Source of the DNA: an uncultured Candidatus Saccharimonas sp.
Lineage (GTDB): Bacteria > Patescibacteriota > Saccharimonadia > Saccharimonadales > OMJO01
NCBI GenBank assembly: GCA_943353165.1
Contig: CALRAM010000001.1
Location: 173,803 to 237,802 of the forward strand
Length of the DNA stretch: 64,000 bases
Direction: 5' to 3'
Made by a program: the position numbers and the translations under genes. Positions 1 to 64,000 of this stretch are shown one piece after another; the first letter of the stretch is position 1, and every line of letters starts with the position of its first letter. The notes below the pieces were generated by a model. That model was given only the letters and a program-made list of their open reading frames with translations. It was not told the origin of the DNA and searched no databases.

Positions 1-507
1 GCATATCCGTATTTATTATTTGGGCTTGTTTCGGCCGTGTACCGTCTGACTGGCAATACATTTTATGCCTCCGCCACAAACATCGCCTTCAAAAAAGAGC
101 ACTGGAAAGGCTACAATACTATCCTGACCCAAGGTGGCGATGAGCTAGAATTATTACACGATCTACGCAAAGAAGGCCGTGTCGTATTCAACAACGGCAA
201 CGCAACATACACTTCCGCCCGCAGGACTGCCAGGGGGTTTATATATAACTTTTTTGTAACTTTTCTGCTGTACTACATCATAGAGTACTACCTGAACAAA
301 ATATTCAAACGACGAATATTGGGATCGGCTCCAAAATTTCGTAACGATTATAGCCCAAAGGCATTGTCTCTGCTGAACCTAGCTATCATAGGCGTATTGG
401 TCTTTGTCATAATAACCCAGAGGAACGCCAGAGATTTAGTAATAACTGCACCCCAAAAAATCATAAAAGAAACTAACCAAATAATAGATAGAGATTCTAG
501 CCAGTGA
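1..507 (+). CDS. Glycosyltransferase-like protein, C-terminal fragment (5' end outside window)
   Basis: Frame 1 is open from base 1; the track ORF 37..507 is only its Met-delimited part. A soluble segment is followed by two hydrophobic helices (FFVTFLLYYIIEYYL, LLNLAIIGVLVFVIIT). It overlaps the downstream deacetylase by 4 nt. The family-2 GT assignment is by resemblance only. Confidence 0.4.
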   Translation, partial: AYPYLLFGLVSAVYRLTGNTFYASATNIAFKKEHWKGYNTILTQGGDELELLHDLRKEGRVVFNNGNATYTSARRTARGFIYNFFVTFLLYYIIEYYLNKIFKRRILGSAPKFRNDYSPKALSLLNLAIIGVLVFVIITQRNARDLVITAPQKIIKETNQIIDRDSSQ

Positions 508-1247
508 TGCCCGAAATGATTGTGACTGTGTTCTTCGTAGGAATTGTTGTTTTTCTAGCAGCAACATATTGGACGCACGCTTCGCCGTATTCACAGTTTT
601 TTGGCAAATTTATATATAGGGCAAAAACTGATCAAAAGATTGTAGCTCTAACTTTTGACGATGGACCGAATCAACCCTTTACGACAGAGTTACTAGATTT
701 TTTAAAGTCGCAACATATAAAAGCAACTTTTTTTGTAGTTGGAAAATGCGTAGAAAAGTACCCCGAAGTTTTAAAGAAAATTTATGCAGACGGCCACACA
801 ATAGGCAACCATTCCTATTCGCACCAGTTCAGCCAATATTTTAAGCAACCTACTTTCAGAAACGAAATAAACAAAACCCAGTCAATCATAAAAAAAACCA
901 TCGGAGTTTCGCCAGCACTATTTCGACCACCATGGCTGTACCGACAACCAGCACTGTTTTCTACTCTAAAAAAATTGGCGATGAAACCGATATCTGGCAC
1001 ATTTTGTCATCCATTTGAGGTCGCCAATATATCTGCCGAAAAAATAGCCAGATACACCATAAAAAATACCAAACCTGGAGCTATAATAATTTTTCATGAT
1101 GGTCATGATAGTCACGGCGGAAACCGCCGTCAAACTGTTGACTCGATTAAAATAGTCGTAAAGGAGCTCCGCGTTCAAGGTTATGAGTTTGTTGCAGTCG
1201 ATAAACTACTTGATATACCAGCCTACAAATTAAAACGCCGGCTGTAA
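504..1247 (+). CDS. Polysaccharide deacetylase (NodB-homology / CE4 family), membrane anchored
   Basis: N-terminal TM helix. CE4 motifs appear in order: TFDDGP, HSYSH, RPPW. The start overlaps the upstream stop (ATGA-type coupling). Confidence 0.85.
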   Translation: MMPEMIVTVFFVGIVVFLAATYWTHASPYSQFFGKFIYRAKTDQKIVALTFDDGPNQPFTTELLDFLKSQHIKATFFVVGKCVEKYPEVLKKIYADGHTIGNHSYSHQFSQYFKQPTFRNEINKTQSIIKKTIGVSPALFRPPWLYRQPALFSTLKKLAMKPISGTFCHPFEVANISAEKIARYTIKNTKPGAIIIFHDGHDSHGGNRRQTVDSIKIVVKELRVQGYEFVAVDKLLDIPAYKLKRRL

Positions 1248-1305
1248 TCATTTACAATAACGCTTTTTAGATTTATACTAAATATGAATTAATGAAGGAG
1301 GGGTT

Positions 1306-1488
1306 ATGACAGGAAAGTTCGAAACATTTGTAGTAATACTACTAATAGTACTGGTACTATTTGGCGGAAAAAAGATACCAGAACTAGCTAAAAGCATTGG
1401 TCAGTCCGCAAAAGAATTGCGCAAAGGTTTCAGTGGCGACGACGAAGAGTCAAAAGACGAAGCCCAGAAAAAAGTAGCTAAAAAATAG
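1306..1488 (+). CDS. tatA: Twin-arginine translocase subunit TatA/E
   Basis: 60 aa. One TM helix is followed by the hinge/amphipathic helix FGGKKIPELAKSIGQSAKELRKGF and an acidic tail. A GAAGGAGG Shine-Dalgarno lies just upstream. Confidence 0.85.
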   Translation: MTGKFETFVVILLIVLVLFGGKKIPELAKSIGQSAKELRKGFSGDDEESKDEAQKKVAKK

Positions 1489-1507
1489 TCAAAAAAGGAG
1501 CGGGATA

Positions 1508-2515
1508 GTGGCACCGTCACTAACATTTCATGACCATATCGTAGAACTTCGGCGCAGGCTATTGTGGGTAGGCTTATCCTTGGCTGCAACTGCTGGATTG
1601 GGTTACGCACTACGAGTGCGTCTGATAAACATACTCCAGCAACCACTTGGTTCGCCGTTATTTTACAGCTCACCTGCAGGAAGTTTCAATTTTGTGATGA
1701 AACTTTCTATGGGAATCGGCATATTCGTGGCTTTGCCTGTTATCATATACCAAATTTTGCGTTACGTTGAGCCGGCTCTACCGCACCGAATCCAAAAAAG
1801 AACTATGCTAAAAATCATTGGGTCTTCATGCTTGCTAGCATTAGCTGGCATCAGCTTTGCTTATTTCCAGATGATTCCTTTGTCATTGAAGTTCTTTGCA
1901 GGATATTCTACGGCCGCCATCAAACCATTGATTTCTGCCGATCAATATTTGTCGTATATCATGGGCAACCTGGTTACTTTTGCTCTGATGTTCCAAATAC
2001 CACTAGTGATCCTATTTATTAACTGGGTAAAACCCACAAATCCTCGTCAACTACTAAAATACCAGAGGCATGTCATAGTCGGTGCGTTTGGCCTATCCAT
2101 CATATTGCCATTTACCTATGACCCTATATCTCAGTTTGTGGTAGCCATACCTATAGTTTTTCTATTTTATCTGTCGACCATAATGTTATGGGTAGTAAAC
2201 AAAAGACGAAAGCCCAGCAAAGTAGGTGTCTTTGAATTTGTAAATATTGCCCCTAAGGTTGTTCAGACTGTAGCTCAAGCTGCTCCAGCTGTGGTTATCG
2301 AAAAACCAAAAATTGTAAATCCTAAACAGGGCCGATCTATCGACGGCTTTGTTATGAAACCATCCACTAATAGACAACAGCCATACTTGGCTGGAGCTTC
2401 TGCTTTTTCAAAAGTAACTGTTGCGCTATCGCCAATCGTTCCGCAAAAGAGCTCCACTCCTAGGATACTATCTATGGACGGCATGGTAGGGCAGTACAAA
2501 CTGGTTGCCGCATAA
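1508..2515 (+). CDS. tatC: Twin-arginine translocase subunit TatC with ~95-aa C-terminal tail
   Basis: GTG start. The N-terminal HIVELRRRLLW motif and a multi-TM body are typical of TatC. An extra non-membrane tail contains RSIDGFV and LSMDGMV motifs. Confidence 0.85.
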   Translation: MAPSLTFHDHIVELRRRLLWVGLSLAATAGLGYALRVRLINILQQPLGSPLFYSSPAGSFNFVMKLSMGIGIFVALPVIIYQILRYVEPALPHRIQKRTMLKIIGSSCLLALAGISFAYFQMIPLSLKFFAGYSTAAIKPLISADQYLSYIMGNLVTFALMFQIPLVILFINWVKPTNPRQLLKYQRHVIVGAFGLSIILPFTYDPISQFVVAIPIVFLFYLSTIMLWVVNKRRKPSKVGVFEFVNIAPKVVQTVAQAAPAVVIEKPKIVNPKQGRSIDGFVMKPSTNRQQPYLAGASAFSKVTVALSPIVPQKSSTPRILSMDGMVGQYKLVAA

Positions 2516-2567
2516 AAACCGCAAAATATTATTATATAAGCAGACAAAATAATAAACACCAGCGCTA

Positions 2568-2596
2568 TTGATGTACAATTCCGTTTAAGCTATACT
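2568..2596 (+). promoter_or_regulatory. Sigma-70-like promoter for the small ORF at 2629
   Basis: TTGATG (2568-2573), 17-nt spacer, TATACT (2591-2596). Confidence 0.35.
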
Positions 2597-2628
2597 GAAA
2601 AAAGATTAGACAAGCGAGTAACGGGTAA

Positions 2629-2823
2629 ATGGCCAAAATTAACTACCAGGATTTGTTAAAACAACCTATGACGCGTAAGCAATTTTTGCGCAATGTAGGC
2701 CTGCTATTTATTGGCATAATTGGCATCAACAACGCCCTGAAAATATTGTCAGCAGACCATTCCAGAAAAGTATCGGACGGTAGCTCGCCGCATGGTTTTG
2801 GTGGCGGCAAATACGGCGCATAA
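2629..2823 (+). CDS. 64-aa protein with Tat-type (RK variant) signal peptide and Gly-rich C-terminus
   Basis: TRKQFLRNVG followed by hydrophobic LLFIGIIGINNALKIL resembles the S/T-R-R-x-F-L-K Tat motif. The predicted mature part is only about 25 aa (..SSPHGFGGGKYGA). It sits directly downstream of tatAC. Confidence 0.45.
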   Translation: MAKINYQDLLKQPMTRKQFLRNVGLLFIGIIGINNALKILSADHSRKVSDGSSPHGFGGGKYGA

Positions 2824-2991
2824 GCATTTTGTATAAAAATATACATAAAATGTCTATACTACGACTGCATAAGCAGTTATAATACAATCAGCTAAAGAGG
2901 GACTGGTATAAGAGTAATGTTGTCAAAAAGCTCATATTTTCGGCTATCCGTGCTGGACACGTCTATTCAAAATGCAAAGGTTACAGACTAA

Positions 2992-3705
2992 ATGCCGTAC
3001 CCTCAACGCCTACCCATAATAAACTCTGATGACGGGCAATGGGGCGATATCCTAAATCAGTACCTCAAAAAAGAACATTTTGACGATGGTACCAACAACC
3101 CCGTAAATGGAGGACATCAAACCATCACCATAGTGGCAGGTACGGCTGGTGCTGGTACTGCACCTATAAAATTCGCATCAGGCACGCTGATGACAACTGC
3201 CGAGGCCGGTGCCATGGAGTTCCTGTCTGATAAACTGTACTTTACTATTACAACTGGTACGGTTCGTCGGACCGTAGCTATCTACGATGACAGTAGTGGT
3301 GCTACAGGCGACATCTATTACAGGACAGCTGGCGGTTCTTTTAGCAGGCTAGGGGTAGGTGCTTCGGGAGAAGTCTTGAAGGTTAGCGGAGGGTTGCCTT
3401 CCTGGGGAGTGGTAACCAGCAGCACTTTTTCTACTAGCACGAAAACCGCAGACTATACGATAGCCACGCCAGATACGGTGGTGCTAGTTGACGCTACCGC
3501 TGGAGTCATAGTCATCACTCTGCCCGTAGCCAGCACAGCTAGTGGTTACAGGTTTTTTGTCAAAAAGATAGATTCATCTGCAAACACAGTTACAATAACT
3601 AGATCTGGGGCCGACAACATAGATGGTGGGACCACGGCAGTCATTTCCGTACAGTACACCAGCATAACCATAGTAAGTAACGGAACAAATTGGTTTATAA
3701 TATAA
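2992..3705 (+). CDS. Hypothetical protein, phage tail-fibre-like, no signal peptide
   Basis: 237 aa, Gly/Thr/Ala-rich. The segment AGTAPIKFASGTLMTTAEAGAMEFLSDKLYFT resembles N-terminal regions of phage fibre proteins as I recall them. No signal peptide or TM helix. Confidence 0.4.
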   Translation: MPYPQRLPIINSDDGQWGDILNQYLKKEHFDDGTNNPVNGGHQTITIVAGTAGAGTAPIKFASGTLMTTAEAGAMEFLSDKLYFTITTGTVRRTVAIYDDSSGATGDIYYRTAGGSFSRLGVGASGEVLKVSGGLPSWGVVTSSTFSTSTKTADYTIATPDTVVLVDATAGVIVITLPVASTASGYRFFVKKIDSSANTVTITRSGADNIDGGTTAVISVQYTSITIVSNGTNWFII

Positions 3706-3726
3706 CGAAAGCTAAGAGGTAAAGAC

Positions 3727-4407
3727 ATGTCCTACAATCCAAACAATCCAAATGGTCAAAACACAATGGCAAACTCTGCGCCTGTGACTATAGCCAGCGA
3801 CCAAACAGCCGTGCCTGTCAGTGCCACAACTTTGCCGTTGCCAACTGGTGCAGCTACCGAAACAACGCTGGCTTCTATAAAAGATACAGCAGGTATCAAA
3901 AAGATAACAGATGCATTACCAGCAGGTACAAACCTATTAGGCAAAGTTGGTATAGATCAAACAACACCCGGCACAACAAACCTAGTAGCAGCAAACATTA
4001 CTCAACTAGCGGGGACTGCCACAGCCGTTGGTGTCGGTGCTTCAAGTGCGGGTACAGCACGTGTAGTACAGGCTAATGACGCTGGCAAGACAATTCAATC
4101 TAAAGCTGGAACAGTTGCTATAAGTGGTGATAATACCATTATAAATGCTGGTACTAACAAGCTAAAAATTAAAGCGTTTTCACTAACGACTACATCTACC
4201 GCTGCTGTTACCTGTATATTCAAATCTGGTGCGACCGTACTTTGGCAAGTAGTATTACAAGCACCGACTGGTGTCAGCGTTGGTGCTAACCTGGTAGTAC
4301 CTGCTCCAGATTACATATTTTCAACAGCTAGTGCTACACTATTAAACTTAAACCTAAGCTCGGGACAGACAATACATTATTCAGTATCTTATTACGACGA
4401 GGCATAA
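3727..4407 (+). CDS. Hypothetical protein, phage structural-like, no signal peptide
   Basis: 226 aa with an AAGAGG SD. The Ala/Thr-rich N-terminal half (LPLPTGAATETTLASIKD) is followed by a beta-rich C-terminal domain. It lies 21 nt after the upstream gene and 3 nt before the next. Confidence 0.4.
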   Translation: MSYNPNNPNGQNTMANSAPVTIASDQTAVPVSATTLPLPTGAATETTLASIKDTAGIKKITDALPAGTNLLGKVGIDQTTPGTTNLVAANITQLAGTATAVGVGASSAGTARVVQANDAGKTIQSKAGTVAISGDNTIINAGTNKLKIKAFSLTTTSTAAVTCIFKSGATVLWQVVLQAPTGVSVGANLVVPAPDYIFSTASATLLNLNLSSGQTIHYSVSYYDEA

Positions 4408-4410
4408 CAT

Positions 4411-7400
4411 ATGCAGCAAGACGGAACTATTTATACGGCTAAACCCGCAGATTATACAGAAATTGTTGTCGGTGATGAAAAGCAACCAGAGTTTTATCCC
4501 CGCGTCAAAATTAAGAAATGGGATAATGAAGTCAATCTATCCGTTGGATTAACTAACCCGATTGCTGGATCTAATGTAGTACAAGAGGGCGAACAAATCA
4601 CTTGGTCTAACTCTGATACTGAAGCCCGTTTTTATCCGATTAATGCTTCTGTAATGCCAGCAGCAACAGGTATACGTAGGATAATGAAGAATAAGTTTAT
4701 TCAGCCCTATGAGGCTAGTGCCGAGTACGAGTTTATGCGCCATAGGGCAAATCGACTATTAACAATCATTGACATTGCTACGTACATTACTCCACCGATG
4801 CTTATGCATTTTGATGCCATGCCTACTGGTCGATATACCGAAGTAGAAGATGATGGTTATGCTATAGATTATGATTATGCTGATAAATCGGCATATCATC
4901 CCGATGATATGCTAATGCCAAAAGTGGGAAGGATACCGGCTAACAGGATATATTCTCCTTACACCGCTTCTGCTAACCCTTATTTTGCGGACGAGGGTCT
5001 AGTCAATGTTGATATCCAGTATGGTTTTACTGATGTACCTGGTATTGAAAATGTTTGGTGTGATTCCATTGTTGAAGTTCTAGCAAATCACGGTGTTGAA
5101 GTTATTCGCCCGACCAAGAGAACCAAGTTGTATTTCAAGCACAAAGGGCGGCTAGTCAAGTTTCATAGCGCAGAAAATGCTCGTGGTGTAGTTGCTTGTT
5201 ATATCAATTTGAATTGTATGTACAACAAGGCTTATGATTACTATAAGCCTGGTGTAGAGCACGACGTGCGCGATGAGTATGCTTATGGCTTACAAGTTGC
5301 TTATCCAGAAATAACTATTGATATTGTTAATGAAGTCGTGGGTTTGTTTGCTGAGAAACTATCTCTTCCTATAGACGACACGGAGTATAGTGACGCTGAA
5401 TGGGAATCTATAAGGGCTATAATTCCCAAGCATAAGGATGTTGCTTGGATACGGGAGGCCAAACGACAAGACGCTAACTGGTTTTATACTGTTCCTAGAG
5501 ATGGTTTTGAGTTTGAGTTTGATGTATATGAGAAGCCAGACACAAACATATTTGATCTTTCGATCACTACTAAGGGTTTGGATTTTTATAGACAAGAAGC
5601 CTTAACTCCTGAAGAGATAGAGGAAGGTTTCTCGCGCGACCCTGATGTGGTTGGCAGTTATGCTGTCTATCATTCTGAGATTAAATATAACAACGAGTAT
5701 CAGACTGGTAAAGCTTTTCATATTTATCGCCCAATAGCCAGAGACGCTAACGGAATAGCTTATTTTTGCGATATGGATATTGATATAGAAAATAGCATTA
5801 TGCGAATTACAGTGCCACAAATATTTTTAGACGAAGCCACTTATCCCGTTATCATTGATCCTACCTTTGGTTATGGAAGTGTGGGAGCGAGTGCGACTGG
5901 TTTTGGTAATCAGATTATGGGGACAGTTCAGACTATGCCTGAAGCTGGTTATGTGACCTCTATGACGGCTTATATTTCAACATCCAATAGTTCTGTCGAC
6001 ACATATAATTTTGAGTTTGGACTTTATGATACTTCTGGCAATTACTTGGCTCAGAGCGGCAACACATCAACTACGGCTAATTTGAACTCATGGTCTACTC
6101 TTAATTTAAATTCTGCTTATAATCTACCTTCGGCTTCTTATGTGCTGTCTACGTGGGGTAATATTGTTTCAGGCACTTATTCGTCTCCTTCTACGGGTAT
6201 CATGACTATTGCTTATGATTCTACAGTTGGTAAAACTTCTAAATATGCTTCTGCTGCGTACAGCGCTGATAATTGGCCTTCTACTGTTTCTTTTACAAAT
6301 TGGTCTGATATACAACTTTCTATTTATGCTACGTATACAGTACCAATTGGTTACAAGTGGCCTGTAATGATGGGTAACTCTGCTGCTTTGGCGTCTAGTA
6401 GTGGTGCTAGGTATGCGCCGATGTACGGTGGATCGGCAACGGCCTGGGCAACAAATGCTTCCGCTACGTCTGTCGTTTCAACATCTGATGCATGGTATTC
6501 TGACTTTAGGTTTGATTTAACTACTGCACCTGGTGGTGTTACTGCCAGAACAATGTCTGTTTCTGAAAATATACCAGCAACAATAACTGGTGCAGCAGTA
6601 ACAGCTACTAATTCGACAGATGTAGTATACTTAAATGCTGGAACTAGCCTGTATATTGGAAATGCACCGACTGGTACACCAGCCAGCTCAACTGGTAACA
6701 AATGGCGACTAAATGTAAGCAGTACATATCAGGCTTGGTATTCAACTTCAATCTCAGCCCTGAGTACCACAGCTAATAGGTTTATGGGAGTACAAGATGG
6801 AAAAGGACTTAGTACAACGGCGGCATCTGCTACTTCTACAATGCCTAACGAACCTGGCACAATTAGAAACGCTCGCTGTAAGATCGTAGGTGGCACGCTG
6901 GGTTCAGGCTCTTATACTATCACTTTGGTTAAAGGTGGTATTGATACATCTATTATAATGACGCTAAACAGCGCTACTTCTTTCGCCACCGATACTGATA
7001 CTGTAGCTGTAACTAATAGCAATACACTTTATTGGAAAATTGTACCATCAACCCCAGATGCTGGCGTATGGGTAGCTATATCTTGTGAGTACGAGTCAAC
7101 AACACCAGGGCGTGGAATAATCTTTGGTGGCGTTAGTACCGCTGTGTCTGGTACTACATATTCATCGTCTTTTGATGCCTGGAACGCCACCGAAACGCTT
7201 ATATCCGCTAGGGCAGTTACGCACACAATTATCGCGTTGCGAGCCGATTTATCTGTTGCACCAGGCTCTACCAACACTCGAACGCTAACATTTAGAAAGA
7301 ACGCTGCCAACCAGACACCAGCAATTACAATAACCAGTACAGCAGTAACAGGAAGCTGGTCTGGTAGTCTGGCTGTTGCCACCGATGATTTAATAGATGT

Positions 7401-7524
7401 CCAGCACAGCTCTACTGGTGCTCCAGCTAACTCTAACCTTTTCTGGTCTTATGTATTCACCGCACCAGCAGTTGCAGTTACAGCAACTTACGCCCCTCAA
7501 ATGCTGTTAATGGGTGTTGGGTAG
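4411..7524 (+). CDS. Large (1037 aa) hypothetical protein, phage fibre/receptor-binding-like, with triplicated C-terminal module
   Basis: No signal peptide. The globular N-terminal half includes GKAFHIYRPIARDANG..ATYPVIIDPTFGY. The Ser/Thr/Ala-rich C-terminal half has three ~120-aa modules starting near nt 6502, 6862 and 7234 (DLTTAPGGVTARTMSV vs DLSVAPGSTNTRTLTF). Confidence 0.45.
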   Translation: MQQDGTIYTAKPADYTEIVVGDEKQPEFYPRVKIKKWDNEVNLSVGLTNPIAGSNVVQEGEQITWSNSDTEARFYPINASVMPAATGIRRIMKNKFIQPYEASAEYEFMRHRANRLLTIIDIATYITPPMLMHFDAMPTGRYTEVEDDGYAIDYDYADKSAYHPDDMLMPKVGRIPANRIYSPYTASANPYFADEGLVNVDIQYGFTDVPGIENVWCDSIVEVLANHGVEVIRPTKRTKLYFKHKGRLVKFHSAENARGVVACYINLNCMYNKAYDYYKPGVEHDVRDEYAYGLQVAYPEITIDIVNEVVGLFAEKLSLPIDDTEYSDAEWESIRAIIPKHKDVAWIREAKRQDANWFYTVPRDGFEFEFDVYEKPDTNIFDLSITTKGLDFYRQEALTPEEIEEGFSRDPDVVGSYAVYHSEIKYNNEYQTGKAFHIYRPIARDANGIAYFCDMDIDIENSIMRITVPQIFLDEATYPVIIDPTFGYGSVGASATGFGNQIMGTVQTMPEAGYVTSMTAYISTSNSSVDTYNFEFGLYDTSGNYLAQSGNTSTTANLNSWSTLNLNSAYNLPSASYVLSTWGNIVSGTYSSPSTGIMTIAYDSTVGKTSKYASAAYSADNWPSTVSFTNWSDIQLSIYATYTVPIGYKWPVMMGNSAALASSSGARYAPMYGGSATAWATNASATSVVSTSDAWYSDFRFDLTTAPGGVTARTMSVSENIPATITGAAVTATNSTDVVYLNAGTSLYIGNAPTGTPASSTGNKWRLNVSSTYQAWYSTSISALSTTANRFMGVQDGKGLSTTAASATSTMPNEPGTIRNARCKIVGGTLGSGSYTITLVKGGIDTSIIMTLNSATSFATDTDTVAVTNSNTLYWKIVPSTPDAGVWVAISCEYESTTPGRGIIFGGVSTAVSGTTYSSSFDAWNATETLISARAVTHTIIALRADLSVAPGSTNTRTLTFRKNAANQTPAITITSTAVTGSWSGSLAVATDDLIDVQHSSTGAPANSNLFWSYVFTAPAVAVTATYAPQMLLMGVG

Positions 7525-7562
7525 TTATTGACCAATAGGTCAAGAAGATAAACCATAACTTT

Positions 7563-8471
7563 ATGCAATGCACCATGGAAAATACGTCAACTAAAATCTT
7601 CAGAACAAAATATTTGGCATTGATGGCGCTGGTTTTAGTCAGCCTAATTATTACCTTATCGGTCAAACCAGTATCTGCAGGGAGCCTTTCAATACAGCCA
7701 CTAAGGCAAGAGCTAGAATTAAAACCAGGACAAGCCAATAGCTCCAATATATTAGTGCGCAACACTGGACGGGAACCAGCAACGATAAATATTAGCGCCG
7801 AAACATTTAATGTCATAAACGAGGATTACGACTACTCTTTTGCTCAATCCCAAGATCTGGCCAAATGGGTTCGTTTTGACGAACAAAAAACCACAATATT
7901 ACCAAACCAGAGTTTTAAGTTTAATTTTACTATTAGCGTGCCCATTTCTGCCGAACCGGGAGGCAAATACATCGCCATCTTTAGCACACTCTCCAGTCAA
8001 TCGCTATCCAACATTAATTCTATAGAGAGGGTAGGGCAACTAATCTATCTATCCGTTTCTGGAGCAAGTTCACGCACCGGTTCTGTAATAGGACTGTCTG
8101 TGCCAAAAATCAGTTTCGATTCCAAGTTGGACTGGAGTTTGCGAGTTCACAATACTGGTTCAGCTCATTTCAAAAGCACCATAACCACAAAAACTAGTTA
8201 CTGGCCATTTGGGTCTGTACAAACCGAGAACACAGAACATTTGATATTGCCAAACACCATCCGCCTAATAAAAAATAAAACACAACTGGGCAAGCCGATT
8301 GGACTATACAAAAACCAGATTTCCGCCGGCAAGGGCGACAAACCGCCAGAAGTTCAAACGCACTGGGTTCTGTATCTGCCGCCATTTCAGTTTGTGCTAT
8401 TTGTTTTAGCAATTATTTCTGGCTGGATAACTATTTTAAAAATACGTTCTAAAAAATCTAATAAAACGTAA
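7563..8471 (+). CDS. DUF916/DUF3324-like cell-surface protein (signal peptide, C-terminal TM anchor)
   Basis: Signal peptide (..VKPVSAGS). N-domain SIQPLRQELELKPGQANSSNILVRNTG, then ISVPISAEPGGKYIAIF. C-terminal TM helix plus a Lys-rich tail (ILKIRSKKSNKT). The architecture matches CscA-type WxL-interacting proteins. Confidence 0.55.
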   Translation: MQCTMENTSTKIFRTKYLALMALVLVSLIITLSVKPVSAGSLSIQPLRQELELKPGQANSSNILVRNTGREPATINISAETFNVINEDYDYSFAQSQDLAKWVRFDEQKTTILPNQSFKFNFTISVPISAEPGGKYIAIFSTLSSQSLSNINSIERVGQLIYLSVSGASSRTGSVIGLSVPKISFDSKLDWSLRVHNTGSAHFKSTITTKTSYWPFGSVQTENTEHLILPNTIRLIKNKTQLGKPIGLYKNQISAGKGDKPPEVQTHWVLYLPPFQFVLFVLAIISGWITILKIRSKKSNKT

Positions 8472-8473
8472 AT

Positions 8474-9040
8474 CTACTGAGTTTGAGGTACCGCAGTATA
8501 GACTATAGTGGTTTGGTAGTCGCCAGAAGCCTTGGCGTTGTCTATCTTTATTCCGTATCTGACGGTTGTCTGGTCGCCAGAAGTGTATGGGCCCGTAGCA
8601 GTCCTTATCAGGACATCAGACAGCGTAATACCTGCAAAATTGGTACTGGCGTCTGTGTTGTAGCCCCAAGTGTTAACTGCTAATGGTGCTACCAAGACAT
8701 TGGCGCTAGCAGCCACCGTGCTGGCACCATTTACTAGATTAGTATTTGTAAGAGCCCTGACATACAGTTTGAAACCCACTACATCCGCGCTGGTTACAGT
8801 CACAACGCTGTCGCCTGTGGCCAGAGTGCCAGAATCGCTGGGGGTCACAGAGATAGAAACATTGCCATTCGTAGATATAGTTAGGCTGGTGGGGCCGCCG
8901 TATGGAACATTTGCCCCATAATTACCAGCTCCAAAAGGACTAGCAAAAGCAACTGTGCTCGAACCAACAAAAACAAAAATACTTATAGGCATAATTATGC
9001 TAATTACACTATGTCTCAAAGTATTGTAACGCCTAAACAT
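8474..9040 (-). CDS. Small secreted beta-rich protein, WxL-like C-terminus
   Basis: The track ORF runs 8474..9082. I prefer the internal Met at 9040, which gives the signal peptide MFRRYNTLRHSVISIIMPISIFVFVGSSTVAFA. The C-terminus ..ASGDYQTTIVYTAVPQTQ resembles the terminal WxL motif with Tyr in place of Trp. The start is uncertain. Confidence 0.45.
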   Translation of the reverse strand: MFRRYNTLRHSVISIIMPISIFVFVGSSTVAFASPFGAGNYGANVPYGGPTSLTISTNGNVSISVTPSDSGTLATGDSVVTVTSADVVGFKLYVRALTNTNLVNGASTVAASANVLVAPLAVNTWGYNTDASTNFAGITLSDVLIRTATGPYTSGDQTTVRYGIKIDNAKASGDYQTTIVYTAVPQTQ

Positions 9041-9070
9041 ATGCTTTATTATAGTATTATCTTGAATAGT

Positions 9071-10099
9071 ATGAAAGAGCATAAAAGCCTGTCTCCGAGC
9101 AGGTCGATACGCCTAGCAGTTGCGTTAGGCCTAGTTTCGTTGCTGATTTTACAAATATTGATGGCAAAGGTCCAAGCCGCCGTCATAACAGGCCGAACGC
9201 TTACTATAGGCAGTTCTGTGGCTTCGGCATCTACCAGCTACACGTTTACCTTTACAGTTCCTTCTGCAACCGTACTGGCTTCCTTTGAGGCAGCCGCCTG
9301 TACAACCGCCAGCGGGGCCTGCACGACACCGGCTGGTTTTACCAGCGCAACATCTACTCTATCCGCACAACCCACAAACCTAGGAGACGCAACTGGCTGG
9401 ACCGTAAATACAGGCACAGCAGGAAGTCTTCGTATCAAAAAAACAGGCAACGTTGCTGCTCCAGCTGGCAGCCAAACTGTTGCATTTTCTGGCGTAACCA
9501 ACCCAAGCGCCACAAACTCTACATTTTTTATGAGGCTAACTACATACTCTGACGATGCATGGACAACTGCCGTAGATACTGGGAATGTTGCGTCGTCTAC
9601 TGCCGGACAAATAACTGTAACAGCTAGTGTAGGCGAAACGCTGACCTTTACGCTTGCTTCTGCAACAGTAGCCCTGGGAACTTTGACCACAGCCACTACA
9701 GGCTCTGGCACTTCAACTATGACGGCTGCCACAAACTCTGCCAGCGGTTACGTAGTTACTATAAATGGATCCACCCTGACTAGCGGTGTTGACACCATTA
9801 CTGCATTGGCTGCTCAGACTGCTAGTACGGTAGGCAATAGTCAGTTTGGTATCAACCTAAAAGCCAACACGACTCCGTCGGTCGGTTCAAATGTTTCTGG
9901 GACTGGCTCTGGAACAGCCACTGCCAACTATGGTACTGCCGACCAATTCCGTTTCGTTACAGGCGATAGCGTGGCATCGGCATCTGGACCAACAAATTCA
10001 AACACATATACTGTCAGCTACATTGGAAACATTGCTGGCATAACACTTTCCGGAAGTTACTCAACAGTATTGACCTATATAGCTACCGCAACATTTTAA
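9071..10099 (+). CDS. Secreted Thr/Ser/Ala-rich surface protein, WxL-like, paralog 1
   Basis: The track ORF starts at 9011. The Met at 9071 gives the signal peptide MKEHKSLSPSRSIRLAVALGLVSLLILQILMAKVQA. Contains GDATGWTVNT and ends ..GSYSTVLTYIATATF. Paralogous to 10102..11208. Confidence 0.5.
   Translation: MKEHKSLSPSRSIRLAVALGLVSLLILQILMAKVQAAVITGRTLTIGSSVASASTSYTFTFTVPSATVLASFEAAACTTASGACTTPAGFTSATSTLSAQPTNLGDATGWTVNTGTAGSLRIKKTGNVAAPAGSQTVAFSGVTNPSATNSTFFMRLTTYSDDAWTTAVDTGNVASSTAGQITVTASVGETLTFTLASATVALGTLTTATTGSGTSTMTAATNSASGYVVTINGSTLTSGVDTITALAAQTASTVGNSQFGINLKANTTPSVGSNVSGTGSGTATANYGTADQFRFVTGDSVASASGPTNSNTYTVSYIGNIAGITLSGSYSTVLTYIATATF
9755..9983 (+). repeat. 229-bp near-identical segment, copy A, shared by the tandem paralogs
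   Basis: 226/229 identical to 10864..11092 at a constant offset of 1109. The mismatches are at 9833, 9841 and 9976. The flanking parts of the two genes are far more diverged. Confidence 0.95.
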
Positions 10100-10101
10100 T
10101 A

Positions 10102-11208
10102 ATGTTAGGCCTCAAAAAGCTGCAGCAAAACTATGCGACAAGACAAGCTAATATAATTCGATCAAAACTATGTATAAAAATTTTTTATATTTTGGTTCTA
10201 GTTTTTGCCCCATTATTTGGTATGCCCATTGACTCTAGCGCTGCAACCATAACTAGCCGTTCTATTACCTTATCTACGTCTGTTGCAAGTGCTGTAGGAG
10301 TAAACTACACCCTCACTAGCGCAGCACTCCCCACTGTTGCCAGTATAGTAAAATCTGTTAATGTCGAGTTTTGCACCTCTCCGAATGGCGTATGCGTTGC
10401 CCCCGCTGGTTTTAGTTCTGCAATCTCTACACTTGCGTCTCAACCTAGCGGTTTAGGCGATGCAACTGGCTGGACCGTAAATACTGCATCTGCAAACCAA
10501 CTACGAGTAACAAACTCCACCAACACAACTACGCCAGCAGGAGCAGTCAGCATCGCATGGGCGGGTGTACAAAACCCTAGCACCACAAACACAACTTTTT
10601 ATGGCATCATTACTACCTATTCAGATGCCTCATGGACTACAGTTTTGGACAGCGGTACAGTTGCGCTTAGCACATCAACAGCAATACAGGTTTCTTTGAC
10701 AGTAGCAGAGATATTGACCTTTTGTACTGGCACCAGTATAACCGGCACAAACTGTGCGACTATAGCAGGCAATACAGTGTCGCTGGGCAACGGTTCTCCG
10801 ACAACAACATCCAGCGGGACGTCTGTCATGGCGATATCTACTAATGCCCCTACAGGGTACAGCGTTACTATAAATGGATCCACCCTGACTAGCGGTGTTG
10901 ACACCATTACTGCATTGGCTGCTCAGACTGCCAGTACGGCAGGCAATAGTCAGTTTGGTATCAACCTAAAAGCCAACACGACTCCGTCGGTCGGTTCAAA
11001 TGTTTCTGGGACTGGCTCTGGAACAGCCACTGCCAACTATGGTACTGCCGACCAATTCCGTTTCGTTACAGGCGATAGCGTGGCTTCGGCATTGATTCCT
11101 ACGAATTCCAATACTTTTACTGTCAGTTACATTGGAAACATTGCTGGTATAACAGCACCAGGAATATACGCCACAAGCCTAACATTCGTTGCGACTGCAA
11201 ATTTCTAA
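10102..11208 (+). CDS. Secreted Thr/Ser/Ala-rich surface protein, WxL-like, paralog 2
   Basis: Signal peptide (..LFGMPIDSSAA). Carries the same GDATGWTVNT motif and ends ..GIYATSLTFVATANF. Starts 2 nt after the stop of paralog 1. Confidence 0.5.
   Translation: MLGLKKLQQNYATRQANIIRSKLCIKIFYILVLVFAPLFGMPIDSSAATITSRSITLSTSVASAVGVNYTLTSAALPTVASIVKSVNVEFCTSPNGVCVAPAGFSSAISTLASQPSGLGDATGWTVNTASANQLRVTNSTNTTTPAGAVSIAWAGVQNPSTTNTTFYGIITTYSDASWTTVLDSGTVALSTSTAIQVSLTVAEILTFCTGTSITGTNCATIAGNTVSLGNGSPTTTSSGTSVMAISTNAPTGYSVTINGSTLTSGVDTITALAAQTASTAGNSQFGINLKANTTPSVGSNVSGTGSGTATANYGTADQFRFVTGDSVASALIPTNSNTFTVSYIGNIAGITAPGIYATSLTFVATANF
10864..11092 (+). repeat. 229-bp near-identical segment, copy B
   Basis: See copy A. 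The segment encodes VTINGSTLTSGVDTITALAAQTAST(V/A)GNSQFGINLKANTTPSVGSNVSGTGSGTATANYGTADQFRFVTGDSVAS. Confidence 0.95.
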
Positions 11209-11227
11209 TATGATACTATTGACTCAT

Positions 11228-12205
11228 ATGAAGAGGGTTAGCGCTAAAACTTTGTTGGCTTTGATAGTTATAATTTCTATCACTATTAATCACGCTTATT
11301 CTGCAAAAGCTGCCACTGACAATGCGCAAGGCCTTCAGATATCTCCAGTTCTAGTAGATATATTAGCTGACCCCGGCAAAACATACTCTTTTAAAATATC
11401 AATCCTAAATGTAACTACCGGAGATTTGCTGTTCAAACCAATTATCAATGATTTTCAGTCCAAAAATGATAGCGGAGAACCAGACATAATCCTAGACGGG
11501 ACAGTACCCAGTACAACCTTGAAAGGGTGGATAAGCCCCATACCCGACATAACCGTAAAAGCCAAAAAATCAGTAGAAGTAAATGTCAGTATCACAGTGC
11601 CTCTAAATGCTGAACCAGGAGGACATTATGGTGTCGTACGGTTTAGTGGAATAGCCCCAGCTCTGGATAAAAGCGGTGTTTCTCTGGCTGCCAGCGCCGG
11701 GCCTCTAGTGCTAGTTAGAGTCAGTGGAGCTGTAAAAGAAAGTTTAGTTGTCAAAGATTTTTACACTGTTCGTGGTAAAAACCGAAGTGTATGGTTCGAG
11801 TCTAGTCCCGTGACTTTCGTAGAAAAGATTACTAATACTGGAAATACGCACTTAAAACCAGTTGGCAACCTGGTGATAACCAATATGTTCGGGGACACCA
11901 CTGCATCGTTAAAAATTAATGATGAAAAAGGCAATGTTTTGCCATCTGGTACTAGAAATTTCGAACAAATACTTCAATCAAAAAGAATGTTTGGTAGATA
12001 CACAGCCAAGTTGGCGTTGGCTTATGGTAGCACTGGGCAAGCATTAACCGGAACTATTACTTTTTGGGTTATTCCGTATAAAATTATAATATTATCATTG
12101 GCTACATTGATAATATTGTTTATGGCCATAAAAAATCTAATAAGAATGTATAACCGCGCGGTTATAAAAAAGGCTCTTGGTGAAACGAAAAAAAAGACAA
12201 AATAA
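11228..12205 (+). CDS. DUF916/DUF3324-like cell-surface protein, second copy
   Basis: The track ORF starts at 11189. The Met at 11228 gives the signal peptide MKRVSAKTLLALIVIISITINHAYSA. Contains GLQISPVLVDILADPGKTYSFKISILN and ITVPLNAEPGGHYGVVRF. C-terminal TM helix plus a basic tail. Confidence 0.55.
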   Translation: MKRVSAKTLLALIVIISITINHAYSAKAATDNAQGLQISPVLVDILADPGKTYSFKISILNVTTGDLLFKPIINDFQSKNDSGEPDIILDGTVPSTTLKGWISPIPDITVKAKKSVEVNVSITVPLNAEPGGHYGVVRFSGIAPALDKSGVSLAASAGPLVLVRVSGAVKESLVVKDFYTVRGKNRSVWFESSPVTFVEKITNTGNTHLKPVGNLVITNMFGDTTASLKINDEKGNVLPSGTRNFEQILQSKRMFGRYTAKLALAYGSTGQALTGTITFWVIPYKIIILSLATLIILFMAIKNLIRMYNRAVIKKALGETKKKTK

Positions 12206-13229
12206 ATTAAGGTTTTTTTCTTTGAAAAATCTAGGCAAATTACTAGGTATTGCAGACAAAAGGCACACAGGAAAAATCATAAAAAACAAGCACAGCTCTT
12301 TTGGAGTTTTGTTTTTATTGATGCTAACTCTATTGCCCGTAATGAATTTCAGCAACCTGGTACTAAGCACGCAAACCAATAGCGGAAATGTTTCTGTAAC
12401 CTTATTAGTGCCTGGACCTTCGCCTACTACGCCAGCAACTATCCTGTCCCCGACAAATGGAAATACAAATACGGCAAATATTAGCGTTTCTGGTACCTGC
12501 GGACCAAATTTGTTAGTAAAAATATTCAATAACTCATCATTTGTTGGTTCTGTTTTTTGTCAACTCAATGGTACTTTTAGTATAAACATTACGCTGATCG
12601 CAGGCGTCAATAATATTACCGCTTTAAACTATGACAACCTGAACCAACCCGGACCAGCGTCTCCGAATGTATCTGTAAACCTGATCAGTGGGGCAGGGCA
12701 ACAATTAAATCCAAAAATGATTATTTTGGCCGACTCTGACTACCGTCAAATCAACCCAAACACACTGACAAATTGGAATTTTTCATTAAAAAACGGACAG
12801 TCACCATACAATGCTTTCATTGACTGGGGTGACGGCAAGAACCAGAAAATGGTATTGAACAAGGCAGGGGATTTTGACTTTAGCCATAGCTACTCAGAAC
12901 CTGGAAAATACAACATCAGTTTGACTATTACCGATTATCTGGGCAACCAAGCGCGTATCCAACTAAATGTTACAGTAAACGGCATACCCGTAGCTCCAAT
13001 TGGCCCGACCGAGCAGCCAAAACAAGCATGCGATAACACAAATAATCAACTTAGTAGTTTTGGGCTTTTTAGATGCAAAATACAGTCCTCTTTGGGTCAA
13101 TATTGGATAGTTTTGTATTGGTTGATGATGCTGGTGTTGGGTATATTCTGGCTAGCCGCCATAAAAAGGCGCAAAAGGGAAGACGAAAAGTCATCAAAGC
13201 GTCGCCCAATCCATACGGCAAGAGCCTGA
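12177..13229 (+). CDS. PKD/Ig-like domain surface protein with C-terminal TM anchor
   Basis: TTG/GTG start. Basic N-region plus a hydrophobic helix, then an Ig-like segment. PKD signature FIDWGDGKNQ...HSYSEPGKYNISLTITDYLGN. C-terminal TM helix followed by KRRKREDEK. Confidence 0.6.
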   Translation: MVKRKKRQNKLRFFSLKNLGKLLGIADKRHTGKIIKNKHSSFGVLFLLMLTLLPVMNFSNLVLSTQTNSGNVSVTLLVPGPSPTTPATILSPTNGNTNTANISVSGTCGPNLLVKIFNNSSFVGSVFCQLNGTFSINITLIAGVNNITALNYDNLNQPGPASPNVSVNLISGAGQQLNPKMIILADSDYRQINPNTLTNWNFSLKNGQSPYNAFIDWGDGKNQKMVLNKAGDFDFSHSYSEPGKYNISLTITDYLGNQARIQLNVTVNGIPVAPIGPTEQPKQACDNTNNQLSSFGLFRCKIQSSLGQYWIVLYWLMMLVLGIFWLAAIKRRKREDEKSSKRRPIHTARA

Positions 13230-13232
13230 AAA

Positions 13233-14462
13233 TTACTCGTATCGAAGAGCGTCTATGGGGTCTTTTGATGCTGCCTTCAAGGCGGGTGTTATGCCAAAAA
13301 ATACCCCTACTGCTAATGCCAATACCAAGGCAATGCCCATAATAGGAAAAGTTATTGCTGGCACTATATCGGTAAACAAGGCGATGGCATAATCTACGAC
13401 CAAAGATACGATTATTCCCAAAAATCCACCCGCAAGGCTTAGTATGGCTGCCTCCGTCAAAAATTGATTCAATATCTGTCTATTAGTAGCGCCCACTGCT
13501 TTACGAACCCCGATTTCGCGAGTTCGTTCGGTCACAGACAACAACATAATATTCATAATCCCTATACCGCCGACTATCAGTGATATTCCGGCCAAACCAG
13601 CTATTAAGCTAGTCAAAAGTTTAAGTATACCGTTGGTTACGGCCAGTGTGTCTTCTTTTTTTAGCACGGTAAAATCTTCTTGGTTGCCGTGAGCTTTTTG
13701 CAGATTAATTGTTATATTTTTAGCAACTTCATCTGTTAATCCTATAGCTTCGGGAACTACCAACACTTGGTATATCTGCGTTTGCCCGCCAGAAATCTTT
13801 TTGCCAGTTTCGTAAGGGATAAATATTGTACGGTTATAGTCAGTACTTGGAGACAGAGGATTATTGGCGTAATTATCCATTATGCCGCCTACGATGAATT
13901 GTTCTTCGCGTATTTGCAAACTTTTACCAATTGGTACGTTCTCGTTAAATAGTTCCTGGGCGACTTTTTTGCCCAAAATGGCTATATTTTTATTTGGGTT
14001 TTTATCGTCAAAAAATTCACCGTATAGAACTTTTTGTTTTAATACTTTGGGCAGTTCGCTAGTAGTGGCTACTACATTACCGTCCAAAAATTCCCGTTCG
14101 TCTGTCTTTGCTACGGCTGAAATTTTGCTAAATGGAACTGATACTAAAACATTTTTAGACTTGCTGATGACTTCGTAATCATTATTGCTAAACGAACCAT
14201 TGCTTTGGCTAGCCAACAAGTTTACATCTATAATTTTGCCTTCTGAATTGCGCGTAACTGATTTGCCGGGACGAACGGTTATGGTATCGCTGCCCAGTAT
14301 GTTAATCTGGCCTTCAACTTGTTTGCGCACCCCCTCGCCAATACTGACAATTGTTACAACGCTAGCTACACCTATAATTATCCCTAAAACAGTCAGCATG
14401 CTACGCCAACGAGATGTTTTTAGGCTAAACAGCGCCTCCTTCATATTGTTTCCAAATGTCAT
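13233..14462 (-). CDS. ABC transporter permease, MacB/FtsX family
   Basis: N-terminal TM helix, a ~240-aa extracytoplasmic domain, and a C-terminal three-TM FtsX-type domain. Overlaps the ATPase gene by 4 nt. Confidence 0.8.
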   Translation of the reverse strand: MTFGNNMKEALFSLKTSRWRSMLTVLGIIIGVASVVTIVSIGEGVRKQVEGQINILGSDTITVRPGKSVTRNSEGKIIDVNLLASQSNGSFSNNDYEVISKSKNVLVSVPFSKISAVAKTDEREFLDGNVVATTSELPKVLKQKVLYGEFFDDKNPNKNIAILGKKVAQELFNENVPIGKSLQIREEQFIVGGIMDNYANNPLSPSTDYNRTIFIPYETGKKISGGQTQIYQVLVVPEAIGLTDEVAKNITINLQKAHGNQEDFTVLKKEDTLAVTNGILKLLTSLIAGLAGISLIVGGIGIMNIMLLSVTERTREIGVRKAVGATNRQILNQFLTEAAILSLAGGFLGIIVSLVVDYAIALFTDIVPAITFPIMGIALVLALAVGVFFGITPALKAASKDPIDALRYE

Positions 14463-15325
14463 TTTTTTGCCGTCCTTTTTTTGGTAGCGCGTTTTTTTGG
14501 TTGAATTTTTTTGCGTGCCTTTTGTTTTTCGATCTTGTCTGGAAAAGTTTTCATCAGGACCGAAACACCTGCCAGATCATCTTCTAAACTAAACCGTGAC
14601 AGAGAATACATAGTCTTTTTCAATAGTTTTGGCACCTGACCCAATGCTGATTGTTCGTCGCCGATTATGTCGCCGTCGTGCATAAATACAACTCGAGTCG
14701 CGTACCGAGTCAGCTCTGGATTGTGAGTCACCATCAAAATAGTTCCACCTGATTTGTGGATATCTGCTAGTAGCTCCATAACCAGCCTACTAGATTGACT
14801 ATCCAAATTTCCCGTTGGTTCGTCGGCTATGATAATATGCGGATTATTGACCAGCGCCCTTGCTATGGCTACGCGTTGGGCCTGACCGCCACTCAATTGT
14901 TTAGGATAAAACTGCTCTCTGTCCGACAGGCCGACTCTTTCCAGCATTGCTCCTGCTTGTTTTAGTCTACGAGTTTGCGTTATGCCCTTGTAAACCAGGG
15001 GTAGAGCTACATTTTCCAGTACAGTCAATTTTGGTAACAAATTAAATGACTGAAACACAAAACCAATAGTGTCTCTACGCACCTTTGCTCGCTGATTTGT
15101 TCGCAGGCGTTCTACGGATCTGTCGTTTAGACTAAAACTGCCGTGAGTGGGGCGGTCCAATAGCCCAATCAGATTCATCAAAGTAGATTTACCTGAACCG
15201 CTAGGGCCCATAACTGCAACAAATTCGCCCTTGGAAACAGAAATATTTATTTCGTCCAAAGCCACCACAGTAGCGTCGCCAAAGCCGTATAGTTTACTGA
15301 CTTCTTTTAGTTCTATTAGAGACAT
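14459..15325 (-). CDS. ABC transporter ATP-binding protein (MacB/LolD-type) with Lys-rich C-terminal extension
   Basis: Walker A GPSGSGKST, signature LSGGQAQR, Walker B IIIADEPT, H-loop VTHN. Confidence 0.9.
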   Translation of the reverse strand: MSLIELKEVSKLYGFGDATVVALDEINISVSKGEFVAVMGPSGSGKSTLMNLIGLLDRPTHGSFSLNDRSVERLRTNQRAKVRRDTIGFVFQSFNLLPKLTVLENVALPLVYKGITQTRRLKQAGAMLERVGLSDREQFYPKQLSGGQAQRVAIARALVNNPHIIIADEPTGNLDSQSSRLVMELLADIHKSGGTILMVTHNPELTRYATRVVFMHDGDIIGDEQSALGQVPKLLKKTMYSLSRFSLEDDLAGVSVLMKTFPDKIEKQKARKKIQPKKRATKKRTAKK

Positions 15326-15514
15326 ATGGTCATAGTGTACTTCGTTTATGCAAGATATTTCAAGGTGTTAATTTATAATATCTATCTGGGCATATAAAAT
15401 GGGCGGAATTGTGGCGAATATTAGCAGTAGCCAGCTCAAAGGTGGCACGATGATAACTTGACCACCGTGACAGGCGAAAAAGGGTTATAATTATATTTGA
15501 TCCCGTTTAGTAAT

Positions 15515-15605
<91 letters not shown>

Positions 15606-15701
15606 ATAAAAATCCGCCCCAAAAGGGCTTTGCTAATATTGCTTGCGTCGATGTGTTAAAATATATATGCATTAGTATTATAAAAAATAATTATATTTAT
15701 A

Positions 15702-17651
15702 ATGAAAAAAATTAATAAAATACACTTTAATAGATTGACAGCTAGCCTGGTCTCTATAATAGTGTCTGTATCCACCTTATTAGCCGGTATTTTGACGCCT
15801 ACTCCTGCGGATGCTATTGTGCCAACAACCGTATTGAATGTCGGAGACCTAGGCAGTGGCTTTAGCAGAGGTAACGCCATAAATGACCAAGGCCAAGTAG
15901 CCGGCTACTCATTTACTTCCCTCGAGACGGGCTATCACCAGAATGCATTTCTCTGGAGCCCGTCCACGGGGACCGAAAATTTGGGATCTCTCAATACCAA
16001 TTCGGGCCCATCTTATGTTCAGGACCTAAATTCTTCAATGGCGCGTGGCTTAAATAATAACGGGCAGGTAGTTGGTAGTTCCACCTCTAGTGTGCTGACA
16101 GAAGTAAGCAATGGGGATTGGCGTTACACAAACCATGCCTTTGTATGGACGCAATCAACCGGAATGGTGGATCTAGGTGTCCCAAATAATTCTTATAGCT
16201 CTGAAGCAGTAGGCATCAACGACAACGGTCAGATAATTGGCACATCCCAAAATAATTCTGGCCCAGCATCTGGTTGGCTTTGGGAAAATGGTACATTTAC
16301 TACGATACCCTGCATCCCAGACGATATAAATGATTCAGGTATAGTGGCAGGAGCATATTTTTTAAACGCGCGATGGACTGCCTGTACCTGGGATAGCATT
16401 AATGGACTTCGGGATTTAGGCATTATAGGCGGACCAAATAGCTGGGCAACAGGCATAAACGCGGCCGGACAAGTAGTTGGTCGTGTAGAACCTATTGATG
16501 AAAATACACCAGAATCCCAAGTATTTATTTGGGACCCCTTTACTGGACAGAGAGATATGTCTGAATTTGATATTGCACTGGGCGGAAAGCCAGCCTTTAT
16601 TACTGAAGTTAATGACATAAACGACAGCATGCAGGTAACCGGATCGTTCCTCAGTTCAGATATCTGCGCCCAGCGACATGTCTTTGCCTGGGATCCAATA
16701 AATGGAGTAACAGATATCGGGGCCGATGGATATATCACAGTAGGAGATTCCATAAATAACTCTGGCCAGGTCGCAGGCTATAGCCAAATCGGAGTTGACG
16801 CATATACCAACGATCCATGCATCTCGTCGCCGACTACCAGCTCTCCTAGCATCCTAATGAGTAGTGCAACACTGGCTTCTACAACAACTACTACTACAAA
16901 TGACAAAGCAACGATATGGAGTGGCAACAAACCGACCGTTAGAAAGATTTCTGTAGGAGGCGGATCAATAGTACGTGGAGATTCAGGTATTGCCCGAACA
17001 ATTCAGTTCCCAGTTACATTGTCGGTACCTTCACGGACAAATGTAACAGTAAGCTACGCAATTGCTAGTGACGGCACAGGAACAGCATTGCCTGTAACTG
17101 ACTTTGTAGCAAAAACCGGCAAGGTAACCTTTAGGGTTGGTCCCAAGGGCTACACGCCCACAACGCTTTGGGTTAACACATTAGTAAAACCCAGCACAAC
17201 TGGTGGCACAAAAACTTTCAAGGTCACGATCGGAAACCCAATCGGCGGATACACCTTGAATGCAGACGGGACAAATGCAGTGGGCACCATCCTACAACGC
17301 AGTGGGTCAACGATTAGGGCCAGTGTCGGGGACACTAGTATTTGGGAAGGCGACCATGGCAATAACGCTGTTAAAGTATGGGTAAACCTATCCGCTCCAG
17401 CCACCAGCACTATTAAATTGAATCTCAGTTTGGTAAATGGCAGTGCCCAAGCTGGTTCTGGTTACAAAACTTTTTCCACAAAAACCGTCAAGTTTCTGGC
17501 AGGGCAACGACAGAAAAGCTTTACTATCTACACGCGATCAAACCTAACTACAGAAACAAACAAAAACTTTTCAGTCGTATTGTCAAACCCGTCTATGGGG
17601 CTAACTATTGACCGTGGTACAGCGACAATAAACATACTGAACGACGACTAA
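15702..17651 (+). CDS. Secreted HAF-family extracellular-repeat protein with two C-terminal Calx-beta-like domains
   Basis: Signal peptide. Repeats of the type (N/H)AF(L/V)W..xxG..DLG.. occur about six times. The C-terminus carries Calx-beta-like segments (VTLSVPSRTNVTVSYAIASDGTGTA..DF; VNLSAPATSTIKLNLSLVNGSAQAGSGY). Confidence 0.65.
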   Translation: MKKINKIHFNRLTASLVSIIVSVSTLLAGILTPTPADAIVPTTVLNVGDLGSGFSRGNAINDQGQVAGYSFTSLETGYHQNAFLWSPSTGTENLGSLNTNSGPSYVQDLNSSMARGLNNNGQVVGSSTSSVLTEVSNGDWRYTNHAFVWTQSTGMVDLGVPNNSYSSEAVGINDNGQIIGTSQNNSGPASGWLWENGTFTTIPCIPDDINDSGIVAGAYFLNARWTACTWDSINGLRDLGIIGGPNSWATGINAAGQVVGRVEPIDENTPESQVFIWDPFTGQRDMSEFDIALGGKPAFITEVNDINDSMQVTGSFLSSDICAQRHVFAWDPINGVTDIGADGYITVGDSINNSGQVAGYSQIGVDAYTNDPCISSPTTSSPSILMSSATLASTTTTTTNDKATIWSGNKPTVRKISVGGGSIVRGDSGIARTIQFPVTLSVPSRTNVTVSYAIASDGTGTALPVTDFVAKTGKVTFRVGPKGYTPTTLWVNTLVKPSTTGGTKTFKVTIGNPIGGYTLNADGTNAVGTILQRSGSTIRASVGDTSIWEGDHGNNAVKVWVNLSAPATSTIKLNLSLVNGSAQAGSGYKTFSTKTVKFLAGQRQKSFTIYTRSNLTTETNKNFSVVLSNPSMGLTIDRGTATINILNDD

Positions 17652-17654
17652 CAA

Positions 17655-18362
17655 TCAACTGATTTTGGTGCCAATGTTTTTGCCCTGAACAAGGTTTAGT
17701 ATATTGCCGGCTTGCATAGCGTTAAAAACTATTATGGGCATCTGTTGCTCCATAGCTAATCCCAAGGCGGCTTTGTCCATAACGCCTATTTCTTTGCCAC
17801 CAATCGCATTTTTGTACGATATATTTTTCAGTTTTTTGGCGTCTTTGAACTGGACAGGGTCTTTGTCATAAACACCATCTACTTTGGTAGCCTTTAAAAC
17901 AACCTGGCAATCAAGCTCCAATGCCAATATCAAGGCGGCTGTGTCTGTAGTAACATAGGGCCTGCCGCTACCACCAGCTACCACAACAACTCTGCCTTTT
18001 TCTAGATGCTTTCCGGCCAGCCTATGCACGAACGGCTCGGCAACTTGTTCTGCAAAAATATTTGACAGGCACCTAGTCGGAACACCGTGCGCCTCGAAGA
18101 TATCTGTCAGAGCCAGAGCGTTAATCATAGTCCCTAGCATACCCATATGGTCCCCTGTAACTCGTTTTATGCCGTGACCTGCTATCTGAGCACCCCGAAC
18201 AAAGTTACCCCCGCCTATCATGATGACAACTTGGCAGCCGGCATTGGATACTTTTTTAACTTCATCGGCTAGCCAGCTGACTAGCTTTGGGTCAATGCCA
18301 GCTTCATAATCTCCGGCCAGCTGCTCGCCGGACAATTTTAGTAATATTCTGTTGTAACGCAT
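17655..18362 (-). CDS. pyrH: UMP kinase
   Basis: ILLKLSGE..., IMIGGGNFVRG and GTMINALAL motifs of the amino-acid-kinase-fold UMP kinases. Confidence 0.9.
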   Translation of the reverse strand: MRYNRILLKLSGEQLAGDYEAGIDPKLVSWLADEVKKVSNAGCQVVIMIGGGNFVRGAQIAGHGIKRVTGDHMGMLGTMINALALTDIFEAHGVPTRCLSNIFAEQVAEPFVHRLAGKHLEKGRVVVVAGGSGRPYVTTDTAALILALELDCQVVLKATKVDGVYDKDPVQFKDAKKLKNISYKNAIGGKEIGVMDKAALGLAMEQQMPIIVFNAMQAGNILNLVQGKNIGTKIS

Positions 18363-18412
18363 TACAGGCTAGTCTAGCAGATTGCGCGTCGTTTAGGCTA
18401 TAATTAGTGCAT

Positions 18413-19207
18413 ATGAAAGTGTACTCATGGAATGTGAATGGAGTCAGAGCCGTATTGAACAAAGGTACGTTTTTGGAGTTTGTAAAAGAGCACCAACCAG
18501 ATGTTCTGTGCCTACAAGAAACAAAGGCAAACAGAGATCAAGTCGAAATTGATCTACCTAAGTACCATGAATACTGGAACTCCGCCCAGAAAAAAGGCTA
18601 CAGCGGAACAGCTATATTTACCAAAATAAAACCAATAAAGGTTACAAATGATTTCCCGCCAGCTATAACTCAAAAATATCTGAAGCCAGATAGCTACGGA
18701 AACATCGCAGAAGAAGGCAGGGTAATGACTGCCGAATTCGAAAAATACTTTATCGTCACCGTCTACACTCCAAACAGCAAGGGAGATTTATCCCGCCTAG
18801 AGCTACGCCAAAAACACTGGGACCCAGCTTTTTTAAAGTATTGCGAATTCCTACAATCCCAAAAACCAGTAATATTTTGTGGCGACCTAAATGTAGCGCA
18901 CACAGAAGACGACCTAGCAAACCCCAAGCCAAACATCGGAAAACACGGATTTACTAATGAGGAACGAAAAGGTTTTGATAATTTTTTAGGGGCAGGCTTT
19001 GTGGATACTTTTCGGATATTTACTAAAGGCAACGGAAACTACAGCTGGTGGACGCATTGGGCAAACGCTAGGGCCAGAAATGTAGGCTGGAGGATTGATT
19101 ACTTGCTAGTGTCTGCAAGTATATCTAGCAAGGTAAAATCCGCAACCATACACCCTGACATATTAGGTTCAGATCATTGCCCAGTAAGCATAGAGATTGA
19201 CCTGTGA
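18413..19207 (+). CDS. xth: Exodeoxyribonuclease III
   Basis: KVYSWNVNGVRA, LCLQETK, GDLNVAH and SDHCPV motifs of the EEP/ExoIII family. ATG at 18413; an in-frame GTG at 18407 is also possible. Confidence 0.9.
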   Translation: MKVYSWNVNGVRAVLNKGTFLEFVKEHQPDVLCLQETKANRDQVEIDLPKYHEYWNSAQKKGYSGTAIFTKIKPIKVTNDFPPAITQKYLKPDSYGNIAEEGRVMTAEFEKYFIVTVYTPNSKGDLSRLELRQKHWDPAFLKYCEFLQSQKPVIFCGDLNVAHTEDDLANPKPNIGKHGFTNEERKGFDNFLGAGFVDTFRIFTKGNGNYSWWTHWANARARNVGWRIDYLLVSASISSKVKSATIHPDILGSDHCPVSIEIDL

Positions 19208-19929
19208 AAAAAAAGTTTGCTGTCTTTGACATAGACGGCACACTAATACGCTGGCAGTTATACCATGCTGCTGTGGACGCATTGGCAAGCAAGGGTCATC
19301 TGGGCTTAGACGCCAGCGAACAAATACATGCAGAAAGAATGACCTGGAAAAAACGGGCTCACTCAGAGGCATTCTCCGATTACGAAAAGTTTATGATTGG
19401 CCTCTACGAAAAAGCCCTGATAAACCTTCAGCCTAAAATTTTTGACCAAATAGTAAATGAAGTTGCAGAAAAGTATAAAGATCAAGTGTACACATATACG
19501 CGAGATTTGATATTGCAGCTAAAAAAGGATGGTTACTTTTTATTGGCTATTTCTGGGTCGCATAATGAGCTTGTAGAAATTGTAGCAAAACAACACGGCT
19601 TTGATGATTGGATAGGTAGTACATACAACCGTAATGGAGATAAATTTACTGGGGAAATCAAAGTTGTAAGCCAAAACAAAAAAACAGAGCTAGAAAAACT
19701 AATAACTCGCCACGATTTAACTACAAAGGGAAGTTACGCTATAGGCGATAGCCACAGCGATGCTGTTATGATGGATATGGTCAGCAACCCCATAGCCTTT
19801 AACCCAGACCGGCGATTGTTTGATTATTCACGCGCAAAAGGCTGGCGAATAGTTGTAGAGCGAAAAAATATGATATATGAACTGGAGGAGCATAATGGCA
19901 AATACCTATTGGCAAAAACAAACATCTGA
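19204..19929 (+). CDS. HAD-superfamily hydrolase, subfamily IB (SerB-like)
   Basis: Motif I FDIDGTL, motif II ISGS, motif IV GDSHSD. The GTG start overlaps the xth stop. Confidence 0.7.
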   Translation: MKKKFAVFDIDGTLIRWQLYHAAVDALASKGHLGLDASEQIHAERMTWKKRAHSEAFSDYEKFMIGLYEKALINLQPKIFDQIVNEVAEKYKDQVYTYTRDLILQLKKDGYFLLAISGSHNELVEIVAKQHGFDDWIGSTYNRNGDKFTGEIKVVSQNKKTELEKLITRHDLTTKGSYAIGDSHSDAVMMDMVSNPIAFNPDRRLFDYSRAKGWRIVVERKNMIYELEEHNGKYLLAKTNI

Positions 19930-20695
19930 AATAGCACTTTTTCCAGAGCTATTATGGAGCAAACCCGAAAATAAGAACCAGGCAGGAAAGTTACTAATAA
20001 TTGGCGGAAATATTCACGGTTTTTCAGCTCCCGCGAATGCCTATAATTTTGCTACAAAATCAGGCATTGGTACTGCCAGAATATTACTACCGGACAAACT
20101 AAAACGGACTATTGGCAGGGTTCTAGAAATGGGAGAGTATGCCCCCAGCACCCCTAGTGGCAGCTTTAGCCAAAAGGCATTGGACGAGGTTCTATCCCAA
20201 GCCAGTTGGGCAGACGGCGTTTTATTGGCAGGAGACTTTGGCAAAAATAGCGAGACAGCCATACTGCTAGAAAAGTTTTTAGATAAATACGGCGGTCCCG
20301 TAGCACTGACCAACGATGCCATAGATTTTGTAATCGAAAATCCTGATTCCATAAAAAACCGCCCGAACACTACTGTAGTTTTGTCTATTTATCATTTACA
20401 AAAACTTGTTACGAAGCTTGGTTATCCCCAGCCAATAAGCTTGGAAATGCCCCTAAACAGACTAGTCGAAGTTTTAAATGATTTTAGTCAAACCTACTCA
20501 TTCGCAGTTGTAGTCAAACAGTACGATGCCATTTTTGTGGCGACCGCAGGAAAAGTTAGCAGTACGGCTGTCCAGCCAAACAACACGAACTGGCAAACGG
20601 AAGTTGCCGCTAGAGCAATAGTTTGGTGTATTCAAAACACAGAAAAACCATTTGAATCCTTGACTACAGCAGTTTTTGAAACTGGTAACAAGTAG
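19895..20695 (+). CDS. YjeF C-terminal-like carbohydrate-kinase-fold protein (divergent NAD(P)HX dehydratase family)
   Basis: GKLLIIGGNIHGFSAPANAYNFATKSGIG matches the N-terminal motif of the family, but the later Gly-rich ATP motif is degenerate. The track ORF starts at 19877; I prefer the Met at 19895. Confidence 0.45.
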   Translation: MANTYWQKQTSEIALFPELLWSKPENKNQAGKLLIIGGNIHGFSAPANAYNFATKSGIGTARILLPDKLKRTIGRVLEMGEYAPSTPSGSFSQKALDEVLSQASWADGVLLAGDFGKNSETAILLEKFLDKYGGPVALTNDAIDFVIENPDSIKNRPNTTVVLSIYHLQKLVTKLGYPQPISLEMPLNRLVEVLNDFSQTYSFAVVVKQYDAIFVATAGKVSSTAVQPNNTNWQTEVAARAIVWCIQNTEKPFESLTTAVFETGNK

Positions 20696-20736
20696 GCTTG
20701 TTGCATTTATGGCTACGATGTTGTAATGTATTGTAA

Positions 20737-21678
20737 ATGAATAATTCTAACAACCACAGACCCCCTTCCATGTATGGGACAGAAAGAGTGTCTAGAGATA
20801 TAGAACGCTTTTCTTCCAACAACTACGTAGATGAACAGCTAGAAATTGCCAAAGATCTAAGTACTCTGGGGTCTGCAGAAGGATACACGCTGTCTGGCGC
20901 AATGTACCAGGAATTGTCGTGCAAAAAAGAACTAGACCTAATGCAAAAAATAGAGTGCTTGTCGGAAGCCAAGAAAAGCTGGGAAAATAGCCTGGCCATC
21001 AAAAGCATATGTAACGCCCCTATGAATCGTTACACTCAACAGGCACATGTTGGTTTGGCTTGCTTGCCATTGTGGGCCTCACTGGCAGTAGACGGAAAAA
21101 ACTCTTCTTTAGAAACAACTAAAAATTCATATAACAAACTCATAGACATAGGGCTAAAAAGTATAGTAGCAGTCGAAAATATAGACCTAGAAAGTGAAGA
21201 CCTAGTACTGCAAACAAATAATGATTTACGTGGGGGCATATCGGAAATAAACGCACTAATACTCCTGCAAAGATTTATAGTTCAAACTCTAAAAGATGAC
21301 AGCTTTACGGCAGTACCATCTCTGCTTAGCCAAGATTATGCTAAACGCAAAGGTTCTGGCGGATTAAACAATGGTTGGGATACTTCTGTTTTCACCAAAA
21401 CTTCTCCCGAGCAGCAAAACGTCGATTTAACTTATAAACTTCAAATAAAAACCCACCACCTAAAAAAGGAAAAAATTTATAGCCCTGACATAATAGTTAT
21501 AGCTATGGGATCTGATTTGGTAGATTACAATCAACCAATAGGCCTAAGCTTTGACTCTATAATCAATAATGCCGAAAAAGAGAGACAACAAACCAGCCAC
21601 GAAAACTTGGGAAATCAGATAGAAAGCTCCTTGTTTCTAGACAACAAAACGGAGATTCTACTAAACCTAATGGGCTAA
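20737..21678 (+). CDS. Hypothetical protein (helical N-domain; possible PD-(D/E)xK-like C-domain)
   Basis: 313 aa with no TM helix or signal peptide. The spacing E(ISEINAL)...D(GWDTSVF)...QxK(LQIKT) is reminiscent of a restriction-endonuclease-like fold. This is weak. Confidence 0.25.
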   Translation: MNNSNNHRPPSMYGTERVSRDIERFSSNNYVDEQLEIAKDLSTLGSAEGYTLSGAMYQELSCKKELDLMQKIECLSEAKKSWENSLAIKSICNAPMNRYTQQAHVGLACLPLWASLAVDGKNSSLETTKNSYNKLIDIGLKSIVAVENIDLESEDLVLQTNNDLRGGISEINALILLQRFIVQTLKDDSFTAVPSLLSQDYAKRKGSGGLNNGWDTSVFTKTSPEQQNVDLTYKLQIKTHHLKKEKIYSPDIIVIAMGSDLVDYNQPIGLSFDSIINNAEKERQQTSHENLGNQIESSLFLDNKTEILLNLMG

Positions 21679-21709
21679 ATAAAAAGACCCCGTAAAGGGG
21701 CCTTTATTC

Positions 21710-21796
21710 TGGTGCCGAGGGAGGGACTTGAACCCTCATGATATTGCTACCACTGGATTTTGAGTCCAGCGCGTCTACCAATTCCGCCACCTCGGC
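21710..21796 (-). tRNA. tRNA-Leu (anticodon CAA), CCA encoded
   Basis: The reverse complement reads GCCGAGG TG GCGGAATTGGTAGACGCG CTGGA-CTCAAAA-TCCAG, then a long variable arm, then GAGGG-TTCAAGT-CCCTC CCTCGGC A CCA. Confidence 0.93.
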
Positions 21797-21863
21797 TCAT
21801 TTTGATGTGTGGAAACCAACCATATTGTACTATAATCATATCTGTTAATACAGCACAAGCATA

Positions 21864-23024
21864 ATGACAGAAAAAGAAGAGCCCAACAAACTACACCCCA
21901 ACGACCCGGCTATCAGTATGATTCGCCACAAAATAGCTATGTTACATTCCAAAGAACCGAACGCTTCGGACGAAATGGATGTAGCAAAAGATCATGCCAC
22001 AAGATCTAATCACCAGCAATTCATGTACGACCTCAGCACTTCTGGGAAATCTCTGGCAGAAATTCAAACCGCCTGGCATAACTACTACATTGGACTGCCC
22101 GATGACCAAAAGCACAAAGTATGGCAAGAGTTCTATGAAGCCAACGATCATAACAAAAACAAACACGCTAGCCCCAAAGTTCATATCTCAAAAGATCATG
22201 CGGTTGTTTTAGACACAGATAACCATCCTATTTCATCTAATCCAAAAACCATTACCCAGCTAAAACAAGACACCCTAAAACTTGTGTCAAAAAAAAGGCG
22301 TCCTACCGCCAAACAACATTTTAAGTCCTTGCTGTTTGGGCTGAGCGCTGGAATGATTACGGTATTCATACTATTATTTGGTTTTTTTAACGATAGGTTT
22401 ATCGCTCCTTTCATATCACCCAGCCGAAATGTCAGTTCTACTCCTATACTAATTGACGCCAACAGCACTCTAGCTGTTGGGCCAGAACCAAAATTAATTA
22501 TTCCAAAAATAAACATCGAACTGCCCGTAAATTTTAAAGAAACCTCAACAAATGAAAAAGCAGTACAAGCTGCTCTAAAAACAGGGGTCGTACACTACCC
22601 AACCACATCGTACCCAGGACAAATAGGCAATGGTGCTATTTTTGGGCATTCCAGCGGTAACATCCTAAACAGCGGTCAATTCAAGTTTGCGTTTTCGCTA
22701 CTCAGAAAATTAGAAATAGGCGATACTTTTATGATCCAAAAAGACAGCAAACCGTATTTTTACAAGATCTACAAAAAGTATGTTGTTCCTCCTACCGATG
22801 TATCTGTTCTAAATACCCAAGACAAACCGGCTACTTTTACACTTATAACATGCGACCCACCAGGCCTCAGCACTAGTAGATTGATAATTGTAGGTGAGCA
22901 GGTATCGCCAAACCCTATAAAAAACACAGAGAGTACCGCTGCGAAATCCACCCTGAAACCAGATATACTGCCTAGCAATTCAGAAAGCCTGTGGCAGAGA
23001 CTCTGGTCCTGGATATCTGGCTAA
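21864..23024 (+). CDS. Sortase-family transpeptidase with ~150-aa cytoplasmic N-terminal extension
   Basis: TM helix (LLFGLSAGMITVFILLFGFF). Catalytic-type motifs IFGHSSG (His) and TLITCDPPG (TLxTC Cys). Confidence 0.75.
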   Translation: MTEKEEPNKLHPNDPAISMIRHKIAMLHSKEPNASDEMDVAKDHATRSNHQQFMYDLSTSGKSLAEIQTAWHNYYIGLPDDQKHKVWQEFYEANDHNKNKHASPKVHISKDHAVVLDTDNHPISSNPKTITQLKQDTLKLVSKKRRPTAKQHFKSLLFGLSAGMITVFILLFGFFNDRFIAPFISPSRNVSSTPILIDANSTLAVGPEPKLIIPKINIELPVNFKETSTNEKAVQAALKTGVVHYPTTSYPGQIGNGAIFGHSSGNILNSGQFKFAFSLLRKLEIGDTFMIQKDSKPYFYKIYKKYVVPPTDVSVLNTQDKPATFTLITCDPPGLSTSRLIIVGEQVSPNPIKNTESTAAKSTLKPDILPSNSESLWQRLWSWISG

Positions 23025-23037
23025 ATAATTTAAACCC

Positions 23038-24534
23038 TTAGTTTGCTAGTTTGCTGGACTGTTCGGCTGTAAGTCGAAGTTCGGTTCTCTGCAAAGCTAT
23101 CTGAGTGGACTTTGACAATGACGGACCAATCGTAAACAAGGCTTTATAGTCACGATCAAAAAACGGGGTAGTGTCTGAATTGGTACTATTTAGTGTCTGA
23201 ACATTTGTGCCATCAAAGTCAAAAACCTTTATTTTTGACGCATCAACAACTGTTAGTCGGTGACCATCCATCCAGTTAGCTTTTGAGGCGACAGGCAAAG
23301 GTATTTTGGTATCGTAGCGTAACTGCTTTTTGTTTTCTATATCATAGACAGAGAACAAACCTCCAGTTTGAACGCTAATAAACCTAGTGTTAGTAGAAAA
23401 AGACACGAATCTAGGGTCGTCTTGCTTTAGTAGGGCAACGGCTTCTGGAAGTTTTCCGGGGTTAGACTTTATAAGTTCTAGTGGGTTTTTGTAAACATAT
23501 ACTTTTCCGCCAGCATTACTACCGACAACAGCGTAGAAAGCGTTATCAAAACTCGCCATATCCAACAAGTAAATATCGCTTTTAGTCACCTCCCGAACCT
23601 TGTAATCTTCGGAGCCTATGCGTAGACGAACTGTAGAGTTGCCGACAGTTGCCCCTGAGTCCGTAACGTACAAAATTTGGTCAGCACCATATGGCTTGAA
23701 CGACAAAAGTCCACTAATCAGTGGTTTGATAGTTTTGGATTTTATATCTGCAGTAGACAGAGTTAAAGCTACTTTGTCCTGCAAATAATACTGATCAAAT
23801 TTTTTATCGCGAAAACTAAATAAAGCATTGGGGGTAGAAAAATAAGTGGAAAGATTTTGGCTTGTCGCCGGGTTGTCACGGCTTATCAAAATATACTCAA
23901 CTCCACCAGTGTAATTGTGTTGAACAATAAAATGCTTATTGTCGGCAGACCATTCTACTGTGGACAATCTGTGTTCGCCGGCGGCCGAATTAAATAATCC
24001 TGCGGCCAAATTAAAGACTGTTCGGTCGTTGTTATTGGCGTTCATGTCAAACTGGTCATATGCAGTCAAACTGCCGGGCTGTTGAATTATAATCCATCGC
24101 TTGTCTGGACTCTGAGTAGACATAGTGTAACCTGGTAAATATACCTGTAAATCTTTGGTCACCAGTTCCGTTGGAAACATAAAAGGGTAATCGTACCGAA
24201 GTATTTTTGAACCTTCTAGCACAAACTGGTTTTGCCAGGTTCTGTAGCCATTTCGCTTCAACTCCAAGTTGTATTTACCTTCAGGTATCACCATTCTATC
24301 GGCAGTTTGACCTTTTTTCTTGCCATTTAAATATATGTCCGAGCTATCCAAGTGGGAATCAACAAAAACTAGACCATTTTGAATAACTTTTCCAGTTTTT
24401 CGGTTTAAATCAAAGCCCATCACTGTCAAAGCCAATATGCCGGTGCCAATTGAAAGACATATGGCAACTAGTGCGTAACCTACGAATAGGCGAATAGTGT
24501 GTGATCGTCGCTTGTGTGGGTCTAGAAAATCCAT
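23038..24534 (-). CDS. Membrane-anchored PEGA-domain protein with beta-propeller-like C-terminal region
   Basis: N-terminal TM helix. PEGA signature SDIYLNGKKKGQTADRMVIPEGKYNLELKRNGYRTW. The long beta-rich remainder is unclassified. Confidence 0.6.
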   Translation of the reverse strand: MDFLDPHKRRSHTIRLFVGYALVAICLSIGTGILALTVMGFDLNRKTGKVIQNGLVFVDSHLDSSDIYLNGKKKGQTADRMVIPEGKYNLELKRNGYRTWQNQFVLEGSKILRYDYPFMFPTELVTKDLQVYLPGYTMSTQSPDKRWIIIQQPGSLTAYDQFDMNANNNDRTVFNLAAGLFNSAAGEHRLSTVEWSADNKHFIVQHNYTGGVEYILISRDNPATSQNLSTYFSTPNALFSFRDKKFDQYYLQDKVALTLSTADIKSKTIKPLISGLLSFKPYGADQILYVTDSGATVGNSTVRLRIGSEDYKVREVTKSDIYLLDMASFDNAFYAVVGSNAGGKVYVYKNPLELIKSNPGKLPEAVALLKQDDPRFVSFSTNTRFISVQTGGLFSVYDIENKKQLRYDTKIPLPVASKANWMDGHRLTVVDASKIKVFDFDGTNVQTLNSTNSDTTPFFDRDYKALFTIGPSLSKSTQIALQRTELRLTAEQSSKLAN

Positions 24535-24673
24535 TTTTGTGTTTATTTAACGCTGTGTTTTATTATAACTCTCTTTGGCAACAAATAACAACACTATTGC
24601 TAGGCGACCAAAACAGATATAATATGTAGACACACGATATGAAAGAAAACATAGACGAGGATAATTAAAACAA

Positions 24674-25708
24674 GTGGGCATTCACAAAAATACAATTGAG
24701 CTAAATGGCAACCTATACGATGCCAAATCGGGTAGAATGCTTGGGGTACCGTCTCTGGCGCCAACAGTTACCGCCAAAACAATTGGTATGTCTATAGACG
24801 GTTTTACTTCCAGAAGACAACAACGCCCAATTCATACAAAAAAGAAAGCGGCCGAAAATATACATTCTAAAACTTTGCGTTCCAAAACCCTGATGCGTCG
24901 TGGTGTCAGCAAACCATATGTTGCTCCAGCCAAAAATATCCCAAACGCCGTTCCCAGCGAAACAGCAGGCCGCAAAGAACACGAAGGTTTACGACTAAAA
25001 AGGGCCCAAAAAATTACAACCAGTCGATATATTTCCAAGTTTGGCGCCAGAGGACTCTTAGACATTTATATGACACCTGTTCCAGCAGATATTTCTGTTC
25101 GTCCAGAACCTACTACCCAAAATTCAACAATATACACTGCCCCAGAAAATACTAAAAATTCCTCTTTGTCGGCGCTAGACATACACCTTCAGAATTCCCT
25201 GAAACATGCCAGCGCCCACAAAAACAAACCACTAAAAAAACAAAAGAGAACGAACAAAACGAGCAAAAGAATGAACATAGCCCTTATGTCCTTGGCAATA
25301 ATTCTGATTGGCGGCTTCATAGCGTACCAAAACTCTGAAATATTGGCAGTTCGCATAGCAGCACAACGTGCAGGCATATCTATGACGGTTCCTGGCTATA
25401 CTCCAGCGGGCTTTAGACTAAACAACCACAGTAGCAAGGCAGGCGAGATAACTATGGGCTACAAATCTAATACAGACGGCCGGTCGTACAATCTGACGCA
25501 GTCCGTCTCGTCTTGGGATAGTGGCGCACTGGTAGCTCACTTTTTGGACACAAAAACATACCAAGTTACCCAAACCAACAAAGGGCTGCAAGTTTACACC
25601 TACGACGGGTCAAATGCTACCTGGCTAGACCATGGCGTATGGTTCAATTTATATGGCGACGCCCAACTGAGTAGCAATCAATTATCTGAACTGATAAATA
25701 GTATCTAA
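24674..25708 (+). CDS. Hypothetical single-pass membrane protein (DUF4367-like extracytoplasmic domain)
   Basis: GTG start. Basic disordered N-terminus containing MSIDGFTSRR. TM helix (IALMSLAIILIGGFIAY). The C-domain PGYTPAGFRL...W...G.W resembles DUF4367, recalled from memory only. Confidence 0.35.
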   Translation: MGIHKNTIELNGNLYDAKSGRMLGVPSLAPTVTAKTIGMSIDGFTSRRQQRPIHTKKKAAENIHSKTLRSKTLMRRGVSKPYVAPAKNIPNAVPSETAGRKEHEGLRLKRAQKITTSRYISKFGARGLLDIYMTPVPADISVRPEPTTQNSTIYTAPENTKNSSLSALDIHLQNSLKHASAHKNKPLKKQKRTNKTSKRMNIALMSLAIILIGGFIAYQNSEILAVRIAAQRAGISMTVPGYTPAGFRLNNHSSKAGEITMGYKSNTDGRSYNLTQSVSSWDSGALVAHFLDTKTYQVTQTNKGLQVYTYDGSNATWLDHGVWFNLYGDAQLSSNQLSELINSI

Positions 25709-25767
25709 AAACGCCCTACGGCCGAGTTGTTTCAAATTAGCATCCAGCACTCTGTTACAATAGTCAC

Positions 25768-27192
25768 ATGACAGTTAGAACACGGTTTGCTCCATCTCCT
25801 ACGGGACTGCTACACGTTGGGGGTATTCGCACAGCATTATTTGCTTGGCTGGTTGCTCGCCAAGGAAATGGGCAATTCATACTACGCCTAGAAGATACCG
25901 ACCAGAAAAGAGAAGTCAAAGGAACAGACCAGCACATTATGGACTGCTTGATGGCTTTGGGACTAGAATACGACGAAGGACCCGACAAAAAAGGGCCTCA
26001 TGGGCCATATCGCCAAAGCCAGAGGCTCGACATATACAAAAAATGGGCGGACAAGTTAGTAGCTTCTGGACGGGCTTATGCAGACCCTTATACAGCCGAA
26101 GAAGTCCAAGCCTTCAGAGAACTAGCCCAAAAGTCCAAGAAGCCTTTTCTATACCGTAACCACCGCCCAGAAAATCCAGCCAAATGGGACGGCAGCACTC
26201 CATTGCGCCTAAAATCCGAACCAAAGGCTTACAAATGGCACGACGAAGTCATGGGCGACATATCCACAGGTCCAGCAGTAATTGACGATATAATTTTAAT
26301 GAAAAGCGATGGCTTTCCAACCTATAACTTTGCCCACATAGTTGATGATGCCGAAATGCAAATTAGCCACATCATACGCGGTCAGGAATTTTTGGCCAGC
26401 GTGCCAAACTACCTAAATATATACGAAGCCCTAGATATAAATCCTCCCATAATGGCAACCATGCCCCACATATTGAATGAACACGGAAACAAAAAGCTAT
26501 CTAAACGCGACGGAGCCAAAGACTTGATGGACTACATCAAAGAGGGTTACTTGCCAGAAGCTCTGGTTAGCTTTATAGCTACATTGGGCTGGAACGATGG
26601 CACTACGCAGGAAGTATTTAGTACTAAAGAGTTACTGCAAAAATTTAGCCTAGCCAAAGTCCAGCGCAGCGGAGCTCGCTTTGACGAACGACGATTGCTC
26701 TGGGTAAATGGAAACTTCATACGGTCGATGTCTTTGGACCAACTGTATGAAAAAGTGGAAAGTTTCTGGCCGGAACCAGCCAAAAACGCCACTACAATAT
26801 ACAAAAAACAAGTTTTGGCCACCGTACAGGAAAGACTAAAATACTATGCGGAACTGCCCGAACTAACGCAATTTTTCTTTTTAGATTTACCGCTAGACCC
26901 ACAATTAATTAAACAAAACAAACAACTTGGCAAATTATCAAATGAAGAATTAAAAAAACTGCTAACTGTGTCAAAAACAGAGCTGGAACAGAGCGATTTC
27001 AGCACGAAAGATTTGACAGACAGGCTAAATAGCCTGCTAAATCAGACAAACCAAAAACCAGCCGTACTTTTCAGTTTGCTACGAATATCAATTACCCAAA
27101 CCCCTTCATCTCCGGGCCTGAGCGACACACTATCTGTATTAGGAAAAGTCAAATCATTGGAACGCATAGAGTCACAGATAAACGCGTTGTAG
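25768..27192 (+). CDS. gltX: Glutamate--tRNA ligase
   Basis: The class I HIGH region is present as RFAPSPTGLLHVGGIRTALF, and the KMSKS-type motif as KLSKR. Confidence 0.92.
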   Translation: MTVRTRFAPSPTGLLHVGGIRTALFAWLVARQGNGQFILRLEDTDQKREVKGTDQHIMDCLMALGLEYDEGPDKKGPHGPYRQSQRLDIYKKWADKLVASGRAYADPYTAEEVQAFRELAQKSKKPFLYRNHRPENPAKWDGSTPLRLKSEPKAYKWHDEVMGDISTGPAVIDDIILMKSDGFPTYNFAHIVDDAEMQISHIIRGQEFLASVPNYLNIYEALDINPPIMATMPHILNEHGNKKLSKRDGAKDLMDYIKEGYLPEALVSFIATLGWNDGTTQEVFSTKELLQKFSLAKVQRSGARFDERRLLWVNGNFIRSMSLDQLYEKVESFWPEPAKNATTIYKKQVLATVQERLKYYAELPELTQFFFLDLPLDPQLIKQNKQLGKLSNEELKKLLTVSKTELEQSDFSTKDLTDRLNSLLNQTNQKPAVLFSLLRISITQTPSSPGLSDTLSVLGKVKSLERIESQINAL

Positions 27193-27195
27193 CTT

Positions 27196-27648
27196 TTATA
27201 GATAATCAAAAAATTTGGTCTGTTGTTTGTCTAGGTTGTTGTAGTTTTCGTGGCACAAAAACTCTGGCAGAACATTATGTGCGCTTGGGTCTATAAACGC
27301 ATACTCCGCTATTTCTTTTTCGCCGTGCGTGGTTTTTGACAAATCAAGCCTTAGATAATCCTTGGCATTATTTATCAAAAAGAAAAACTCGATGTGATCC
27401 TCGTCCTTGCCGGCATATTTACCCTTGAACTGTTGAACATAGAGCAATGTGCCTATGTCTGGTTTTATACCCGTTTCTTCTACCAGCTCGCGCTCTAGGG
27501 CAGACAATAATGGTTCGCATTCTTCCACGCCACCACCAAAAGTACACCAAAAATCTTTTGGACCATCGCTGTTATAGTCGCGGTGTCTGATGCTCAACAT
27601 TTTGCCGTCCACGACTATTATGCCCCTGACTGCTATGCGTCTATTCAT
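27196..27648 (-). CDS. NUDIX hydrolase
   Basis: Nudix box GGGVEECEPLLSALERELVEETG. Confidence 0.85.
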   Translation of the reverse strand: MNRRIAVRGIIVVDGKMLSIRHRDYNSDGPKDFWCTFGGGVEECEPLLSALERELVEETGIKPDIGTLLYVQQFKGKYAGKDEDHIEFFFLINNAKDYLRLDLSKTTHGEKEIAEYAFIDPSAHNVLPEFLCHENYNNLDKQQTKFFDYL

Positions 27649-27706
27649 GCAGTAATATTAGCATACCTTTCCAAAGCAGCGGACCGCAGTTACAATTACT
27701 AGATAC

Positions 27707-29242
27707 ATGGAACAAGATGAAGCAATTGCACTCTTAGAATCTGGCCAATCAGTGCTACTGACAGGTGCTGCTGGAACCGGCAAAACTTTTGTACTGCGCA
27801 AATTTATACGCCGAGCCCGCAACGACGGCAAAATTGTATCTGTAACTGCTACCACTGGCTTGGCCGCAACTCATTTAAACGGAGCAACTATACACTCCTG
27901 GGCGGGTATCGGGATCCATGACGAGCTACCACCAAAACATCTGCAAAAAATTAGCAAACAACGACGAGACATAATTTCCAAAACCGACATACTAGTTATA
28001 GACGAGATTAGTATGCTACACGATTTTAGACTAGACATCATAGACACGGTCCTGCGTCATGTTCGAGACAAAGACATGCCTTTTGGCGGGATTCAAATAG
28101 TCCTCTGCGGAGACTTTTTTCAGCTACCGCCAGTCAATCGGAGGGACGCAATGCAGGGTGGTTTTATCACTAACTCAAAAGTTTGGAAAACTGGCTTTAT
28201 GACTGTTTGCTACCTAGAAAAACAATACCGCCAAGCAGGAGACAGCCAGTACGCGGACATCCTAAACGGTATACGCGGCGGAGTACTACGAAGGAGCCAG
28301 CTAGAATCCCTGAAAGCTAGAGCCAATGCCGTCGTAGATCCGTTTATTACCAGCACCAAGCTTCTGACAACAAATGCCGATGTCGATGTAATAAACCTAC
28401 AACACCTAGACAAGTTAAAGTCAAAAGTGCACAGCTATGAAATGCAGACTACTGGTAGCAAAAAATATATTGACCAGCTAAAAAAATCCTGTCTAGCTCC
28501 AGAAACATTGCTTCTCAAAAAAGGTGCCAGCGTAATGTGTATCAAAAATAGCCCTGACAGAAAATATGTTAATGGTTCGCTGGGTATTGTTACAGATTTT
28601 GAAAAATCTACTGATAACCCAATTATTCAGTTAAACACTGGGAAAACAATTACCGTTCGGCCAGATACATGGGAGCTAATAGATGGCGACAAAAAACGGG
28701 CCAGCCTGTCTCAGTTTCCGCTACGTCTAGCCTGGGCAATAACTGTACACAAAAGTCAGGGGATGACACTGGACGATGCCCAAATAGACCTCAGCCGAGC
28801 ATTTGTGGAAGGCATGGGTTACGTTGCCTTGTCTAGAATTAGGGGTCTGAAACACCTAGTGCTGGACGGGTTAAACAACATGGCCCTAAGAGTCAGCCCC
28901 AGCGCAAAACAAATAGATACAGATCTAAGAGAGAGAAGCAAAAAAGCAAAAACATTGCACTCGGAGGTAATAGCTAATTGGAATAAGTCAGAAAAAACCC
29001 GTGTCTCTAAACCAGATAAACCAACAAGCACAGCTGGACCGTGGGCTACAAAACTAGAACAAATGCGACGCAAATACCCAAATGCCTACAGGCCATGGAA
29101 GCCGACAGACGATGTTGAACTAAAAAGATTATTTGATATGAATACCCCCTTGTCGGACTTGACCAAAACTTTCGGCAGACATCCTGGAAGTATCCAAAAA
29201 CGCATAGAAAAACATTACGGAGAGGGCATCGCAATAGTCTGA
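27707..29242 (+). CDS. Pif1/RecD-family (SF1B) DNA helicase
   Basis: Walker A GAAGTGKTF, Walker B VIDEISML, FFQLPPV, and AITVHKSQGMTL near the C-terminus, followed by a basic helical tail. Confidence 0.8.
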   Translation: MEQDEAIALLESGQSVLLTGAAGTGKTFVLRKFIRRARNDGKIVSVTATTGLAATHLNGATIHSWAGIGIHDELPPKHLQKISKQRRDIISKTDILVIDEISMLHDFRLDIIDTVLRHVRDKDMPFGGIQIVLCGDFFQLPPVNRRDAMQGGFITNSKVWKTGFMTVCYLEKQYRQAGDSQYADILNGIRGGVLRRSQLESLKARANAVVDPFITSTKLLTTNADVDVINLQHLDKLKSKVHSYEMQTTGSKKYIDQLKKSCLAPETLLLKKGASVMCIKNSPDRKYVNGSLGIVTDFEKSTDNPIIQLNTGKTITVRPDTWELIDGDKKRASLSQFPLRLAWAITVHKSQGMTLDDAQIDLSRAFVEGMGYVALSRIRGLKHLVLDGLNNMALRVSPSAKQIDTDLRERSKKAKTLHSEVIANWNKSEKTRVSKPDKPTSTAGPWATKLEQMRRKYPNAYRPWKPTDDVELKRLFDMNTPLSDLTKTFGRHPGSIQKRIEKHYGEGIAIV

Positions 29243-29300
29243 TTAGTAAAACTATATTTAAAATGTGCTAAAATAGGATTGTTAACAATTTAATATCAAG

Positions 29301-29502
29301 AGTGCAGTTAGAGTCCTAGCTCCGTAACCTGCCAGCAACCTGCCGTATTGGAATATGAAAGGTGGAATATAGAAATTGGTTTTATAACCCAAATTCAAAC
29401 TTCCATCTACTAACTTCTAAGCCGTAAGGTGCTAAGCCTAGCCCGCAAGGGAAGGATACGAAGATGATTTTTTATCCTTTCTACGCCAGAAAGGATATTT
29501 TT
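29301..29502 (+). promoter_or_regulatory. Riboswitch-like 5' leader with alternative antiterminator / terminator-RBS-sequestering hairpins
   Basis: Terminator: ATCCTTTC (29474-81) pairs with GAAAGGAT (29489-96), followed by ATTTTT and then ATG 29503. The 3' arm contains the only SD-like AAAGGA. The upstream GAAGGATA (29451-58) can pair instead with TATCCTT (29472-78). The upstream ~150 nt folds into nested helices: 29307-11/29410-14, 29361-67/29401-07, and a CCC-GCAA-GGG hairpin. Confidence 0.55.
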
Positions 29503-29763
29503 ATGTCAGAGAAAATAATACCAACTAATAATTACAGCCCAGAATTGGAACCTAAAGTAGAGATCCAAACAGGTTTTGTTCCGACAGATCAATCACAGAA
29601 TGAATTTTTAGGCCGGTATGTCGATTGTACGTTCGAAGAACTATTAGAAGCAAACCGACGAGTCCGAACTGGACCAGGCTGGGTCTCGGCTCGGGGTCGC
29701 TGTGCTAGCGCCATTGCCAGCGAATTTTACGCCAGAGGAATAGAACATCTTTTAGAAGAATAG
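29503..29763 (+). CDS. Hypothetical 86-aa protein
   Basis: In-frame Met 14 of track ORF 29464..29763. The upstream 39 nt form the leader terminator, so ATG 29503 is the plausible start. No recognisable motif. Confidence 0.45.
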   Translation: MSEKIIPTNNYSPELEPKVEIQTGFVPTDQSQNEFLGRYVDCTFEELLEANRRVRTGPGWVSARGRCASAIASEFYARGIEHLLEE

Positions 29764-29767
29764 CACC

Positions 29768-29983
29768 CTAAAATAGCTGACCTTGGCCAGGAAGTATGAA
29801 AGTTTCTGTATCGTACATATCTGCAAATTCTTTCAGGTTTCTGTCTGTGTTTTCTGTATCGGGCCCTATTTCCGTGTCAATGTTTTTCGGCATTATAACG
29901 TTTGCTTCGGCTTCTGACAAAACGTACTTTTCTGGAAAAACTGCTTCCAATATTTCATAATTAGACATTAGTCTTTTCCCCAT
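29768..29983 (-). CDS. Hypothetical acidic 71-aa protein
   Basis: ORF only. Co-oriented with, and 42 nt downstream of, the WhiB-like gene. Confidence 0.35.
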   Translation of the reverse strand: MGKRLMSNYEILEAVFPEKYVLSEAEANVIMPKNIDTEIGPDTENTDRNLKEFADMYDTETFILPGQGQLF

Positions 29984-30025
29984 AAATTATATTGTACACG
30001 AATAATCAGACAACTTTTTCTTTTT

Positions 30026-30760
30026 TTAGTAAGGCAATTGGGTGTTTGAAGTAGTATTTGAAGTTATGTTTTTTGTTTTTCGCTTGCGCCGCCTATCTGC
30101 CTCGTTTGTTCCGCCCCATATTCCTTGTATATTGTCGTTATTTAATGCAAACTCTTCGCATTGAACTCTAACTTCACAGTTACTGCATATCACTGCTACG
30201 GCATTAGATATCCATCTAGATGGGGGGAAGAAAAGATTTACATCCATACCTTTACACGCAGCTTTGCCGACAAACTCAGAAATCTGCGGGCCTTTCATCT
30301 GATAATCTCGTTTGTTAGAGCTATTAGGACCAAAATTAATTTCATTTAAGTGATTCTCTGTTCTGTATCGCTTGTCTTCACGACTAATAGCAATGTTGCA
30401 AAAATTTAGCAAATCTTTTTGGGGCAATAACAAATTATAGGAGCCTGCATCTGTCTGTTGTTGCACTATACGCATTAACAAGTTAATGTCTTTTACGTCA
30501 TTTATGGTATTCAATTTTAGCCATTTTCCGTCTAGAGAATCTAGAGATTTTAGCTTTTCTAATAGATTTTCTATTCCCTCAAAATCTATGCGGTTTTCTT
30601 CGGAATGATTTATTTCAAGCGGTTCTAGTAGATCATCCGACACGATAACCAGCTCCATGCCTTCATCCAATTCATCGGTCAAACCAAAATGAACTGGAGC
30701 ATCTTCTAGGTTTTCGATAATATCCAAATGGTACGAATTAATTGTATTTTCTGATGACAT
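30026..30760 (-). CDS. WhiB-like (Wbl) Fe-S transcription factor domain fused to a ~170-aa acidic N-terminal extension
   Basis: The C-terminal ~70 aa carry four Cys (C..x23..CSNCEVRVQC), then the GIWGG turn motif and a basic tail RRRKRKTK. That is the Wbl signature order. Confidence 0.7.
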   Translation of the reverse strand: MSSENTINSYHLDIIENLEDAPVHFGLTDELDEGMELVIVSDDLLEPLEINHSEENRIDFEGIENLLEKLKSLDSLDGKWLKLNTINDVKDINLLMRIVQQQTDAGSYNLLLPQKDLLNFCNIAISREDKRYRTENHLNEINFGPNSSNKRDYQMKGPQISEFVGKAACKGMDVNLFFPPSRWISNAVAVICSNCEVRVQCEEFALNNDNIQGIWGGTNEADRRRKRKTKNITSNTTSNTQLPY

Positions 30761-30845
30761 ATCATTATTATGACATAAATATTTGTGTCATACAATGTTA
30801 AAAGCAGTGGACGGAAGCACTACCTTTTTGGTAAGATATAGCATT

Positions 30846-32048
30846 ATGCTAGATGAATACAAGAAGCCCGCCCAAACTCCAAAAAAAGCGCCCGAAGGGG
30901 TGACTGAAGAACACAAATTAGTACATAGGGACAAGGAAATTATAAAACCGAAAATACATTCATTTCAGCCTCCCCAAAAAGAAGCCAAAAACAGACTCAG
31001 GCGTTGGTTCGCTAAATTATCTAAAAAACAATGGCTAGTATTTATTTTTGCTGGAGCTTTTTTAGTTGTAGCCATAGGTGTAGGCGCCTACACCTTGTAC
31101 CCCAAAAAGAAGCCAATTGCAAAACCAATCGCAAATAAACAGACTATTCCCATAGTTACGACAGAGCCAGCCACTCTGACTGGTCTGACCGTGCCGATGG
31201 CTACAAACAAATTACCCGTAACGGGCGTTATGATAGAGAATAGCCCTGATGCGCGCCCGCAGTCCGGGTTGAACGATGCTGGAGTTGTTTTCGAAGCGGT
31301 GGCTGAAGGTGGAATAACTAGATTTTTAACTCTGTTTCAAAGCAACAACCTACCGACATATCTGGGGCCAGTACGATCAGTACGACCATATTATTTGGAT
31401 TATTTACAGGGGTTTGATGCCGCAGTAGCTCATGTTGGTGGCAGCCCAGAAGCTATGGCTCAGATAAGAAACGAAGGCATCAAAGATCTAGACCAGTTTG
31501 CCAATGGCGGGTCGTACGACAGAGTAAACAGTCGATATGCTCCGCACAATGTATACACCAGTATGGCAAGGTTACTCGCTTTGCAAAACAGCAAAGGATT
31601 TACTAGTTCCTATACCGGCTTTATCAGAAAAGCCGAACAGGCCAACCCAACCCCAACGGCCAAGACGATCGATTTTGTTATTTCCAGTTATTTATATGAT
31701 GTCCACTACGACTATGCACCAGCAACAAACAGCTATCTGCGCAGCGAAGGTGGCAAACCCCACATCGACGAAAGGAGCAAATCCCAGCTAAATCCAAAGG
31801 TTGTTATAGCCATAGTCGTCCCAAAGAGTATAGCCAGCGACGGGGTGCACAGCGCCTACCAAGACATAGGGACGGGCAAGGCATTTATTTTCCAGGACGG
31901 AACAATGACCGAATGCATTTGGACAAAACCAGATAAAAAAACCCAAATAAAGTTTACTGACCCTACGGGTGCTCCCCAAAAGCTTAACCCTGGACAAACC
32001 TGGATTTCTTTGGTGGGATTAGCTAGTGATGTGACTGCAAAACCATAA
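30846..32048 (+). CDS. DUF3048 (YerB-like) domain protein, membrane anchored
   Basis: TM helix (WLVFIFAGAFLVVAIGVGAY). VMIENSPDARPQSGLNDAGVVFEAVAEGGITRFLTLF matches the DUF3048 core as I recall it. The track ORF starts at 30783; I prefer the Met at 30846. Confidence 0.6.
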   Translation: MLDEYKKPAQTPKKAPEGVTEEHKLVHRDKEIIKPKIHSFQPPQKEAKNRLRRWFAKLSKKQWLVFIFAGAFLVVAIGVGAYTLYPKKKPIAKPIANKQTIPIVTTEPATLTGLTVPMATNKLPVTGVMIENSPDARPQSGLNDAGVVFEAVAEGGITRFLTLFQSNNLPTYLGPVRSVRPYYLDYLQGFDAAVAHVGGSPEAMAQIRNEGIKDLDQFANGGSYDRVNSRYAPHNVYTSMARLLALQNSKGFTSSYTGFIRKAEQANPTPTAKTIDFVISSYLYDVHYDYAPATNSYLRSEGGKPHIDERSKSQLNPKVVIAIVVPKSIASDGVHSAYQDIGTGKAFIFQDGTMTECIWTKPDKKTQIKFTDPTGAPQKLNPGQTWISLVGLASDVTAKP

Positions 32049-32058
32049 TTCAAGCGAG

Positions 32059-33597
32059 GTGGTCATGGACCAAATCCAAAAATTAACCAAACAATTTAGC
32101 CGATTCTTGACTGTGCTTTTTGTATTTATTTCGCTCGTATCTATATTGTTGAGTTCTCTAATACATTATTTTACGGGCATAGACACGGTATTGTCTGCTG
32201 TGATAGTTCTATGTTTTAGCCTAGCACTGAGTGTAGCTCTGGCGCCTATGGCGGCTAGCTACATTACCAAACCAATGTCAGTTCTGGCTCAGGCCATACT
32301 ACACATAACTCCAGAAGAAACTTCCGCTCCCGCACCAGACATAACAACATTGGGTATCGGCAGAAAACTAGTAACACAACTAGTCACACAGGTTTACAAT
32401 TTCGCCACTCAGCAAGACGGCTCAGCACTAGAAAATCATCGTAATTCAATAATCCAGTCGTCTGCCATTGTTACTCATTTGCCTCTACCTTTATTTGTTT
32501 TCAACAAACAGCAGATAGTTGTTAATGCCTCTGCCGCGGGCCTAGCGTATTGCAATATCAAAAGTTCGCAATTATTCGGAAAACCATTGAACGAGAATAT
32601 AAATCTAGAATTTTCAAACGAGAACACTCTGGAGAAATGGATACAAGATTGTCAAAAAGATAAAGCCACCGACGAAGCATATTGGGATCGCGTTCGTGTC
32701 AGTCAGCCAGACACAGAACTACGTCAATGCGATATTTACGCCTACTACAACCGTGACAACCCCAGTGGTACGGAATTTATAATAACCATGTTCGACCGTA
32801 CGAAACAGTACACCCAAGATGATGACAACATTAGCTTTATATCGTTGGCAGTACACGAATTACGCACACCATTGACTATGCTACGAGGTTACATAGAAGT
32901 CTTCCATGACGAGTTAGAGGGGAAACTAGATACCGAGCTGACTGACTTTATGCAAAAAATGATTGTATCGGCTCAACAGTTGGGAGCGTTTTTCAATAAC
33001 ATACTAAATGTTGCTCGCGTAGAACAAAACCAATTAGTACTGTCTATGTCAGAAAACAATTGGAGCGAAGTCCTGACAGATGCGTGTGCTGATCTAGCCA
33101 TGAAGGCCAAAGTCCACGGAAAATCATTAAATCTAAATATATCTGCAGACCTACCGCTTGTAGCTATAGACCATGTCAGCATAGTAGAAGTCATAAACAA
33201 TCTGGTGGACAACGCCCTAAAATACAGCCAAAAAGGCGAAGCTATAGCCATAGACGCACATTTGCGAAAAGACGGCTTCATAGAAACCACCATACAGGAC
33301 CACGGAGAAGGCGTCCCTAGCGGGATGGTACCTCATTTGTTTGATAAATTTTATAGGAACCACAGGACTTCTGGCAGCGTTGGCGGAACTGGTTTGGGTC
33401 TCTATATCAGCAAAGCAATTGTTACGGCACATGGTGGCGAGATATGGGTCCAGTCAAAAGAAGGCGAGGGGGCAACATTTGGTTTTACTTTGTTGCCGGC
33501 TAGCAAACTTGCCGAAGAGTTAAAATCAAGCGATAATGGTACTATAGTCCGTAACGCCCACGGCTGGATAAAAAACCACAGCCTGTACCGACGATAA
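32059..33597 (+). CDS. Sensor histidine kinase
   Basis: Two N-terminal TM helices. H-box AVHELRTPLTML. N-box NLVDNALKYS, G1 DHGEGV, G2 GGTGLGLYISK. Confidence 0.88.
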   Translation: MVMDQIQKLTKQFSRFLTVLFVFISLVSILLSSLIHYFTGIDTVLSAVIVLCFSLALSVALAPMAASYITKPMSVLAQAILHITPEETSAPAPDITTLGIGRKLVTQLVTQVYNFATQQDGSALENHRNSIIQSSAIVTHLPLPLFVFNKQQIVVNASAAGLAYCNIKSSQLFGKPLNENINLEFSNENTLEKWIQDCQKDKATDEAYWDRVRVSQPDTELRQCDIYAYYNRDNPSGTEFIITMFDRTKQYTQDDDNISFISLAVHELRTPLTMLRGYIEVFHDELEGKLDTELTDFMQKMIVSAQQLGAFFNNILNVARVEQNQLVLSMSENNWSEVLTDACADLAMKAKVHGKSLNLNISADLPLVAIDHVSIVEVINNLVDNALKYSQKGEAIAIDAHLRKDGFIETTIQDHGEGVPSGMVPHLFDKFYRNHRTSGSVGGTGLGLYISKAIVTAHGGEIWVQSKEGEGATFGFTLLPASKLAEELKSSDNGTIVRNAHGWIKNHSLYRR

Positions 33598-33607
33598 AGG
33601 AGCCAAA

Positions 33608-34027
33608 ATGTCCCAAACTATTTCAGATGTCCAACCAAATCCACTATCTGCTAGAGCCAAGCGGATTCTATTAATAGAAGATGAACACTTTATATCCGAA
33701 TTGTACAACCGAGCACTGACAAGAGCTGGCTATGAAGTCACAACTATTATAGATGGTATAGATGGCCTCAAAGAAGCTCAGACCAATAAGTACGACATAA
33801 TAATGCTAGACATAATGATACCAAACCTCATGGGAACAGATATCCTGAAACGGCTACGCGACCCCAGACAAATCCCCCCAATACGCAGCAAAATTATAAT
33901 GTCCACCAATCTAGATCAAGGCGAAGAGGGCAGGGCCGAAACTGAAAAGCTAGCAGATGGTTACATCATCAAAGCCGATGTAACCCCAAAAGAGCTGGTC
34001 GCCTACCTGGCAAAAATTAAACTATAA
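33608..34027 (+). CDS. Single-domain response regulator (receiver only)
   Basis: LLIEDEH, phospho-acceptor context DIIMLDIMIP, IMSTN, YIIKAD. No output domain. Confidence 0.85.
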   Translation: MSQTISDVQPNPLSARAKRILLIEDEHFISELYNRALTRAGYEVTTIIDGIDGLKEAQTNKYDIIMLDIMIPNLMGTDILKRLRDPRQIPPIRSKIIMSTNLDQGEEGRAETEKLADGYIIKADVTPKELVAYLAKIKL

Positions 34028-34082
34028 AATCCATAAATTTCCAGACTTGTAACGATGCCTCAAAAGCCCCAGAATATAGGTT

Positions 34083-34289
34083 AGTCATGTGAGTATGACC
34101 CACTCTCTGGTGGGCATCTACTCTCAGACTTTATTCAAACTCTAGGAGAGCATACTTCGGTCCCTGCAAACCTCAATTACAAATTCAACTGATTGCCAAT
34201 GAAGTCGCCGCTAGAACGGTTGCGTGCTCTTCGGTAACAGTCATACTATTCAAACCCGTTCACTGGTAAAAACATTCACCAGTTTTTTT
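34083..34289 (+). ncRNA. Candidate ~205-nt sRNA or 5' leader preceding the mini-ORF/dinB operon
   Basis: Possible promoter TTGTAA-17-CAGAAT at about 34048-34076. Several hairpins are present (34099-34114 CCCAC/GTGGG, 34121-34150). Long-range pairing AGTATGAC (34092-99) with GTCATACT (34240-47). Ends in the terminator at 34262-34289. Confidence 0.35.
34262..34289 (+). terminator. Intrinsic terminator-like hairpin + T7
   Basis: ACTGGT (34262-67) pairs with ACCAGT (34278-83) across a 10-nt loop. The T-run runs 34283-34289. It lies 16 nt upstream of the AAGGAG SD of the next gene. Confidence 0.5.
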
Positions 34290-34317
34290 GTAATTTTCTT
34301 AAACAAGGAGTTTGGAC

Positions 34318-34563
34318 ATGATTAACCAAGAAATCGAGATCAACGCTTATCAATTCATCAACCGCCGTGGCGTAAGTGGTGTGCCCCGCATCATAACAGT
34401 AGAGAACCAGCGCTATTCGTTTGTTGACTCTGGGCTGCAATACTTGATCCAAAAAGGACAACACCTAATTCGTCTGTTTGACATGACAGATGGTCAGCAA
34501 ACCTACCGTCTGCGTCTAGAAGACGAATGCTGGACTTTGGTGGGAATAAAACCAACCGTCTAA
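34318..34563 (+). CDS. Small hypothetical protein, paralog A of a tandem pair upstream of dinB
   Basis: AAGGAG SD 7 nt upstream of ATG 34318; the track lists TTG 34312. Shares VP.I...N..Y......G....I..GQ.L...F...D.....RL.L.....WTL..I with the next ORF. Confidence 0.55.
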   Translation: MINQEIEINAYQFINRRGVSGVPRIITVENQRYSFVDSGLQYLIQKGQHLIRLFDMTDGQQTYRLRLEDECWTLVGIKPTV

Positions 34564-34572
34564 GGCAACCCA

Positions 34573-34839
34573 ATGCGCGAAAAAATAAACGAAGAAATCA
34601 GCGTGGTTATGTATTACAGTGCTCGAAAGAGGCTGGCCGTGCCATACCTAATAAATTGGCAGAACAGGGAATACATGGTGGGCAAAATAGGCTACCGCCA
34701 CGCTATACGGGACGGCCAAACTTTACACCATATTTTTGAACTGGTGGACAAAGAAAATACGCTGTGGTTTAGGCTAAACCTGGATACCAGCAATCTACAT
34801 TGGACGCTGGAGGCGATCAGCGATGGACACGCCAATTAA
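34573..34839 (+). CDS. Small hypothetical protein, paralog B; overlaps dinB start
   Basis: 88 aa, clearly paralogous to 34318..34563. Its 3' end overlaps the dinB start by 17 nt. Confidence 0.55.
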   Translation: MREKINEEISVVMYYSARKRLAVPYLINWQNREYMVGKIGYRHAIRDGQTLHHIFELVDKENTLWFRLNLDTSNLHWTLEAISDGHAN

Positions 34840-36061
34840 TTACAACAATCCACTCATTATGCACATAGACCTAAACAGTTGTTTTGCCATCATAGAGCAG
34901 CAAGCCAATCCCCTAATCCGCAACAAACCAGTAGCCATAGCCGCCTACAACACCCCCAGGGGCGCTATCATAGCTTCTTCTTATGAAGCCAAGGCATTGG
35001 GCATAAAACTCGGTACAAACGTTCGTGATGCCCGTATGCTGTGCAGGGAAGTCATAGTTCTGACGCCCGACCCGGAAAAGTATTTCGACGCCCACCGCCG
35101 CTTCAAAAAAATATTGCAAAACTACACCGATGAGGTAACGCCAAAATCTGTGGATGAGTTTGTTGTCGATTTTAGCGGATCCAGGGCAGTCCAGTTGGGC
35201 AAAAGTATCGACCAAGTAGGCTACGAGATAAAAAAAGACATACGTGATTCCTTGGGCGAATATGTAACGGTAAATGTGGGTATCGGACCAAATAGATTTC
35301 TGGCCAAATTGGCGGCAGGCCTCAACAAACCCGACGGTATGGACACCATAAACGGCGAAAACCTGCGGGATGTCTATTCAAAACTTCAATTGATTGACCT
35401 GCCCGGCATCAATACACGCTATCGGGCCCGCCTGAACATGGCGGGTATTTACACGCCCCTGCAATTTCTGGATGCACCGGCTAGTTTGTTGAAAAAGCAA
35501 GTTTTTAAGAGCATTGTTGGTTACTACTGGTATCTGCGACTAAGAGGACAAGAGATAGACAATATTGGATTTAGACGAAAAAGTTTTGGCCAACAATACG
35601 CCCTGGGCCAAAAGACAGCCGACATTCAAGAATTATCACGATTGCTGATGAAGCTCTCAGAGAAATGTGGTCGCCGACTGCGAAAGGCGGGCTACGCAGC
35701 AGGTGGAATTCATTTATGGCTGGGCTTTGAAAACCGTACAAATTGGGCGCAAAGCAAAAAACAAAAAAGCGATGTCTATTCTACCCAAGACATATTTTTA
35801 GCAGCCCAACGGTTGCTAAACAGTTTGACCTTGCCATGCAGAGTGTCAAACATTGGCATAACTGTTTTTAATCTACACCCCGTCAACCCCGAACAATTGG
35901 GGCTTTTTGACGATAGCAGGCTAGACACCAAAGGTCTGACTAAAGCGTCCGACCTGGTAAACGATAGATACGGAGAGTTTACAATGGTGCCAGCTATTAT
36001 GGCAAATATGGGGGACACTATTCTGAAAAGAGTAGCCTTTGGCAGCATCAATGATATGTAA
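34823..36061 (+). CDS. dinB: DNA polymerase IV (Y-family)
   Basis: IMHIDLNSCFAIIEQ (catalytic Asp motif), SVDEFVVDF, little-finger region, and LPGINTRYRARL. Confidence 0.9.
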   Translation: MDTPINYNNPLIMHIDLNSCFAIIEQQANPLIRNKPVAIAAYNTPRGAIIASSYEAKALGIKLGTNVRDARMLCREVIVLTPDPEKYFDAHRRFKKILQNYTDEVTPKSVDEFVVDFSGSRAVQLGKSIDQVGYEIKKDIRDSLGEYVTVNVGIGPNRFLAKLAAGLNKPDGMDTINGENLRDVYSKLQLIDLPGINTRYRARLNMAGIYTPLQFLDAPASLLKKQVFKSIVGYYWYLRLRGQEIDNIGFRRKSFGQQYALGQKTADIQELSRLLMKLSEKCGRRLRKAGYAAGGIHLWLGFENRTNWAQSKKQKSDVYSTQDIFLAAQRLLNSLTLPCRVSNIGITVFNLHPVNPEQLGLFDDSRLDTKGLTKASDLVNDRYGEFTMVPAIMANMGDTILKRVAFGSINDM

Positions 36062-36081
36062 AATAAAAATCTAAGAAACTG

Positions 36082-36156
36082 TGGTGATCCCGAGGAGAAT
36101 CGAACTCCTATTGCCAGGATGAGAACCTGGTGTCCTAACCGTTAGACGACGGGACC
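36082..36156 (-). tRNA. tRNA-Glu (anticodon CUC), CCA encoded
   Basis: The reverse complement reads GGTCCCG TC GTCT-AACGGTTA-GGAC A CCAGG-TTCTCAT-CCTGG CAAT AGGAG-TTCGATT-CTCCT CGGGATC A CCA. Confidence 0.93.
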
Positions 36157-36232
36157 ATACAATATAACAGTTGTATACTAGCACAACAGGGGTGAAAAGT
36201 CTACGACTAGCAGTTGTAAAACCAAGAAGAAA

Positions 36233-36271
36233 CAGCCATAATAAAGCACAAGCCTTTTATTGGCTGTTTTT
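36233..36271 (+). terminator. Strong intrinsic terminator (bidirectional-looking)
   Basis: CAGCCA(T)AATAAAG...CTTTTATTGGCTG gives a ~13-bp stem with one bulge, followed by TTTTT (36267-71). It ends 4 nt before ATG 36275. Confidence 0.7.
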
Positions 36272-36274
36272 ACT

Positions 36275-37615
36275 ATGGCTACGCAAATTACCAGCCCTAT
36301 AATTATCGGAATTGCCGTACAATCGGGCAGCCTGTTAATCGGTGCAGTATTAATGTTTTTGGTAATTGCTCCAGTTGCTGTGTTTTTTGTCTTAAAATCT
36401 CGCAAAAATACAAATAAAAGCGTTCAGGGCAGTAAACACGATGCCCAAACAGAAAAAGTAAAATCCGACATCGTGCTGGCGGCCATTGACGATGGAGTAA
36501 TAGTCATAAACAGCGACCAGACTATTTCGGTATTTAACAAAGGAGCGTCACAAATAACTGGCTGGTCTGCCGAAGAAGCCGAAAAGTTAGTATACAAATC
36601 CGTCATAAAACTATTGGACGATAAGGGTGTTGTCTATACCGAAGAAGCCGACCCATTCCAAAAAGTTTTTCAATCCAAACTACCATTTCGCGACAACACT
36701 GCAGTTCTGGCTACAAAGGCTGGCAAACAGGTTCCAATTCACTTGTCTGTTTCTCCATTGATCGACACAAATAGTAGCGTATCTTCAGTAGTTGGTGTTT
36801 TTCGGGATGTAACGCAGGAGCGTGCCAGAGAAATACAAAGAGACGAATTTATCAGCACAGCCAGCCACGAGATGCGCACACCAGTAGCTGCCATAGAAGG
36901 CTACCTAGCGCTAGCCCTAAACGACCATGTTTCGACCATAGACCAAAAAGCTAGGCAATATCTAGAAAAAGCCCACACTAGCACTCAACATCTGGGCAAG
37001 CTTTTTCAGGACCTGCTAACCAGCTCAAAAGCCGAAGACGGCAGACTCGCCCAACACGTACAAGTAGTAGAGCTGGGAAGTTTCTTGTCCAAAATGTCTG
37101 ACAGCCTAAAGCTTGCAGCCGAAAAAAAGAGCTTGATAACGGAATATATTGTGGGTTCAAACAAATCACACGAAACAGACGGCGCTGGCAAAGTTATTTC
37201 GCCACTGTACTATGTCATGATTGACCCGGACAGGCTCCAAGAAGTCGTAACAAACCTGTTCGACAATGCTGTAAAATACACAGTAACAGGCAAGGTAACC
37301 ATCGGTCTAACTGGCGATGATAATGTTGTTCAGTTTTATATAAAAGACACTGGAGCTGGCATTGCAACAGAAGACGCCCAGCACTTGTTCCAGAAATTTT
37401 ATAGACTGGACAATTCTGCCACTCGAAGTATTGGTGGCACTGGGTTGGGACTATTTATTTCTCGTAAAATTATAGAATTAAACAAAGGCCGTATTTGGGT
37501 AGAAAGCGAACTCGACAAGGGCAGCACATTCTACGTAAACTTGCCCAGAATTGATTCAAAAAAAGCTATACAGCTACAGGAGAAAAACAATGCGTCACAG
37601 CCAATCAATATATGA
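36275..37615 (+). CDS. PAS-domain sensor histidine kinase
   Basis: The track start TTG 36260 lies inside the terminator stem, so I prefer ATG 36275. One or two TM helices and a PAS-like segment. H-box ASHEMRTPVAAI. NLFDNAVKYT, DTGAGI, GGTGLGLFISR. Confidence 0.88.
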   Translation: MATQITSPIIIGIAVQSGSLLIGAVLMFLVIAPVAVFFVLKSRKNTNKSVQGSKHDAQTEKVKSDIVLAAIDDGVIVINSDQTISVFNKGASQITGWSAEEAEKLVYKSVIKLLDDKGVVYTEEADPFQKVFQSKLPFRDNTAVLATKAGKQVPIHLSVSPLIDTNSSVSSVVGVFRDVTQERAREIQRDEFISTASHEMRTPVAAIEGYLALALNDHVSTIDQKARQYLEKAHTSTQHLGKLFQDLLTSSKAEDGRLAQHVQVVELGSFLSKMSDSLKLAAEKKSLITEYIVGSNKSHETDGAGKVISPLYYVMIDPDRLQEVVTNLFDNAVKYTVTGKVTIGLTGDDNVVQFYIKDTGAGIATEDAQHLFQKFYRLDNSATRSIGGTGLGLFISRKIIELNKGRIWVESELDKGSTFYVNLPRIDSKKAIQLQEKNNASQPINI

Positions 37616-37659
37616 TACAATATGCTTAAATAACATAAGCACTAAAAGGTAACACACCA

Positions 37660-38577
37660 ATGTCAAAAATAATGTTAGTAGAAGACGATGATAACCTCCG
37701 CGAAATATACGAGGCAAGGTTGCTGGCAGAAGGCTATGAAATTGTCAGTGCCAGAGACGGAGAGGAAGCCTTGGCCATAGCCGTAAGGGAAAAACCTGAC
37801 CTCATAATTGCAGACGTAATGATGCCCAAAATTAGTGGCTTTGATATGCTAGATATACTGCGCAGCACACCAACTACAAAGGACGTAAAAGTCATAATGA
37901 TGACAGCTCTTTCGCAGGCCGAAGACAAAGACCGGGCTGAAAAACTTGGCGCCGATCGATATCTTGTAAAATCTCAGGTAACCCTGGAAGACGTAGCCAG
38001 AGTAACCGGAGAAGTTCTCCAGGGGAATGCACCGGCAGCCACACCGGCAGAACCAAACACAATGGCGGTAGCGGATACATCGGTAGCAATGGCTCCAATC
38101 ACTCAATCTATGCCAGTAGCCACTGAACCCACTCCAGTTATTATAAATACACAGCCGGCCCCGGCTAGCTCAGAAACCACTATTGAACAACCCGCAGTAG
38201 CACCTCCAGAACCAGAACACGCACCTGTAAACGAACCTATAAAAATAAATGTTTCGTCAGATACAACGGCGGCCGAACCAACGACTATAGCACCCACACA
38301 GCAACCCCCAGCCCAAGACACAGCCGGCTACGCACCTACAGTTGGTGGTCCAGACCATTTAAAAAGTCTGGGAGACGATTCGCCAGTGTCTAACAAAAAA
38401 ATCATTCAACCCATACACGACCTTAGCCAAAAACCAGATATTCACAGATTGTTGGACATGGAGGGGCCTGGAAACATTTCCGTGCCTAGCGCACCCACAG
38501 ATACCATCATTTCCCCAACAGGCGAGATTTCCGCGTCCCCTGATTCTGCAGTAGACCCCAACTCTGTGGCACTTTGA
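37660..38577 (+). CDS. Response regulator receiver domain + ~180-aa Pro/Ala/Thr/Gln-rich tail (no recognisable output domain)
   Basis: MLVEDDDNL, DLIIADVMMP, MMTAL, YLVKS. Residues from about 125 to 305 are low complexity (PAATPAEPNT...PTPVIINTQPAPASS...). Confidence 0.8.
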   Translation: MSKIMLVEDDDNLREIYEARLLAEGYEIVSARDGEEALAIAVREKPDLIIADVMMPKISGFDMLDILRSTPTTKDVKVIMMTALSQAEDKDRAEKLGADRYLVKSQVTLEDVARVTGEVLQGNAPAATPAEPNTMAVADTSVAMAPITQSMPVATEPTPVIINTQPAPASSETTIEQPAVAPPEPEHAPVNEPIKINVSSDTTAAEPTTIAPTQQPPAQDTAGYAPTVGGPDHLKSLGDDSPVSNKKIIQPIHDLSQKPDIHRLLDMEGPGNISVPSAPTDTIISPTGEISASPDSAVDPNSVAL

Positions 38578-38642
38578 CAAAGCTTTATCTCGTAGCGTAA
38601 CAATTTCTATAAATACAAAGCTAATACCCTATAATTAATATT

Positions 38643-39299
38643 ATGAGAATAAATAAGTACATTGCACTGGCGACTGGGATGAGCCGACGGGCAGCCGACA
38701 GCATTCTTGGTCACGGGCGTGTGCGCGTCAACGGACAAACACCTTTGCCTGGATATGATGTTCAAGGAGAAGAAAAAGTTACCCTAGACGGCAAAACCAT
38801 AACTATAGATGTTCAGCTAACCACAATCATGCTAAACAAACGCATAGGTTTTGTGTCTAGCCGTGATGGGCAAGGAGACAAAACCATCTACAATCTAATA
38901 CCAGAAAATTTGCATCACCTAAAACCAGTTGGACGATTGGACAAATATTCATCTGGACTTTTGCTAATGACAAACGATGGCAAGATGGCCCATGAGCTGA
39001 CGCACCCTTCATTTCAAAAACAAAAAGTCTACGAAGTAGAACTGAGTAAAGAACTAATGCCAGAACACAGGCAAATCATACAAAACAAGGGCGTTTTACT
39101 AGATGATGGACCCAGCCATTTTACTATTCAGCCAGCAAAAGACGGCAAAACCTGGAAAATAAGTCTAAAAGAAGGCAGAAATCGTCAAATTCGCAGAACC
39201 TTTGAAGCACTTGGCTACGGAGTTACGCGTCTGCACCGCGTACAATTTGGACCTTATCAGCTCGGAAGTCTAGCGCCTGGCGAATACAAAAACATTTAA
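38643..39299 (+). CDS. Pseudouridine synthase, RsuA/RluB family
   Basis: N-terminal S4-like segment (RINKYIALATGMSRRAADSIL). Catalytic motif GRLDKYSSGLLLMTNDG. Also GRNRQIRR. Confidence 0.85.
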   Translation: MRINKYIALATGMSRRAADSILGHGRVRVNGQTPLPGYDVQGEEKVTLDGKTITIDVQLTTIMLNKRIGFVSSRDGQGDKTIYNLIPENLHHLKPVGRLDKYSSGLLLMTNDGKMAHELTHPSFQKQKVYEVELSKELMPEHRQIIQNKGVLLDDGPSHFTIQPAKDGKTWKISLKEGRNRQIRRTFEALGYGVTRLHRVQFGPYQLGSLAPGEYKNI

Positions 39300-39408
39300 A
39301 AAACAAAAAACAACGGTCATATGCTGTGTTAGAAAACAAAATGTGATATAATGCAATATCTAATGCGCCCACTAAATAACACCAACCCAGAAAGTTAACA
39401 ATAAACCC

Positions 39409-40764
39409 ATGGCCAACAAGAAATTACCCATAATAGCTATCGTAGGCAGAGCCAATGTAGGCAAATCTAGTCTATTCAATGCCATTTTGGAACGCAGAGA
39501 AGCAATAGTGGCCCGCGAAGCAGGCACCACCAGAGACAGTATCAGCGCAAAAGCTAGTTACGAAGGCCAAGATTTTTGGATTGTAGACACAGCTGGTATC
39601 AAAACTGCCGAAGATGACTTTGAATTTACAATTCAGGAACAGATAATACAAGCAGCCGACAGTGCTGATGTAATATGGGTAGTCATAGAAGCCGATATCC
39701 CAATAGGAGACGAAGACCGACGAGTAGCCAAACTGGCTCTCAAAACAGGCAAACCTGTTTATTTAGTAGTAAACAAGCACGACAAAACACCAAAAGCTAT
39801 TCCTGAGGAATATCAACGCTTGGGTATAAAACCCATAATGATGACTAGTACGACCCAAAATCGCGGAATAGACGAACTCTTGAATATTTTAGTAAAGAAC
39901 ATTCCCAAAGCGACACTAACCGAAGACGACGACCGCATAAGAGTCGCACTACTTGGACGACCAAATGTTGGCAAATCATATTTATTCAACACCCTTAGCA
40001 AGAAGCAGCAAGCCATAGTAGCCGACAGGGCAGGAACAACCAGAGACATAAACCGCAGCGTAGTAAAATTCCAGGGCAGAGAAATAGAATTGATGGACAC
40101 AGCAGGAATTAGACGAAACGGCAAAATAGAAAAAGGCATAGAAAAGTTTAGTGTTTTGCGAAGCCTATACGCCATAGAACAAGCCGATGTCTGTCTGATG
40201 GTAATGGACGTAAACGAGCTAAATGTAGCCCTGGACCAAAAAATAGCGGGCATGGTCAAAGAGGCTGGCAAAGGCCTAATCTTGGTTGTTAGCAAGTGGG
40301 ATTCTGTAGATGAAAAAACTGCATTTACTAGAGATGAATTGGTGCCAAAAATAAAATATAACTTTTTGTTTGCACCTTGGGCTTCATTGGTTTTTACTAG
40401 CTCTGTAACCGGCCAAAATGTTACAAAGATTTTTGATCTTGTTCTGGACATCATGAACGAAAGAAGCAAAATTATAAAAACTACTGAGCTAAACCAATGG
40501 CTCCGAAACACAGTAGACAAACACCCGCCGGCCGGTCTAAAAAATCGTAACCCCAAACTAAACTACATTGTCCAAGAAAATGACAACCCTATCCCTAGCT
40601 TTAAAGTCTTTGGAGCACACACAAAGTTTCTACACTGGAGCTACAAAAGATTCATGGAGAGGGAACTACGAGAAAAATTTAGTTATGCGGGCAGCCCCAT
40701 AAAGTTCTGGTTTATAGAAAAACATGTTACCCACAAACATGGCACAAAACCCGCTACTGATTAA
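39409..40764 (+). CDS. der: Ribosome-associated GTPase Der/EngA
   Basis: Two tandem G domains (GRANVGKSS...DTAG; GRPNVGKSY...DTAG...SKWD) plus a KH-like C-terminus. Confidence 0.92.
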   Translation: MANKKLPIIAIVGRANVGKSSLFNAILERREAIVAREAGTTRDSISAKASYEGQDFWIVDTAGIKTAEDDFEFTIQEQIIQAADSADVIWVVIEADIPIGDEDRRVAKLALKTGKPVYLVVNKHDKTPKAIPEEYQRLGIKPIMMTSTTQNRGIDELLNILVKNIPKATLTEDDDRIRVALLGRPNVGKSYLFNTLSKKQQAIVADRAGTTRDINRSVVKFQGREIELMDTAGIRRNGKIEKGIEKFSVLRSLYAIEQADVCLMVMDVNELNVALDQKIAGMVKEAGKGLILVVSKWDSVDEKTAFTRDELVPKIKYNFLFAPWASLVFTSSVTGQNVTKIFDLVLDIMNERSKIIKTTELNQWLRNTVDKHPPAGLKNRNPKLNYIVQENDNPIPSFKVFGAHTKFLHWSYKRFMERELREKFSYAGSPIKFWFIEKHVTHKHGTKPATD

Positions 40765-40819
40765 ACCTCAGCCAAGCCTAACTTTATACTTTACAGTTTC
40801 TAGATTATACTAAAACCCA

Positions 40820-41455
40820 ATGGGTCTATTTCAAAAAAAGCCACAAGTCAGCAATAGCGCGCCTTTATATACTCTGGGTCTCCAAAAAACCTTTCTGGTT
40901 GTCGGTTTGGGGAATATTGGCAAACGCTACGATAATACTAGGCACAATATCGGATTTGCAGCTGTAGACTATTTCATAACACAACAATCTATGAGCAATT
41001 GGATAGAAAAAAAAGACCTAAAATGCCACCTAACCGCTGGAACAATAGGTAGCACTCGTGTCATAGTCATAAAGCCGACTACTTTCATGAACCTCAGTGG
41101 AGAAGCTGTGCAGGCAACAGCACATTTCTACAAAATAAAACCAGAACAAATCATAGTAGTTCACGACGAACTAGACCTAGATTTTGGGCAAATTAGGGTG
41201 CGCGTAGGCGGTAGCAGTGCCGGACACAACGGCGTTCAGTCGATTATAAACATTGTGGGCGATAATTTTGGAAGACTACGGATTGGCGTTAATAACATCA
41301 ATTCTAACGAATATGATGGAAAAGATTTTGTACTATCAAAATTTAACGATGTCGAGAAGCCGAACATAAAAACCCTGCTCAAAGAAGTAAATTCGATAAT
41401 AATAGAATGTATAGCAGGGGACAATCTGTCCCACGAAACCCGCAGTTTTTTATAG
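40820..41455 (+). CDS. pth: Peptidyl-tRNA hydrolase
   Basis: GLGNIGKRYDNTRHNIGF, MNLSGEAV and GGSSAGHNG motifs. Confidence 0.9.
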   Translation: MGLFQKKPQVSNSAPLYTLGLQKTFLVVGLGNIGKRYDNTRHNIGFAAVDYFITQQSMSNWIEKKDLKCHLTAGTIGSTRVIVIKPTTFMNLSGEAVQATAHFYKIKPEQIIVVHDELDLDFGQIRVRVGGSSAGHNGVQSIINIVGDNFGRLRIGVNNINSNEYDGKDFVLSKFNDVEKPNIKTLLKEVNSIIIECIAGDNLSHETRSFL

Positions 41456-41621
41456 GTTTCAAAAACGCTATTATTTGGATATTTTTGGCATTAAATAAAA
41501 AAAACCTCCAGAGGGTGAGACCCGCCTGTGGCGGGTTGCAAGGCCGGAGCCACGACGGTGGTGAGGTGTGGCTAGCCAAATTCTCAGCAGAAAATTATGG
41601 GTAGCTGGGCACATGTCTATA

Positions 41622-42026
41622 CCAAACAAAAAGAGTCACAAGAGGGGGTGGGCACCGCTTGTGACTCTTTTTGCCCACGAACTAGTCACGGGCTAAAAAC
41701 ACCCTTCAAGCCCACCCAGCGAAGCATCAATCACCTGAAAAATACAGTGTTGTGCCTCCGTCTTGCGACGGTAATCTTTTGGACTCGCTCTATTTAGGCA
41801 CTCACAAAAGTGAGTAGCCACCACTAGTTCCGAAGAACTAATGGGGTGTCTTAAAGGGGTTAGTTTGTCTTAGAACGCCGCCCTGTCAAGCAGGGTAGCT
41901 AGCAAAGTGGAGGGTAACAACTCAGTAGCACGCTCTAAAACAATCTAACAATAATGTTCTCTGTTTAGAGAGAACTGCTAGAATGGGGGTATAAGGTACA
42001 ATAAATTCCATATAGGAACTTACGGA
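41622..42026 (-). ncRNA. Candidate ~400-nt structured RNA of unrecognised class
   Basis: Near-consensus promoter upstream. On the minus strand there is a 10-bp stem with a C(UUCG)G tetraloop (41821-44), a GCAA GNRA hairpin (41758-71), further hairpins at 41797-819, 41881-95 and 41956-75, and a 3' terminator at 41632-68. Several pairs are G-U only on the minus strand (for example 41824/41841 and the 41673-93 stem). No ORF is present. Confidence 0.55.
41632..41672. terminator. Bidirectional intrinsic terminator (11-bp stem)
   Basis: AGAGTCACAAG (41632-42) pairs with CTTGTGACTCT (41658-68). It is flanked by an A-run on the left and a T-run on the right, so it has a U-tract on either strand. Confidence 0.75.
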
Positions 42027-42031
42027 TTGCT

Positions 42032-42060
42032 ATAATAGCAAATATATTACATTATGTCAA
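42032..42060 (-). promoter_or_regulatory. Sigma-70-like promoter driving the minus-strand RNA
   Basis: On the minus strand: TTGACA (42060-42055), 17-nt spacer, TATTAT (42037-42032). Confidence 0.55.
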
Positions 42061-42079
42061 TACCAAACAAGGATTATCA

Positions 42080-42937
42080 ATGAAAGTCAACATGCTAAAG
42101 CTTTCGGACAGTTTGCTGCCAAAAGATTTTAGGCACATAGCTCAGCCACCAAGCCAGTTATTTTACAGAGGCAGTTTGGACGGTTTTGCTAATCGTCCAA
42201 GGTTGGCGGTAGTAGGTAGTCGCCGAGCATCCCCTTATGGTATGGCAGTAACCACCAAGCTAGTTAGCGAATTAGCTAGACAAGGCGTCGTTATAGTCAG
42301 TGGCCTGGCTCTGGGCATTGACAGTATCGCTCACAAGGCAGCACTAGATAGCGGAGGAACTACCGTGGCAGTATTGGCGTGCGGAGTAGACCGTATCTAT
42401 CCTGCCAGCCATACAGCACTGGGCAATCAAATATTATCCAACGGAGGGGCCCTGATTAGCGAGTATCCAGAAGGCACAGAGCCTCTACCGTTTCAGTTTA
42501 TTGCTCGTAATCGCATCATATCGGGTCTCAGCGACGCAGTATTGGTCACAGAAGCCGCCGAAAAGAGCGGTAGCCTACATACGGCCAATTTTGCCCTAGA
42601 TCAAGGCAGAACGGTTCTGGCGGTGCCTGGAAACATAAATAGTCCCTACAGTGTAGGCACAAACAACCTGATAAAGTCAGGCGCCTTAACAGTAACCAAC
42701 TCCAAAGATATTTTGTTGGCTCTGGGACTTGATCCAGAAGAACCGTTGCCAGTAGCTGTTGCAGCCAATAACGAGGAAGCGCTGATACTAAACTTGCTCC
42801 AAAAAGGAATAACTGATTCTGCGCAACTGATGGCCAACAGCAAACTAGATGCCGTAACTTTTAACCAAACCCTGACAATGTTGGAAATTACTGGCAAAAT
42901 ACGTCCATTAGGAGCAGGACACTGGACAAACAAATAG
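42080..42937 (+). CDS. dprA: DNA processing protein DprA
   Basis: Rossmann-like DprA core: VVGSRRASPYG, SGLALGIDSIAHKAAL, GVDRIYP, NRIISGLS. Confidence 0.88.
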   Translation: MKVNMLKLSDSLLPKDFRHIAQPPSQLFYRGSLDGFANRPRLAVVGSRRASPYGMAVTTKLVSELARQGVVIVSGLALGIDSIAHKAALDSGGTTVAVLACGVDRIYPASHTALGNQILSNGGALISEYPEGTEPLPFQFIARNRIISGLSDAVLVTEAAEKSGSLHTANFALDQGRTVLAVPGNINSPYSVGTNNLIKSGALTVTNSKDILLALGLDPEEPLPVAVAANNEEALILNLLQKGITDSAQLMANSKLDAVTFNQTLTMLEITGKIRPLGAGHWTNK

Positions 42938-43061
42938 CCACCGAAACTCCTGCAAAAAAGCTCGTCAAAAGATATATAACTTGCAGCAAATCCACTTTTA
43001 GCGTAGGCTAGACTTTTGTCACCAATAATTAACAAGCATAAGTAAGGTATACTGGTCTGTA

Positions 43062-45371
43062 ATGAGCAAAAATCTGGTCATAGTTGAATCCCCAGCAAAA
43101 GCCAAAACAATAGAAAAGTATCTAGGCACAGACTTTAAAGTACTTTCTAGCATTGGCCATATCCGTTCGATTGCAAAGAAAAACAAAGATGGCAGCGACC
43201 CGATAGATATATCGGCTGGCTTCAAAACAACCTATGAAATAGATCCAGAAAAGAAAAAAACTATTACAGAGCTCAAAAAAGCTTCAGCAGGCAAAGAAGT
43301 GTGGTTGGCAACTGATGAAGACCGCGAAGGGGAAGGTATTGCCTGGCATTTATGCGAAGTTCTAAAATTAGACCCCACAAAAACAAAACGAATAGTTTTC
43401 CATGAAATCACCAAAGACGCCATTGAAGCCGCGGTAAAGAACCCTCGCACACTAGACATGGATCTAGTCAGAGCTCAGCAGGCCAGGCAAATACTCGACA
43501 GAATAGTCGGCTTTGAGCTATCGCCCGTTGTATGGCAAAAAGTACCAGGTGGAAAATCTGCTGGACGAGTGCAATCGCCGGCCGTTAGATTGCTGGTGGA
43601 GAAGGAAAGAGAAATAGAATCCTTTGAAGGTGCTACATCGTTCAAAGTAACAGCCGAATTCCTCTGTGATGGCCTAGCCATAAAATCAGAGTTACCGACC
43701 AAATTTGACACCGAAGCAAAAGCAAAAGCATTTTTAGAGAGCCTAATTGGATCCACTTTTACTATTTCTAGTGTTGCAACTAGTCCCAGTATTCGCAACC
43801 CTGGTCCGCCATTTACAACTAGTACCCTGCAACAAGAAGCAAACAGCCGTTTGGGGTTTAGCGCAAAAGCCACTATGTCGTCAGCCCAAAAGCTATACCA
43901 GGAGGGCAAGATCACCTATATGAGAACTGATTCCGTAAACCTCAGCACTCAAGCCCTAGGTCAAATGACAAACTACATTAAAAGCCAATATGGCGACAAA
44001 TACCATCAGCTGAGAACATTCAAAACAAAATCTGGAAACGCTCAGGAAGCCCACGAAGCCATCAGACCGACAGATGTAGCAACAGAATTTGCCAGTAGTG
44101 ACAGCTATAACCAAAAATTATACGAACTAATCCGAAGTCGAACACTAGCCAGCCAAATGTCTCCGGCTAAACTAGAAAAAACGCTTATTACCATAAACAT
44201 TTCTGGCAATAAAGAAGTTTTGCAGGCCAAAGGCGAAATAATACTATTTGATGGCTTTTTGAAAGTTTATGGTGGCAACAAAAAAGATGACGACATACTA
44301 CCGCCTGTCAAAGCCAACGACATACTTAAACTGAGCGTAGCAAGTGCCCGTCAAATTTTTACTCGTCCACCTGCTAGGTACACAGAAGGAAGCTTAGTAA
44401 AAAAACTGGAAGACCTAGGAATTGGCAGGCCGTCAACTTACGCCACTATCATAAATACAGTTCAAGTCAGGGGTTACGCCCTAAAAGGCGAAAACGAAGG
44501 AACTCCCAGAGATATAATCGTAATAAGCCTAGTAAATGAAAAGCTAAGCAGGGAAGTGGTCCAGGAAAAAACAGGGTCAGACAGGGGCAAGCTAATACCA
44601 ACGCCCAGCGGACAGGTACTCAGCGACTTTCTGACAGATTATTTCGGCAAGGTAGTTGACTATGGATTTACAGCAAAAGTAGAAGAAGAATTTGACCAAG
44701 TTGCAGATGGAAAACTAGAACGAAACACTATGCTAAAAAACTTTTATACTCCTTTTCACGAACTCATAGAAAAATCAGTAGATATAAAACGAAGCGATGT
44801 AGCCCAGTCCAGAGAAATCGGAATTGACCCAAAATCTAAAAAGCCAATCCTAGCCCGGTTCGGCAGATACGGTCCAATGCTACAACTAGGACTAACAGAA
44901 GATGAAACCGACAAGCCAAAATTTGCAACAATGCCAAAAGGAGCAAAAATAGAAACAGTAACATTAGACCAAGCCCTAGAAATGTTCAAATTACCCAGAA
45001 TAGTAGGCCAAACAAATGACGGCAAAAATATAATGGCAAATGTTGGACGCTTCGGACCATATATACAAGTAGAAAAACTGTTCGTATCCATAAAGCCACA
45101 TGATCCACAATCCATTACAATCAAAGAAGCTTTGGATTTTTATGAAGCCAAACTAAAACAAGAATCAGAAAAGAATATAGCAGATTTTGGAGACGGATTA
45201 AAAGTTTTAAACGGCAGATACGGACCATACATTACGGATGGCAAAAAAAATGCCAAAATACCAAAAGGCACAAAACCGGAAAGCATAACCGCCGAAGAAG
45301 CCAAAAAATTACTAGCTGCCGCTCCAATCAAAGGCAAAAGATCATTTACCAAAAGAACTAAAAAAAAGTAG
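43062..45371 (+). CDS. topA: DNA topoisomerase I
   Basis: Toprim LVIVESPAKAKTIEKYLG and ATDEDREGE. Active-site region YMRTDS. The Lys-rich C-terminal domain has no obvious Cys4 zinc fingers. Confidence 0.93.
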   Translation: MSKNLVIVESPAKAKTIEKYLGTDFKVLSSIGHIRSIAKKNKDGSDPIDISAGFKTTYEIDPEKKKTITELKKASAGKEVWLATDEDREGEGIAWHLCEVLKLDPTKTKRIVFHEITKDAIEAAVKNPRTLDMDLVRAQQARQILDRIVGFELSPVVWQKVPGGKSAGRVQSPAVRLLVEKEREIESFEGATSFKVTAEFLCDGLAIKSELPTKFDTEAKAKAFLESLIGSTFTISSVATSPSIRNPGPPFTTSTLQQEANSRLGFSAKATMSSAQKLYQEGKITYMRTDSVNLSTQALGQMTNYIKSQYGDKYHQLRTFKTKSGNAQEAHEAIRPTDVATEFASSDSYNQKLYELIRSRTLASQMSPAKLEKTLITINISGNKEVLQAKGEIILFDGFLKVYGGNKKDDDILPPVKANDILKLSVASARQIFTRPPARYTEGSLVKKLEDLGIGRPSTYATIINTVQVRGYALKGENEGTPRDIIVISLVNEKLSREVVQEKTGSDRGKLIPTPSGQVLSDFLTDYFGKVVDYGFTAKVEEEFDQVADGKLERNTMLKNFYTPFHELIEKSVDIKRSDVAQSREIGIDPKSKKPILARFGRYGPMLQLGLTEDETDKPKFATMPKGAKIETVTLDQALEMFKLPRIVGQTNDGKNIMANVGRFGPYIQVEKLFVSIKPHDPQSITIKEALDFYEAKLKQESEKNIADFGDGLKVLNGRYGPYITDGKKNAKIPKGTKPESITAEEAKKLLAAAPIKGKRSFTKRTKKK

Positions 45372-45555
45372 CACTTATCCCCATTTTGCTATCCTGTCAC
45401 GTCAGTAGTGTAGTAATATTGTCATTCAATATTTGCGCATAAGACGCAATATCGTGCTACAATAAGTCACAGGGCAACATATATTGACTATTAATGATAT
45501 ATGTTATACAATAAGCAATAACAACTGCTACGGCAAATAAGGAAACTATAACGAC

Positions 45556-46593
45556 ATGGACGAAACTCCTAAAAATACAATCAATATCGAACAGGTGGTT
45601 ACTGAAGTACTGAATTCTATAGAACGTGAAAGAGAAAGAGAGATTATCTCTCGCCGTTTTGGATTATTTGATCGCAAAGAAACTTTGGAACAGATAGGTG
45701 AATTGCTAGGTATAACTAGGGAACGAGTCCGACAGCTAGAAAAAGCAGTAGTAAATAAATTACGAATAACTGCTACGGAAAACAAGCTGGCAAATATAGA
45801 GAACGCCCAAAAAGCATTCAAAGAAGAGCTAGTAAAGGTTGGTGGAGTAGCCAGAATCCAGAGTCTGTCCACAAAAATTGGCAGAGAAGCAAACCGCATT
45901 GACCAGTCACGCATAGCCTTTATAGCAGAACTAAGCCCAAAGCTAGTTGTACTTGGTGACAGTGATGACTTTTATCACGTCATAGGAATCAAAAGCGTAC
46001 ATGATATCAAAAAAATTAAATCCATGGTTTCTGAAATCATAGAAACAATTAAAAAAATTGAAGAGCCAGAAACCATTGATAAAATTGCGATTTCAATGAA
46101 CAGCAATGATCCTATGCAACTTGCCGCTCTAGCTAGTACTAGCAAGCAACTAGCGACTCTAAATGGACGCTGGGGCCTGATAATTTGGCCAATGGTTAAC
46201 CCTAAAAACATTCGCGATAAGATATATGTAATCCTAAAAGAAAACGGCAAGCACATGCACTTTAACGAAATAGCAGAATCAATAAAGAGTAGCTCTTTCA
46301 AACGCAAGGACGTAACTACCCAAGCAATTCATAACGAACTAATAAAAGACAAGCGCTTTGTACTAATAGGTCGCGGCATCTACGCTCTAAAAGAATGGGG
46401 CTACGAAAAAGGAACTGTAGCCGACATAATCACAGATGTACTTAAAAAATCAAAAGAACCACTTCATAGAGATGAAATCGTAAAGCGCGTTCTAAAAAGC
46501 CGCTATGTAAAAGAAACCACTATACTGCTAAACCTACAAGGCAAACCGCAGTTTAAGAGAGTAGCAAAAGCAACCTACGCGTTAGCAAAATAA
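45556..46593 (+). CDS. Sigma-70 region-4-like HTH + HARE-HTH domain protein
   Basis: The N-terminal RRFGLFDRKETLEQIGELLGITRERVRQLEKAVVNKLR matches sigma region 4. The C-terminal ..FVLIGRGIYALKEWGY.. is typical of HARE-HTH (RpoE-delta-like) domains. Confidence 0.6.
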   Translation: MDETPKNTINIEQVVTEVLNSIEREREREIISRRFGLFDRKETLEQIGELLGITRERVRQLEKAVVNKLRITATENKLANIENAQKAFKEELVKVGGVARIQSLSTKIGREANRIDQSRIAFIAELSPKLVVLGDSDDFYHVIGIKSVHDIKKIKSMVSEIIETIKKIEEPETIDKIAISMNSNDPMQLAALASTSKQLATLNGRWGLIIWPMVNPKNIRDKIYVILKENGKHMHFNEIAESIKSSSFKRKDVTTQAIHNELIKDKRFVLIGRGIYALKEWGYEKGTVADIITDVLKKSKEPLHRDEIVKRVLKSRYVKETTILLNLQGKPQFKRVAKATYALAK

Positions 46594-46992
46594 ACCCAAA
46601 AAAGTACTATTATCAATAGCGAACAAAATACGAACACTTTAGTGCAGGTAAAGTAGCATAGTAGGCAGTTTAATATAGCGTAATTAAACCAAAGAACGTG
46701 GCCGGAAAGAGAAGACAAAAAAATAAAATAAAAATAAATAGCAACTAGGTTAGAAGAATATAAAAATCACAATAGAACACAACACCGACATATACATACT
46801 ACGTCGTACAATGCATATTTTACGACACGCATATAAAGCATAACCTTGATTACCTATAACCCTATCACTAGGGGACAACGTCGTCTAAATGCAATAAGTT
46901 TGGACTGTACGAATAACACTAACTACACTGCGCCTGACTTGTATAGATATAGTGAAATCCCACGTATGGTTGGAAATGGTTTCTCCCGCACA

Positions 46993-47015
46993 TTATCCCC
47001 ACATAGTTATCCACA
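46993..47015 (+). promoter_or_regulatory. Tandem DnaA-box-like 9-mers
   Basis: TTATCCCCA (46993-47001) and TTATCCACA (47007-47015). The latter is identical to the classical TTATCCACA consensus. Both have the same orientation, with starts 14 nt apart. Confidence 0.45.
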
Positions 47016-47352
47016 GCTAGCGTGAAAACTTTTGCTTTTTCACAAATACATACTGTTGTAAGTTTTTAGTCCCTACTACCCTCTTTTAAGGGTATTTGAC
47101 AATTCCCTACTATGCAGTCATACTATGTTTTTTTCTTGGCTAAAGAGCTGTATGTGTTTATGAACATTTTACGAACATGCAAGGGGAGAGTGGGGTGCTT
47201 AATACTTTTTGTCAGCAAAGCATCTAGCACTATCTTTCATTAAGAAGTTAACAGATTTTTTAATTTCACAGAACCGTTCATTATAAACATAAAGCATATA
47301 ATATATCCCCTAGCCTAATGAGGGAAGCTATCAGACTCTTTACTTCCCTACT

Positions 47353-48267
47353 CTACTTGTAATATGAGCGTTCTGGAACCCTAACATCAATATACTCACT
47401 TGGATTAGTGTTTTGTGTCGTAAAACGTTCTCTTATAGCCAAGAAAGTGCCTGTCTGCAATCTTGCATCGCCGTTCATATCAAACTTTATATAGTAGTCC
47501 TTTTCTGTAGTTACAACCCTGAGTTCATTTATTAAGTTTGGTAATTGTAGTGCTTTTATTGAAACATTTTTAGCTTTTAGCTGTAACATGACTGTTGTTA
47601 TAAAGTCTACATAATCTTTTGGTAGCGCCACTTCGCCTTTCTTAATTTCTATCTTGCTATCGTCGACGACAGTCAATAGATACGTAGATAAGCTGGCATT
47701 TGTGTCCCAATAGGATACCAATGCCCTGCCGTCACTGCCTATGATATAACGAGATGTACCACTAGCTAGTATAAATGCCGGTATAGCAGGCTCTAGGCCA
47801 ATAACTGCCTCCCTGCCAACTATTGGTAGTCTGACTGTAGAGTGCTGGATTTCGGGAAACTCTTTTTCTATTTGCTTGGACACACTTTCGGTATTTATTG
47901 TTAACTTTGTTCTATTAAAAATAGAGCTTTCCAAAATCTGTCGGATACGCTGTTCGTAAACTTTTTTGTCTCTAAGCAAATTAGAGCCTGAATTAGATTT
48001 GCCTAGTATTATCCGAGGTCTTATTGTCAAAGTTAATGTGTACAAAACTGAGCCGACAATAACTATTACAATTAAATAACTTGGTATATGTTTTAGATGA
48101 TACTTTAGGTCTACTCTCTTCGAACTTTTTTTGATAGCCTTTGGGTCAGTATTGTTTGCTTGACGGTTAGGTCTATTATTGTAATATGAAAAACCAGGGT
48201 TACTGTTCAGGCGTTGTGAAGAAGATCTATTATTAGAACTAACCTGTTTTTTTTTAAATAGCATCAT
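47353..48267 (-). CDS. ftsQ: Cell division protein FtsQ/DivIB-like (POTRA domain)
   Basis: Disordered basic N-terminus and a single TM helix (YLIVIVIVGSVLYTLTL). The POTRA-like region and its position after murG in the dcw cluster support the call. Confidence 0.65.
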   Translation of the reverse strand: MMLFKKKQVSSNNRSSSQRLNSNPGFSYYNNRPNRQANNTDPKAIKKSSKRVDLKYHLKHIPSYLIVIVIVGSVLYTLTLTIRPRIILGKSNSGSNLLRDKKVYEQRIRQILESSIFNRTKLTINTESVSKQIEKEFPEIQHSTVRLPIVGREAVIGLEPAIPAFILASGTSRYIIGSDGRALVSYWDTNASLSTYLLTVVDDSKIEIKKGEVALPKDYVDFITTVMLQLKAKNVSIKALQLPNLINELRVVTTEKDYYIKFDMNGDARLQTGTFLAIRERFTTQNTNPSEYIDVRVPERSYYK

Positions 48268-49414
48268 TATCCTTGGCTGTATTTATTATAATCTTTGCTA
48301 GCTCCTGTGCAGCCTTTTTCTTTGTTAATGACCTTAGTTCCTTGCCCAAAACTTCCCGAATATTATCATAATCTAGTAGTTGCCTGACAGTCGTGTCCAG
48401 ACCTTTTGTAGGATGTTCAAACTCACTTTCTTGGACAACCTTTACAGAGTGATTTTGCAATAAATAATCCGCATTAACCAGCTGGTGGCCACCGGTTAGA
48501 TCCGGGTTTGGAACTACTACACAAGCTTTTGATTGGATCCCCAGCTCTGCCAAAGTATTTGCGCCAGCCCTTGTTATAACCACATCTGCAGAACCAGTGT
48601 ATTGGTACATGGAGCTCATAAATTCTATCGGCATTACCCTATTGTTTTTCTCTATGTTTCTGTATATTTTTAGGTTTCCCTTTCCAACTTGATGGATTAT
48701 ATAAAGATTTGGGTAATCTAAAAGTAATCTAGGTATTATCTTCATCATTTCCGAGTTAATCCTTTGCGCTCCAATACTACCGCCTGTTACGAGCAAAACT
48801 AACGATTTAACTGGAATTTTTAGTTCCTGACGATAACTATCTTTTAGCTCTTTGGTTACCAATCTATAGTCATCTCCCACTAAAACTCCTATGTATCTAG
48901 TGCTTTCTCTAGGATAGCTATAATACTCTGCAGGCATTGCCGTAGCGTGTACAGACGCCCATCTACTAACCATTCTATTTGCTAAACCTGGTATGGCATC
49001 AGAATCATGGGTAACAAAAGGAACCTTGCACAAAGCCGAAGCCAATCCAACAGGAACTCCAACAAAACCACCTTTTAGGAATACTACATTAGGCTGTAAT
49101 TCCCTGACTATTTTTATAGCCTGACAAATACCTATCAACATAAAAAACATATCACGTATATTTAAGGCTATTGTTCTAAAATCTATTATTCGGTTAAACC
49201 AATTTTCTTTATGATAGCGACGAAATTTTCCGGCATATATAGTCCGAATCTCATCAATTGTTTTGCTGCCCTCCACCATATCCAGAAATTTACCCTTTTT
49301 TTCTCCAACATAAATAATACGGCAATTAGGGTCTAGCTTTTTTAATTTACTTGCGACGGCTAAGATAGGCGTGATGTGTCCGCCCGTTCCCCCGCCGCTG
49401 ACTATAATTGTCAT
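48254..49414 (-). CDS. murG: UDP-GlcNAc:undecaprenyl-PP-MurNAc-pentapeptide GlcNAc transferase
   Basis: SGGGTGGHITP sits at the N-terminus when started at ATG 49414, which has an AAAGGGGA SD; the track ORF extends to 49498. The C-terminal GGS..A..E motif region is present. Confidence 0.88.
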   Translation of the reverse strand: MTIIVSGGGTGGHITPILAVASKLKKLDPNCRIIYVGEKKGKFLDMVEGSKTIDEIRTIYAGKFRRYHKENWFNRIIDFRTIALNIRDMFFMLIGICQAIKIVRELQPNVVFLKGGFVGVPVGLASALCKVPFVTHDSDAIPGLANRMVSRWASVHATAMPAEYYSYPRESTRYIGVLVGDDYRLVTKELKDSYRQELKIPVKSLVLLVTGGSIGAQRINSEMMKIIPRLLLDYPNLYIIHQVGKGNLKIYRNIEKNNRVMPIEFMSSMYQYTGSADVVITRAGANTLAELGIQSKACVVVPNPDLTGGHQLVNADYLLQNHSVKVVQESEFEHPTKGLDTTVRQLLDYDNIREVLGKELRSLTKKKAAQELAKIIINTAKDNDAI

Positions 49415-50591
49415 GACTTCCCCTTTCTGTTGCACTACCATTGTCATATAAAGTATACCGAGATATATTAAAAACCAAACCAACTGCAGCAGTAACAAAT
49501 ACGACGCTTGTACCTCCGTAGCTGAGGAAAGGCAGTGTAATACCTTTTATAGGTAATAGCCCGATCATTGCCCCGATATTTATCATGGTCTGGGCACTTA
49601 GCCAGCCCAAAACTCCTGCAACTAGCAAACGAGTAAAAACGTCAGGTGCCCTAAGCATAATATTTTTTAGTCTGGAAAAAAACAGAATAAAAACAGATAG
49701 AACTGCAATTAATCCTAAAAAACCAAACTTTTCGCCCATTATGGCAAATATTGAATCGTTGGCCGCCTCTGGCAAATATCCATATGCCTGTACATCGTGT
49801 GCAAACCCCTTTCCAAACAACCCGCCAGAACCAACTGCTATTAATGCTTGACATGCTTGATATCCTTCATTTAAACAATCTTTTTGAGGATTAAAAAATG
49901 TTGCAAATCTCTGCCGGCGATACGGCGTACTGGATACCAACAAAAGTACGCCTATGGCACCGATAGCACTAATCATGCCGATTTTTTTAAGCGGTACACC
50001 TGACACAAAACTCATAGATATAGTTATTGCAGCCAGTACGACCGTAGAGCCTAAGTCACTCTGCAGAAATGCAACGGTAAAACCTATAATAACCAATACG
50101 ACCAATATGGGCTGAAGAGTTTTTTTAGAATCTCCCAGCTCCTTATATAAAACACGCCGGTACAGAAATGTAGCCAACCATATTATTAGAGCAAATTTCA
50201 AAAACTCTACAGCCTGAAATGAAAATCCTCCTACTTGTATCCATCGATATGCACCATTTGTCTTTTCTCCTAACAACCTAACTGCAACAACCGATATTCC
50301 TGCTAATACTATTAACTGATTTTGGATATTTTGCCAGAACTTTAATGAAACGTTTGCTGTAAACAAAAAAGAAAATACTCCCAGTAATATAGCTATAAAC
50401 TGTTTGCTGACAAAATAGTTTGCGCTAACATTTTTCTGTACCGCCAAGCCTGGGCTAATTGAATATATCACTACTAGTCCAACGACCAAGAGCGATAAAC
50501 TTAACATCAAAAGAGCATAGTCTGGTTTATGTCTTCTCTGGTTTGACTCTAGTTGTCTTGGCTGTCGCCTATCCACCCTGTCAGAGTTCAT
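49347..50591 (-). CDS. ftsW: SEDS-family peptidoglycan polymerase FtsW
   Basis: Ten-TM SEDS pattern with EFLKFALIIWLA, PEAANDSIFA and LPFLSYGGTS motifs. The 3' end overlaps the murG start by 68 nt. Confidence 0.88.
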   Translation of the reverse strand: MNSDRVDRRQPRQLESNQRRHKPDYALLMLSLSLLVVGLVVIYSISPGLAVQKNVSANYFVSKQFIAILLGVFSFLFTANVSLKFWQNIQNQLIVLAGISVVAVRLLGEKTNGAYRWIQVGGFSFQAVEFLKFALIIWLATFLYRRVLYKELGDSKKTLQPILVVLVIIGFTVAFLQSDLGSTVVLAAITISMSFVSGVPLKKIGMISAIGAIGVLLLVSSTPYRRQRFATFFNPQKDCLNEGYQACQALIAVGSGGLFGKGFAHDVQAYGYLPEAANDSIFAIMGEKFGFLGLIAVLSVFILFFSRLKNIMLRAPDVFTRLLVAGVLGWLSAQTMINIGAMIGLLPIKGITLPFLSYGGTSVVFVTAAVGLVFNISRYTLYDNGSATERGSHDNYSQRRGNGRTHHAYLSRRK

Positions 50592-50592
50592 A

Positions 50593-51639
50593 TTATCTGT
50601 TGCCTGTTCCTAGTAAAAACAGCAGCAGCCCTATTACACTAGCAACTTGACCCAGTATCCAAAAACGCATAGTTACCTTTGCTTCTGGCCAACCTATAGC
50701 TTCAAAATGATGATGTATTGGCGCGATCTTAAAAATCTTTTTTCCACCACGTAACTTTTTGGATGTTATTTGTAAAACACTAGAGCCAGCTTCTAAAACA
50801 AAAATAATACCTATAACTGGCAACAAAACTACAGTGTCGGTAATCATAGCCACAACGCCCAGCGCTGTCCCCAGACCAAAAGACCCTATATCCCCCATAA
50901 AAAACCTAGCTGGAAATATATTGAACCAAGTATAACTGAGCAATCCCCCCACAATAGTCATGCAAAAAGCAGACACACCGTAGCGTTGTTGAATGAAAGC
51001 TATCAAAGCATATACAGCGAAGGCACTGACGCACAGACCCCCCGCCAAACCGTCCAAACCATCAGTTATATTTACGGCATTAGCAGTAGAGACTACAACT
51101 AGAACAAACAATGGAATAATCAACCAGCCTATGTGTACATTTCCCATAAATGGTATAGACAAGCTCTGGACATCTAGCTTTGCATAGAAAAACCAGCCTC
51201 CTACGAGCGCCACTGATGAAATTAGGGACATCTTAAGTTTTCCAGACAATCCAGCTACTCCTAGCCCGCTACCTCTAATATTTATGATATCGTCGATGCC
51301 GCCTACACAAGCTGCGCCTATTAGTGCTGCTAGCGGCAACCAGGTTTCGGTTCGTTCTAAATTAAATAGCATAGTAACTACCAAAGTTGATAATACAAAT
51401 ATCAAACCAGCCATAGTAGGGATATTACGGGCATGCTTTTCGGCGTGCAAAGCAGAAAAAACAGTCGCCTTTTCGCCTGTGGTTGCATTTTGACGTGGCT
51501 TTTTCCACCATTTTCCTCTGTAGGCCATACCACTGTAAATTGGCGTAATCGCCATGCTAAGAGCAAAACCCAAAAACCCGAGTGACAATATACGAACAAC
51601 TGTGCTAGTTTCTACTGTTATATTTATTAGATTATCCAT
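50593..51639 (-). CDS. mraY: Phospho-N-acetylmuramoyl-pentapeptide transferase
   Basis: NAVNITDGLDGLA, MGDIGSFGLG and APIHHHFE motifs. Confidence 0.92.
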   Translation of the reverse strand: MDNLINITVETSTVVRILSLGFLGFALSMAITPIYSGMAYRGKWWKKPRQNATTGEKATVFSALHAEKHARNIPTMAGLIFVLSTLVVTMLFNLERTETWLPLAALIGAACVGGIDDIINIRGSGLGVAGLSGKLKMSLISSVALVGGWFFYAKLDVQSLSIPFMGNVHIGWLIIPLFVLVVVSTANAVNITDGLDGLAGGLCVSAFAVYALIAFIQQRYGVSAFCMTIVGGLLSYTWFNIFPARFFMGDIGSFGLGTALGVVAMITDTVVLLPVIGIIFVLEAGSSVLQITSKKLRGGKKIFKIAPIHHHFEAIGWPEAKVTMRFWILGQVASVIGLLLFLLGTGNR

Positions 51640-51660
51640 AAAGCTCCTCCTATTATACTA

Positions 51661-53433
51661 CTAATGCATCTTTGGGGTAACACCATAACTATCTATCAGC
51701 ATATTTGTAAGCTTCAAAAAAATAGGTGCAGCCGCTTTTGCTCCTGCATATCCAGGAATTTTTGGATCATTTACTCTGATAGATATAACATACTGCGGTC
51801 TATCGCCACCTACAAAACCTACATATGTTCCGTTAAATATATTAGTATAGTATCCTCCGTCAGGATTAGCCTCCTGTGCGGTTCCTGTTTTGCCTCCAAT
51901 ATTAAATTCGGGCCTTGGCACATTTGAACTCTGAGAATTATAAGCCCGAAAATTCTTTGTATATGTTTCTATCATATACTCTCTAATTGTGTCGCTAACT
52001 TCCTTCTTTACCACGTTATTACGCACAACTACAGGTTTTGTATCTTTATTTAATCCATTTGGTTCAGTATATTTTTCTATTAAATAAGGTCGATAATAAA
52101 CGCCCCCATTTATAACACTTGAAATTGCTAACCCCAATTGTAGCGGTGTGGCTGTTATTCCTTGTCCAAAACCAGTGTTTGCATACTTGATATTTAATCC
52201 GTATCCATCAGTAGGGCTAGGGACACTACCGGCTGCCTCGTAACCTTGCTCAATTCCTGTTTCTTTTCCATACTGGTAATGATCTACCAAGTAATTATGC
52301 CATGCTATCCTAGCTTTTTCATTAATTTCTCCACCACCCATTTGCATTACCAACCAAGTTGCGCCAGTATTTAGCGAAAGTTGCAATATGTCCTTCATGC
52401 TTCTGGTTGCGGCTCCACCATCTTCTTCTACGTTTACGACTTTAGAGTCCCCTATCACCCAAACACTGGGATCAAAATAGGTCGTGTCTTTGTTTACGAC
52501 CCCTTGATCTAGGGCGGCAGCCAAAGTTAATGGCTTCATGGTCGATCCTATTTCCATAGGAGAGCTAACTATGGCATTGGAGAACACACTTAAGTCCGTA
52601 ACTTTAGAAAAATCACTAGGATTATATGTAGGGTAATTAGCCATAGCTTTGATTGCGCCACTATATGGATCAATTATCACAGCTCCACCAGATTTAGAGC
52701 TTGCTGCTTCTAGTCCCTGTTTTAATATATCCTCCAGTTGTTGTTGCATGCCCAAATCAATTGTCAAAGCTAATTGGCTCCCATTTTTTGGAGATACTAG
52801 TATATTGTCCTGATTACTAGCTAACGGGACTCCTTGTGCGTCTGTTATAGCCTTCAATTTGCCAGGTTTCCCTGTCAATGTTTCATTCAAAGCTTGCTCT
52901 ATACCATACTTCCCTATCCCTTCATCATTCACAAAACCTAACAACTGTGAAGCTAGCTGACCTTGTGGGTATGTTCTCTGTACGGTTTCACGGAAACCGA
53001 TACCTTTAAGCTTTAAACCTTCTAATTTTTGTTTTTGTTCTTTGCTGACTTTTTTGGCCAAAATAGAATACCGAGTATCCTTCTCCATCAACTTTCTTAG
53101 ATCTTCAGGTTTTCCACCTAAAATATCTGAAACTTTAGTAGAAGTTTGTGCTACATCGACTATAAATTTGGGGTCAGCGTAAACTGTAAAAAGCGACTCA
53201 TTTAATACTAACGGCACCAAAACACCACTACTATGTGCGACGATAGTACCCCTCTCTGCTGGAAGTTCGTATTGTTTTAACTGGTCACTCAGCGCTGCTT
53301 TTTGATAATAATCATGCTTGATAATTTGAACATAAAAAAGCCTTACTACAAAAATAGACATTATAAATACTAAAAAAGCGAACCAAGTTTGGATACGCAA
53401 CTTTGGGTTTATTTCTTTTTCTGATGGATTCAT
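51661..53433 (-). CDS. ftsI: Penicillin-binding protein (class B transpeptidase, FtsI-type)
   Basis: N-terminal TM anchor and dimerisation domain. Active-site STMK and KTGTA motifs. Confidence 0.88.
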   Translation of the reverse strand: MNPSEKEINPKLRIQTWFAFLVFIMSIFVVRLFYVQIIKHDYYQKAALSDQLKQYELPAERGTIVAHSSGVLVPLVLNESLFTVYADPKFIVDVAQTSTKVSDILGGKPEDLRKLMEKDTRYSILAKKVSKEQKQKLEGLKLKGIGFRETVQRTYPQGQLASQLLGFVNDEGIGKYGIEQALNETLTGKPGKLKAITDAQGVPLASNQDNILVSPKNGSQLALTIDLGMQQQLEDILKQGLEAASSKSGGAVIIDPYSGAIKAMANYPTYNPSDFSKVTDLSVFSNAIVSSPMEIGSTMKPLTLAAALDQGVVNKDTTYFDPSVWVIGDSKVVNVEEDGGAATRSMKDILQLSLNTGATWLVMQMGGGEINEKARIAWHNYLVDHYQYGKETGIEQGYEAAGSVPSPTDGYGLNIKYANTGFGQGITATPLQLGLAISSVINGGVYYRPYLIEKYTEPNGLNKDTKPVVVRNNVVKKEVSDTIREYMIETYTKNFRAYNSQSSNVPRPEFNIGGKTGTAQEANPDGGYYTNIFNGTYVGFVGGDRPQYVISIRVNDPKIPGYAGAKAAAPIFLKLTNMLIDSYGVTPKMH

Positions 53434-53461
53434 CTAAATAGTATAACCTTTCGTAGGCATA

Positions 53462-53809
53462 CTAATTCTGAATCGTACTTACTGGAGCGACAGAAACTAA
53501 GTTTTTGGCAACTTCGCTATTTTTTACACGATCCAATGATTGCAACCGTGCCGAAGCCACTTCCAAATCAGAATTTTGGCTTTTAAGTTCTGTTTGTTGT
53601 TTTTGAAGTGTATTAATTTTGTAACTAAAGGCATTTGTTTTCGTTACTTGGGTCAGATACAAAAGGCCCAACAAACATGCTAGAATTATTAGAGATATAG
53701 TGTTACTGACTGGTCCTAAAACATTACTAGTAGAGCTAAAATTTGTTGTGTTCTGATTTCGTCTGGCAAATCTCTTGCGATTCATAGATACAGTACTGGA
53801 ATATGTCAT
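53462..53809 (-). CDS. ftsL: FtsL-like division protein
   Basis: 115 aa. A single TM helix is followed by a coiled-coil-like QKQQTELKSQNSDLEVASARLQS. It sits between rsmH and ftsI. Confidence 0.55.
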   Translation of the reverse strand: MTYSSTVSMNRKRFARRNQNTTNFSSTSNVLGPVSNTISLIILACLLGLLYLTQVTKTNAFSYKINTLQKQQTELKSQNSDLEVASARLQSLDRVKNSEVAKNLVSVAPVSTIQN

Positions 53810-53937
53810 TTTTGTCCTTTTTTATTTTCCGTATCTGGCCGGTAAAGACCAGATACGGTCTGGTGCTTACTAGTCTTAGCCTATTCTGACTTTGACCTTG
53901 TATGCACGGGAAAGATTTTTTACCTGTATAGGCATTT

Positions 53938-54945
53938 TTATTCCCCTTTCTTTTTTATTTTAACTGCGGCTCGAAGTTTTGCGCTTCTTGCTCGCGGATT
54001 GAAAACTAATTCAGCGTCACTGGCAGTCACAGGCTGTTTGGTCAATAGTTTGATTGTTGAGTCGTAGCGGTCTCCTGCTTCGTCTGCAAACGCCCTCTTG
54101 ATCATACGATCTTCTAGGCTATGAAAACTAATGACTGCTATTCGCCCGTTTGGTTTTAGCATCTTTATCAGGGTAGGCATAGATATTTCTATCTGTGCTA
54201 GTTCGTCATTTACGACAATTCTAAGCGCTTGAAACGTTCGAATTGCTGGATGATGTTTGCTACCACTTCTCCATCCTGCTGAAGATGCGACGATTTTTGC
54301 GAGTTGTTGGGTGGTTGTGATTGGCCGATGAGCCACTATCTCTCGAGCTATACGATTGGCCCGCGGTTCTTCACCGTAACGTCGGATTATTTCCGCCAGC
54401 TTTGCTTCGTCATAATTATTTACTATGTCCGATGCAGTGATGCCTTTGGATTGATCCATACGCATGTCTAGTGGCCCATCTAGCCTTACACTAAAACCAC
54501 GACTCGCAGAGTCAAGGTGCGGTGACGACACTCCCAAATCAGCCAAAATAATATCAAATTGTCTACCCTTTGAAGACAGTTCTTGGACTACCGATGCAAA
54601 ATCCTGATGGATTATCTCGGGTTTTTTGCCTGCAAACTGCTGCTCTAGGTAGTCAATTGCTTTTTGATCGCGATCGACGAGAACAGCCTGTTTCGGCTGA
54701 AAGGTGCGTTCCATTATTTCCTTTGCGTGTCCGCCATAACCTGCCGTTAAGTCAAGGTAGAATTCTCCTTTTCTAGGTTCCAGGAAATGCAAAACTTCGC
54801 TCAGTAATACAGGAATATGTTGCCCAGCGGTAAGCCTTTGCTCAGATTGGCTTTTGCTAATCAAAACGCCGTCATTGCGACGGTCTAGCGAGAGTTTATT
54901 GCTGGGTTCATTTGTATTTTGGTTTTTTTGGTACATGTTTTTCAT
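53938..54945 (-). CDS. rsmH: 16S rRNA (cytosine1402-N4)-methyltransferase
   Basis: HIPVLLSEV, DLTAGYGGHA, DLGVSSPHLD and SFHSLEDR motifs. There is a ~40-aa N-terminal extension. Confidence 0.92.
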   Translation of the reverse strand: MKNMYQKNQNTNEPSNKLSLDRRNDGVLISKSQSEQRLTAGQHIPVLLSEVLHFLEPRKGEFYLDLTAGYGGHAKEIMERTFQPKQAVLVDRDQKAIDYLEQQFAGKKPEIIHQDFASVVQELSSKGRQFDIILADLGVSSPHLDSASRGFSVRLDGPLDMRMDQSKGITASDIVNNYDEAKLAEIIRRYGEEPRANRIAREIVAHRPITTTQQLAKIVASSAGWRSGSKHHPAIRTFQALRIVVNDELAQIEISMPTLIKMLKPNGRIAVISFHSLEDRMIKRAFADEAGDRYDSTIKLLTKQPVTASDAELVFNPRARSAKLRAAVKIKKKGE

Positions 54946-55305
54946 GCCTTTTTTTGGTGTTCCATAAATGGTAATTTATGGAGTTCCTTTTTTGTTTTTG
55001 CAAGGTCACCTATTCAGCAGCCAACTTTTTTGTTTTTTTGTTGTTTTTGTTTTTTTTGGTTTTATCCGTATGCAAGAGAGATTCTATTTTTGAACCTCTT
55101 TTGCTGGCTAGAACCGAAGTTTGAGAGACTTATGTGAGGTGGAGTTTTGGGAGGTGTTTTTTTAAGTAAGGTGCGAGGGTTTTTATGGTGGTTACCCTAA
55201 TACCACCTGTTGACTGCCGAATAGCTAACCTCGAGTCTAGTTATAGTGATGCTAGCTTTTCTTTGTGTGCTGAATAAGTTGTTAATGAGCAGTGTCCCAG
55301 CTTTT

Positions 55306-55665
55306 TTAGCTAGACATCAAACGCCAGTATCTACCGGCTCGCACAGCAACGATGCTACGGTCGATTCCGGCAAAATCCAGCAGGTGCTGTTCTATAGAAA
55401 AGCGTCCTTGCTTTTCGTCCAGCATACCTTCGGTTTTACCAGATCTGAATTGTACGTTCAGGTCGGCCGTTTCTTCATCTAGGATATTTCCCTGAAGACT
55501 CGGTTCTACCTGTTCGTCCCAAACAGATTGCGGGTACAGATGTAGGTACTTCTGAAACCCTTTCGTTACCACTACCCCGGTGCTAAATTCGGCTCGAAGC
55601 TCGGCAGGTATAGTCAACCGCCGCTTATCATCAAGCTTTCGTTCGAAGTAGTCTACCGTGGACAT
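55306..55665 (-). CDS. mraZ: Transcriptional regulator MraZ (short, 119 aa)
   Basis: KLDDKRRLTIPAELR is the first SpoVT/AbrB-type repeat. A second DEKQGRFSIEQHL repeat follows. It is the first gene of the dcw cluster. Confidence 0.8.
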   Translation of the reverse strand: MSTVDYFERKLDDKRRLTIPAELRAEFSTGVVVTKGFQKYLHLYPQSVWDEQVEPSLQGNILDEETADLNVQFRSGKTEGMLDEKQGRFSIEQHLLDFAGIDRSIVAVRAGRYWRLMSS

Positions 55666-55726
55666 TGGTACCTCTTTAAAGTTGCCAGTGGTTTTTGTTT
55701 TATTGTTGGTAGTCAGTTTTTTGGAC

Positions 55727-55780
55727 TACCCACGATTACCCACTGAATTGACTATACTACCCACACCTACCCACTTGCAA
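55727..55780 (-). promoter_or_regulatory. mraZ promoter overlapped by four GTGGGTA direct repeats (putative MraZ operator)
   Basis: The plus strand carries TACCCAC at 55727-33, 55737-43, 55758-64 and 55768-74, giving 10-nt spacing within each pair. The minus strand reads TTGCAA (55780-75), 18 nt, TATAGT (55756-51). Two repeats lie in the spacer and two just downstream of the -10. Confidence 0.6.
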
Positions 55781-55817
55781 GTACTTTATTGCCATAAAAC
55801 CACATTATTGCCCATAG

Positions 55818-55826
55818 TTATCCACA
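55818..55826 (+). promoter_or_regulatory. DnaA-box-like 9-mer TTATCCACA upstream of the mraZ promoter
   Basis: A perfect consensus 9-mer embedded in a 27-nt motif that is also present at 46989-47016. Confidence 0.4.
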
Positions 55827-55841
55827 GTTTGTAGTAATATT

Positions 55842-55865
55842 AAAAACCACCACTAGATGTGGTGG
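55842..55865 (-). terminator. Intrinsic terminator after the 55893..56363 gene
   Basis: On the minus strand: CCACCAC-ATCTA-GTGGTGG followed by TTTTTAAT. Confidence 0.65.
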
Positions 55866-55892
55866 TTTGCTTCTAGCCCAAAACACTAGAGC

Positions 55893-56363
55893 TTATTTTT
55901 CTGTTGGAGCTTTGTGAACTATAAGTGGGTCTCCTGCATCAAAGCCAGGGTGTCCTATTCCGTCGGCATCATTAGCCTTATCTTCGGCAATTAACAAATC
56001 ACTAACTTTTCTATTGTCAGAATCTGGCTGAGTTTCTTCTGCAATACCAAATGCCGTATCTCCTGGTTGTATAATTGTCTCTTCAAAATCTGGAAAAGCC
56101 TTTGGGTTGTCTTCATATTCTTTAACCGTGGGATATGAAGGAACGGATTCCTGCAATGATTTAGCAGCTACCAAGGATCCTACCGCAGTTAAAGCTATAA
56201 CAGCAACTGTACCAGCTTTCTTAGCAATCCTCCCAAATCCTGCCCTACGAACTTCTGTGTCTGTTGCCCCTCGCGCTTCTCTAATTCCAATAGACTTTTT
56301 GCCAGAGTTGTATAGAATTTTTTGTGGTATGTTTATATTTTGTGGTGTTTTTGTCATGAACAT
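55893..56363 (-). CDS. Hypothetical membrane-anchored protein (weak LysM-like C-terminus)
   Basis: The track ORF runs to 56537 and would overlap the GH1 gene by 124 nt. The Met at 56363 (MFMTKTPQ..) avoids this. TM helix TVAVIALTAVGSLVAA. IIQPGDTAFGIAEE is LysM-like. Confidence 0.4.
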   Translation of the reverse strand: MFMTKTPQNINIPQKILYNSGKKSIGIREARGATDTEVRRAGFGRIAKKAGTVAVIALTAVGSLVAAKSLQESVPSYPTVKEYEDNPKAFPDFEETIIQPGDTAFGIAEETQPDSDNRKVSDLLIAEDKANDADGIGHPGFDAGDPLIVHKAPTEK

Positions 56364-56413
56364 ATAATAGCAAACATCTTGCCTTTTGTCAACCTCTAGC
56401 ATTATGCTGCTTG

Positions 56414-57676
56414 CTACTTCATCAATTCTTTGATGTGGGCGGCCAACCACAAGGCACTGGGTCGGATAGTTCGTTTCATATCGTTTTCTCTGTCTATTTC
56501 TACGAGTCCAAATTTTGGCCACCAACCGTGCTTCCATTCAAAATTATCCAACAAACTCCAATGAAAATAGCCTCTCAGATCTACACCCTCGCTGATTGCT
56601 CGCTCCATAGCGATAATAGTTTCTTCTAGCCACCAGCGCCTGTATTTGTCTTCGCTGTCAGCCAAACCGTTTTCTGTTATAAATATTGGCTTTTTATAAT
56701 GAGCCCAAACCCTGAGTAACAAAGGATATAGCCCCTCTGGCTCCATATACCATCCCAAATCACTGACCGGAATTTTGGGATTTTCTCTTTTGAAAACGTT
56801 TGTATAATAGTCAGAAAAATAGTAATTACACCCTATAAAATCGGAACTATGTTTTATACGATTCAAAAACCACCAGTTCCAGACATATCGCATAGCTTCG
56901 ACCGAAATTTCGTCAAAAACATTTCTGGGCCTTTTGGCCTGAATATTTGCCAACTGTGAGGCTATGCCTATTTGTAGCTTTGGGTTGCTTGTTTTTAGAA
57001 TTTTGTAGGCTCTCCTGTGGGCGATAACCAGATTCCATATTACCCTACTAGAACTTAATACGCTTTTTTCCTGCGGTGGCCATCTGCCAGTCAAATAACC
57101 AAAGGATGCGAAAACATTTGGCTCGTTTATGGTTATAACGTAGGTAATGTCTTGAGCAAACTCTTTAGCGATTTTTTCAACGAATCTTTGAAAATATTTG
57201 ACGTTTGTACGCTTTTTGAAACCACCAATTTCTTCGAACCATGTAGGTGATGTCCAATGCCAAATATTCAGTATAGGTTCTAAGTTGCGTTTTTGTAGTT
57301 CTGCTATGTATTGTCTGTAATGCGTCACAGCCTCCTCGTCCCACTCGCCCTTTGTTGGCTCTATACGAGACCATTCTATGCTAAAGCGTAGGCTGTCTAG
57401 ATTAAGTTTTTTGGCTATATCAAAATCTTCTTTGTACCGGCTAAAATGCTCTACGCCTTTTCCAGAAATATAGTTCTCTGGGTCGGTAGCTTGGTTTTTT
57501 ATTTTGTTCCAGCGCGGCAGCCAACCTAGACGATCTTCTGCGGTTTTGGCTAATTGTTTAGCATGCGCCAACTCCCATACTGTCCACTGATTTACTGTTC
57601 CCCCTTCTACCTGATGAGAAGCTGTGCTGGCGCCCCACATAAAGTCTCTGGGAAATACTCTTTTATCCATAAACAC
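56414..57676 (-). CDS. Glycoside hydrolase family 1 (beta-glucosidase-like)
   Basis: Acid/base motif TINEPNV and nucleophile motif ITENG(LAD). N-terminal FMWGASTASHQVEG. Confidence 0.88.
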   Translation of the reverse strand: MFMDKRVFPRDFMWGASTASHQVEGGTVNQWTVWELAHAKQLAKTAEDRLGWLPRWNKIKNQATDPENYISGKGVEHFSRYKEDFDIAKKLNLDSLRFSIEWSRIEPTKGEWDEEAVTHYRQYIAELQKRNLEPILNIWHWTSPTWFEEIGGFKKRTNVKYFQRFVEKIAKEFAQDITYVITINEPNVFASFGYLTGRWPPQEKSVLSSSRVIWNLVIAHRRAYKILKTSNPKLQIGIASQLANIQAKRPRNVFDEISVEAMRYVWNWWFLNRIKHSSDFIGCNYYFSDYYTNVFKRENPKIPVSDLGWYMEPEGLYPLLLRVWAHYKKPIFITENGLADSEDKYRRWWLEETIIAMERAISEGVDLRGYFHWSLLDNFEWKHGWWPKFGLVEIDRENDMKRTIRPSALWLAAHIKELMK

Positions 57677-57684
57677 ATTATAGC

Positions 57685-58191
57685 CTAAATCTTGCGACTA
57701 TCGTAGGACCAATGCATCACGGCCTGGCGTTGCCGTCTGCGACAAGTCATATCTCCGGGCATGCAAGCTTTTTTTAGCTGCGTAGTATGCCTTGTCATAG
57801 CAACCCATCGTTTTATCTGACGTTGGTCTTCTGTTGGAATTCGTCTACCTACAAAATATCTACAGTACCACTGGAACCAACCCCGTGGATCATCAGGGTA
57901 AATCCAGCCCTTTTCTTGCCAAACTTTTAGCGGCTGGCTTGCCATTACTTCAAAATAGTTATATTTGGCATCTGGGCCATGGTCGCTTAGTCTAGCATTT
58001 TCAAACCAATCTTTTGGGTACTCGCTAACGCAGTCGTTTAAATAATGGCCGCCAAAAACACCAAGTTCTAGCATTTGCTTTGGCGTTAGCTGTGGCTCAA
58101 AATCTTTCTGAAAATCTGCGCCATAACGGGCCACTATTTCGTAGTTATAGTTCTTTTGTATGTCATCGTTTACTGTTATTTTTTTAGGCAT
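57685..58191 (-). CDS. Conserved hypothetical protein (DPRGWFQWYCRY..GRR motif family)
   Basis: 168 aa, soluble. I recognise the motif but cannot name its family. It overlaps the NYN gene by 8 nt, suggesting translational coupling. Confidence 0.45.
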   Translation of the reverse strand: MPKKITVNDDIQKNYNYEIVARYGADFQKDFEPQLTPKQMLELGVFGGHYLNDCVSEYPKDWFENARLSDHGPDAKYNYFEVMASQPLKVWQEKGWIYPDDPRGWFQWYCRYFVGRRIPTEDQRQIKRWVAMTRHTTQLKKACMPGDMTCRRRQRQAVMHWSYDSRKI

Positions 58192-58756
58192 TTTTTTTAA
58201 ATGGTCGCCGGATACTTCTGTAGGAAAGTTGGCGCTTTAGTTGATCTATACGTATGATGCTATCTTCAAATCTTTTTAACAATCCTGAATATTGCCAGTT
58301 AGGAGCCATGATATAGCCCAATTTTCCTATTTCCTGCAAGTACTCTGCCAAGCAAAGGAAGTCTCCATCGCCTGAAACTATGATAGCTTTGTCATAATCT
58401 TTTAGCTCTTTCATAGCCCATAGCACCAGTTCGGCATCAATGTTGCCCTTTATTGGCTTTTTTTCTTCAGTTTTGATGGAGTCTGCTGTTGTTTCTGTAT
58501 TTTTTTGGGGTTCTGCCTGCACTCTGGTCATATCTGAAGTTGGCTTTAGTACTACCAGATAACCCAGCTCGTGCATATGAACGTACATATCCTCGAATTC
58601 TGGCACGTGACCGATGAACATATACGCCTTTGTCACTCCGTATTGTTTTTCCAGATATTGCCTAAATTTACGCCAGTCTAGCTTCCACCCCATTTTTTGG
58701 ACCCCCAGATTCAAATTCTGGCTATCTATAAATGCATAGGTATTTGGTTTCTTCAT
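58184..58756 (-). CDS. NYN-domain (LabA/DUF88-like) predicted ribonuclease
   Basis: AFIDSQNL (first acidic motif), GNIDAELV and IIVSGDGDF, all characteristic of NYN/PIN-like nucleases. Confidence 0.7.
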   Translation of the reverse strand: MKKPNTYAFIDSQNLNLGVQKMGWKLDWRKFRQYLEKQYGVTKAYMFIGHVPEFEDMYVHMHELGYLVVLKPTSDMTRVQAEPQKNTETTADSIKTEEKKPIKGNIDAELVLWAMKELKDYDKAIIVSGDGDFLCLAEYLQEIGKLGYIMAPNWQYSGLLKRFEDSIIRIDQLKRQLSYRSIRRPFKKNA

Positions 58757-58843
58757 TTCATCTTTTATTATCGCACAAAAGCAGGTATTTTGGTTTTTTT
58801 GTCTAACATAAGCATCGAAATTGCAGGGGTAGTATTTTTTCGG

Positions 58844-59254
58844 TTATACCGATACCCCTATTTTTTGATTGGCGTCCAATAGTTTTATGTACTGCTCTTC
58901 AACATAATCTTTGAAATAAGCTTCTTCAATACAAAAAGTAGGCCCTTCGTCTGAGTCCCAAAACTCTGTTTCCTCGAAACCATTAATTAGCCCATTATGA
59001 ATTGTTTCGATGGCCGACCAATCGCTGGTCAGGTCCTCCTTCAAAAAAGCAAATTTGACAGCCACCAACCCCGTGTTTCTAGAAACTTCTTCTACCCTAA
59101 CTGTTTGTTTTGCAGCTTTGCGTTCATCGTCGCCTAAACGCATCATCATAGTATATAGTCCGTCAGATTCAAGTTCACCCTCTAGGGCGCGCAAAGATAT
59201 ACTATTTTTATATTCGCCAATACTGCAATAATTACCTATTTCAAAAAAACTCAT
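58844..59254 (-). CDS. Hypothetical acidic protein
   Basis: 136-aa ORF with no TM helix or signal peptide and no recognisable motif. Confidence 0.35.
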   Translation of the reverse strand: MSFFEIGNYCSIGEYKNSISLRALEGELESDGLYTMMMRLGDDERKAAKQTVRVEEVSRNTGLVAVKFAFLKEDLTSDWSAIETIHNGLINGFEETEFWDSDEGPTFCIEEAYFKDYVEEQYIKLLDANQKIGVSV

Positions 59255-59307
59255 AAACTATACGATAGTACAATTTTAGGCTAGATACAAGTTTTTATTT
59301 ATACCGC

Positions 59308-60648
59308 TCACAGATTTACTATGTCAACACGTTTCTGCTTGGTCGTATCTCTGTCCCTGACGGTTACGGTATTGTCGTCCATAGTTTGGAAATCTATAGT
59401 TACACATTTAGGAGTTCCTATTTCGTCTTGGCGTCTATATCTTTTGCCAATATTTCCATTATCGTCCCACATTACCCCGTTACTGTACGATGGATTATCT
59501 TTTAGCAATTCATATACTTCGCGAGCTTTGGCTACCAATTCTGGCTTGTTTTTTAGTAGTGGAGAAACTGCTATTTTGTATGGAGCCAGTTTAGGGTCAA
59601 GCTTTAGAACAACTCTTTTTTCACCATTTATTTCCTCTACATGGTAGGCGGCGGTTAAGACAGCCATCAGTATTCGTCCGACTCCAACTGATGATTCTAT
59701 AACAAAAGGCGTAAATCTTTCCTTTGTTTCATCGTCGTAATAGCTGAGATCTTTGCCGCTGGCTTTTGAGTGGTTGCTTAGGTCAAAATCTGTACGGTCA
59801 TGTGTTCCCCACAGCTCCTTGAAGCCTTGAGGAAACCTGAAGTATATATCGTGAGCAGCCGCAGCATAATGCGCCCGTTCATCTTTGTCGTGCTCGTGCC
59901 ACTGCAAATCGGATTCATCTATACCTAGCCTATTTGTCAGAAATTCCCAGGCAAACTTGCGCCATTGCTCGTATGATTTCTTTTGAGCTTGCGGTTTTAT
60001 AAAATATTGCATTTCCATTTGTTCTAATTCTCGTACACGAAAAATAAAATCACGGGGACTAATCTCGTTTCTAAAAGTTTTTCCTATCTGAGCAATCCCA
60101 AACGGTAATTTAGCTCGCATAGTTTCTCTTACATTTTCGTAATTAGTAAACATAGGGCCGGCAGTTTCGGGACGCAAATAAGCCACAGATGAAGAATCCT
60201 CTACAGGACCTACCCAGGTTTTCATCATCATATTATAAAATCGTGGTGGTGTCAGGGTTTTTTTGCCACAAGCAGGACATACTTTGTCCTTTAATAATTT
60301 TGTCAATTCTTTGATATCGTTGGTATCTTTTCCAGCCAAATGGTCTGCTCTGTGTCTAGCTCCGCAATTTTTGCAATCAACCAATGGATCGGTAAATCCA
60401 GCAACATGCCCGCTGGCTTCCCATAGCTTTGGGTTTTGAATTATGGCGCTATCTAGGCCGAATATATTATCATTTTCTCTGACCATGGCATTCCACCATT
60501 CAGCCTTGATGTTATTTACCAGTTCTACGCCCAATGGGCCGTAGTCATAGAAGCCCGCCAATCCTCCATAAATTTCGCTAGACTGAAACACGAATCCCCT
60601 ACGCTTGCAAAGAGATACTATGCCTTCTAGTGTTACGTTTTTAGTCAT
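59308..60648 (-). CDS. glyQS: Glycine--tRNA ligase (alpha2-type)
   Basis: Class II motifs: YLRPETAGPMF and FRNEISPRDFIFRVREL. A C-terminal anticodon-binding domain is present. Confidence 0.92.
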   Translation of the reverse strand: MTKNVTLEGIVSLCKRRGFVFQSSEIYGGLAGFYDYGPLGVELVNNIKAEWWNAMVRENDNIFGLDSAIIQNPKLWEASGHVAGFTDPLVDCKNCGARHRADHLAGKDTNDIKELTKLLKDKVCPACGKKTLTPPRFYNMMMKTWVGPVEDSSSVAYLRPETAGPMFTNYENVRETMRAKLPFGIAQIGKTFRNEISPRDFIFRVRELEQMEMQYFIKPQAQKKSYEQWRKFAWEFLTNRLGIDESDLQWHEHDKDERAHYAAAAHDIYFRFPQGFKELWGTHDRTDFDLSNHSKASGKDLSYYDDETKERFTPFVIESSVGVGRILMAVLTAAYHVEEINGEKRVVLKLDPKLAPYKIAVSPLLKNKPELVAKAREVYELLKDNPSYSNGVMWDDNGNIGKRYRRQDEIGTPKCVTIDFQTMDDNTVTVRDRDTTKQKRVDIVNL

Positions 60649-60749
60649 AATGTTACAAATTATAACGGATTTATCGACATTGTTCTAACTCTAGTGCTTT
60701 ATGGTACGGCTATAATTTCTGGCAGGTTTTGCAAAAACTTTTGTTTCTA

Positions 60750-62180
60750 CTATTCTAGTTCTTCTATGTGCCTGTATAATCTAGCGATTTCGTCTGGGTT
60801 TTCTCCATAGGAATCATTTAGGTAGACTTCCCTGTCACCACCTTCAAAATTATATTTCACCTCATTCCAGTTTACGGAGCGAACTCTAATAGATCTTTTT
60901 GGAACTACATTTCGCAAGCATCTGATAATTTCGCCGCGTAGTTCGGCACGGCCTTTTGGCGGATTTTTTACTAAATGAGGGGCTAGGCTAATGGCGTCTA
61001 GTGGATCATCGAAATGCCCCAATTTTCGTAGTTTTATGGCTATACCGTTATAGTTTAGGTCTCCCCACATTCTGTCGATTGCGCGGGCATGGACATAATC
61101 AGTCGTTGAACCCGTTCGGGATTTTGCTGATTTTATGATGTGATCCTTGGCTATCCAATCAACCTTGTTTTTCAAAAATTCCTTATCCTTGGGGCTGTCA
61201 ACTAAATGTTCGGCTGCAGCGTACCATTCGTTAGCCATTATTTTCTCGTCTTCAGGGACGGATACCGTTTCTATGAACTCCAGTGCCAGCTCGGCTAATG
61301 CTAGCTGCACCTCGGCCGAGCGAATCTTTACCCCACTATCTAGCTCGACCAGCTTGGACAGTTTATTGTCTTTTGCCACACTCACTGTTACATTTGCAGG
61401 CCTGTATAGTTTTAAGTCATTCATGTTTACACCATGTTCCATCATTCGCAGAACCAACGAAGTCGACGCAATCTTGTAGGCGGATGACCATGGAATCATA
61501 TTTGGATCTCCAGAAACTATATGTAGTCTTCGAAAATTGTTATTACTAGAAAAACTTTCGTCACGTGTATTGATATGCGGCTTGCTGATACTGCTTGTAG
61601 TCGTAGAACTGATGGGTGTTTTTACGTGTTGAGCTTTTTGAGCTACAAAATATTTACCGGTTCTGCACTCCACATGTCCAGCTCCTGATAAAATCATTCT
61701 AGTGGATAGGTGCGTAATCAACCCGTTCCAATGATCAGAATAACCATCCCAACTTTCTGATTTTTCTGGATTTATGCGTTCTAATGTTTGATAATTCTCG
61801 TGGACACCCCAGCTGATTTTTGGATCATCTCCAATAACTCTGTTGTTGAGCCTAAAATGTTGTTGTTCCAATTTACCGCCATGCAAATCTACGATTTCGG
61901 ACATTATGATTTCCCCAGCGATAACAGCCGCAACTGTCTCTCTAATGGTCTGACACTCTGGTGTCGCATACTCTGGATGATTGCCAGAATCTACATATAT
62001 CCTTGACCCATTCTGGGAAAACTGTTGAATAGTGCCCAGTTTTTTAGTCATTCTGCGACCCTCAAACAATTCGTAGATTGGTTGCTCGTACGGATTAATC
62101 TCTAGCTCTGATTCAATGCCGTAAATTCTACGTACAGGTTCAATCTCTGGACAATCAGAATAAAAATTCAACGAGGACAT
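60750..62180 (-). CDS. Pup-ligase/deamidase-family protein (PafA/Dop homolog)
   Basis: RRIYGIESELE and NGSRIYVDSGNHPEYATPEC(Q) match the N-terminal carboxylate-amine-ligase core of PafA/Dop. The 476-aa length is typical of the family. Confidence 0.7.
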   Translation of the reverse strand: MSSLNFYSDCPEIEPVRRIYGIESELEINPYEQPIYELFEGRRMTKKLGTIQQFSQNGSRIYVDSGNHPEYATPECQTIRETVAAVIAGEIIMSEIVDLHGGKLEQQHFRLNNRVIGDDPKISWGVHENYQTLERINPEKSESWDGYSDHWNGLITHLSTRMILSGAGHVECRTGKYFVAQKAQHVKTPISSTTTSSISKPHINTRDESFSSNNNFRRLHIVSGDPNMIPWSSAYKIASTSLVLRMMEHGVNMNDLKLYRPANVTVSVAKDNKLSKLVELDSGVKIRSAEVQLALAELALEFIETVSVPEDEKIMANEWYAAAEHLVDSPKDKEFLKNKVDWIAKDHIIKSAKSRTGSTTDYVHARAIDRMWGDLNYNGIAIKLRKLGHFDDPLDAISLAPHLVKNPPKGRAELRGEIIRCLRNVVPKRSIRVRSVNWNEVKYNFEGGDREVYLNDSYGENPDEIARLYRHIEELE

Positions 62181-62248
62181 AAAACAATCCTTTTTCTTAG
62201 ATATTGCAAAATTATAGCAACATAACCCAGAAAATGTTACTGCTAATG

Positions 62249-62938
62249 CTAGCCGTATGACAAATTAATGCTGTTTTTGGCCAGTACCGCTACTGGTAAT
62301 ACTAACTTTTTTATTCCTGAAATTTTTGCTAAAATGGCTGGGTTTTTAGTCCTAAATGCAAGTCTCATGAGTTTTATATGACTTACGTTAAACTGACCCT
62401 CTGTATTGGGAACGAACAACATATTATCATAATCAAAACTATACTTTTGGTCTGCTTTCAGCTGGTTTCCGCCTAGATCTACAGACAAGTTCGGGCTGTG
62501 CCCTCCTAGCCTCAACAGTTGGAAATCAAACCAAAACTCTAGTACATCACTATTAATATTTAGATTATCTAGCCCCCCGAAAGCACCTTCAAGCAAATCA
62601 AAATAATCGTCCTCTACTGCATCTTCTGTAATTTTATTTATTCTTTTTATAAAATCATAGCCCAGCATTGTGCGCTGGATATCTTTTACTATGTTTCCAT
62701 AATGTTTTTGGAGCCTGGAAGATATTAGGGTTTTGATTTCTCCCCTACCCGGCAAAAAAGTTATCTGGCAGATACTAAAAAGCTCAATACCACCGGCAAG
62801 TTTTGACAGTGGTCTGCGTACACCCTTTGCAATTACCCTAATTTTTCCTTGACCACGAGTTAACATTGTCACAATTCTATCTGCTTCTTTGAAGTCTGTT
62901 CTGTAAAGGACTATAGCTGTCGTGACTATAGCTCTCAT
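62249..62938 (-). CDS. recO: DNA repair protein RecO
   Basis: OB-fold N-terminus (AIVLYRTDFKEADRIVTMLTRGQGKIRVIAKGVRR) and a helical C-domain. Confidence 0.8.
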   Translation of the reverse strand: MRAIVTTAIVLYRTDFKEADRIVTMLTRGQGKIRVIAKGVRRPLSKLAGGIELFSICQITFLPGRGEIKTLISSRLQKHYGNIVKDIQRTMLGYDFIKRINKITEDAVEDDYFDLLEGAFGGLDNLNINSDVLEFWFDFQLLRLGGHSPNLSVDLGGNQLKADQKYSFDYDNMLFVPNTEGQFNVSHIKLMRLAFRTKNPAILAKISGIKKLVLPVAVLAKNSINLSYG

Positions 62939-63315
62939 TTTATAGCCAATTTTGGCATAGTCTGAACTAAGGTAATCAACTGTTGCAGAGAAGTTTGTGG
63001 TTTATAAAGATAGCCCACTACATTAAGCGTTCGTAGAACTTCTCTGGACTGATTAAAAGCTTCTAGTTGCACAAATGAATGGATCAAAACAGGAATATTC
63101 TGCAAATCCGCATACGACCTTAGCTCGTACAAAAACTCTATGCCACTATGTCCAACCAGTTGAGGCTCCAAGATTATTAAATCAGGCAGCTGAGCATCTA
63201 ACGCCAATATAGCCGACTGAGCTTGTCCCATGACAGTTATCTCGTAGCCAACAGCATTTAAAGCGTTGCTATAAATTTTTGCTAACACCAAATCTGGCTC
63301 TATAAGAAGAATCAT
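62935..63315 (-). CDS. Atypical receiver-domain protein (phospho-acceptor Asp replaced by Glu)
   Basis: The receiver fold is conserved (YLYKP Lys, IHS Ser). The acceptor context is DLIILEPQL instead of ..D.., and the N-terminal acidic pair reads EPD. It overlaps recO and the upstream gene by 4 nt each. Confidence 0.65.
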   Translation of the reverse strand: MILLIEPDLVLAKIYSNALNAVGYEITVMGQAQSAILALDAQLPDLIILEPQLVGHSGIEFLYELRSYADLQNIPVLIHSFVQLEAFNQSREVLRTLNVVGYLYKPQTSLQQLITLVQTMPKLAIK

Positions 63316-64000
63316 AATTTTGTAAATTGTAGCTGGTAGCTAGGTAGCAGCGTAGCGGCCAACCCGTTTAGTTTTTGATGTTTTGCAATGTGCAAAGGTG
63401 CGTTCATGGCCTGCAGTAAATTGTCCGCAATAAAAACACCTGCACCTCCAGAAGAAGACATAAAAGGTAGCGGTTGTCGGGCACTCCCGCATAGTGCCCT
63501 AGCTCGGCGTAGCATCTCGTTATTAATACCTTTTTGATCTCCAAAAATACCAGCCTCTAAACCGTTGGACGTCTTATGGGTAGCCAGCAAAACTCTCTGG
63601 ATAGTTACCGGATTTTCCTGTGCCTGAATAAAGGCGTAAAGCAGCAATGTGTAGGCGATTTCTATATTTTTGCGATTGGCCATCACAGGAGCCTGCCTCC
63701 CACTAATGCTAACCTCTATCTGACAGTTGTAATCAGAAGCAACTTTTGACAAACGATGAGCCGTGTCTTGCAGAACAGCCGAAACCAAAATAGGTTCTAA
63801 TGGCAGTTGATCTTGAACAGGCAGAATACTCAGCAAATAACCATCTATCATCCTCAGCGCTATATCGGCCGTGCTAGAAATAGTGTTGCTCTGCTGAAAA
63901 GAAGGGCTAGTTCCAGCCTGCTCTGCTGTTCTAGCGATCTGTAGTAAAGGCAGCTTCAATTGCTCTGCCATAGCAATCAGCAAACGCTGTCTGGAGTCAA
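63312..64000 (-). CDS. Histidine-kinase-like protein lacking the H-box histidine (5' end outside window)
   Basis: The reading frame stays open to base 64000. An HATPase-like C-terminus is present (GDQKGI; GGAGVFIADNLL). The H-box position reads IAMAEQLKLPLLQI, with no His. Confidence 0.5.
   Translation of the reverse strand, partial: DSRQRLLIAMAEQLKLPLLQIARTAEQAGTSPSFQQSNTISSTADIALRMIDGYLLSILPVQDQLPLEPILVSAVLQDTAHRLSKVASDYNCQIEVSISGRQAPVMANRKNIEIAYTLLLYAFIQAQENPVTIQRVLLATHKTSNGLEAGIFGDQKGINNEMLRRARALCGSARQPLPFMSSSGGAGVFIADNLLQAMNAPLHIAKHQKLNGLAATLLPSYQLQFTKL

Follow-up and report, generated by a model that had tools for sequence, protein, structure and literature searches.

A conserved structured RNA of about 400 nucleotides in the pth-dprA gap of Saccharibacteria that appears to belong to an uncatalogued family

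Introduction

Large complex orphan RNAs are rare, and the examples OLE, ROOL, GOLLD and raiA have led to new ribonucleoproteins (RNPs) and new RNA architectures; OLE works as an RNP together with dedicated proteins. Other structured RNAs are recognized by well-defined hallmarks. RNase P RNA has universal P4 strands and pairs its ends in P1/P2, tmRNA combines a tRNA-like domain (acceptor stem, T-arm, CCA end) with a tag reading frame, and SRP RNA possesses conserved loop motifs in domain IV. 6S RNA is a rod-like helix of about 180 nt, which is closed by its two ends and contains a large central bubble. Group I introns are located within a host gene (tRNA, rRNA or protein), have flanking exons, and share a P3-P7 pseudoknot core.

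The RNA described here resembles OLE, ROOL, GOLLD and raiA in its length of several hundred nucleotides, in a covariation-backed multi-domain fold with a near-invariant core and variable peripheral hairpins, and in its apparent restriction to one lineage. In contrast, it matches none of their Rfam models, has a fixed chromosomal position and its own conserved promoter, carries a 3' hairpin apex that is shared with phages, and is encoded in the genome (about 1 Mb) of an ultra-small episymbiont. The genomes of Saccharibacteria comprise about 1 Mb with a coding fraction of about 94%, and no validated small RNAs have been reported for them (bioRxiv 10.1101/2022.03.25.485537). Because such genomes retain a 400-nt non-coding gene at one locus, this gene likely does something central. 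Current annotation of the lineage leaves the locus blank, which gives its description a practical value.

Results

The locus and its transcription unit

In the window, i.e. the whole 64-kb stretch of DNA that was analysed, pth ends at position 41455. The gap that separates it from dprA measures 624 bp, as previously claimed, and contains no credible open reading frame (ORF), the largest one comprising 66 aa. In five of six assemblies of the same organism, the gap was left empty by independent gene callers. No conserved ORF was found within the RNA among the homologs. The longest ORFs (median 53 aa) are unconserved and occur equally on both strands, and a protein-coding reading was rejected on these grounds.

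The features deduced for this region are listed in Table 1. Positions 42027-41624 of the minus strand constitute a self-contained unit with predicted ends, consisting of a TTGACA-17-TGnTAnnAT promoter, an RNA of about 403 nt, and an intrinsic terminator. The -35/-10 spacing, the GC-rich hairpin and the U-tract are those of an independent sigma-70 unit with a predicted transcript. The promoter TTGACA-17-TATTAT, which the preliminary description had placed at 42060-42032 of the minus strand, was recovered by the promoter scan with a score of 11/12 and additionally has a TG extension. The TTGAC of its -35 hexamer is invariant in all 41 aligned homologs and at least 95% conserved in 144 copies; the consensus of the -10 element among all homologs is TTTGCTAnAATnGCAA. 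The terminator at the other end stood as described except for its stem length: because the helix of GAGUCACAAG and CUUGUGACUC (41667-41658 with 41642-41633) is extended by five A-U pairs before the U-tract, the stem comprises 10+5 bp instead of 11 bp. It is 98.4% paired, with compensatory changes in five of six pairs. An A-tract on its 5' side makes the terminator symmetric, and it faces the convergent pth. Promoter and terminator are conserved in all homologs. The RNA region, which was recovered by profile and covariance-model matches, has a length of 329-498 nt in the homologs (median 403).

At the level of sequence, the minus strand is confirmed as the coding strand of the RNA by the conserved promoter and terminator and by the numerous G-U pairs, whose plus-strand counterparts would be mismatched as A-C. 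This asymmetry, which had been noted before for the window, recurs as abundant G-U pairs in the homolog alignment. A reading of the transcript as merely the 3' UTR of pth is excluded, because the RNA is antisense to pth and has its own invariant promoter. On the plus strand, a possible extended -10 element of dprA, TGCTATAAT, stands 44 nt before this gene and overlaps the -10 element of the RNA. The promoters of the RNA and of dprA would therefore stand back to back.

Table 1. Coordinates of the RNA gene, its structural elements and adjoining features in the window
Feature	Positions	Strand	Basis
ATG of dprA	42080	plus	ORF list of the window
-35 hexamer TTGACA	42055..42060	minus	promoter scan, 11/12
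Extended -10 TGCTATTAT	42032..42040	minus	17 nt after -35, within palindrome TTGCTAnnnTAGCAA
Possible extended -10 for dprA, TGCTATAAT	42028..42036	plus	read from sequence, inferred only
RNA, ~403 nt	41624..42027	minus	predicted start ~5-7 nt after -10, to end of U-tract
5' hairpin P1 (GUAAGUUCC-UAUAU-GGAAUUUAU)	42001..42023	minus	compensatory changes
Single-stranded C-rich segment, consensus GCACCUUAUA-CCCCCA-UUCUAAC	41977..42000	minus	conserved in homologs
Optional variable hairpin between UCUAAC and GUUAGA	41956..41975	minus	also in terminator-like scan
P3 5' strand GUUAGAUUGUUUUAGAGCG	41931..41949	minus	pairs with 41859-41877
Three-way-junction arm, 4-bp AAGU/ACUU and invariant 11-nt loop UGUUACCCUCC	41905..41923	minus	95-98% paired
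Second three-way-junction arm, variable hairpin CCCUG-CUUGA-CAGGG	41881..41895	minus	per-sequence folds
P3 3' strand CGUUCUAAGACAAACUAAC	41859..41877	minus	pairs with 41931-41949
Long-range helix 5' strand CCCCUUUAAG	41850..41859	minus	pairs with 41700-41710
3'-domain interior	41721..41849	minus	per-sequence folds
G-rich segment GGGUGGGC-UUGAAGGGUG	41700..41717	minus	3' part pairs with 41850-41859
Variable hairpin between 3' domain and terminator	41673..41693	minus	seen in fold
Intrinsic terminator	41624..41672	minus	covarying stem, 17-nt apex GCGGUGCCCACCCCCUC at 41642-41658, U-tract 41624-41632
Second module, CUUGCGA-(covarying hairpin)-CUCACCCUCU-GGAGG-U-tract	41497..41620	minus	comparison of loci

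Conservation among Saccharibacteria

All related Saccharibacteria loci of sufficient sequence length contain the RNA. It occurs as a single copy in 45 of about 50 Saccharibacteria genomes, at the same chromosomal place (engA-pth-RNA-dprA-topA, with the RNA antisense). The predicted start usually lies about 53 nt from the start of dprA. The RNA is kept at loci without dprA and at some loci where other genes intervene between it and pth; at several loci, variable genes coding for lipoprotein-like proteins, not for recombinases, are inserted directly 3' of the RNA. For the approximately 45 genome loci, a search with 41621-42073 yielded E-values of 1e-19 to 1e-42 (single-query nhmmer) and of 1e-55 to 1e-105 (profile nhmmer). 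All 120 metagenome contigs matched by a two-block pattern contained true homologs, 106 of them of full length. A lack of conservation in relatives, which would have spoken against the RNA, is not what these loci and contigs display. The 30 pth loci from outside the Saccharibacteria were matched by neither the covariance model nor the profile HMM, which says little because the syntenic position is not expected there.

Among 144 distinct copies, 63 columns are invariant and 110 have an identity of at least 95%, at a median pairwise identity of 63%. The identity of the adjoining Pth protein is 50-60% (about 55%), and with 63 invariant positions in 144 copies the RNA is far better conserved than its protein neighbours.

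Fold of the RNA

The minimum-free-energy fold of the minus strand has an energy of -159.1 kcal/mol and a z-score of -8.3, compared to -4.35 for the plus strand. This fold is supported by compensatory base changes. For the 50 pairs tested, 94.9% of the pair cells are paired and 26 pairs have compensatory changes. Pairing falls to 35-50% with slid partners, and the covariation score is 0.315, while shuffles reach 0.123 and slid partners 0.055-0.079. The homologs share two domains, in which peripheral hairpins come and go and the core and the loops are constant. All hairpins listed in the preliminary description (41758-71 with its GCAA loop, 41797-819, 41881-95 and 41956-75) were recovered both from the sequence and from the minimum-free-energy fold. 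This also applies to the UUCG-capped helix (41821-44), which is not perfect, however, as one of its 10 pairs is G-U.

The 5' domain consists of the 5' hairpin P1 and a single-stranded C-rich stretch, followed by P3, a helix of 17 bp that closes a three-way junction. In 95 sequences it is 95.2% paired, 19 of 30 pairs have compensatory changes, and none of 500 shuffles reaches the observed value. Every homolog has a hairpin of differing sequence at the place of P1, where eight of nine pairs show compensatory changes (95 sequences). The UCUAAC end of the C-rich segment can alternatively pair with GUUAGA (41944-41949), and its rare substitutions are, as read from the alignment, transitions that keep a wobble with GUUAGA. 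The hairpin between these two motifs is present, absent or enlarged, depending on the homolog. The 17 pairs of P3 are 98.8-98.9% paired, and 8-10 of them have compensatory changes. The per-sequence folds agree on the junction arm, whose stem is GAGU/ACUU in the window, and GTTGTTACCCTCCAC is invariant in 40 of 41 sequences. At the position of the second arm, all homologs have a hairpin of differing sequence.

The long-range helix CCCCUUUAAC/GUUGAAGGG encloses the 3' domain, after which a variable hairpin and the terminator hairpin follow. The nine pairs of the long-range helix are 97.6% paired and mostly invariant, with one pair changed from CG to GC in five sequences. In the interior of the domain, variable hairpins at 41821-44, 41797-819 and 41758-71 are accompanied by a covarying hairpin GCA../..UGC and by the conserved element GAGYGAGCC-UAAAU-GGU (41771-41790); two interior helices have compensatory changes in 12 of 12 pairs. 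A minority subtype (L042, L016, L031, L048, L013) has a different interior. The variable hairpin in front of the terminator has a counterpart in most homologs and is missing in about 9 of 41.

Within the G-rich segment, GGUGGG is conserved in 142 of 144 copies, and the terminator hairpin bears the complement of GGGUGGG at its tip. The pseudoknot that had been proposed between 41645-52 and 41710-17 has a basis in the complementarity of GGGUGGGC (41717-10) to GCCCACCC (41652-45). The pairing shows no covariation signal, because both sides are invariant, and is disrupted in two loci (L163 and L108), which alter the G-rich side of GGGGUGGG:CCCACCCC without compensation. The pseudoknot GGGGUGGG:CCCACCCC is accordingly regarded as hypothetical. 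A second proposed pairing of 41604-09 with 41715-20 uses the non-conserved 3' module and finds no comparative support.

A facultative 3' module

The hairpin-rich stretch of about 120 nt at 41497-41620 exists as previously described, but does not belong to the conserved RNA: it is a separate, facultative terminator-like module with a patchy occurrence. It was found in about 15 loci directly 3' of the main RNA and on the same strand, sometimes as two tandem copies. The exception is L011, where the neighbours of the module are a degenerate tRNA-like repeat and a gene for tRNA-Glu. Folding energies were indecisive with respect to its strand, which follows from the fact that the module and the main RNA point the same way in about 15 loci. 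The main terminator of other lineages has a 3' half similar to this module.

Comparison with known RNA families

A scan of the whole window with Rfam 15 at gathering score yielded three tRNAs and nothing else, and ARAGORN identified three tRNAs and no tmRNA in the window. At E<=10, the gap gave only spurious microRNA-type hairpin matches, and no family recurred among 20 homologs. The check proposed earlier (RNase P, tmRNA, 6S, ROOL/GOLLD/HEARO/raiA) revealed no family match in the gap or in the 20 homologs. Specifically, OLE, ROOL, GOLLD, raiA and HEARO, the 6S model RF00013 and the group I intron model RF00028 did not match the gap or the 20 homologs at E<=10, and the SRP RNA models matched neither these sequences nor the window.

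Structural hallmarks lead to the same result. Because both ends of the RNA fold locally, the 5'-3' closing helix of RNase P RNA, tmRNA, 6S RNA and SRP RNA is absent. The RNA resembles class A RNase P RNA in size, degree of conservation, single copy, and long-range helices that enclose domains. In contrast, no match to RF00010 or RF00011 was obtained at gathering score, or at E<=10 for the gap and the 20 homologs; the P4 strands GGAAAGUCC and ACAGAA...GGCUUA are missing from the blocks conserved in 41 or 144 homologs, and a covarying hairpin at the 5' end and a terminator at the 3' end take the place of a P1/P2-type closure. Model score, topology and the missing P4 motifs led to the rejection of a diverged RNase P RNA. 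According to ARAGORN, Rfam and the lack of a conserved ORF, the RNA has no tRNA-like domain, CCA end or tag frame of a tmRNA. With a branched two-domain fold, unpaired ends and about 400 nt it differs from 6S RNA, and with its own promoter and terminator and no tRNA halves at its ends it differs from group I introns. A search of the accessible literature for a prior description retrieved only the small cis-regulatory lysM-TM7 motif.

The terminator-hairpin apex occurs in phages

The apex GCGGUGCCCACCCCCUC is identical in 143 of 144 copies and has a single match in the window, even if three mismatches are allowed. The exact 17 nt occur in 53 viral contigs, where about four are expected by chance. 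The viral copies each cap an unrelated, covarying stem: the eight pairs flanking the apex are 92.7% paired, versus 41.8% for shuffles. The background for viral matches was estimated from the 15-mers GTTGTTACCCTCCAC and GGTGGGTTGAAGGGT, which gave 57 and 62 viral matches. These were rejected as RNA blocks in phages and regarded as chance or unrelated matches, because their flanks differ from the RNA context. Apart from the hairpin, the phages share no similarity with the host RNA. As the phage hairpins occur in many different contexts, in the sense of the flanking genes and with G-U pairs, they are to be regarded as RNA elements. No description of the apex was found in the searchable literature.

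Discussion

The locus very probably encodes a real, independently transcribed and conserved structured RNA of an uncatalogued family. The preliminary proposal of a lineage-specific large ncRNA without known class is supported by family scans, conservation and covariation. The family, judging from the sampled clade of Saccharibacteria, appears to be confined to this group and is absent from Rfam. This absence, together with that from the searchable literature, suggests that the family may be new; an earlier description elsewhere is possible. Taken as a whole, the data are probably best explained by an independent structured RNA gene of about 400 nt that acts in trans as an RNP-type RNA. Judging from the pattern of conservation, the folded RNA would be stable and abundant, and its invariant C-rich loops, like the apex of the 3' hairpin, would serve as putative docking sites for a conserved partner, which may be a protein or a G-rich RNA. 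Since phages bear the same apex on stems of their own, the 3' hairpin might be a portable handle. The invariance of helices as well as loops is the pattern of an RNP or ribozyme core rather than of an antisense regulator; from sequence, action as an RNP or scaffold instead of simple antisense pairing has a little under an even chance.

A trans-acting regulator would use CCCCC, CCCUCC and CCCACCCCC as seed loops that pair with G-rich (Shine-Dalgarno) sites of mRNAs, in the manner of Staphylococcus RNAIII or RsaE/RoxS, which are C-rich-motif regulators of low-GC bacteria. The consensus fold leaves at least three invariant C-rich segments unpaired (CCCCC at 41985-89, UGUUACCCUCC at 41909-19, CCCACCCCC at 41644-52), the loop UGUUACCCUCC includes the anti-Shine-Dalgarno core CCUCC, and the molecule has a single conserved G-rich strand that could pair with C-rich segments. 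RNAIII and RsaE/RoxS likewise present unpaired C-rich motifs on hairpin loops and have their own promoter and terminator, and RNAIII is also large (514 nt). However, there is no homology to these RNAs and no encoded peptide, and conservation extends to helices and to blocks of 15-19 nt, which is beyond the needs of a seed. Shine-Dalgarno sequences appear to be weak in this genome: among 53 upstream regions of the window, GGAGG occurs in two, GGAG in four and GGGG in none, many genes have a TATAAT box just before the ATG and look leaderless, and no complementary target was found in the window. We thus consider such a regulator unlikely, and the scarcity of G-rich ribosome-binding sites in the window also weakens the idea of an anti-Shine-Dalgarno sponge. 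A putative large ribozyme, self-processing or acting on another substrate, would be a special case of the RNP-type RNA preferred here. The multi-domain fold, long-range helices, a possible pseudoknot, invariant junction nucleotides and a conservation comparable to that of RNase P RNA would be in accord with it; given no similarity to Rfam ribozyme families and no hint of a substrate, it is very unlikely. A highly diverged RNase P RNA, tmRNA, 6S or SRP RNA that standard models miss is largely refuted and scarcely credible. The size would fit RNase P RNA or tmRNA, and 10 of 35 complete genomes of the candidate phyla radiation needed lowered thresholds for RNase P RNA (Lui et al. 2021, PMC8172020). 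Nevertheless, all 35 genomes, two Saccharimonadia included, gave an RF00010-type RNA (PMC8172020), and the NCBI annotation pipeline assigned two standard ncRNAs in an oral Saccharibacterium (PMC8830319). Moreover, the gap and 20 homologs are devoid of family matches at E<=10, ARAGORN gave no tmRNA in the window, the conserved blocks lack P4 signatures and a tRNA-like 3' end, and the RNA is without the helix that closes the ends in all four families.

The position of the gene allows for two further explanations. The region could be a cis-acting or antisense device, i.e. a bidirectional terminator and insulator between pth and dprA and a promoter competing with that of dprA, with a functionless transcript. 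The symmetric terminator facing pth, the overlap of the -10 element with TGCTATAAT, and the usual distance of about 53 nt to the dprA start agree with this idea. Yet, 400 nt with 63 invariant positions and 26 covarying pairs exceed what a terminator plus a promoter would require, and the RNA is kept without dprA and where genes separate it from pth, which makes a cis device highly improbable. Alternatively, as phages integrate at tRNA and tmRNA genes, the 3' hairpin could be an attachment site, such that a phage integrates via its copy (attP) at the 3' terminus of the RNA gene and 41497-41620 is a scar. Consistent with this, the facultative module resembles the 3' half of other lineages' terminators and in L011 adjoins the tRNA-Glu gene and the degenerate repeat, several loci have insertions of variable genes immediately downstream of the RNA, and one viral contig, L207, has the RNA gene beside RecT and FtsK-nuclease genes. 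Conversely, no integrase was found beside any hairpin examined, the second hairpin of L207 is inverted and not a direct repeat, the inserted host genes are lipoprotein-like, and the phage hairpins behave as RNA elements. An attachment site is therefore quite unlikely, and the phage hairpins were rejected as attP on the missing integrase and on a host-RNA similarity limited to the hairpin.

Returning to the RNP-type RNA, it is a tentative and rather doubtful proposition that RNA and phage hairpins form one recognition system with the RNA as its central cellular component. The apex would be the handle of a Saccharibacteria-specific RNA-binding factor, or would pair directly with the internal GGGGUGGG; by placing this handle on their transcripts, phages might recruit the factor, titrate it, or attach to the host RNA. 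If true, this would be a new RNP or RNA-RNA sensing system at the interface of episymbiont and phage. The shared apex offers an experimental handle as a bait for the binding partner, and a way to flag phages with a possible host in this uncultured group. In its fixed apex, freely varying stem and recurrence on unrelated phage transcripts, the hairpin is comparable to lambda boxB and to the Hfq-binding terminator module found in sRNAs of enterobacteria, whereas its C-rich apex of 17 nt bears no resemblance to either. Some of the phage hairpins belong to tiny promoter-to-terminator units.

An independent RNA gene between pth and dprA

The 624-bp gap between pth and dprA contains an independent, conserved and structured RNA gene on the minus strand. 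The gap had been described as free of credible ORFs, and the largest ORF inside it comprises at most 66 aa. Gene callers left it unannotated in five of six further assemblies of this organism. The proposed promoter TTGACA-17-TATTAT reached a score of 11/12 in a promoter scan and carries a TG extension; about 400 nt past it, the postulated terminator hairpin is followed by a U-tract. Promoter (GTATTGACA...TTTGCTAnAATnGCAA) and terminator both lie within conserved parts of the homolog alignments, so the unit runs from one to the other. Its length among homologs is 329-498 nt, with a median of 403.

The -10 box is located inside the palindrome TTGCTAnnnTAGCAA, which is kept in homologs; the plus strand of the window reads TGCTATAAT, 44 nt ahead of the dprA ATG. 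This arrangement suggests that the RNA and dprA may have overlapping, back-to-back promoters that compete, or that the palindrome may be an operator.

Coordinates of features in the window and in the loci fetched for comparison (L numbers)
Sequence	Feature	Coordinates	Strand
Window	pth, protein gene flanking the gap	40820-41455	+
Window	dprA, protein gene flanking the gap	42080-42937	+
Window	RNA promoter	42060-42032	-
Window	Palindrome with -10 box	42026-42040	both
Window	Terminator hairpin	41672-41628	-
Window	Terminator apex	41642-41658	-
Window	Second module	41497-41620	-
Window	PIF1-like helicase	27707-29242	+
Window	Promoter TTGACA-17-TGCTATTAT	56364-56392	-
L207	Viral-classed locus	3814-8444	
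L207	Complete RNA gene	7929-8374	+
L207	Second hairpin, same apex	6863-6879	opposite to RNA gene
L248	Helicase	8499-9722	
L203	RNA copy 1	978-1420	-
L203	RNA copy 2	2864-3309	+
L011	Stray second module	4137-4385	
L002	RNA with insertion	10695-11314	
L022	RNA with insertion	6575-7300	
L011	RNA with insertion	10885-11382	
L003	Genes between pth and RNA	10806-13149	RNA strand
L026	Genes between pth and RNA	10639-13060	RNA strand
L109	Genes between pth and RNA	3568-6427	RNA strand
L198	Genes between pth and RNA	3691-5315	RNA strand

Conservation in Saccharibacteria

By means of Pth, 80 genome loci were retrieved, about 50 of them from Saccharibacteria (Pth 43-60% identical to the query). A search with the gap sequence matched 41620-42067 in about 42 Saccharibacteria loci (E 1e-19 to 1e-42), in a single orientation throughout. 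With a profile of 41 aligned copies, one RNA copy was found in each of 45 loci, E reaching 1e-105; in the five Saccharibacteria loci without a match, the sequence extends for less than 2 kb beyond pth. The same profile found zero copies in the non-Saccharibacteria loci of the fetched set. The gene order engA-pth-[RNA, antisense]-dprA-topA is preserved, and the RNA is retained in loci missing dprA and also where extra genes separate it from pth.

In metagenomes, a pattern of two RNA blocks, GTTACCCTCC-N38-68-TAAYCCCTTTAA, matched at least 120 contigs. Among the matches listed (120 contigs), all are true homologs whose gene context is the same; 106 of them cover the full length. The 144 distinct full-length copies have a median pairwise identity of 63%, with 63 invariant columns and 110 columns conserved to at least 95%.

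Consensus fold and strand

The minus strand has an MFE of -159.1 kcal/mol (z = -8.3 versus dinucleotide shuffles), compared to z = -4.35 for the plus strand. All hairpins named in the preliminary description were found in both sequence and fold. The consensus begins with a 5' hairpin, the C-rich single strand GCACCUUAUA-CCCCCA-UUCUAAC and an optional hairpin. Next, a three-way junction is closed by a 17-pair helix, GUUAGAUUGUUUUAGAGCG / CGCUCUAAAACAnACUAAC; of the two junction arms, one carries the invariant loop UGUUACCCUCC at its tip and the other is a variable hairpin. A second domain, in which some hairpins are variable and others conserved, is closed by the long-range helix CCCCUUUAAC / GUUGAAGGG. 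Another variable hairpin leads to the terminator; of 144 copies, 143 share exactly the same 17-nt terminator apex, GCGGUGCCCACCCCCUC.

Covariation of the consensus fold (5' domain: 5' hairpin to three-way junction)
Alignment	Pairs	Cells paired	Compensatory	Score	Control scores
41 sequences	50	94.9%	26/50	0.315	shuffled 0.123; slid partners 0.055-0.079
5' domain, 41 sequences	30	93.5%	15/30	0.216	shuffled 0.138
5' domain, covariance-model alignment, 95 distinct sequences	30	95.2%	19/30	0.250	shuffled 0.125

In each of the three sets, none of 500 shuffles reached the observed percentage of paired cells or the covariation score. G-U pairs are frequent when the minus strand is read and would be A-C on the opposite strand. 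Together with promoter and terminator they fix the minus strand, as originally proposed. An alternative helix may form between the 5' UCUAAC and GUUAGA, which are complementary as well; the rare substitutions in UCUAAC preserve wobble pairing. GGGGUGGG and the terminator apex are complementary; both sides are invariant, and the pairing is broken in two homologs.

Comparison with known RNA families

At the gathering score, Rfam 15 identified three tRNAs and no other family in the whole window. At E<=10, only spurious hairpin matches were obtained for the gap, and no family recurred among 20 homologs. ARAGORN did not find a tmRNA. The class had indeed not been recognized in the preliminary description. 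A conserved ORF within the RNA was looked for in the homologs and not found.

Diverged RNase P RNAs occur in this bacterial radiation (Lui et al. 2021, PMC8172020), and such a form was therefore weighed as the leading alternative identity. It fails on model score, on P4 signatures, which are absent from the conserved blocks of the homolog alignments, and on topology. RNase P RNA of the RF00010 type was obtained from all 35 complete genomes of that study, including two Saccharimonadia (PMC8172020). For an oral Saccharibacteria strain, the NCBI annotation pipeline lists two standard ncRNAs (PMC8830319). A survey of 224 motifs contains a small lysM leader as its sole TM7 motif, and a TM7x transcriptome paper notes the absence of validated small RNAs. 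An earlier description of the RNA was not found in the searchable literature. In RNase P RNA, tmRNA, 6S and SRP RNA alike, the two ends pair to close the molecule, whereas the ends of this RNA each fold on themselves. A diverged housekeeping RNA is hardly to be expected here.

By every test available here, the RNA represents a new family. The finding is real, and its interpretation as a lineage-specific large ncRNA is supported. An RNA of this kind is unexpected in such a lineage.

The apex hairpin in phages

A total of 53 viral contigs contain an exact match to the 17-nt apex. Two other 15-mers taken from the RNA matched viral sequences 57 and 62 times, with unrelated flanks, which puts the number expected by chance for a 17-mer at about four. 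At least six complementary flanking pairs surround the apex in 47 of 54 viral occurrences. Over eight flanking pairs, 92.7% are paired versus 41.8% after shuffling (48 distinct occurrences); the covariation score is 1.25 versus 0.23, and many pairs are G-U in the apex sense. The contigs are genuine phages encoding terminase, endolysin and virion proteins, and their likeness to the host RNA is confined to the hairpin. No Rfam family covers the phage hairpins. Even a search that tolerated three mismatches found the apex at a single site in the 64-kb window.

The phage hairpins are mainly intergenic and in the sense of adjacent genes: upstream of terminase genes, past an endolysin gene, between tRNA genes or in tiny promoter-to-terminator units. 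About ten are followed by a U-tract, several of these also having a -10 box close upstream, and therefore look like tiny phage RNAs. The unrelated, covarying stems under the apex (loci L208-L259) suggest a portable RNA hairpin motif, so far undescribed, that the RNA shares with phages.

Links between phages and Saccharibacteria are thin but real. L207 (IMGVR_UViG_3300049064_000004) carries a complete RNA gene beside RecT-like and PD-(D/E)XK-FtsK genes, and a mobile element seems to occupy the usual dprA position. A helicase encoded on L248, one of the phage contigs with the hairpin, shares 44% identity with the PIF1-like helicase of the window over 412 aa.

Mode of action

The RNA displays invariant C-rich loops, and other transcripts bear the apex of its 3' hairpin as well. 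Helices and loops are invariant and peripheral hairpins vary, a pattern that appears nearer to RNP or ribozyme cores than to antisense regulators. We therefore tentatively favor a stable RNP-type RNA, whose invariant loops and 3' hairpin would serve as docking sites for a conserved partner. The main rival is a multi-seed regulator in the style of RNAIII or RsaE, which we consider rather unlikely; the scarcity of G-rich ribosome-binding sites in the window weakens it. The hairpin could alternatively act as an attachment site, which is improbable; no integrase was adjacent to the hairpins in the cases tested. A ribozyme is slightly more doubtful still, and a purely cis-acting role is very improbable.

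Many of the upstream regions of 53 long ORFs in the window have a TATAAT-like box no more than about 10-20 nt from the ATG and lack a Shine-Dalgarno sequence, which suggests that leaderless or very short-leader mRNAs are frequent. The perfect promoter with TGCTATTAT lies immediately ahead of a protein-coding ORF.

The 3' extension and variation among copies

The hairpin-rich stretch reported after the terminator is present, but it is not conserved together with the RNA: its profile matches about 15 loci. Except in L011, it lies directly 3' of the main RNA on the same strand, sometimes in two copies. Its core consists of CUUGCGA, a covarying hairpin, CUCACCCUCU, GGAGGCUC and a U-tract. The similarity of the 3' half to that of the main terminator of other lineages is so close that one main terminator is also matched by the profile. 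A facultative second terminator-like module is the most fitting description of the stretch; in the window, a read-through transcript of about 530 nt would be predicted from it. The stray module of L011 adjoins a tRNA-Glu(CUC) gene and a degenerate tRNA-like repeat, a setting that recalls integration scars at tRNA genes.

In the metagenome contig L203, two full RNA copies are inverted about a dprA fragment, either a genuine duplication or an assembly artefact. Insertions of 60-215 nt split the profile matches in L002, L022 and L011. An insertion of about 50 nt in the optional hairpin, with conserved UAAUCAUUUUUUAAUC, is common to L006, L030, L032, L010 and L020. In a minority subtype (L042, L016, L031, L048, L013), the interior of the 3' domain is built differently (CCCCUUUAACCCCGCAUUUCC..., and UCAAGGUGGG replacing CUGGGGUGGG); closing helix and terminator apex are retained. 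L003, L026, L109, L198 and others carry an insertion of 1-3 kb of variable genes, on the RNA's strand, that separates pth from the RNA's 3' end. Many of the genes inserted there encode proteins with lipoprotein-type signal peptides, and the 3' flank of the RNA gene looks like a hotspot of gene gain.

Follow-up and report, generated by a model that had tools for sequence, protein, structure and literature searches.

We find that the 759-bp gap at 46594-47352 quite likely holds the dif site of the chromosome, at 46801-46828, the target of a Xer-family tyrosine recombinase that would resolve chromosome dimers at the end of replication. Positions are those of the window, that is, the whole 64-kb stretch of DNA that was analysed. 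In the proposed reaction recombinase molecules would bind each arm of the site, the sister sites would synapse, and strands would be exchanged at the borders of the central region; filamentous phages without an integrase would exploit the same reaction for their own integration. The element is of a known kind, in a lineage, the Saccharibacteria, for which we found no description of a dif site in the literature.

The gap separates two convergent blocks of genes and has no ORF of 60 aa or more, as the sequence-only reading had claimed; both the gene calls and an ORF scan bear this out, the longest ORF being 59 aa with a TTG start. To the left, der, pth, dprA, topA and a gene for a protein with Sigma70_r4 and HARE-HTH domains are on the plus strand, the last of them ending at 46593. 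To the right, the dcw cluster is on the minus strand, with mraZ, rsmH, ftsI, mraY, ftsW, murG and a gene for a 304-aa protein at the position of FtsQ, which has no match in Pfam or PDB. The left side had been described as lying entirely on the plus strand: this is true of the genes, but a tRNA-Glu at 36082-36156 is on the minus strand and is the sole exception. The gap had also been called the largest in the window, which is correct if ORFs of 60-99 aa in two other intervals of about 790 bp are counted as genes and incorrect otherwise. The features of the gap are collected in Table 1.

Table 1. Features of the convergent gap and its flanking genes, in window coordinates.
Feature	Position	Strand	Remarks
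Left flanking gene, Sigma70_r4 + HARE-HTH protein, 345 aa	45556..46593	+	Domains from Pfam
Gene-free gap	46594..47352		759 bp
R1 repeat GAACAAAATACGAACA	46621..46636	+	28 nt past the stop of the HARE-HTH gene; CGAACA half at least 90% conserved
Pure A/T tract, 24 nt	46717..46740		A-rich stretch of moderate conservation; dif lies between it and the DnaA-like box
Conserved flank directly left of dif, consensus CATAGACA + 3-4 nt	46790..46800	+	Columns 70-90% conserved, 74-79 species
dif-like Xer recombination site	46801..46828	+	28-bp near-palindrome; 24-bp core 46803-46826
Left arm of dif ACGTCGTACAA	46801..46811		
Central region of dif, TGCATA	46812..46817		
Right arm of dif TTTTACGACAC	46818..46828		
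Conserved block right of dif, CTTGAT .. TATAA .. AGGGG	46843..46875	+	Sub-motifs 80-99% conserved in 74 species
DnaA-box-like pair	46993..47015	+	Weak TTATCCCCA 46993-47001; perfect, invariant TTATCCACA 47007-47015
CGTGAAAAC .. TTTGCTTTTTC block after the box	47020..47041	+	70-99% conserved
Promoter-like element: TTTGACA, CCCTACT-containing spacer, TAnTAT, T-run	47095..47133	+	Toward the 3' end of the FtsQ-position gene
R2 repeat TGAACATTTTACGAACA, TGAACA-N5-CGAACA (hexamer-N5-hexamer)	47161..47177	+	Followed by a G-rich stretch, 47183-47197
Right flanking gene, last of the dcw cluster, FtsQ position, 304 aa	47353..48267	-	After murG, ftsW, mraY, ftsI

The site has the two-arm layout of a dif, with the arm pattern GTCG[C/T]A[C/A]AA and a 6-bp spacer between the arms. 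The 9-bp cores of the arms, GTCGTACAA and TTTTACGAC on either side of TGCATA, are inverted copies of each other except at one position, which is strictly conserved. Across 79 species the consensus is A[CT]GTCGCACAA TGTATA TTTTGCGAC, where each position is 73-99% conserved. Most relatives have the E. coli spacer, TGTATA, in place of the TGCATA of the window. When the final eight bases of the consensus left arm are compared with E. coli dif together with the spacer, 12 of 14 positions agree, while the right arm diverges. Further, the inner pairs are complementary at 5 of 6 positions, which is above the threshold of the complementarity criterion for dif inner pairs given by Kono et al. (PMC3025954).

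It should be kept in mind that by sequence alone the case for a dif is weak. Identity to the reference difs is 16/28, and in a scan with a crude matrix of the canonical motif, made from three reference difs, the site does not stand out: it ranks 29th of the 127,946 positions of the window (z about 3.6). For comparison, archaeal dif sites match the bacterial consensus at 14-18 of 28 positions (PMC2958812). The earlier statement that no dif-like site could be found by eye does not hold, as there is one at 46801-46828, and it is comparative and mobile-element evidence that backs it as a Xer target.

In the comparison with relatives the site keeps its architecture, occurs once per locus and is deeply conserved. 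The window belongs to a genome of Saccharimonadales (TM7, Patescibacteria). The loci of the relatives were fetched with the 345-aa HARE-HTH protein as anchor; this protein has about 70% identity across the order Saccharimonadales, its homologues are named Saccharimonadales, and identical copies occur in many metagenome contigs and in GCA_964805395.1. Relatives with 65-75% identity in the flanking protein have these two genes too, again convergent, with 0.76-1.0 kb or more of gene-free DNA between them, and in distant Saccharibacteria the FtsQ-position gene still adjoins dif. The site is present once in 79 of about 83 related Saccharimonadales loci, always at the same place and in the same orientation. 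The window has one copy at up to 3 mismatches, versus 0.13 expected, and a scan of metagenomes gave at least 120 further contigs with one copy each; the dcw neighbour stands beside the site in about 60% of the metagenome loci with enough flank. There is one full copy per fetched locus where the site was found, and the extra copies are hybrid sites at the ends of prophages.

The pattern of conservation is informative about the kind of element. An alignment of 74 species consists of short blocks of 90-100% identity between unalignable DNA, without 3-nt or codon periodicity and with indels of arbitrary length between species, which argues for protein-binding DNA and against a decayed gene. Within the site the variable arm positions show no stem covariation, and this points to a site bound by protein, not a hairpin.

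At the homologous site of a related species, phages have inserted precisely. When viral contigs were scanned with the 24-mer, 23 contigs were found. In many of them the site is bordered on one side by the FtsQ-position gene and murG and on the other by a block of about 5.4 kb, which encodes a Zot/pI-type ATPase, a rolling-circle Rep of the G2P family and small proteins but no integrase, a set of genes typical of filamentous phages (inoviruses). At the far end of the block is a further site, a hybrid in direct orientation, where the left arm and the spacer are common and the right arm is foreign. The direct-repeat att structure of IMEX attachment is found in six loci of related Saccharibacteria (L105, L113, L116, L118, L122 and L124), the window being without an insert.

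In one related species (identical FtsQ-position protein) both states of the site can be seen, empty in L121, L125 and L126 and occupied in L122 and L124, with inserts of 5.1-5.3 kb that encode Zot and a rolling-circle Rep and no integrase. The empty allele reads ...tgtcaagg[GTCGCACAATATATCTTTTACGAC]atcatatat..., and in L122 the occupied allele reads ...tgtcaagg[GTCGCACAATATATCTTGTTTATT]... at attL and ...caagatgt[GTCGTACAATATATCTTTTACGAC]atcatatat... at attR. Thus attL is the host left flank, the left arm, the spacer and then a foreign right arm, and attR is a full site; the junctions overlap by 17 bp (blastn). The phage-derived left arm in L122 has one C-to-T difference, which places the crossover at the spacer, and for the second type of element (L124) only the arm and the spacer are in common. 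Strand exchange at the central region is thereby seen in the related species, while the window's own species shows only a variable patch that ends at 46814. A search for a free phage genome with an attP variant gave integrated copies only, and the two small ORFs that adjoin the att sites in L122 show no relationship with one another. As the inserted elements have no integrase, a host enzyme must act.

The 64-kb window contains no recombinase gene and no ftsK. In another Patescibacteria lineage, of Shapirobacteria type, the 24-mer is linked to a Xer-family gene: at 11 loci the same 24-mer lies 285-960 bp upstream of a gene for a tyrosine recombinase of about 310 aa, the homologues of which are named Candidatus Shapirobacteria or Patescibacteria group. 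Its best solved structures (PDB) are E. coli XerD and then archaeal XerA. With the archaeal XerA model of NCBIfam these proteins score 216-229 bits (cutoff 220). The scores are 242-260 bits with the XerC model (NCBIfam, cutoff 335), 239-254 bits with the XerD model (NCBIfam, cutoff 330) and 126-131 bits with the XerS model (cutoff 267). The near-identical arms mean that there is probably one recombinase, and together with the linkage of site and gene they suggest a single-recombinase system. Going by these comparisons, the enzyme in use is probably a single recombinase, most like archaeal XerA or the bacterial single-Xer systems and not a XerC/XerD pair. We would expect it to be encoded by the window's own organism.

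The site can be set beside the known systems. XerCD/dif of E. coli and B. subtilis (28 bp, 11-6-11) also has inverted arms around a 6-bp centre and, as in the loci studied here, occurs in one copy, lies where genes converge and is exploited by filamentous phages without an integrase. The inner bases of the arms are comparable too, CACAA/TTTTG here and CATAA/TTATG in XerCD/dif. On the other hand, the outer right arm here mirrors the left arm and does not resemble the conserved XerD arm TTATGTTAAAT, and the linked Patescibacteria recombinases are far below the XerC and XerD family cutoffs. One Xer-type enzyme with a site linked to its gene is the arrangement in XerS/difSL of streptococci and XerH/difH of Helicobacter. 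Such linkage is seen here in the Shapirobacteria-type lineage, whereas the Saccharimonadales site follows the dcw cluster and is not beside a recombinase gene. The layout of difSL is longer and asymmetric.

Archaeal XerA/dif, known from Thermococcales and Sulfolobales (PMC2958812), combines near-symmetrical arms and conserved flanks with a single recombinase, the last of which is only probable here. The 16/28 identity of our site to the reference difs is within the archaeal range, and the archaeal XerA model scores the Patescibacteria recombinases at its cutoff or close to it. The dif of Sulfolobales is a near neighbour of xerA (PMC2958812), just as the site lies near the recombinase gene in the Shapirobacteria-type loci. 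Unlike the archaeal system, the present one belongs to a bacterial lineage with a dcw division cluster, and the flanking motifs differ. The inserts resemble the IMEX of Vibrio (CTXphi, VGJphi and TLCphi; PMC9226527, PMC6744903), which are likewise integrase-less filamentous genomes with a Zot/pI ATPase and a rolling-circle Rep, integrated at dif. In both cases the insert is flanked by a full site and by a hybrid site with a common arm and central region, and the phage site here has a degenerate or missing second arm, like a TLCphi-type attP. The differences are that the hosts are Patescibacteria, that the recombinase is probably single and that our search found no free phage genome.

In keeping with a dif, the site would resolve dimers. 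The assignment as dif and the polarity of the genes are the reasons for reading the locus as the replication terminus, of which it is a likely landmark. To our knowledge, dif lies within the terminus region in every system studied so far. Genes converge on the motif in three lineages with unrelated neighbours, and in the relatives 93% of the coding sites of the left flank and 97.5% of those of the right flank point toward the site. Further, the GC skew of the plus strand drops across the site: from -0.019 to -0.112 in the window, and likewise in 70% of 47 relatives; the three Shapirobacteria-type loci all show a drop as well, from +0.19..+0.34 to about 0. No locus has dnaA within 10 kb, which fits such a setting too.

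The change of skew from plus to minus that is expected at a terminus is absent: both the window and most relatives lack a positive skew in the left arm, and the right arm of the Shapirobacteria-type loci has a skew near zero. The cumulative GC skew falls throughout the window and steepens at the gap, so that the skew check that had been proposed, when run on the window, gives a change of slope there and no extremum. The terminus reading that had been offered earlier is supported indirectly, by the dif-like site, the evidence for a Xer target and the convergent genes, but not by a skew extremum in the window. When the skew is decomposed at four-fold degenerate sites in the window and 47 relatives, the two presumed leading strands have GC skews of -0.31 versus -0.04 pooled, and of -0.25 versus -0.07 in the window. 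These values vary more between genes than between strands, and the GC and AT skews conflict in sign, so they are not counted as proof. In the closed chromosomes OY970322.1 and OY969576.1 the site lies near 523.6 kb of 1,099,440 and near 85.3 kb of 1,901,429, at 47.6% and 4.5% of the record, which is uninformative without the position of dnaA. A homologue search directed at closed oral genomes yielded a single, heavily sampled species, in contigs of at most 373 kb.

Right of dif, the stretch up to the last dcw gene holds a module of further motifs, whose order and orientation are constant and which about 80% of 102 Saccharibacteria loci have kept. It consists of TT[AT]TCCACA; the CGTGAAAAC/TTTGCTTTTTC block; CCCTACT repeats; TTTGACA, TAnTAT and a T-run; and R2. 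In 78/102 loci the DnaA-like box TT[AT]TCCACA shares the strand of dif, at a distance of +185 to +300 bp, and it is invariant in 40 aligned species. Its upstream copy is 50-70% conserved. R2 is present in 81/102 loci, and its GAACA and CGAAC are invariant. The sole other perfect copy of R1 in the 64 kb is R2, and in the distant clade of L121 R1 is inverted. Two identities for these repeats were considered and rejected: they are direct repeats in the window's clade, not opposed Ter-like fork traps, and their direct GAAC-N7-GAAC is not the GAAC-N4-GTTC of a LexA box.

The small motifs listed by the sequence-only reading are all where it placed them, i.e. the A/T tract, the tandem 9-mers, the TTGACA-17-CATACT at 47096-47124 and the three copies of TCCCTACT. 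Within the single sequence most of them are unremarkable. DnaA-like 9-mers are not enriched in the window (21 versus 17.6 expected), and promoter-like matches number 6 versus 5.4 in shuffles. The TCCCTACT copies at 47070, 47104 and 47345 are three of the four in the window, where 1.3 are expected, and two of them are not conserved in the relatives. It is the relatives that single out the box at 47007-47015 and TTTGACA, as invariant or almost so.

This module raises the possibility, which we hold tentatively and below the dif assignment, that the gap is mainly an unannotated transcription unit, with a promoter at about 47095-47133 from which a small or antisense RNA runs into the last dcw gene; such a unit would be compatible with a dif. 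TTTGAC and the -10-like TAT..T are invariant in 40 species, an AT-rich distant clade has a perfect TTGACT-17-TATAAT at the same position, antisense toward the FtsQ-position gene, CCCTACT repeats surround the -35, and the distance from box to R2 is constant at about 157 bp. However, the -35 and -10 of the window's clade are 19-22 nt apart, so the element is a putative promoter there, and conservation ends about 70 nt downstream with no conserved ORF or terminator. Rfam searches of the window, the gap and three related loci, at gathering and permissive thresholds, gave three tRNAs elsewhere and two chance-level matches only. The fold energies, calculated for both strands of the conserved part and for the part downstream of the promoter, equal those of shuffles (z = +0.37, -0.17 and -0.22). 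The conserved blocks of the gap are invariant and do not covary as in a structured RNA, and no conservation is seen in the putative peptides that follow the GGGGAG motif. An unannotated RNA or element had been suggested before; a conserved promoter-like module is indeed there, while neither a structured RNA nor a decayed gene was detected.

The box itself, as judged from its conservation, is a real and selected element, a single site in a promoter-like context beside dif and not an origin. In being isolated, strictly conserved and upstream of a promoter-like element outside oriC, it resembles the non-origin DnaA-box sites (datA, DARS and DnaA-regulated promoters); this is a resemblance only, and unlike the sites of datA/DARS type it is not part of a cluster of boxes. 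We know of no described counterpart for a DnaA-like box beside dif at the end of a division cluster. One could imagine a composite terminus control region specific to Saccharibacteria, in which an archaeal-type dif with a single XerA-like recombinase is combined with a DnaA-box-gated promoter antisense into the last dcw gene and with the R repeats as response-regulator sites. We regard this as a long shot; if true, it would wire initiator or replication status directly to cell division or to Xer recombination.

A further reading is that the palindrome serves mobile elements as an attachment site and nothing more, or that it is an operator, bound by a conserved dimeric regulator and used by phages by chance. 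The direct evidence of use is indeed the integration of mobile elements, the likeness to canonical dif is modest, and no skew extremum is present. We nevertheless find this improbable. The inserts depend on a host enzyme, and purifying selection on the site in about 80 species without prophages points to a function for the host. Further, a Xer-family recombinase gene of housekeeping type adjoins the site in another lineage, and an operator would have no gene to regulate on either side, because both neighbours end there.

An origin had been proposed as a possibility. The gap would then be oriC, with DnaA bound at the TTATCCACA boxes and melting the A/T tract close by, and we give this almost no credence. 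There is a perfect match to the DnaA-box consensus that is invariant in the relatives, with a one-mismatch copy 14 bp upstream, a 24-nt A/T tract, and several conserved non-coding motifs over about 580 bp. However, two boxes in 759 bp, one invariant and one weakly conserved, do not form a cluster, and the A/T tract is not an adjacent unwinding element, as it is moderately conserved and lies 270 bp from the box, beyond dif. A DnaA-trio unwinding element was also considered, and none follows the box. The genes converge and do not diverge, the GC skew falls across the gap and does not rise, and the middle of the gap is taken up by the proposed dimer-resolution site, at which phages integrate in relatives. 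As had been noted earlier, dnaA and dnaN are absent from the 64-kb window; among the 246 fetched loci, none has either gene within 10 kb of the homologous site, and a query with E. coli DnaA matched nothing in fetched loci totalling 1.9 Mb or in those from metagenomes. In a closed Saccharibacteria genome the origin is between dnaN and dnaA, with bidirectional replication (PMC6031116). Equally hard to credit is a decayed gene, which would account for a gap of unusual size in a compact genome, but the seven ORFs of 31-59 aa have no Pfam match at E up to 1, conservation is in short blocks without codon periodicity and with arbitrary indels, and the gap is gene-free in about 80 species.

With the site read as dif, a candidate motif is available for Saccharibacteria, and apparently for Patescibacteria more widely: GTCG[CT]ACAA-N6-TTTT[AG]CGAC. 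The motif may serve as a landmark for orienting and checking MAG assemblies, for placing the terminus and for peak-to-trough data on replication rate. It would explain where filamentous prophages insert in host-associated TM7, which must then rely on a recombinase of the host, and it is an indication that a bacterial superphylum uses one XerA-like recombinase. The site may also be a natural, conserved integration site for the genetic tools that are now being built for epibionts. Finally, the adjacent invariant DnaA-type box and promoter-like element, at the end of the division cluster, present a concrete and testable puzzle.

To the right of dif, the 28-bp Xer-type site in the gene-free gap, there is a conserved non-coding module. 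Its elements are a DnaA-type box of invariant sequence, a promoter-like motif (TTTGACA..TAnTAT) oriented towards the last gene of the dcw cluster, CCCTACT repeats and R2, a hexamer-N5-hexamer repeat. The spacing of these elements is constant in about 80% of 102 Saccharibacteria loci. An RNA-family match, a fold signal and an ORF were all looked for in the module, and none was found.

The genes for two proteins flank the gap. The Sigma70_r4 + HARE-HTH protein on the left is about 70% identical order-wide, an unusually high conservation, and has more than 8000 homologues. For the FtsQ-position protein on the right no match was found in Pfam or among PDB sequences, and its identity between Saccharibacteria clades is only 20-30%.

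Coordinates of the features discussed (without locus prefix: window)
Feature	Position	Strand
WhiB-domain protein, 244 aa	30026-30760	-
Sigma70_r4 + HARE-HTH protein, 345 aa	45556-46593	+
Conserved non-coding module, right of dif	46990-47200	
FtsQ-position protein of dcw cluster, 304 aa	47353-48267	-
murG, mechanical ORF, TTG start, 414 aa	48254-49498	-
ftsW	49347-50591	-
PBP/ftsI break in L002-L005, ~6 kb right of gap	~51750-52750	
Pup-ligase family protein	60750-62180	-
Phage-end-like DNA left of dif	L123:10250-10330	
Apparent tandem or remnant elements beside dif	L119:3200-8700	
dif motif, Shapirobacteria-type genomes	L248:9614, L250:9311, L165:1467	

Within the dcw cluster, the mechanical murG ORF overlaps ftsW by about 150 nt. 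Its long start is probably wrong, since public gene calls give murG a length of 341 aa. PBP/ftsI is intact in the window (590 aa), but several metagenome contigs from this species (L002-L005) have it split into a piece of about 104 aa and a stretch of about 830 bp; the cause is a gap in the assembly or else a genuine deletion. Elsewhere in the window, Pup-ligase (E 5e-76) and WhiB families are present in this Saccharimonadales genome, despite being typical of Actinobacteria.

In the Shapirobacteria-type genomes, from another lineage of Patescibacteria, the dif motif has pta on one side and an Xer-family gene on the other, with gyrA/gyrB adjacent. There the GC skew of the + strand is +0.19 to +0.34 to the left of the motif and about 0 to the right.

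Compared with the window, the same-species strains L002 and L009 differ at 20 positions within 172 bp (46643-46814), the last of them in the central region of dif, and at none over the following ~1.7 kb. The end of this variable patch resembles a boundary of exchange, located at the crossover point.

Apparent traces of elements also lie beside dif in other loci. In L123, where prophage genes are absent, the DNA to the left of dif is similar to the phage end at attR of L122, a locus whose dif is occupied by an integrase-less filamentous prophage. In L119, tandem or remnant elements appear to adjoin dif. These patterns suggest repeated integration and excision.

Follow-up and report, generated by a model that had tools for sequence, protein, structure and literature searches.

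The window, the whole 64-kb stretch of DNA analysed here, comes from a very small parasitic bacterium of the Saccharibacteria (TM7) and contains an uninterrupted ORF of 476 aa with an ATG start at 60750..62180 on the minus strand, which carries VRRIYGIESELE (aa 17-27) and NGSRIYVDSGNHPEYATPEC (aa 57-76). It adjoins glyQS (59308..60648; NF003211, 607.7 bits) on one side and recO (62249..62938; TIGR00613) on the other, the two flanking genes named in the sequence-only reading of this DNA. The ligase-glyQS spacer (60649..60749, minus strand; 101 bp) and the recO-ligase spacer (62181..62248, minus strand; 68 bp) hold no ORF, both being closed in all three coding-strand frames. A promoter-like site in the 68-bp spacer, GTAACA-18-TATAAT with an upstream TG (62240..62211), was the best of the region in a consensus scan, although the count of such sites over the region was not above that of shuffled sequences and the site is suggestive only; an AAAGGA Shine-Dalgarno-like element lies in the same spacer. 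It is possible from these elements that the ligase gene has its own promoter and Shine-Dalgarno element. No metabolic genes pointing to a pathway and no link to secretion genes were found in the neighbourhood of the ligase.

The protein matched the Pfam family Pup_ligase (PF03136) with E=5e-76 and 256.9 bits (cutoff 25), residues 49-441 aligning to positions 67-440 of the 441-position profile, and among PDB sequences it matched Dop and PafA at ~2.5e-31. Translation, profile match, fold and clade placement identify it as a full-length PafA/Dop-family protein, and the homology originally read from the two motifs is confirmed. Its scores were below the cutoffs of both equivalog models, with 222.3 bits for PafA (TIGR03686, cutoff 551.3) and 187.8 bits for Dop (TIGR03688, cutoff 492.3), the PafA model outscoring the Dop model by ~35 bits. 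Two members of the same clade, L010 and L018, were likewise below the cutoff of the PafA model, at ~219 bits. Identity was ~28% to PafA and ~26% to Dop. Judged by these comparisons, the protein is an equivalog of neither.

The AlphaFold model (pLDDT 83.7, pTM 0.90) showed a two-domain fold with a GS-like beta-sheet cradle and a small C-terminal domain. Over 470-490 aligned columns, Foldseek gave TM values of 0.79-0.81 to Dop and 0.74-0.80 to PafA, with Dop structures placed first by a slight margin; with TM ~0.80 to both, fold comparison failed to discriminate a ligase from a depupylase. The next-best folds, YbdK/GCS2, reached a TM of only ~0.46, so that assignment to a different carboxylate-amine ligase family, which the sequence-only reading had put forward as the result that would count against it, did not follow.

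The GhExE motif for ATP/Mg binding, as defined in PMC7947786, is present as G21-I-E23-S-E25 (62106..62120, minus strand), and G21, E23 and E25 were invariant in an alignment of 14 clade members. The active-site strand at aa 57-76 (61953..62012, minus strand) aligned with PafA of C. glutamicum under the same numbering, which makes R60 and Y62 nucleotide contacts and D64 the catalytic Asp. The GhExE motif, R60, Y62, D64, H68, E70, H127-E128, R206-D207-E208, R217-R218, R411, R415 and W438 were conserved in at least 12 of the 14 members, and mostly in all 14. The C-terminal small domain (~aa 405-476; 60753..60968, minus strand) carries a PPxGRAxLRG motif containing R411 and R415; these two residues were invariant in the clade alignment, as was W438, which aligns with W453 of the Dop nucleotide pocket. 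The core catalytic and nucleotide residues are all retained. Among 67 positions that are invariant in PafA and Dop, 41 are kept, pointing to purifying selection on activity.

At several of the remaining positions the clade has settled on other residues. N118R and T417G occur in all 14 members and R185K in 11, and the equivalent of PafA R201 is Lys (K200 in the window protein) in 13 of the 14, a systematic change, though one that retains the charge. In PafA, Arg201 makes a salt bridge to Pup's C-terminal residue. Such altered substrate-pocket residues, along with the failure to find a tag gene in the window or in the related loci, might suggest a return towards GCS2/YbdK-like function, that is, a small-molecule gamma-glutamyl (carboxylate)-amine ligase working without a protein tag; the family does lie within the GS/GCS carboxylate-amine ligase superfamily. 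However, the protein keeps the full PafA/Dop architecture including the C-terminal domain (TM 0.80, versus 0.46 for YbdK), of the surface positions common to PafA and Dop many are retained (41 of 67), and no adjacent metabolic gene suggests a pathway. We consider a small-molecule enzyme very unlikely.

Positions that discriminate PafA from Dop were taken from Table 1 of PMC7947786. The catalytic Asp of PafA is followed by an extra residue (Val65) and Gly66, versus D-H-A-H in Dop; the window protein has D64-S65-G66, i.e. D-S-G-N-H, the PafA-type D-x-G-x-H arrangement, and within the clade position 65 is V in 9/14 and position 66 is G in 13/14. The Dop loop, ~40 residues preceding strand beta2, is missing: the spacing from GhExE to NGxRxY is 31 residues versus 38-39 in PafA and 77-81 in Dop, and by alignment residue 46 of the ligase pairs with residue 76 of Dop. 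F54, A72 and T73 are in the PafA state, and V63 and P74 in the Dop state. In the alpha-loop region (aa 185-200, HVKTPISSTTTSSISK; 61581..61628, minus strand), the PafA signature H188, W190, E191, G192, S194, S195, A196, R199, S200 reads H, K, T, P, S, S, T, I, S, a match at 4/9 positions, and the corresponding Dop residues (Y/F, E, V, E, G, L, E, L, K) matched at 0/9. R199, found in 9/9 of the PafA set, is variable across the Saccharibacteria clade. The loop was modelled mainly as coil (DSSP), with pLDDT 64-85.

These features bear on whether the protein could instead be a loop-less Dop-like amidase/isopeptidase, cleaving gamma-glutamyl amide or isopeptide bonds. The Dop loop is not needed for Dop catalysis, and a helical conformation of the alpha-loop is critical in setting ligase versus hydrolase activity, so that a loop without the PafA signature and modelled mainly as coil would be compatible with a hydrolase, as would V63, P74 and the marginal lead of Dop in Foldseek. 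But P74 is uninformative since it is also found in 4/9 PafA sequences, the alpha-loop agrees with Dop at none of its nine positions, the neighbours of the catalytic Asp are PafA-type, and the PafA model scored higher than the Dop model. A hydrolase is quite unlikely. One conceivable role for it would be to process Pup-lysine conjugates, or other gamma-glutamyl compounds, acquired from actinobacterial hosts.

Phylogeny and the Dop loop were among the checks suggested with the initial proposal, and in the phylogeny the protein joined neither known cluster. In a neighbour-joining tree of 60 sequences with 200 bootstraps, on which the deep branching depends, the Saccharibacteria clade was recovered at 91% and the PafA cluster at 76%, and the Saccharibacteria clade never grouped with PafA or Dop (0% of replicates). 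The gene order is also preserved: recO and glyQS enclose the ligase in the same arrangement in the window and in L007/8, L010, L012, L013, L015, L076/77 and L078, whereas L075 deviates in having a flavodoxin gene downstream while retaining recO upstream. Altogether the ligase holds a fixed position in at least nine loci, with 34-62% identity among the proteins. Its distribution in Saccharibacteria is patchy, as L080 has the same synteny without the ligase. Evidently, the gene has been passed down vertically over a long time in a fixed chromosomal slot. The sequence-only reading had called it a second actinobacterial-type gene of the window, implying recent transfer, and this part is not supported: the separate clade, the low identity to PafA and Dop, a GC content matching that of the surrounding genome and the conserved synteny speak against recent transfer from Actinobacteria, and the idea was rejected.

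A homolog from the broader clade of Saccharimonadales, P0135, is labelled 'PafA2 family protein' at NCBI. PafA2 is an older name of Dop, and since the window protein is not Dop-like, this label would probably mislead if applied to its clade.

Pupylation, by which Actinobacteria tag proteins with the ubiquitin-like protein Pup, is usually described as a set of components: Pup, PafA, Dop, an ARC/Mpa unfoldase and in most cases a proteasome. The absence of a small ORF ending in GGQ or GGE, first remarked for the two gaps beside the ligase, extends to the 64-kb window, in which no ORF with either ending was found. Screening of the window for Pup- and UBact-type endings, [RK][ST]G[QE] and G[QE], gave no plausible Pup-like ORF, a Pup profile gave no match over it, and neither an AAA ATPase of the ARC/Mpa type nor a proteasome subunit emerged from Pfam annotation of its long ORFs. 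When small acidic ORFs between genes were screened for a final E or Q without regard to motif, just one implausible 30-aa ORF came up. The status of local orphan, lacking Pup, Mpa and proteasome genes nearby, likewise held on a wider scale: Pup, ARC/Mpa and 20S were absent from ~244 kb in 15 ligase-bearing Saccharibacteria loci, in searches whose positive controls worked (tblastn with the ARC of L028 and the 20S of L049 as queries for these two components), and no Dop paralog was found in any Saccharibacteria locus examined. Across all loci, the Pup query and profile matched only in Bifidobacteriaceae, in Azambacteria and, as a weak Pup-like ORF, in L047. In canonical systems Pup, ARC or 20S lay within 10 kb of the ligase. 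As the usual partner genes are not near the ligase in any relative examined, it probably works with an unrecognised partner or substrate.

These co-occurrence tests were made at the level of loci, and the window and L001 together cover only ~76 kb of the window's genome. In mycobacteria, pafA itself is several genes distant from pup. For both reasons a canonical Pup, perhaps with ARC/Mpa, could be encoded elsewhere in the genome, where a divergent PafA would ligate it in ordinary pupylation. The PafA-type architecture and intact active site agree with this, canonical Pup systems exist in other Patescibacteria, and C. glutamicum offers a precedent for pupylation without a proteasome. Against it stand the ~244 kb without partner genes, given the short distances in canonical systems, the missing Dop paralog, and the replacement of residues invariant in PafA and Dop, including the one that contacts the C-terminus of Pup. 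Moreover, none of the best 120 homologs of a Patescibacteria Pup was labelled as Saccharibacteria, a weak point as few of them carry organism names. We regard ordinary pupylation as unlikely, though it deserves more weight than either the hydrolase or the small-molecule enzyme. Among the papers searched, none mentioned Saccharibacteria together with pupylation.

Two small ORFs of related loci were considered as tags. A 72-aa acidic ORF ending in Glu fills the slot equivalent to the ligase-glyQS spacer in L010/L011, and an ORF of ~105 aa occurs in L013/L015; each is confined to those loci, a single sub-lineage in either case, neither has a Pfam or PADLOC match or a counterpart in the window, and both candidates were dropped. 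The ligase itself, like these two ORFs (orf72 and orf105), had no match in PADLOC-DB 2.0 at E<=0.001, and membership of an anti-phage defence system was dropped as well.

In L009, L010 and L012, the ligase is preceded on its own strand, at a distance of 57-59 bp, by a gene for a Clp/Hsp100-like double-AAA+ ATPase, which made a tag-and-unfold module analogous to PafA-Mpa an attractive idea. However, this ATPase has hundreds of homologs with 55-60% identity across Saccharibacteria, far outnumbering the ligase. It occurs in L080 in the order recO-ATPase-...-glyQS without a ligase or ligase remnant, and in L079 in an unrelated context; conversely, the ligase is present without an adjacent ATPase in the window, L007/8, L013/L015, L075, L076/77 and L078, where the upstream regions are readable. 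The candidate was downgraded as a dedicated partner in view of its ubiquity and of L080 and L079, and a common module is highly improbable. From the gene orders compared, the adjacency appears to be best explained as an incidental ancestral arrangement.

A partner might also be supplied from outside the cell. Actinobacteria that serve as hosts possess Pup, and the ligase, which is without a Pup of its own in the loci examined, might use host-derived Pup or act on host proteins. Its patchy distribution, with L080 sharing the synteny without the gene, would suit such a role, as would the lifestyle of cultivated Saccharibacteria, which PMC10633639 describes as epibionts of Actinobacteria. But no signal peptide or transmembrane segment was seen at the N-terminus and no secretion genes are linked; the neighbourhood is one of housekeeping genes with a long vertical history, and the Arg that contacts Pup is changed. 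Exploitation of host pupylation by an epibiont enzyme is, on balance, scarcely probable.

Taking the above together, we tentatively favour, with somewhat less than even confidence, a reading in two joined parts, drawn from sequence and modelled fold: that the protein falls in a third clade of the PafA/Dop family, one specific to Saccharibacteria, and that it is an active stand-alone gamma-glutamyl-amine ligase of PafA type whose tag or substrate is non-canonical and unlinked. It would be a cytoplasmic, ATP-dependent carboxylate-amine ligase which, by PafA-like chemistry, would phosphorylate the gamma-carboxylate of a glutamate and join it to an amine, most likely that of a protein lysine. The glutamate would come not from a recognisable linked Pup but from some small protein or peptide, non-canonical and encoded elsewhere, or from the C-terminus of a protein. 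R201K, N118R, T417G and R185K, with the unconserved alpha-loop, would then reflect an altered substrate pair. The outcome of ligation would not be proteasomal degradation; it might be regulatory, or feed a non-proteasomal unfoldase or protease. Counting against this reading are the searches for a tag, which gave no candidate that held up, and the alpha-loop, whose missing PafA signature and mostly coil model make the direction of the reaction less certain. The bolder proposition of a third functional PafA/Dop class without canonical Pup, which conjugates an endogenous tag or, more radically, uses or processes host Pup or pupylated proteins, is doubtful at present.

The stand-alone ligase is of interest in that a PafA-type enzyme with intact catalytic residues has been kept for a long time, without a linked partner, in reduced genomes that shed dispensable genes. 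Such retention implies that this ligase chemistry has a new tag or substrate, or else that Patescibacteria have a minimal pupylation system whose genes are unlinked. If true, an unrecognised endogenous tag would mean that ultra-small epibionts possess a new ubiquitin-like pathway of bacteria. Interaction with the host offers a further, testable angle, since the Actinobacteria on which cultivated Saccharibacteria live have Pup, and the four substitutions and the alpha-loop offer handles for specificity studies.

Among characterised enzymes, the window protein shares with PafA (TIGR03686; PDB 4B0T, 4BJR) the fold (TM 0.75-0.80), the GhExE motif, Asp64, the nucleotide and phosphate residues, the absence of a Dop loop, the D-x-G-x-H arrangement with its extra residue and Gly66, a comparable length, the C-terminal domain, and the equivalents of F54, A72, T73, H188, S194, S195 and S200. 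It differs from PafA in lacking W190, E191, G192, A196 and R199 of the target-binding alpha-loop, in having Lys for R201 and replacements of N118, T417 and R185, in belonging to a separate clade, and in having no Pup, Dop, ARC or 20S genes nearby. With Dop (TIGR03688; PDB 4B0R, 7OXY) it shares the fold (TM ~0.80), the common catalytic residues, V63 and P74, but not the ~40-residue Dop loop, the D-H-A-H motif or the Dop alpha-loop residues.

Divergent single-copy members of the family outside Actinobacteria and Nitrospirae are not without precedent. Homologs in Planctomycetes and sporadically in other phyla, a list in which PMC7947786 does not include Saccharibacteria/Patescibacteria, are single-copy, ~30% identical and fall outside both the PafA and the Dop clusters (PMC7947786). 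The Planctomycetes proteins align partly with the Dop loop (PMC7947786), whereas the window ligase has none, and the Saccharibacteria clade was separate in the neighbour-joining tree. Within Patescibacteria, several ligase/Dop paralogs of Azambacteria L028 are accompanied by Pup and an ARC/Mpa ATPase, and AH-259-L07 (L049) has two 20S subunits between two ligase-family paralogs, in each case within a few kb. The superphylum and the enzyme family are the same, but the Saccharibacteria clade has one gene and no partners.

C. glutamicum, which has no 20S proteasome, uses ARC to disassemble pupylated ferritin, and together with the Bifidobacteriaceae it provides a precedent for PafA working without 20S. 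Pup, Dop and ARC are still encoded in these organisms, unlike in the loci studied here; in Bifidobacterium L023, Pup and ARC lie beside the ligase, and in the other Bifidobacteriaceae loci Pup does. UBact, reportedly described by Lehmann et al. in 2017, is said to be a Pup-like tag of several Gram-negative and candidate phyla, with genes reportedly located beside those for a ligase, Mpa and the proteasome. Although nothing comparable adjoins the Saccharibacteria ligases, UBact resembles the stand-alone ligase proposed here in one respect, namely that PafA-family ligases can pair with tags diverged from actinobacterial Pup.

The ligase gene (60750..62180, minus strand) begins with ATG and encodes 476 aa, including both motifs on which the sequence-only reading had based its assignment to the PafA/Dop family. 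The protein matched Pfam PF03136 (Pup_ligase) at E=5e-76, and the sequences of the Dop (5LRT/4B0R) and PafA (4B0T/4BJR) structures matched it equally well (~2.5e-31). The AlphaFold2 model, with the 14-sequence alignment of its Saccharibacteria clade as input, was confident (pLDDT 83.7, pTM 0.90) and gave TM ~0.80 over ~480 columns against both Dop and PafA. No other carboxylate-amine ligase family fitted better, the next folds (YbdK/GCS2 and glutamine synthetases) reaching TM <=0.48. The family assignment was thus upheld. Against the NCBI equivalog models the ligase reached 222 bits where PafA requires 551, and 188 bits where Dop requires 492, with the same pattern in other clade members; it is a PafA/Dop family member and an equivalog of neither.

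A neighbour-joining tree of 60 family members (200 bootstrap replicates) supported the syntenic Saccharibacteria clade at 91%, PafA at 76% and Dop at 71%, with 0% of replicates grouping the Saccharibacteria clade with either enzyme. On average the ligase is 39.5% identical to the members of its own clade, against 28% for PafA and 26% for Dop. It falls in this clade and has no Dop loop, the spacing being 31 residues versus 38-39 in PafA and 77-81 in Dop.

Residues were scored using the discriminators in Table 1 of PMC7947786 and the Pup and nucleotide contacts from PMC8599861; over residues 42-76 the numbering equals that of C. glutamicum PafA. The shared chemistry is kept, namely GhExE (G21/E23/E25), R60, Y62, the catalytic D64, H68, E70, R206-D207-E208, R217-R218 and W438, every one of them in 12 or more of the 14 members and the majority throughout the clade. 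Beside the catalytic Asp the residues are of PafA type (extra residue S65 present, G66), and F54, A72 and T73 are as in PafA. The fold and catalytic set are intact and under long-term purifying selection, and the architecture is PafA-type, not Dop-type. The clade keeps 41 of 67 PafA/Dop-invariant positions, which should include the shared Pup groove and catalytic residues. Clade-fixed replacements at such positions are N118 to R and T417 to G (both 14/14), R201 to K (13/14) and R185 to K (11/14); R201 forms a salt bridge to Pup's C-terminal residue in the PafA complex (PMC8599861). Kept chemistry combined with clade-fixed changes at invariant positions points to a PafA-type enzyme whose substrate-facing surface appears systematically re-tuned. 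The alpha-loop, which is the target-binding helix in PafA and whose conformation is the critical determinant of ligase versus hydrolase activity, carries four of nine PafA signature residues and none of Dop's, and PafA R199 is not conserved in the clade. Because this loop is un-PafA-like and was modelled as coil, a loop-less Dop-like amidase was kept as an improbable reading of the enzyme.

Many metagenome contigs, as well as MAG GCA_964805395.1, carry the exact ligase protein, every time in the same context. Close relatives are few (one 61% identical, two 39%), and an exhaustive HMMER search gave graded relatives at 36-43% identity. In a scan of GTDB species representatives, the four nearest genome-resolved relatives were without exception MAGs of 'Candidatus Saccharibacteria' or Saccharimonadales. 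NCBI's annotation of one broad-clade member reads 'proteasome accessory factor PafA2 family protein [Candidatus Saccharimonadales]'. Gene-order maps of the related loci (L-numbers) revealed a conserved block, pyrG ... L27 ... xseA-xseB ... hypothetical gene-response regulator-recO-slot-ligase-slot-glyQS-...NYN-GH1-mraZ. The block is present in the window, L007/8, L010, L012, L013, L015, L076/77 and L078, spanning 34-62% protein identity; L075 retains recO upstream and has a flavodoxin gene downstream. The GC content of the gene equals that of its surroundings. Therefore, we conclude that one Saccharibacteria lineage has passed the ligase down vertically as a chromosomal gene, with no recent import, and the earlier framing of it as actinobacterial-type was not borne out. 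Its distribution is patchy: L080, a Saccharibacterium locus belonging to the same metagenome series, shows the identical block but neither the gene nor a remnant of it. In L040 (Saccharibacteria MAG, CAZPVS010000001.1, 9914..11064) a ligase homolog is split into ORFs of 124 and 243 aa, which suggests a pseudogene or assembly error and is consistent with patchy retention.

The other gene termed actinobacterial-type (30026..30760, minus strand) encodes a 244-aa protein with a WhiB domain (Pfam E=2.5e-16) only at C-terminal aa 165-224; its N-terminal 160 aa gave no family match. Judged by titles and abstracts, papers naming both WhiB and Saccharibacteria apparently do not describe the former in the latter.

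As previously described, the gene is flanked by glyQS (59308..60648) and recO (62249..62938). The spacers of 101 and 68 bp are closed in all coding-strand frames, and no ORF ending in GGQ or GGE was found in the 64-kb window, extending the same earlier observation on the gaps. The reported lack of Pup, Mpa and proteasome genes nearby also held: a Pup profile search of the window gave no match, and Pfam annotation of its long ORFs revealed nothing beyond housekeeping and surface-protein genes, and neither an ARC/Mpa-type ATPase nor a proteasome subunit was among them. The 68-bp spacer upstream contains the region's best promoter-like site (extended -10) and a Shine-Dalgarno-like element, both by consensus match only, which would be compatible with independent transcription.

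Elsewhere in the window, nine co-directional ORFs (2992..13229, plus strand), mostly without Pfam match, include a 1037-aa protein (4411..7524) as well as one Fn3-like and one PKD-domain protein; a MacB/FtsX ABC pair is found farther along, as are a sortase and a PEGA-domain protein. Together, and with 21864..24534, these look like a cluster for cell-surface or secreted proteins of a kind typical of epibionts. Four intergenic regions are unusually long for a compact genome: 34028..34822 (795 nt), 46594..47352 (759 nt), 41456..42079 (624 nt) and 2516..2991 (476 nt). None matched Rfam at gathering thresholds, and at E<=0.01 the first three yielded only the known nearby tRNA-Glu. At 57685..58756 (minus strand) the gene for a 190-aa NYN-domain protein shares 8 nt with a 168-aa ORF that has no family match and is also present in L001-L006. 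In most related loci the NYN gene is again located downstream of glyQS; its product weakly matched the PADLOC models NYN (E=4.7e-10) and HEC-09 (3.4e-05).

Using bona fide Patescibacteria ARC, 20S and Pup as tblastn queries, with working positive controls, none of the three was found in the non-redundant DNA (~244 kb) of 15 Saccharibacteria loci that carry the ligase, which gave only weak P-loop matches. No Saccharibacteria ligase locus has a second PafA/Dop paralog, and distant Saccharibacteria homologs (L018, L056, L081) lie amid unrelated housekeeping genes. The ligase gene thus stands alone, without linkage to any Pup, ARC or 20S gene. That the genome encodes an unlinked Pup elsewhere and performs ordinary pupylation is rather unlikely; this reading was retained because only ~76 kb of this genome was covered; the Patescibacteria Pup-seeded search gave no Saccharibacteria-labelled match, but few matches carry names at all. 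The use of host Pup, an idea arising because cultivated Saccharibacteria live as epibionts on Actinobacteria (PMC10633639), is most improbable.

Candidate partners were found beside the ligase in relatives. A Clp/Hsp100-type double-AAA+ ATPase (~787 aa; L010 7524..9941, L012 7466..9943, L080 8001..10370, L079 8001..10409), which the window lacks, lies upstream of the ligase, 57-59 bp away, in L009, L010 and L012. It falls far short of the equivalog cutoffs for ClpB, ClpA and ClpV; no Pfam family matches its first ~280 residues, which are partly hydrophobic in L012, and no IGF/LGF-type ClpP-docking loop was seen by eye; it may be a lineage-specific, possibly membrane-associated unfoldase. As an Mpa analogue, which it resembled at first, it was downgraded: it has hundreds of homologs across Saccharibacteria at 55-60% identity, occupies the same recO-glyQS slot in ligase-free L080 and lies elsewhere in L079. 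Adjacency is therefore most simply ancestral gene order, and coupling of the ligase to this ATPase is very unlikely. A very acidic 72-aa ORF ending ...HDTDDDSSE (L010 11499..11717 = L011 3010..3228) lies between ligase and glyQS, and a conserved ~105-aa ORF (L013 9564..9881, L015 674..1000; 62% identity) between recO and ligase. Neither matched Pfam, and PADLOC had no match for them or the ligase. They are possible accessory factors or tags; each is lineage-restricted and absent from the window, and they were rejected as tags of the window ligase. In L047 (uncultured bacterium) a small ORF (9646..9858) upstream of a 611-aa ligase homolog has poly-Gly before its ending, ...NSDEFNRQARQEGGE; it resembles a divergent tag of the Pup or UBact kind, detected by the Pup profile only at E=2.9.

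We tentatively favour ATP-driven gamma-carboxylate-amine ligation. The enzyme would bind ATP/Mg and phosphorylate a glutamate gamma-carboxylate, and the acyl group would go to an amine, a protein lysine being the most probable acceptor; that the enzyme is a small-molecule ligase seems quite improbable. The pair of acyl donor and target would be other than canonical Pup with its substrates, and any step downstream of ligation would be non-proteasomal.

In canonical systems the partner genes adjoin the ligase. Bifidobacteriaceae loci have Pup immediately upstream, and Bifidobacterium L023 has ARC within a few kb, whereas neither was found in the Saccharibacteria ligase loci. Patescibacteria modules likewise differ in having Pup, ARC or 20S: L028 (Azambacteria, 2413..11305) encodes, besides four PafA/Dop paralogs in a row, a clear Pup (...YVQRGGQ) and an ARC/Mpa ATPase that carries proteasomal OB domains, and L049 (AH-259-L07, 99..4675) a Dop-like gene, two 20S subunits between the paralogs and a PafA-like gene; none of these paralogs reaches NCBI's cutoff for PafA or for Dop. 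Outside Actinobacteria, PafA/Dop homologs that are sporadic or single-copy are known in Planctomycetes, NC10, Armatimonadetes, Verrucomicrobia and others (PMC7947786), and proteasome-less pupylation is established in C. glutamicum. No literature naming Saccharibacteria together with pupylation was found, and the ligase gene is on record only through automatic annotation. The Saccharibacteria ligases are a solid, testable lead, not a demonstrated new system; what is new beside the known systems is a coherent clade of PafA-type enzymes, inherited vertically and without a linked partner, in which positions otherwise invariant carry clade-fixed changes.
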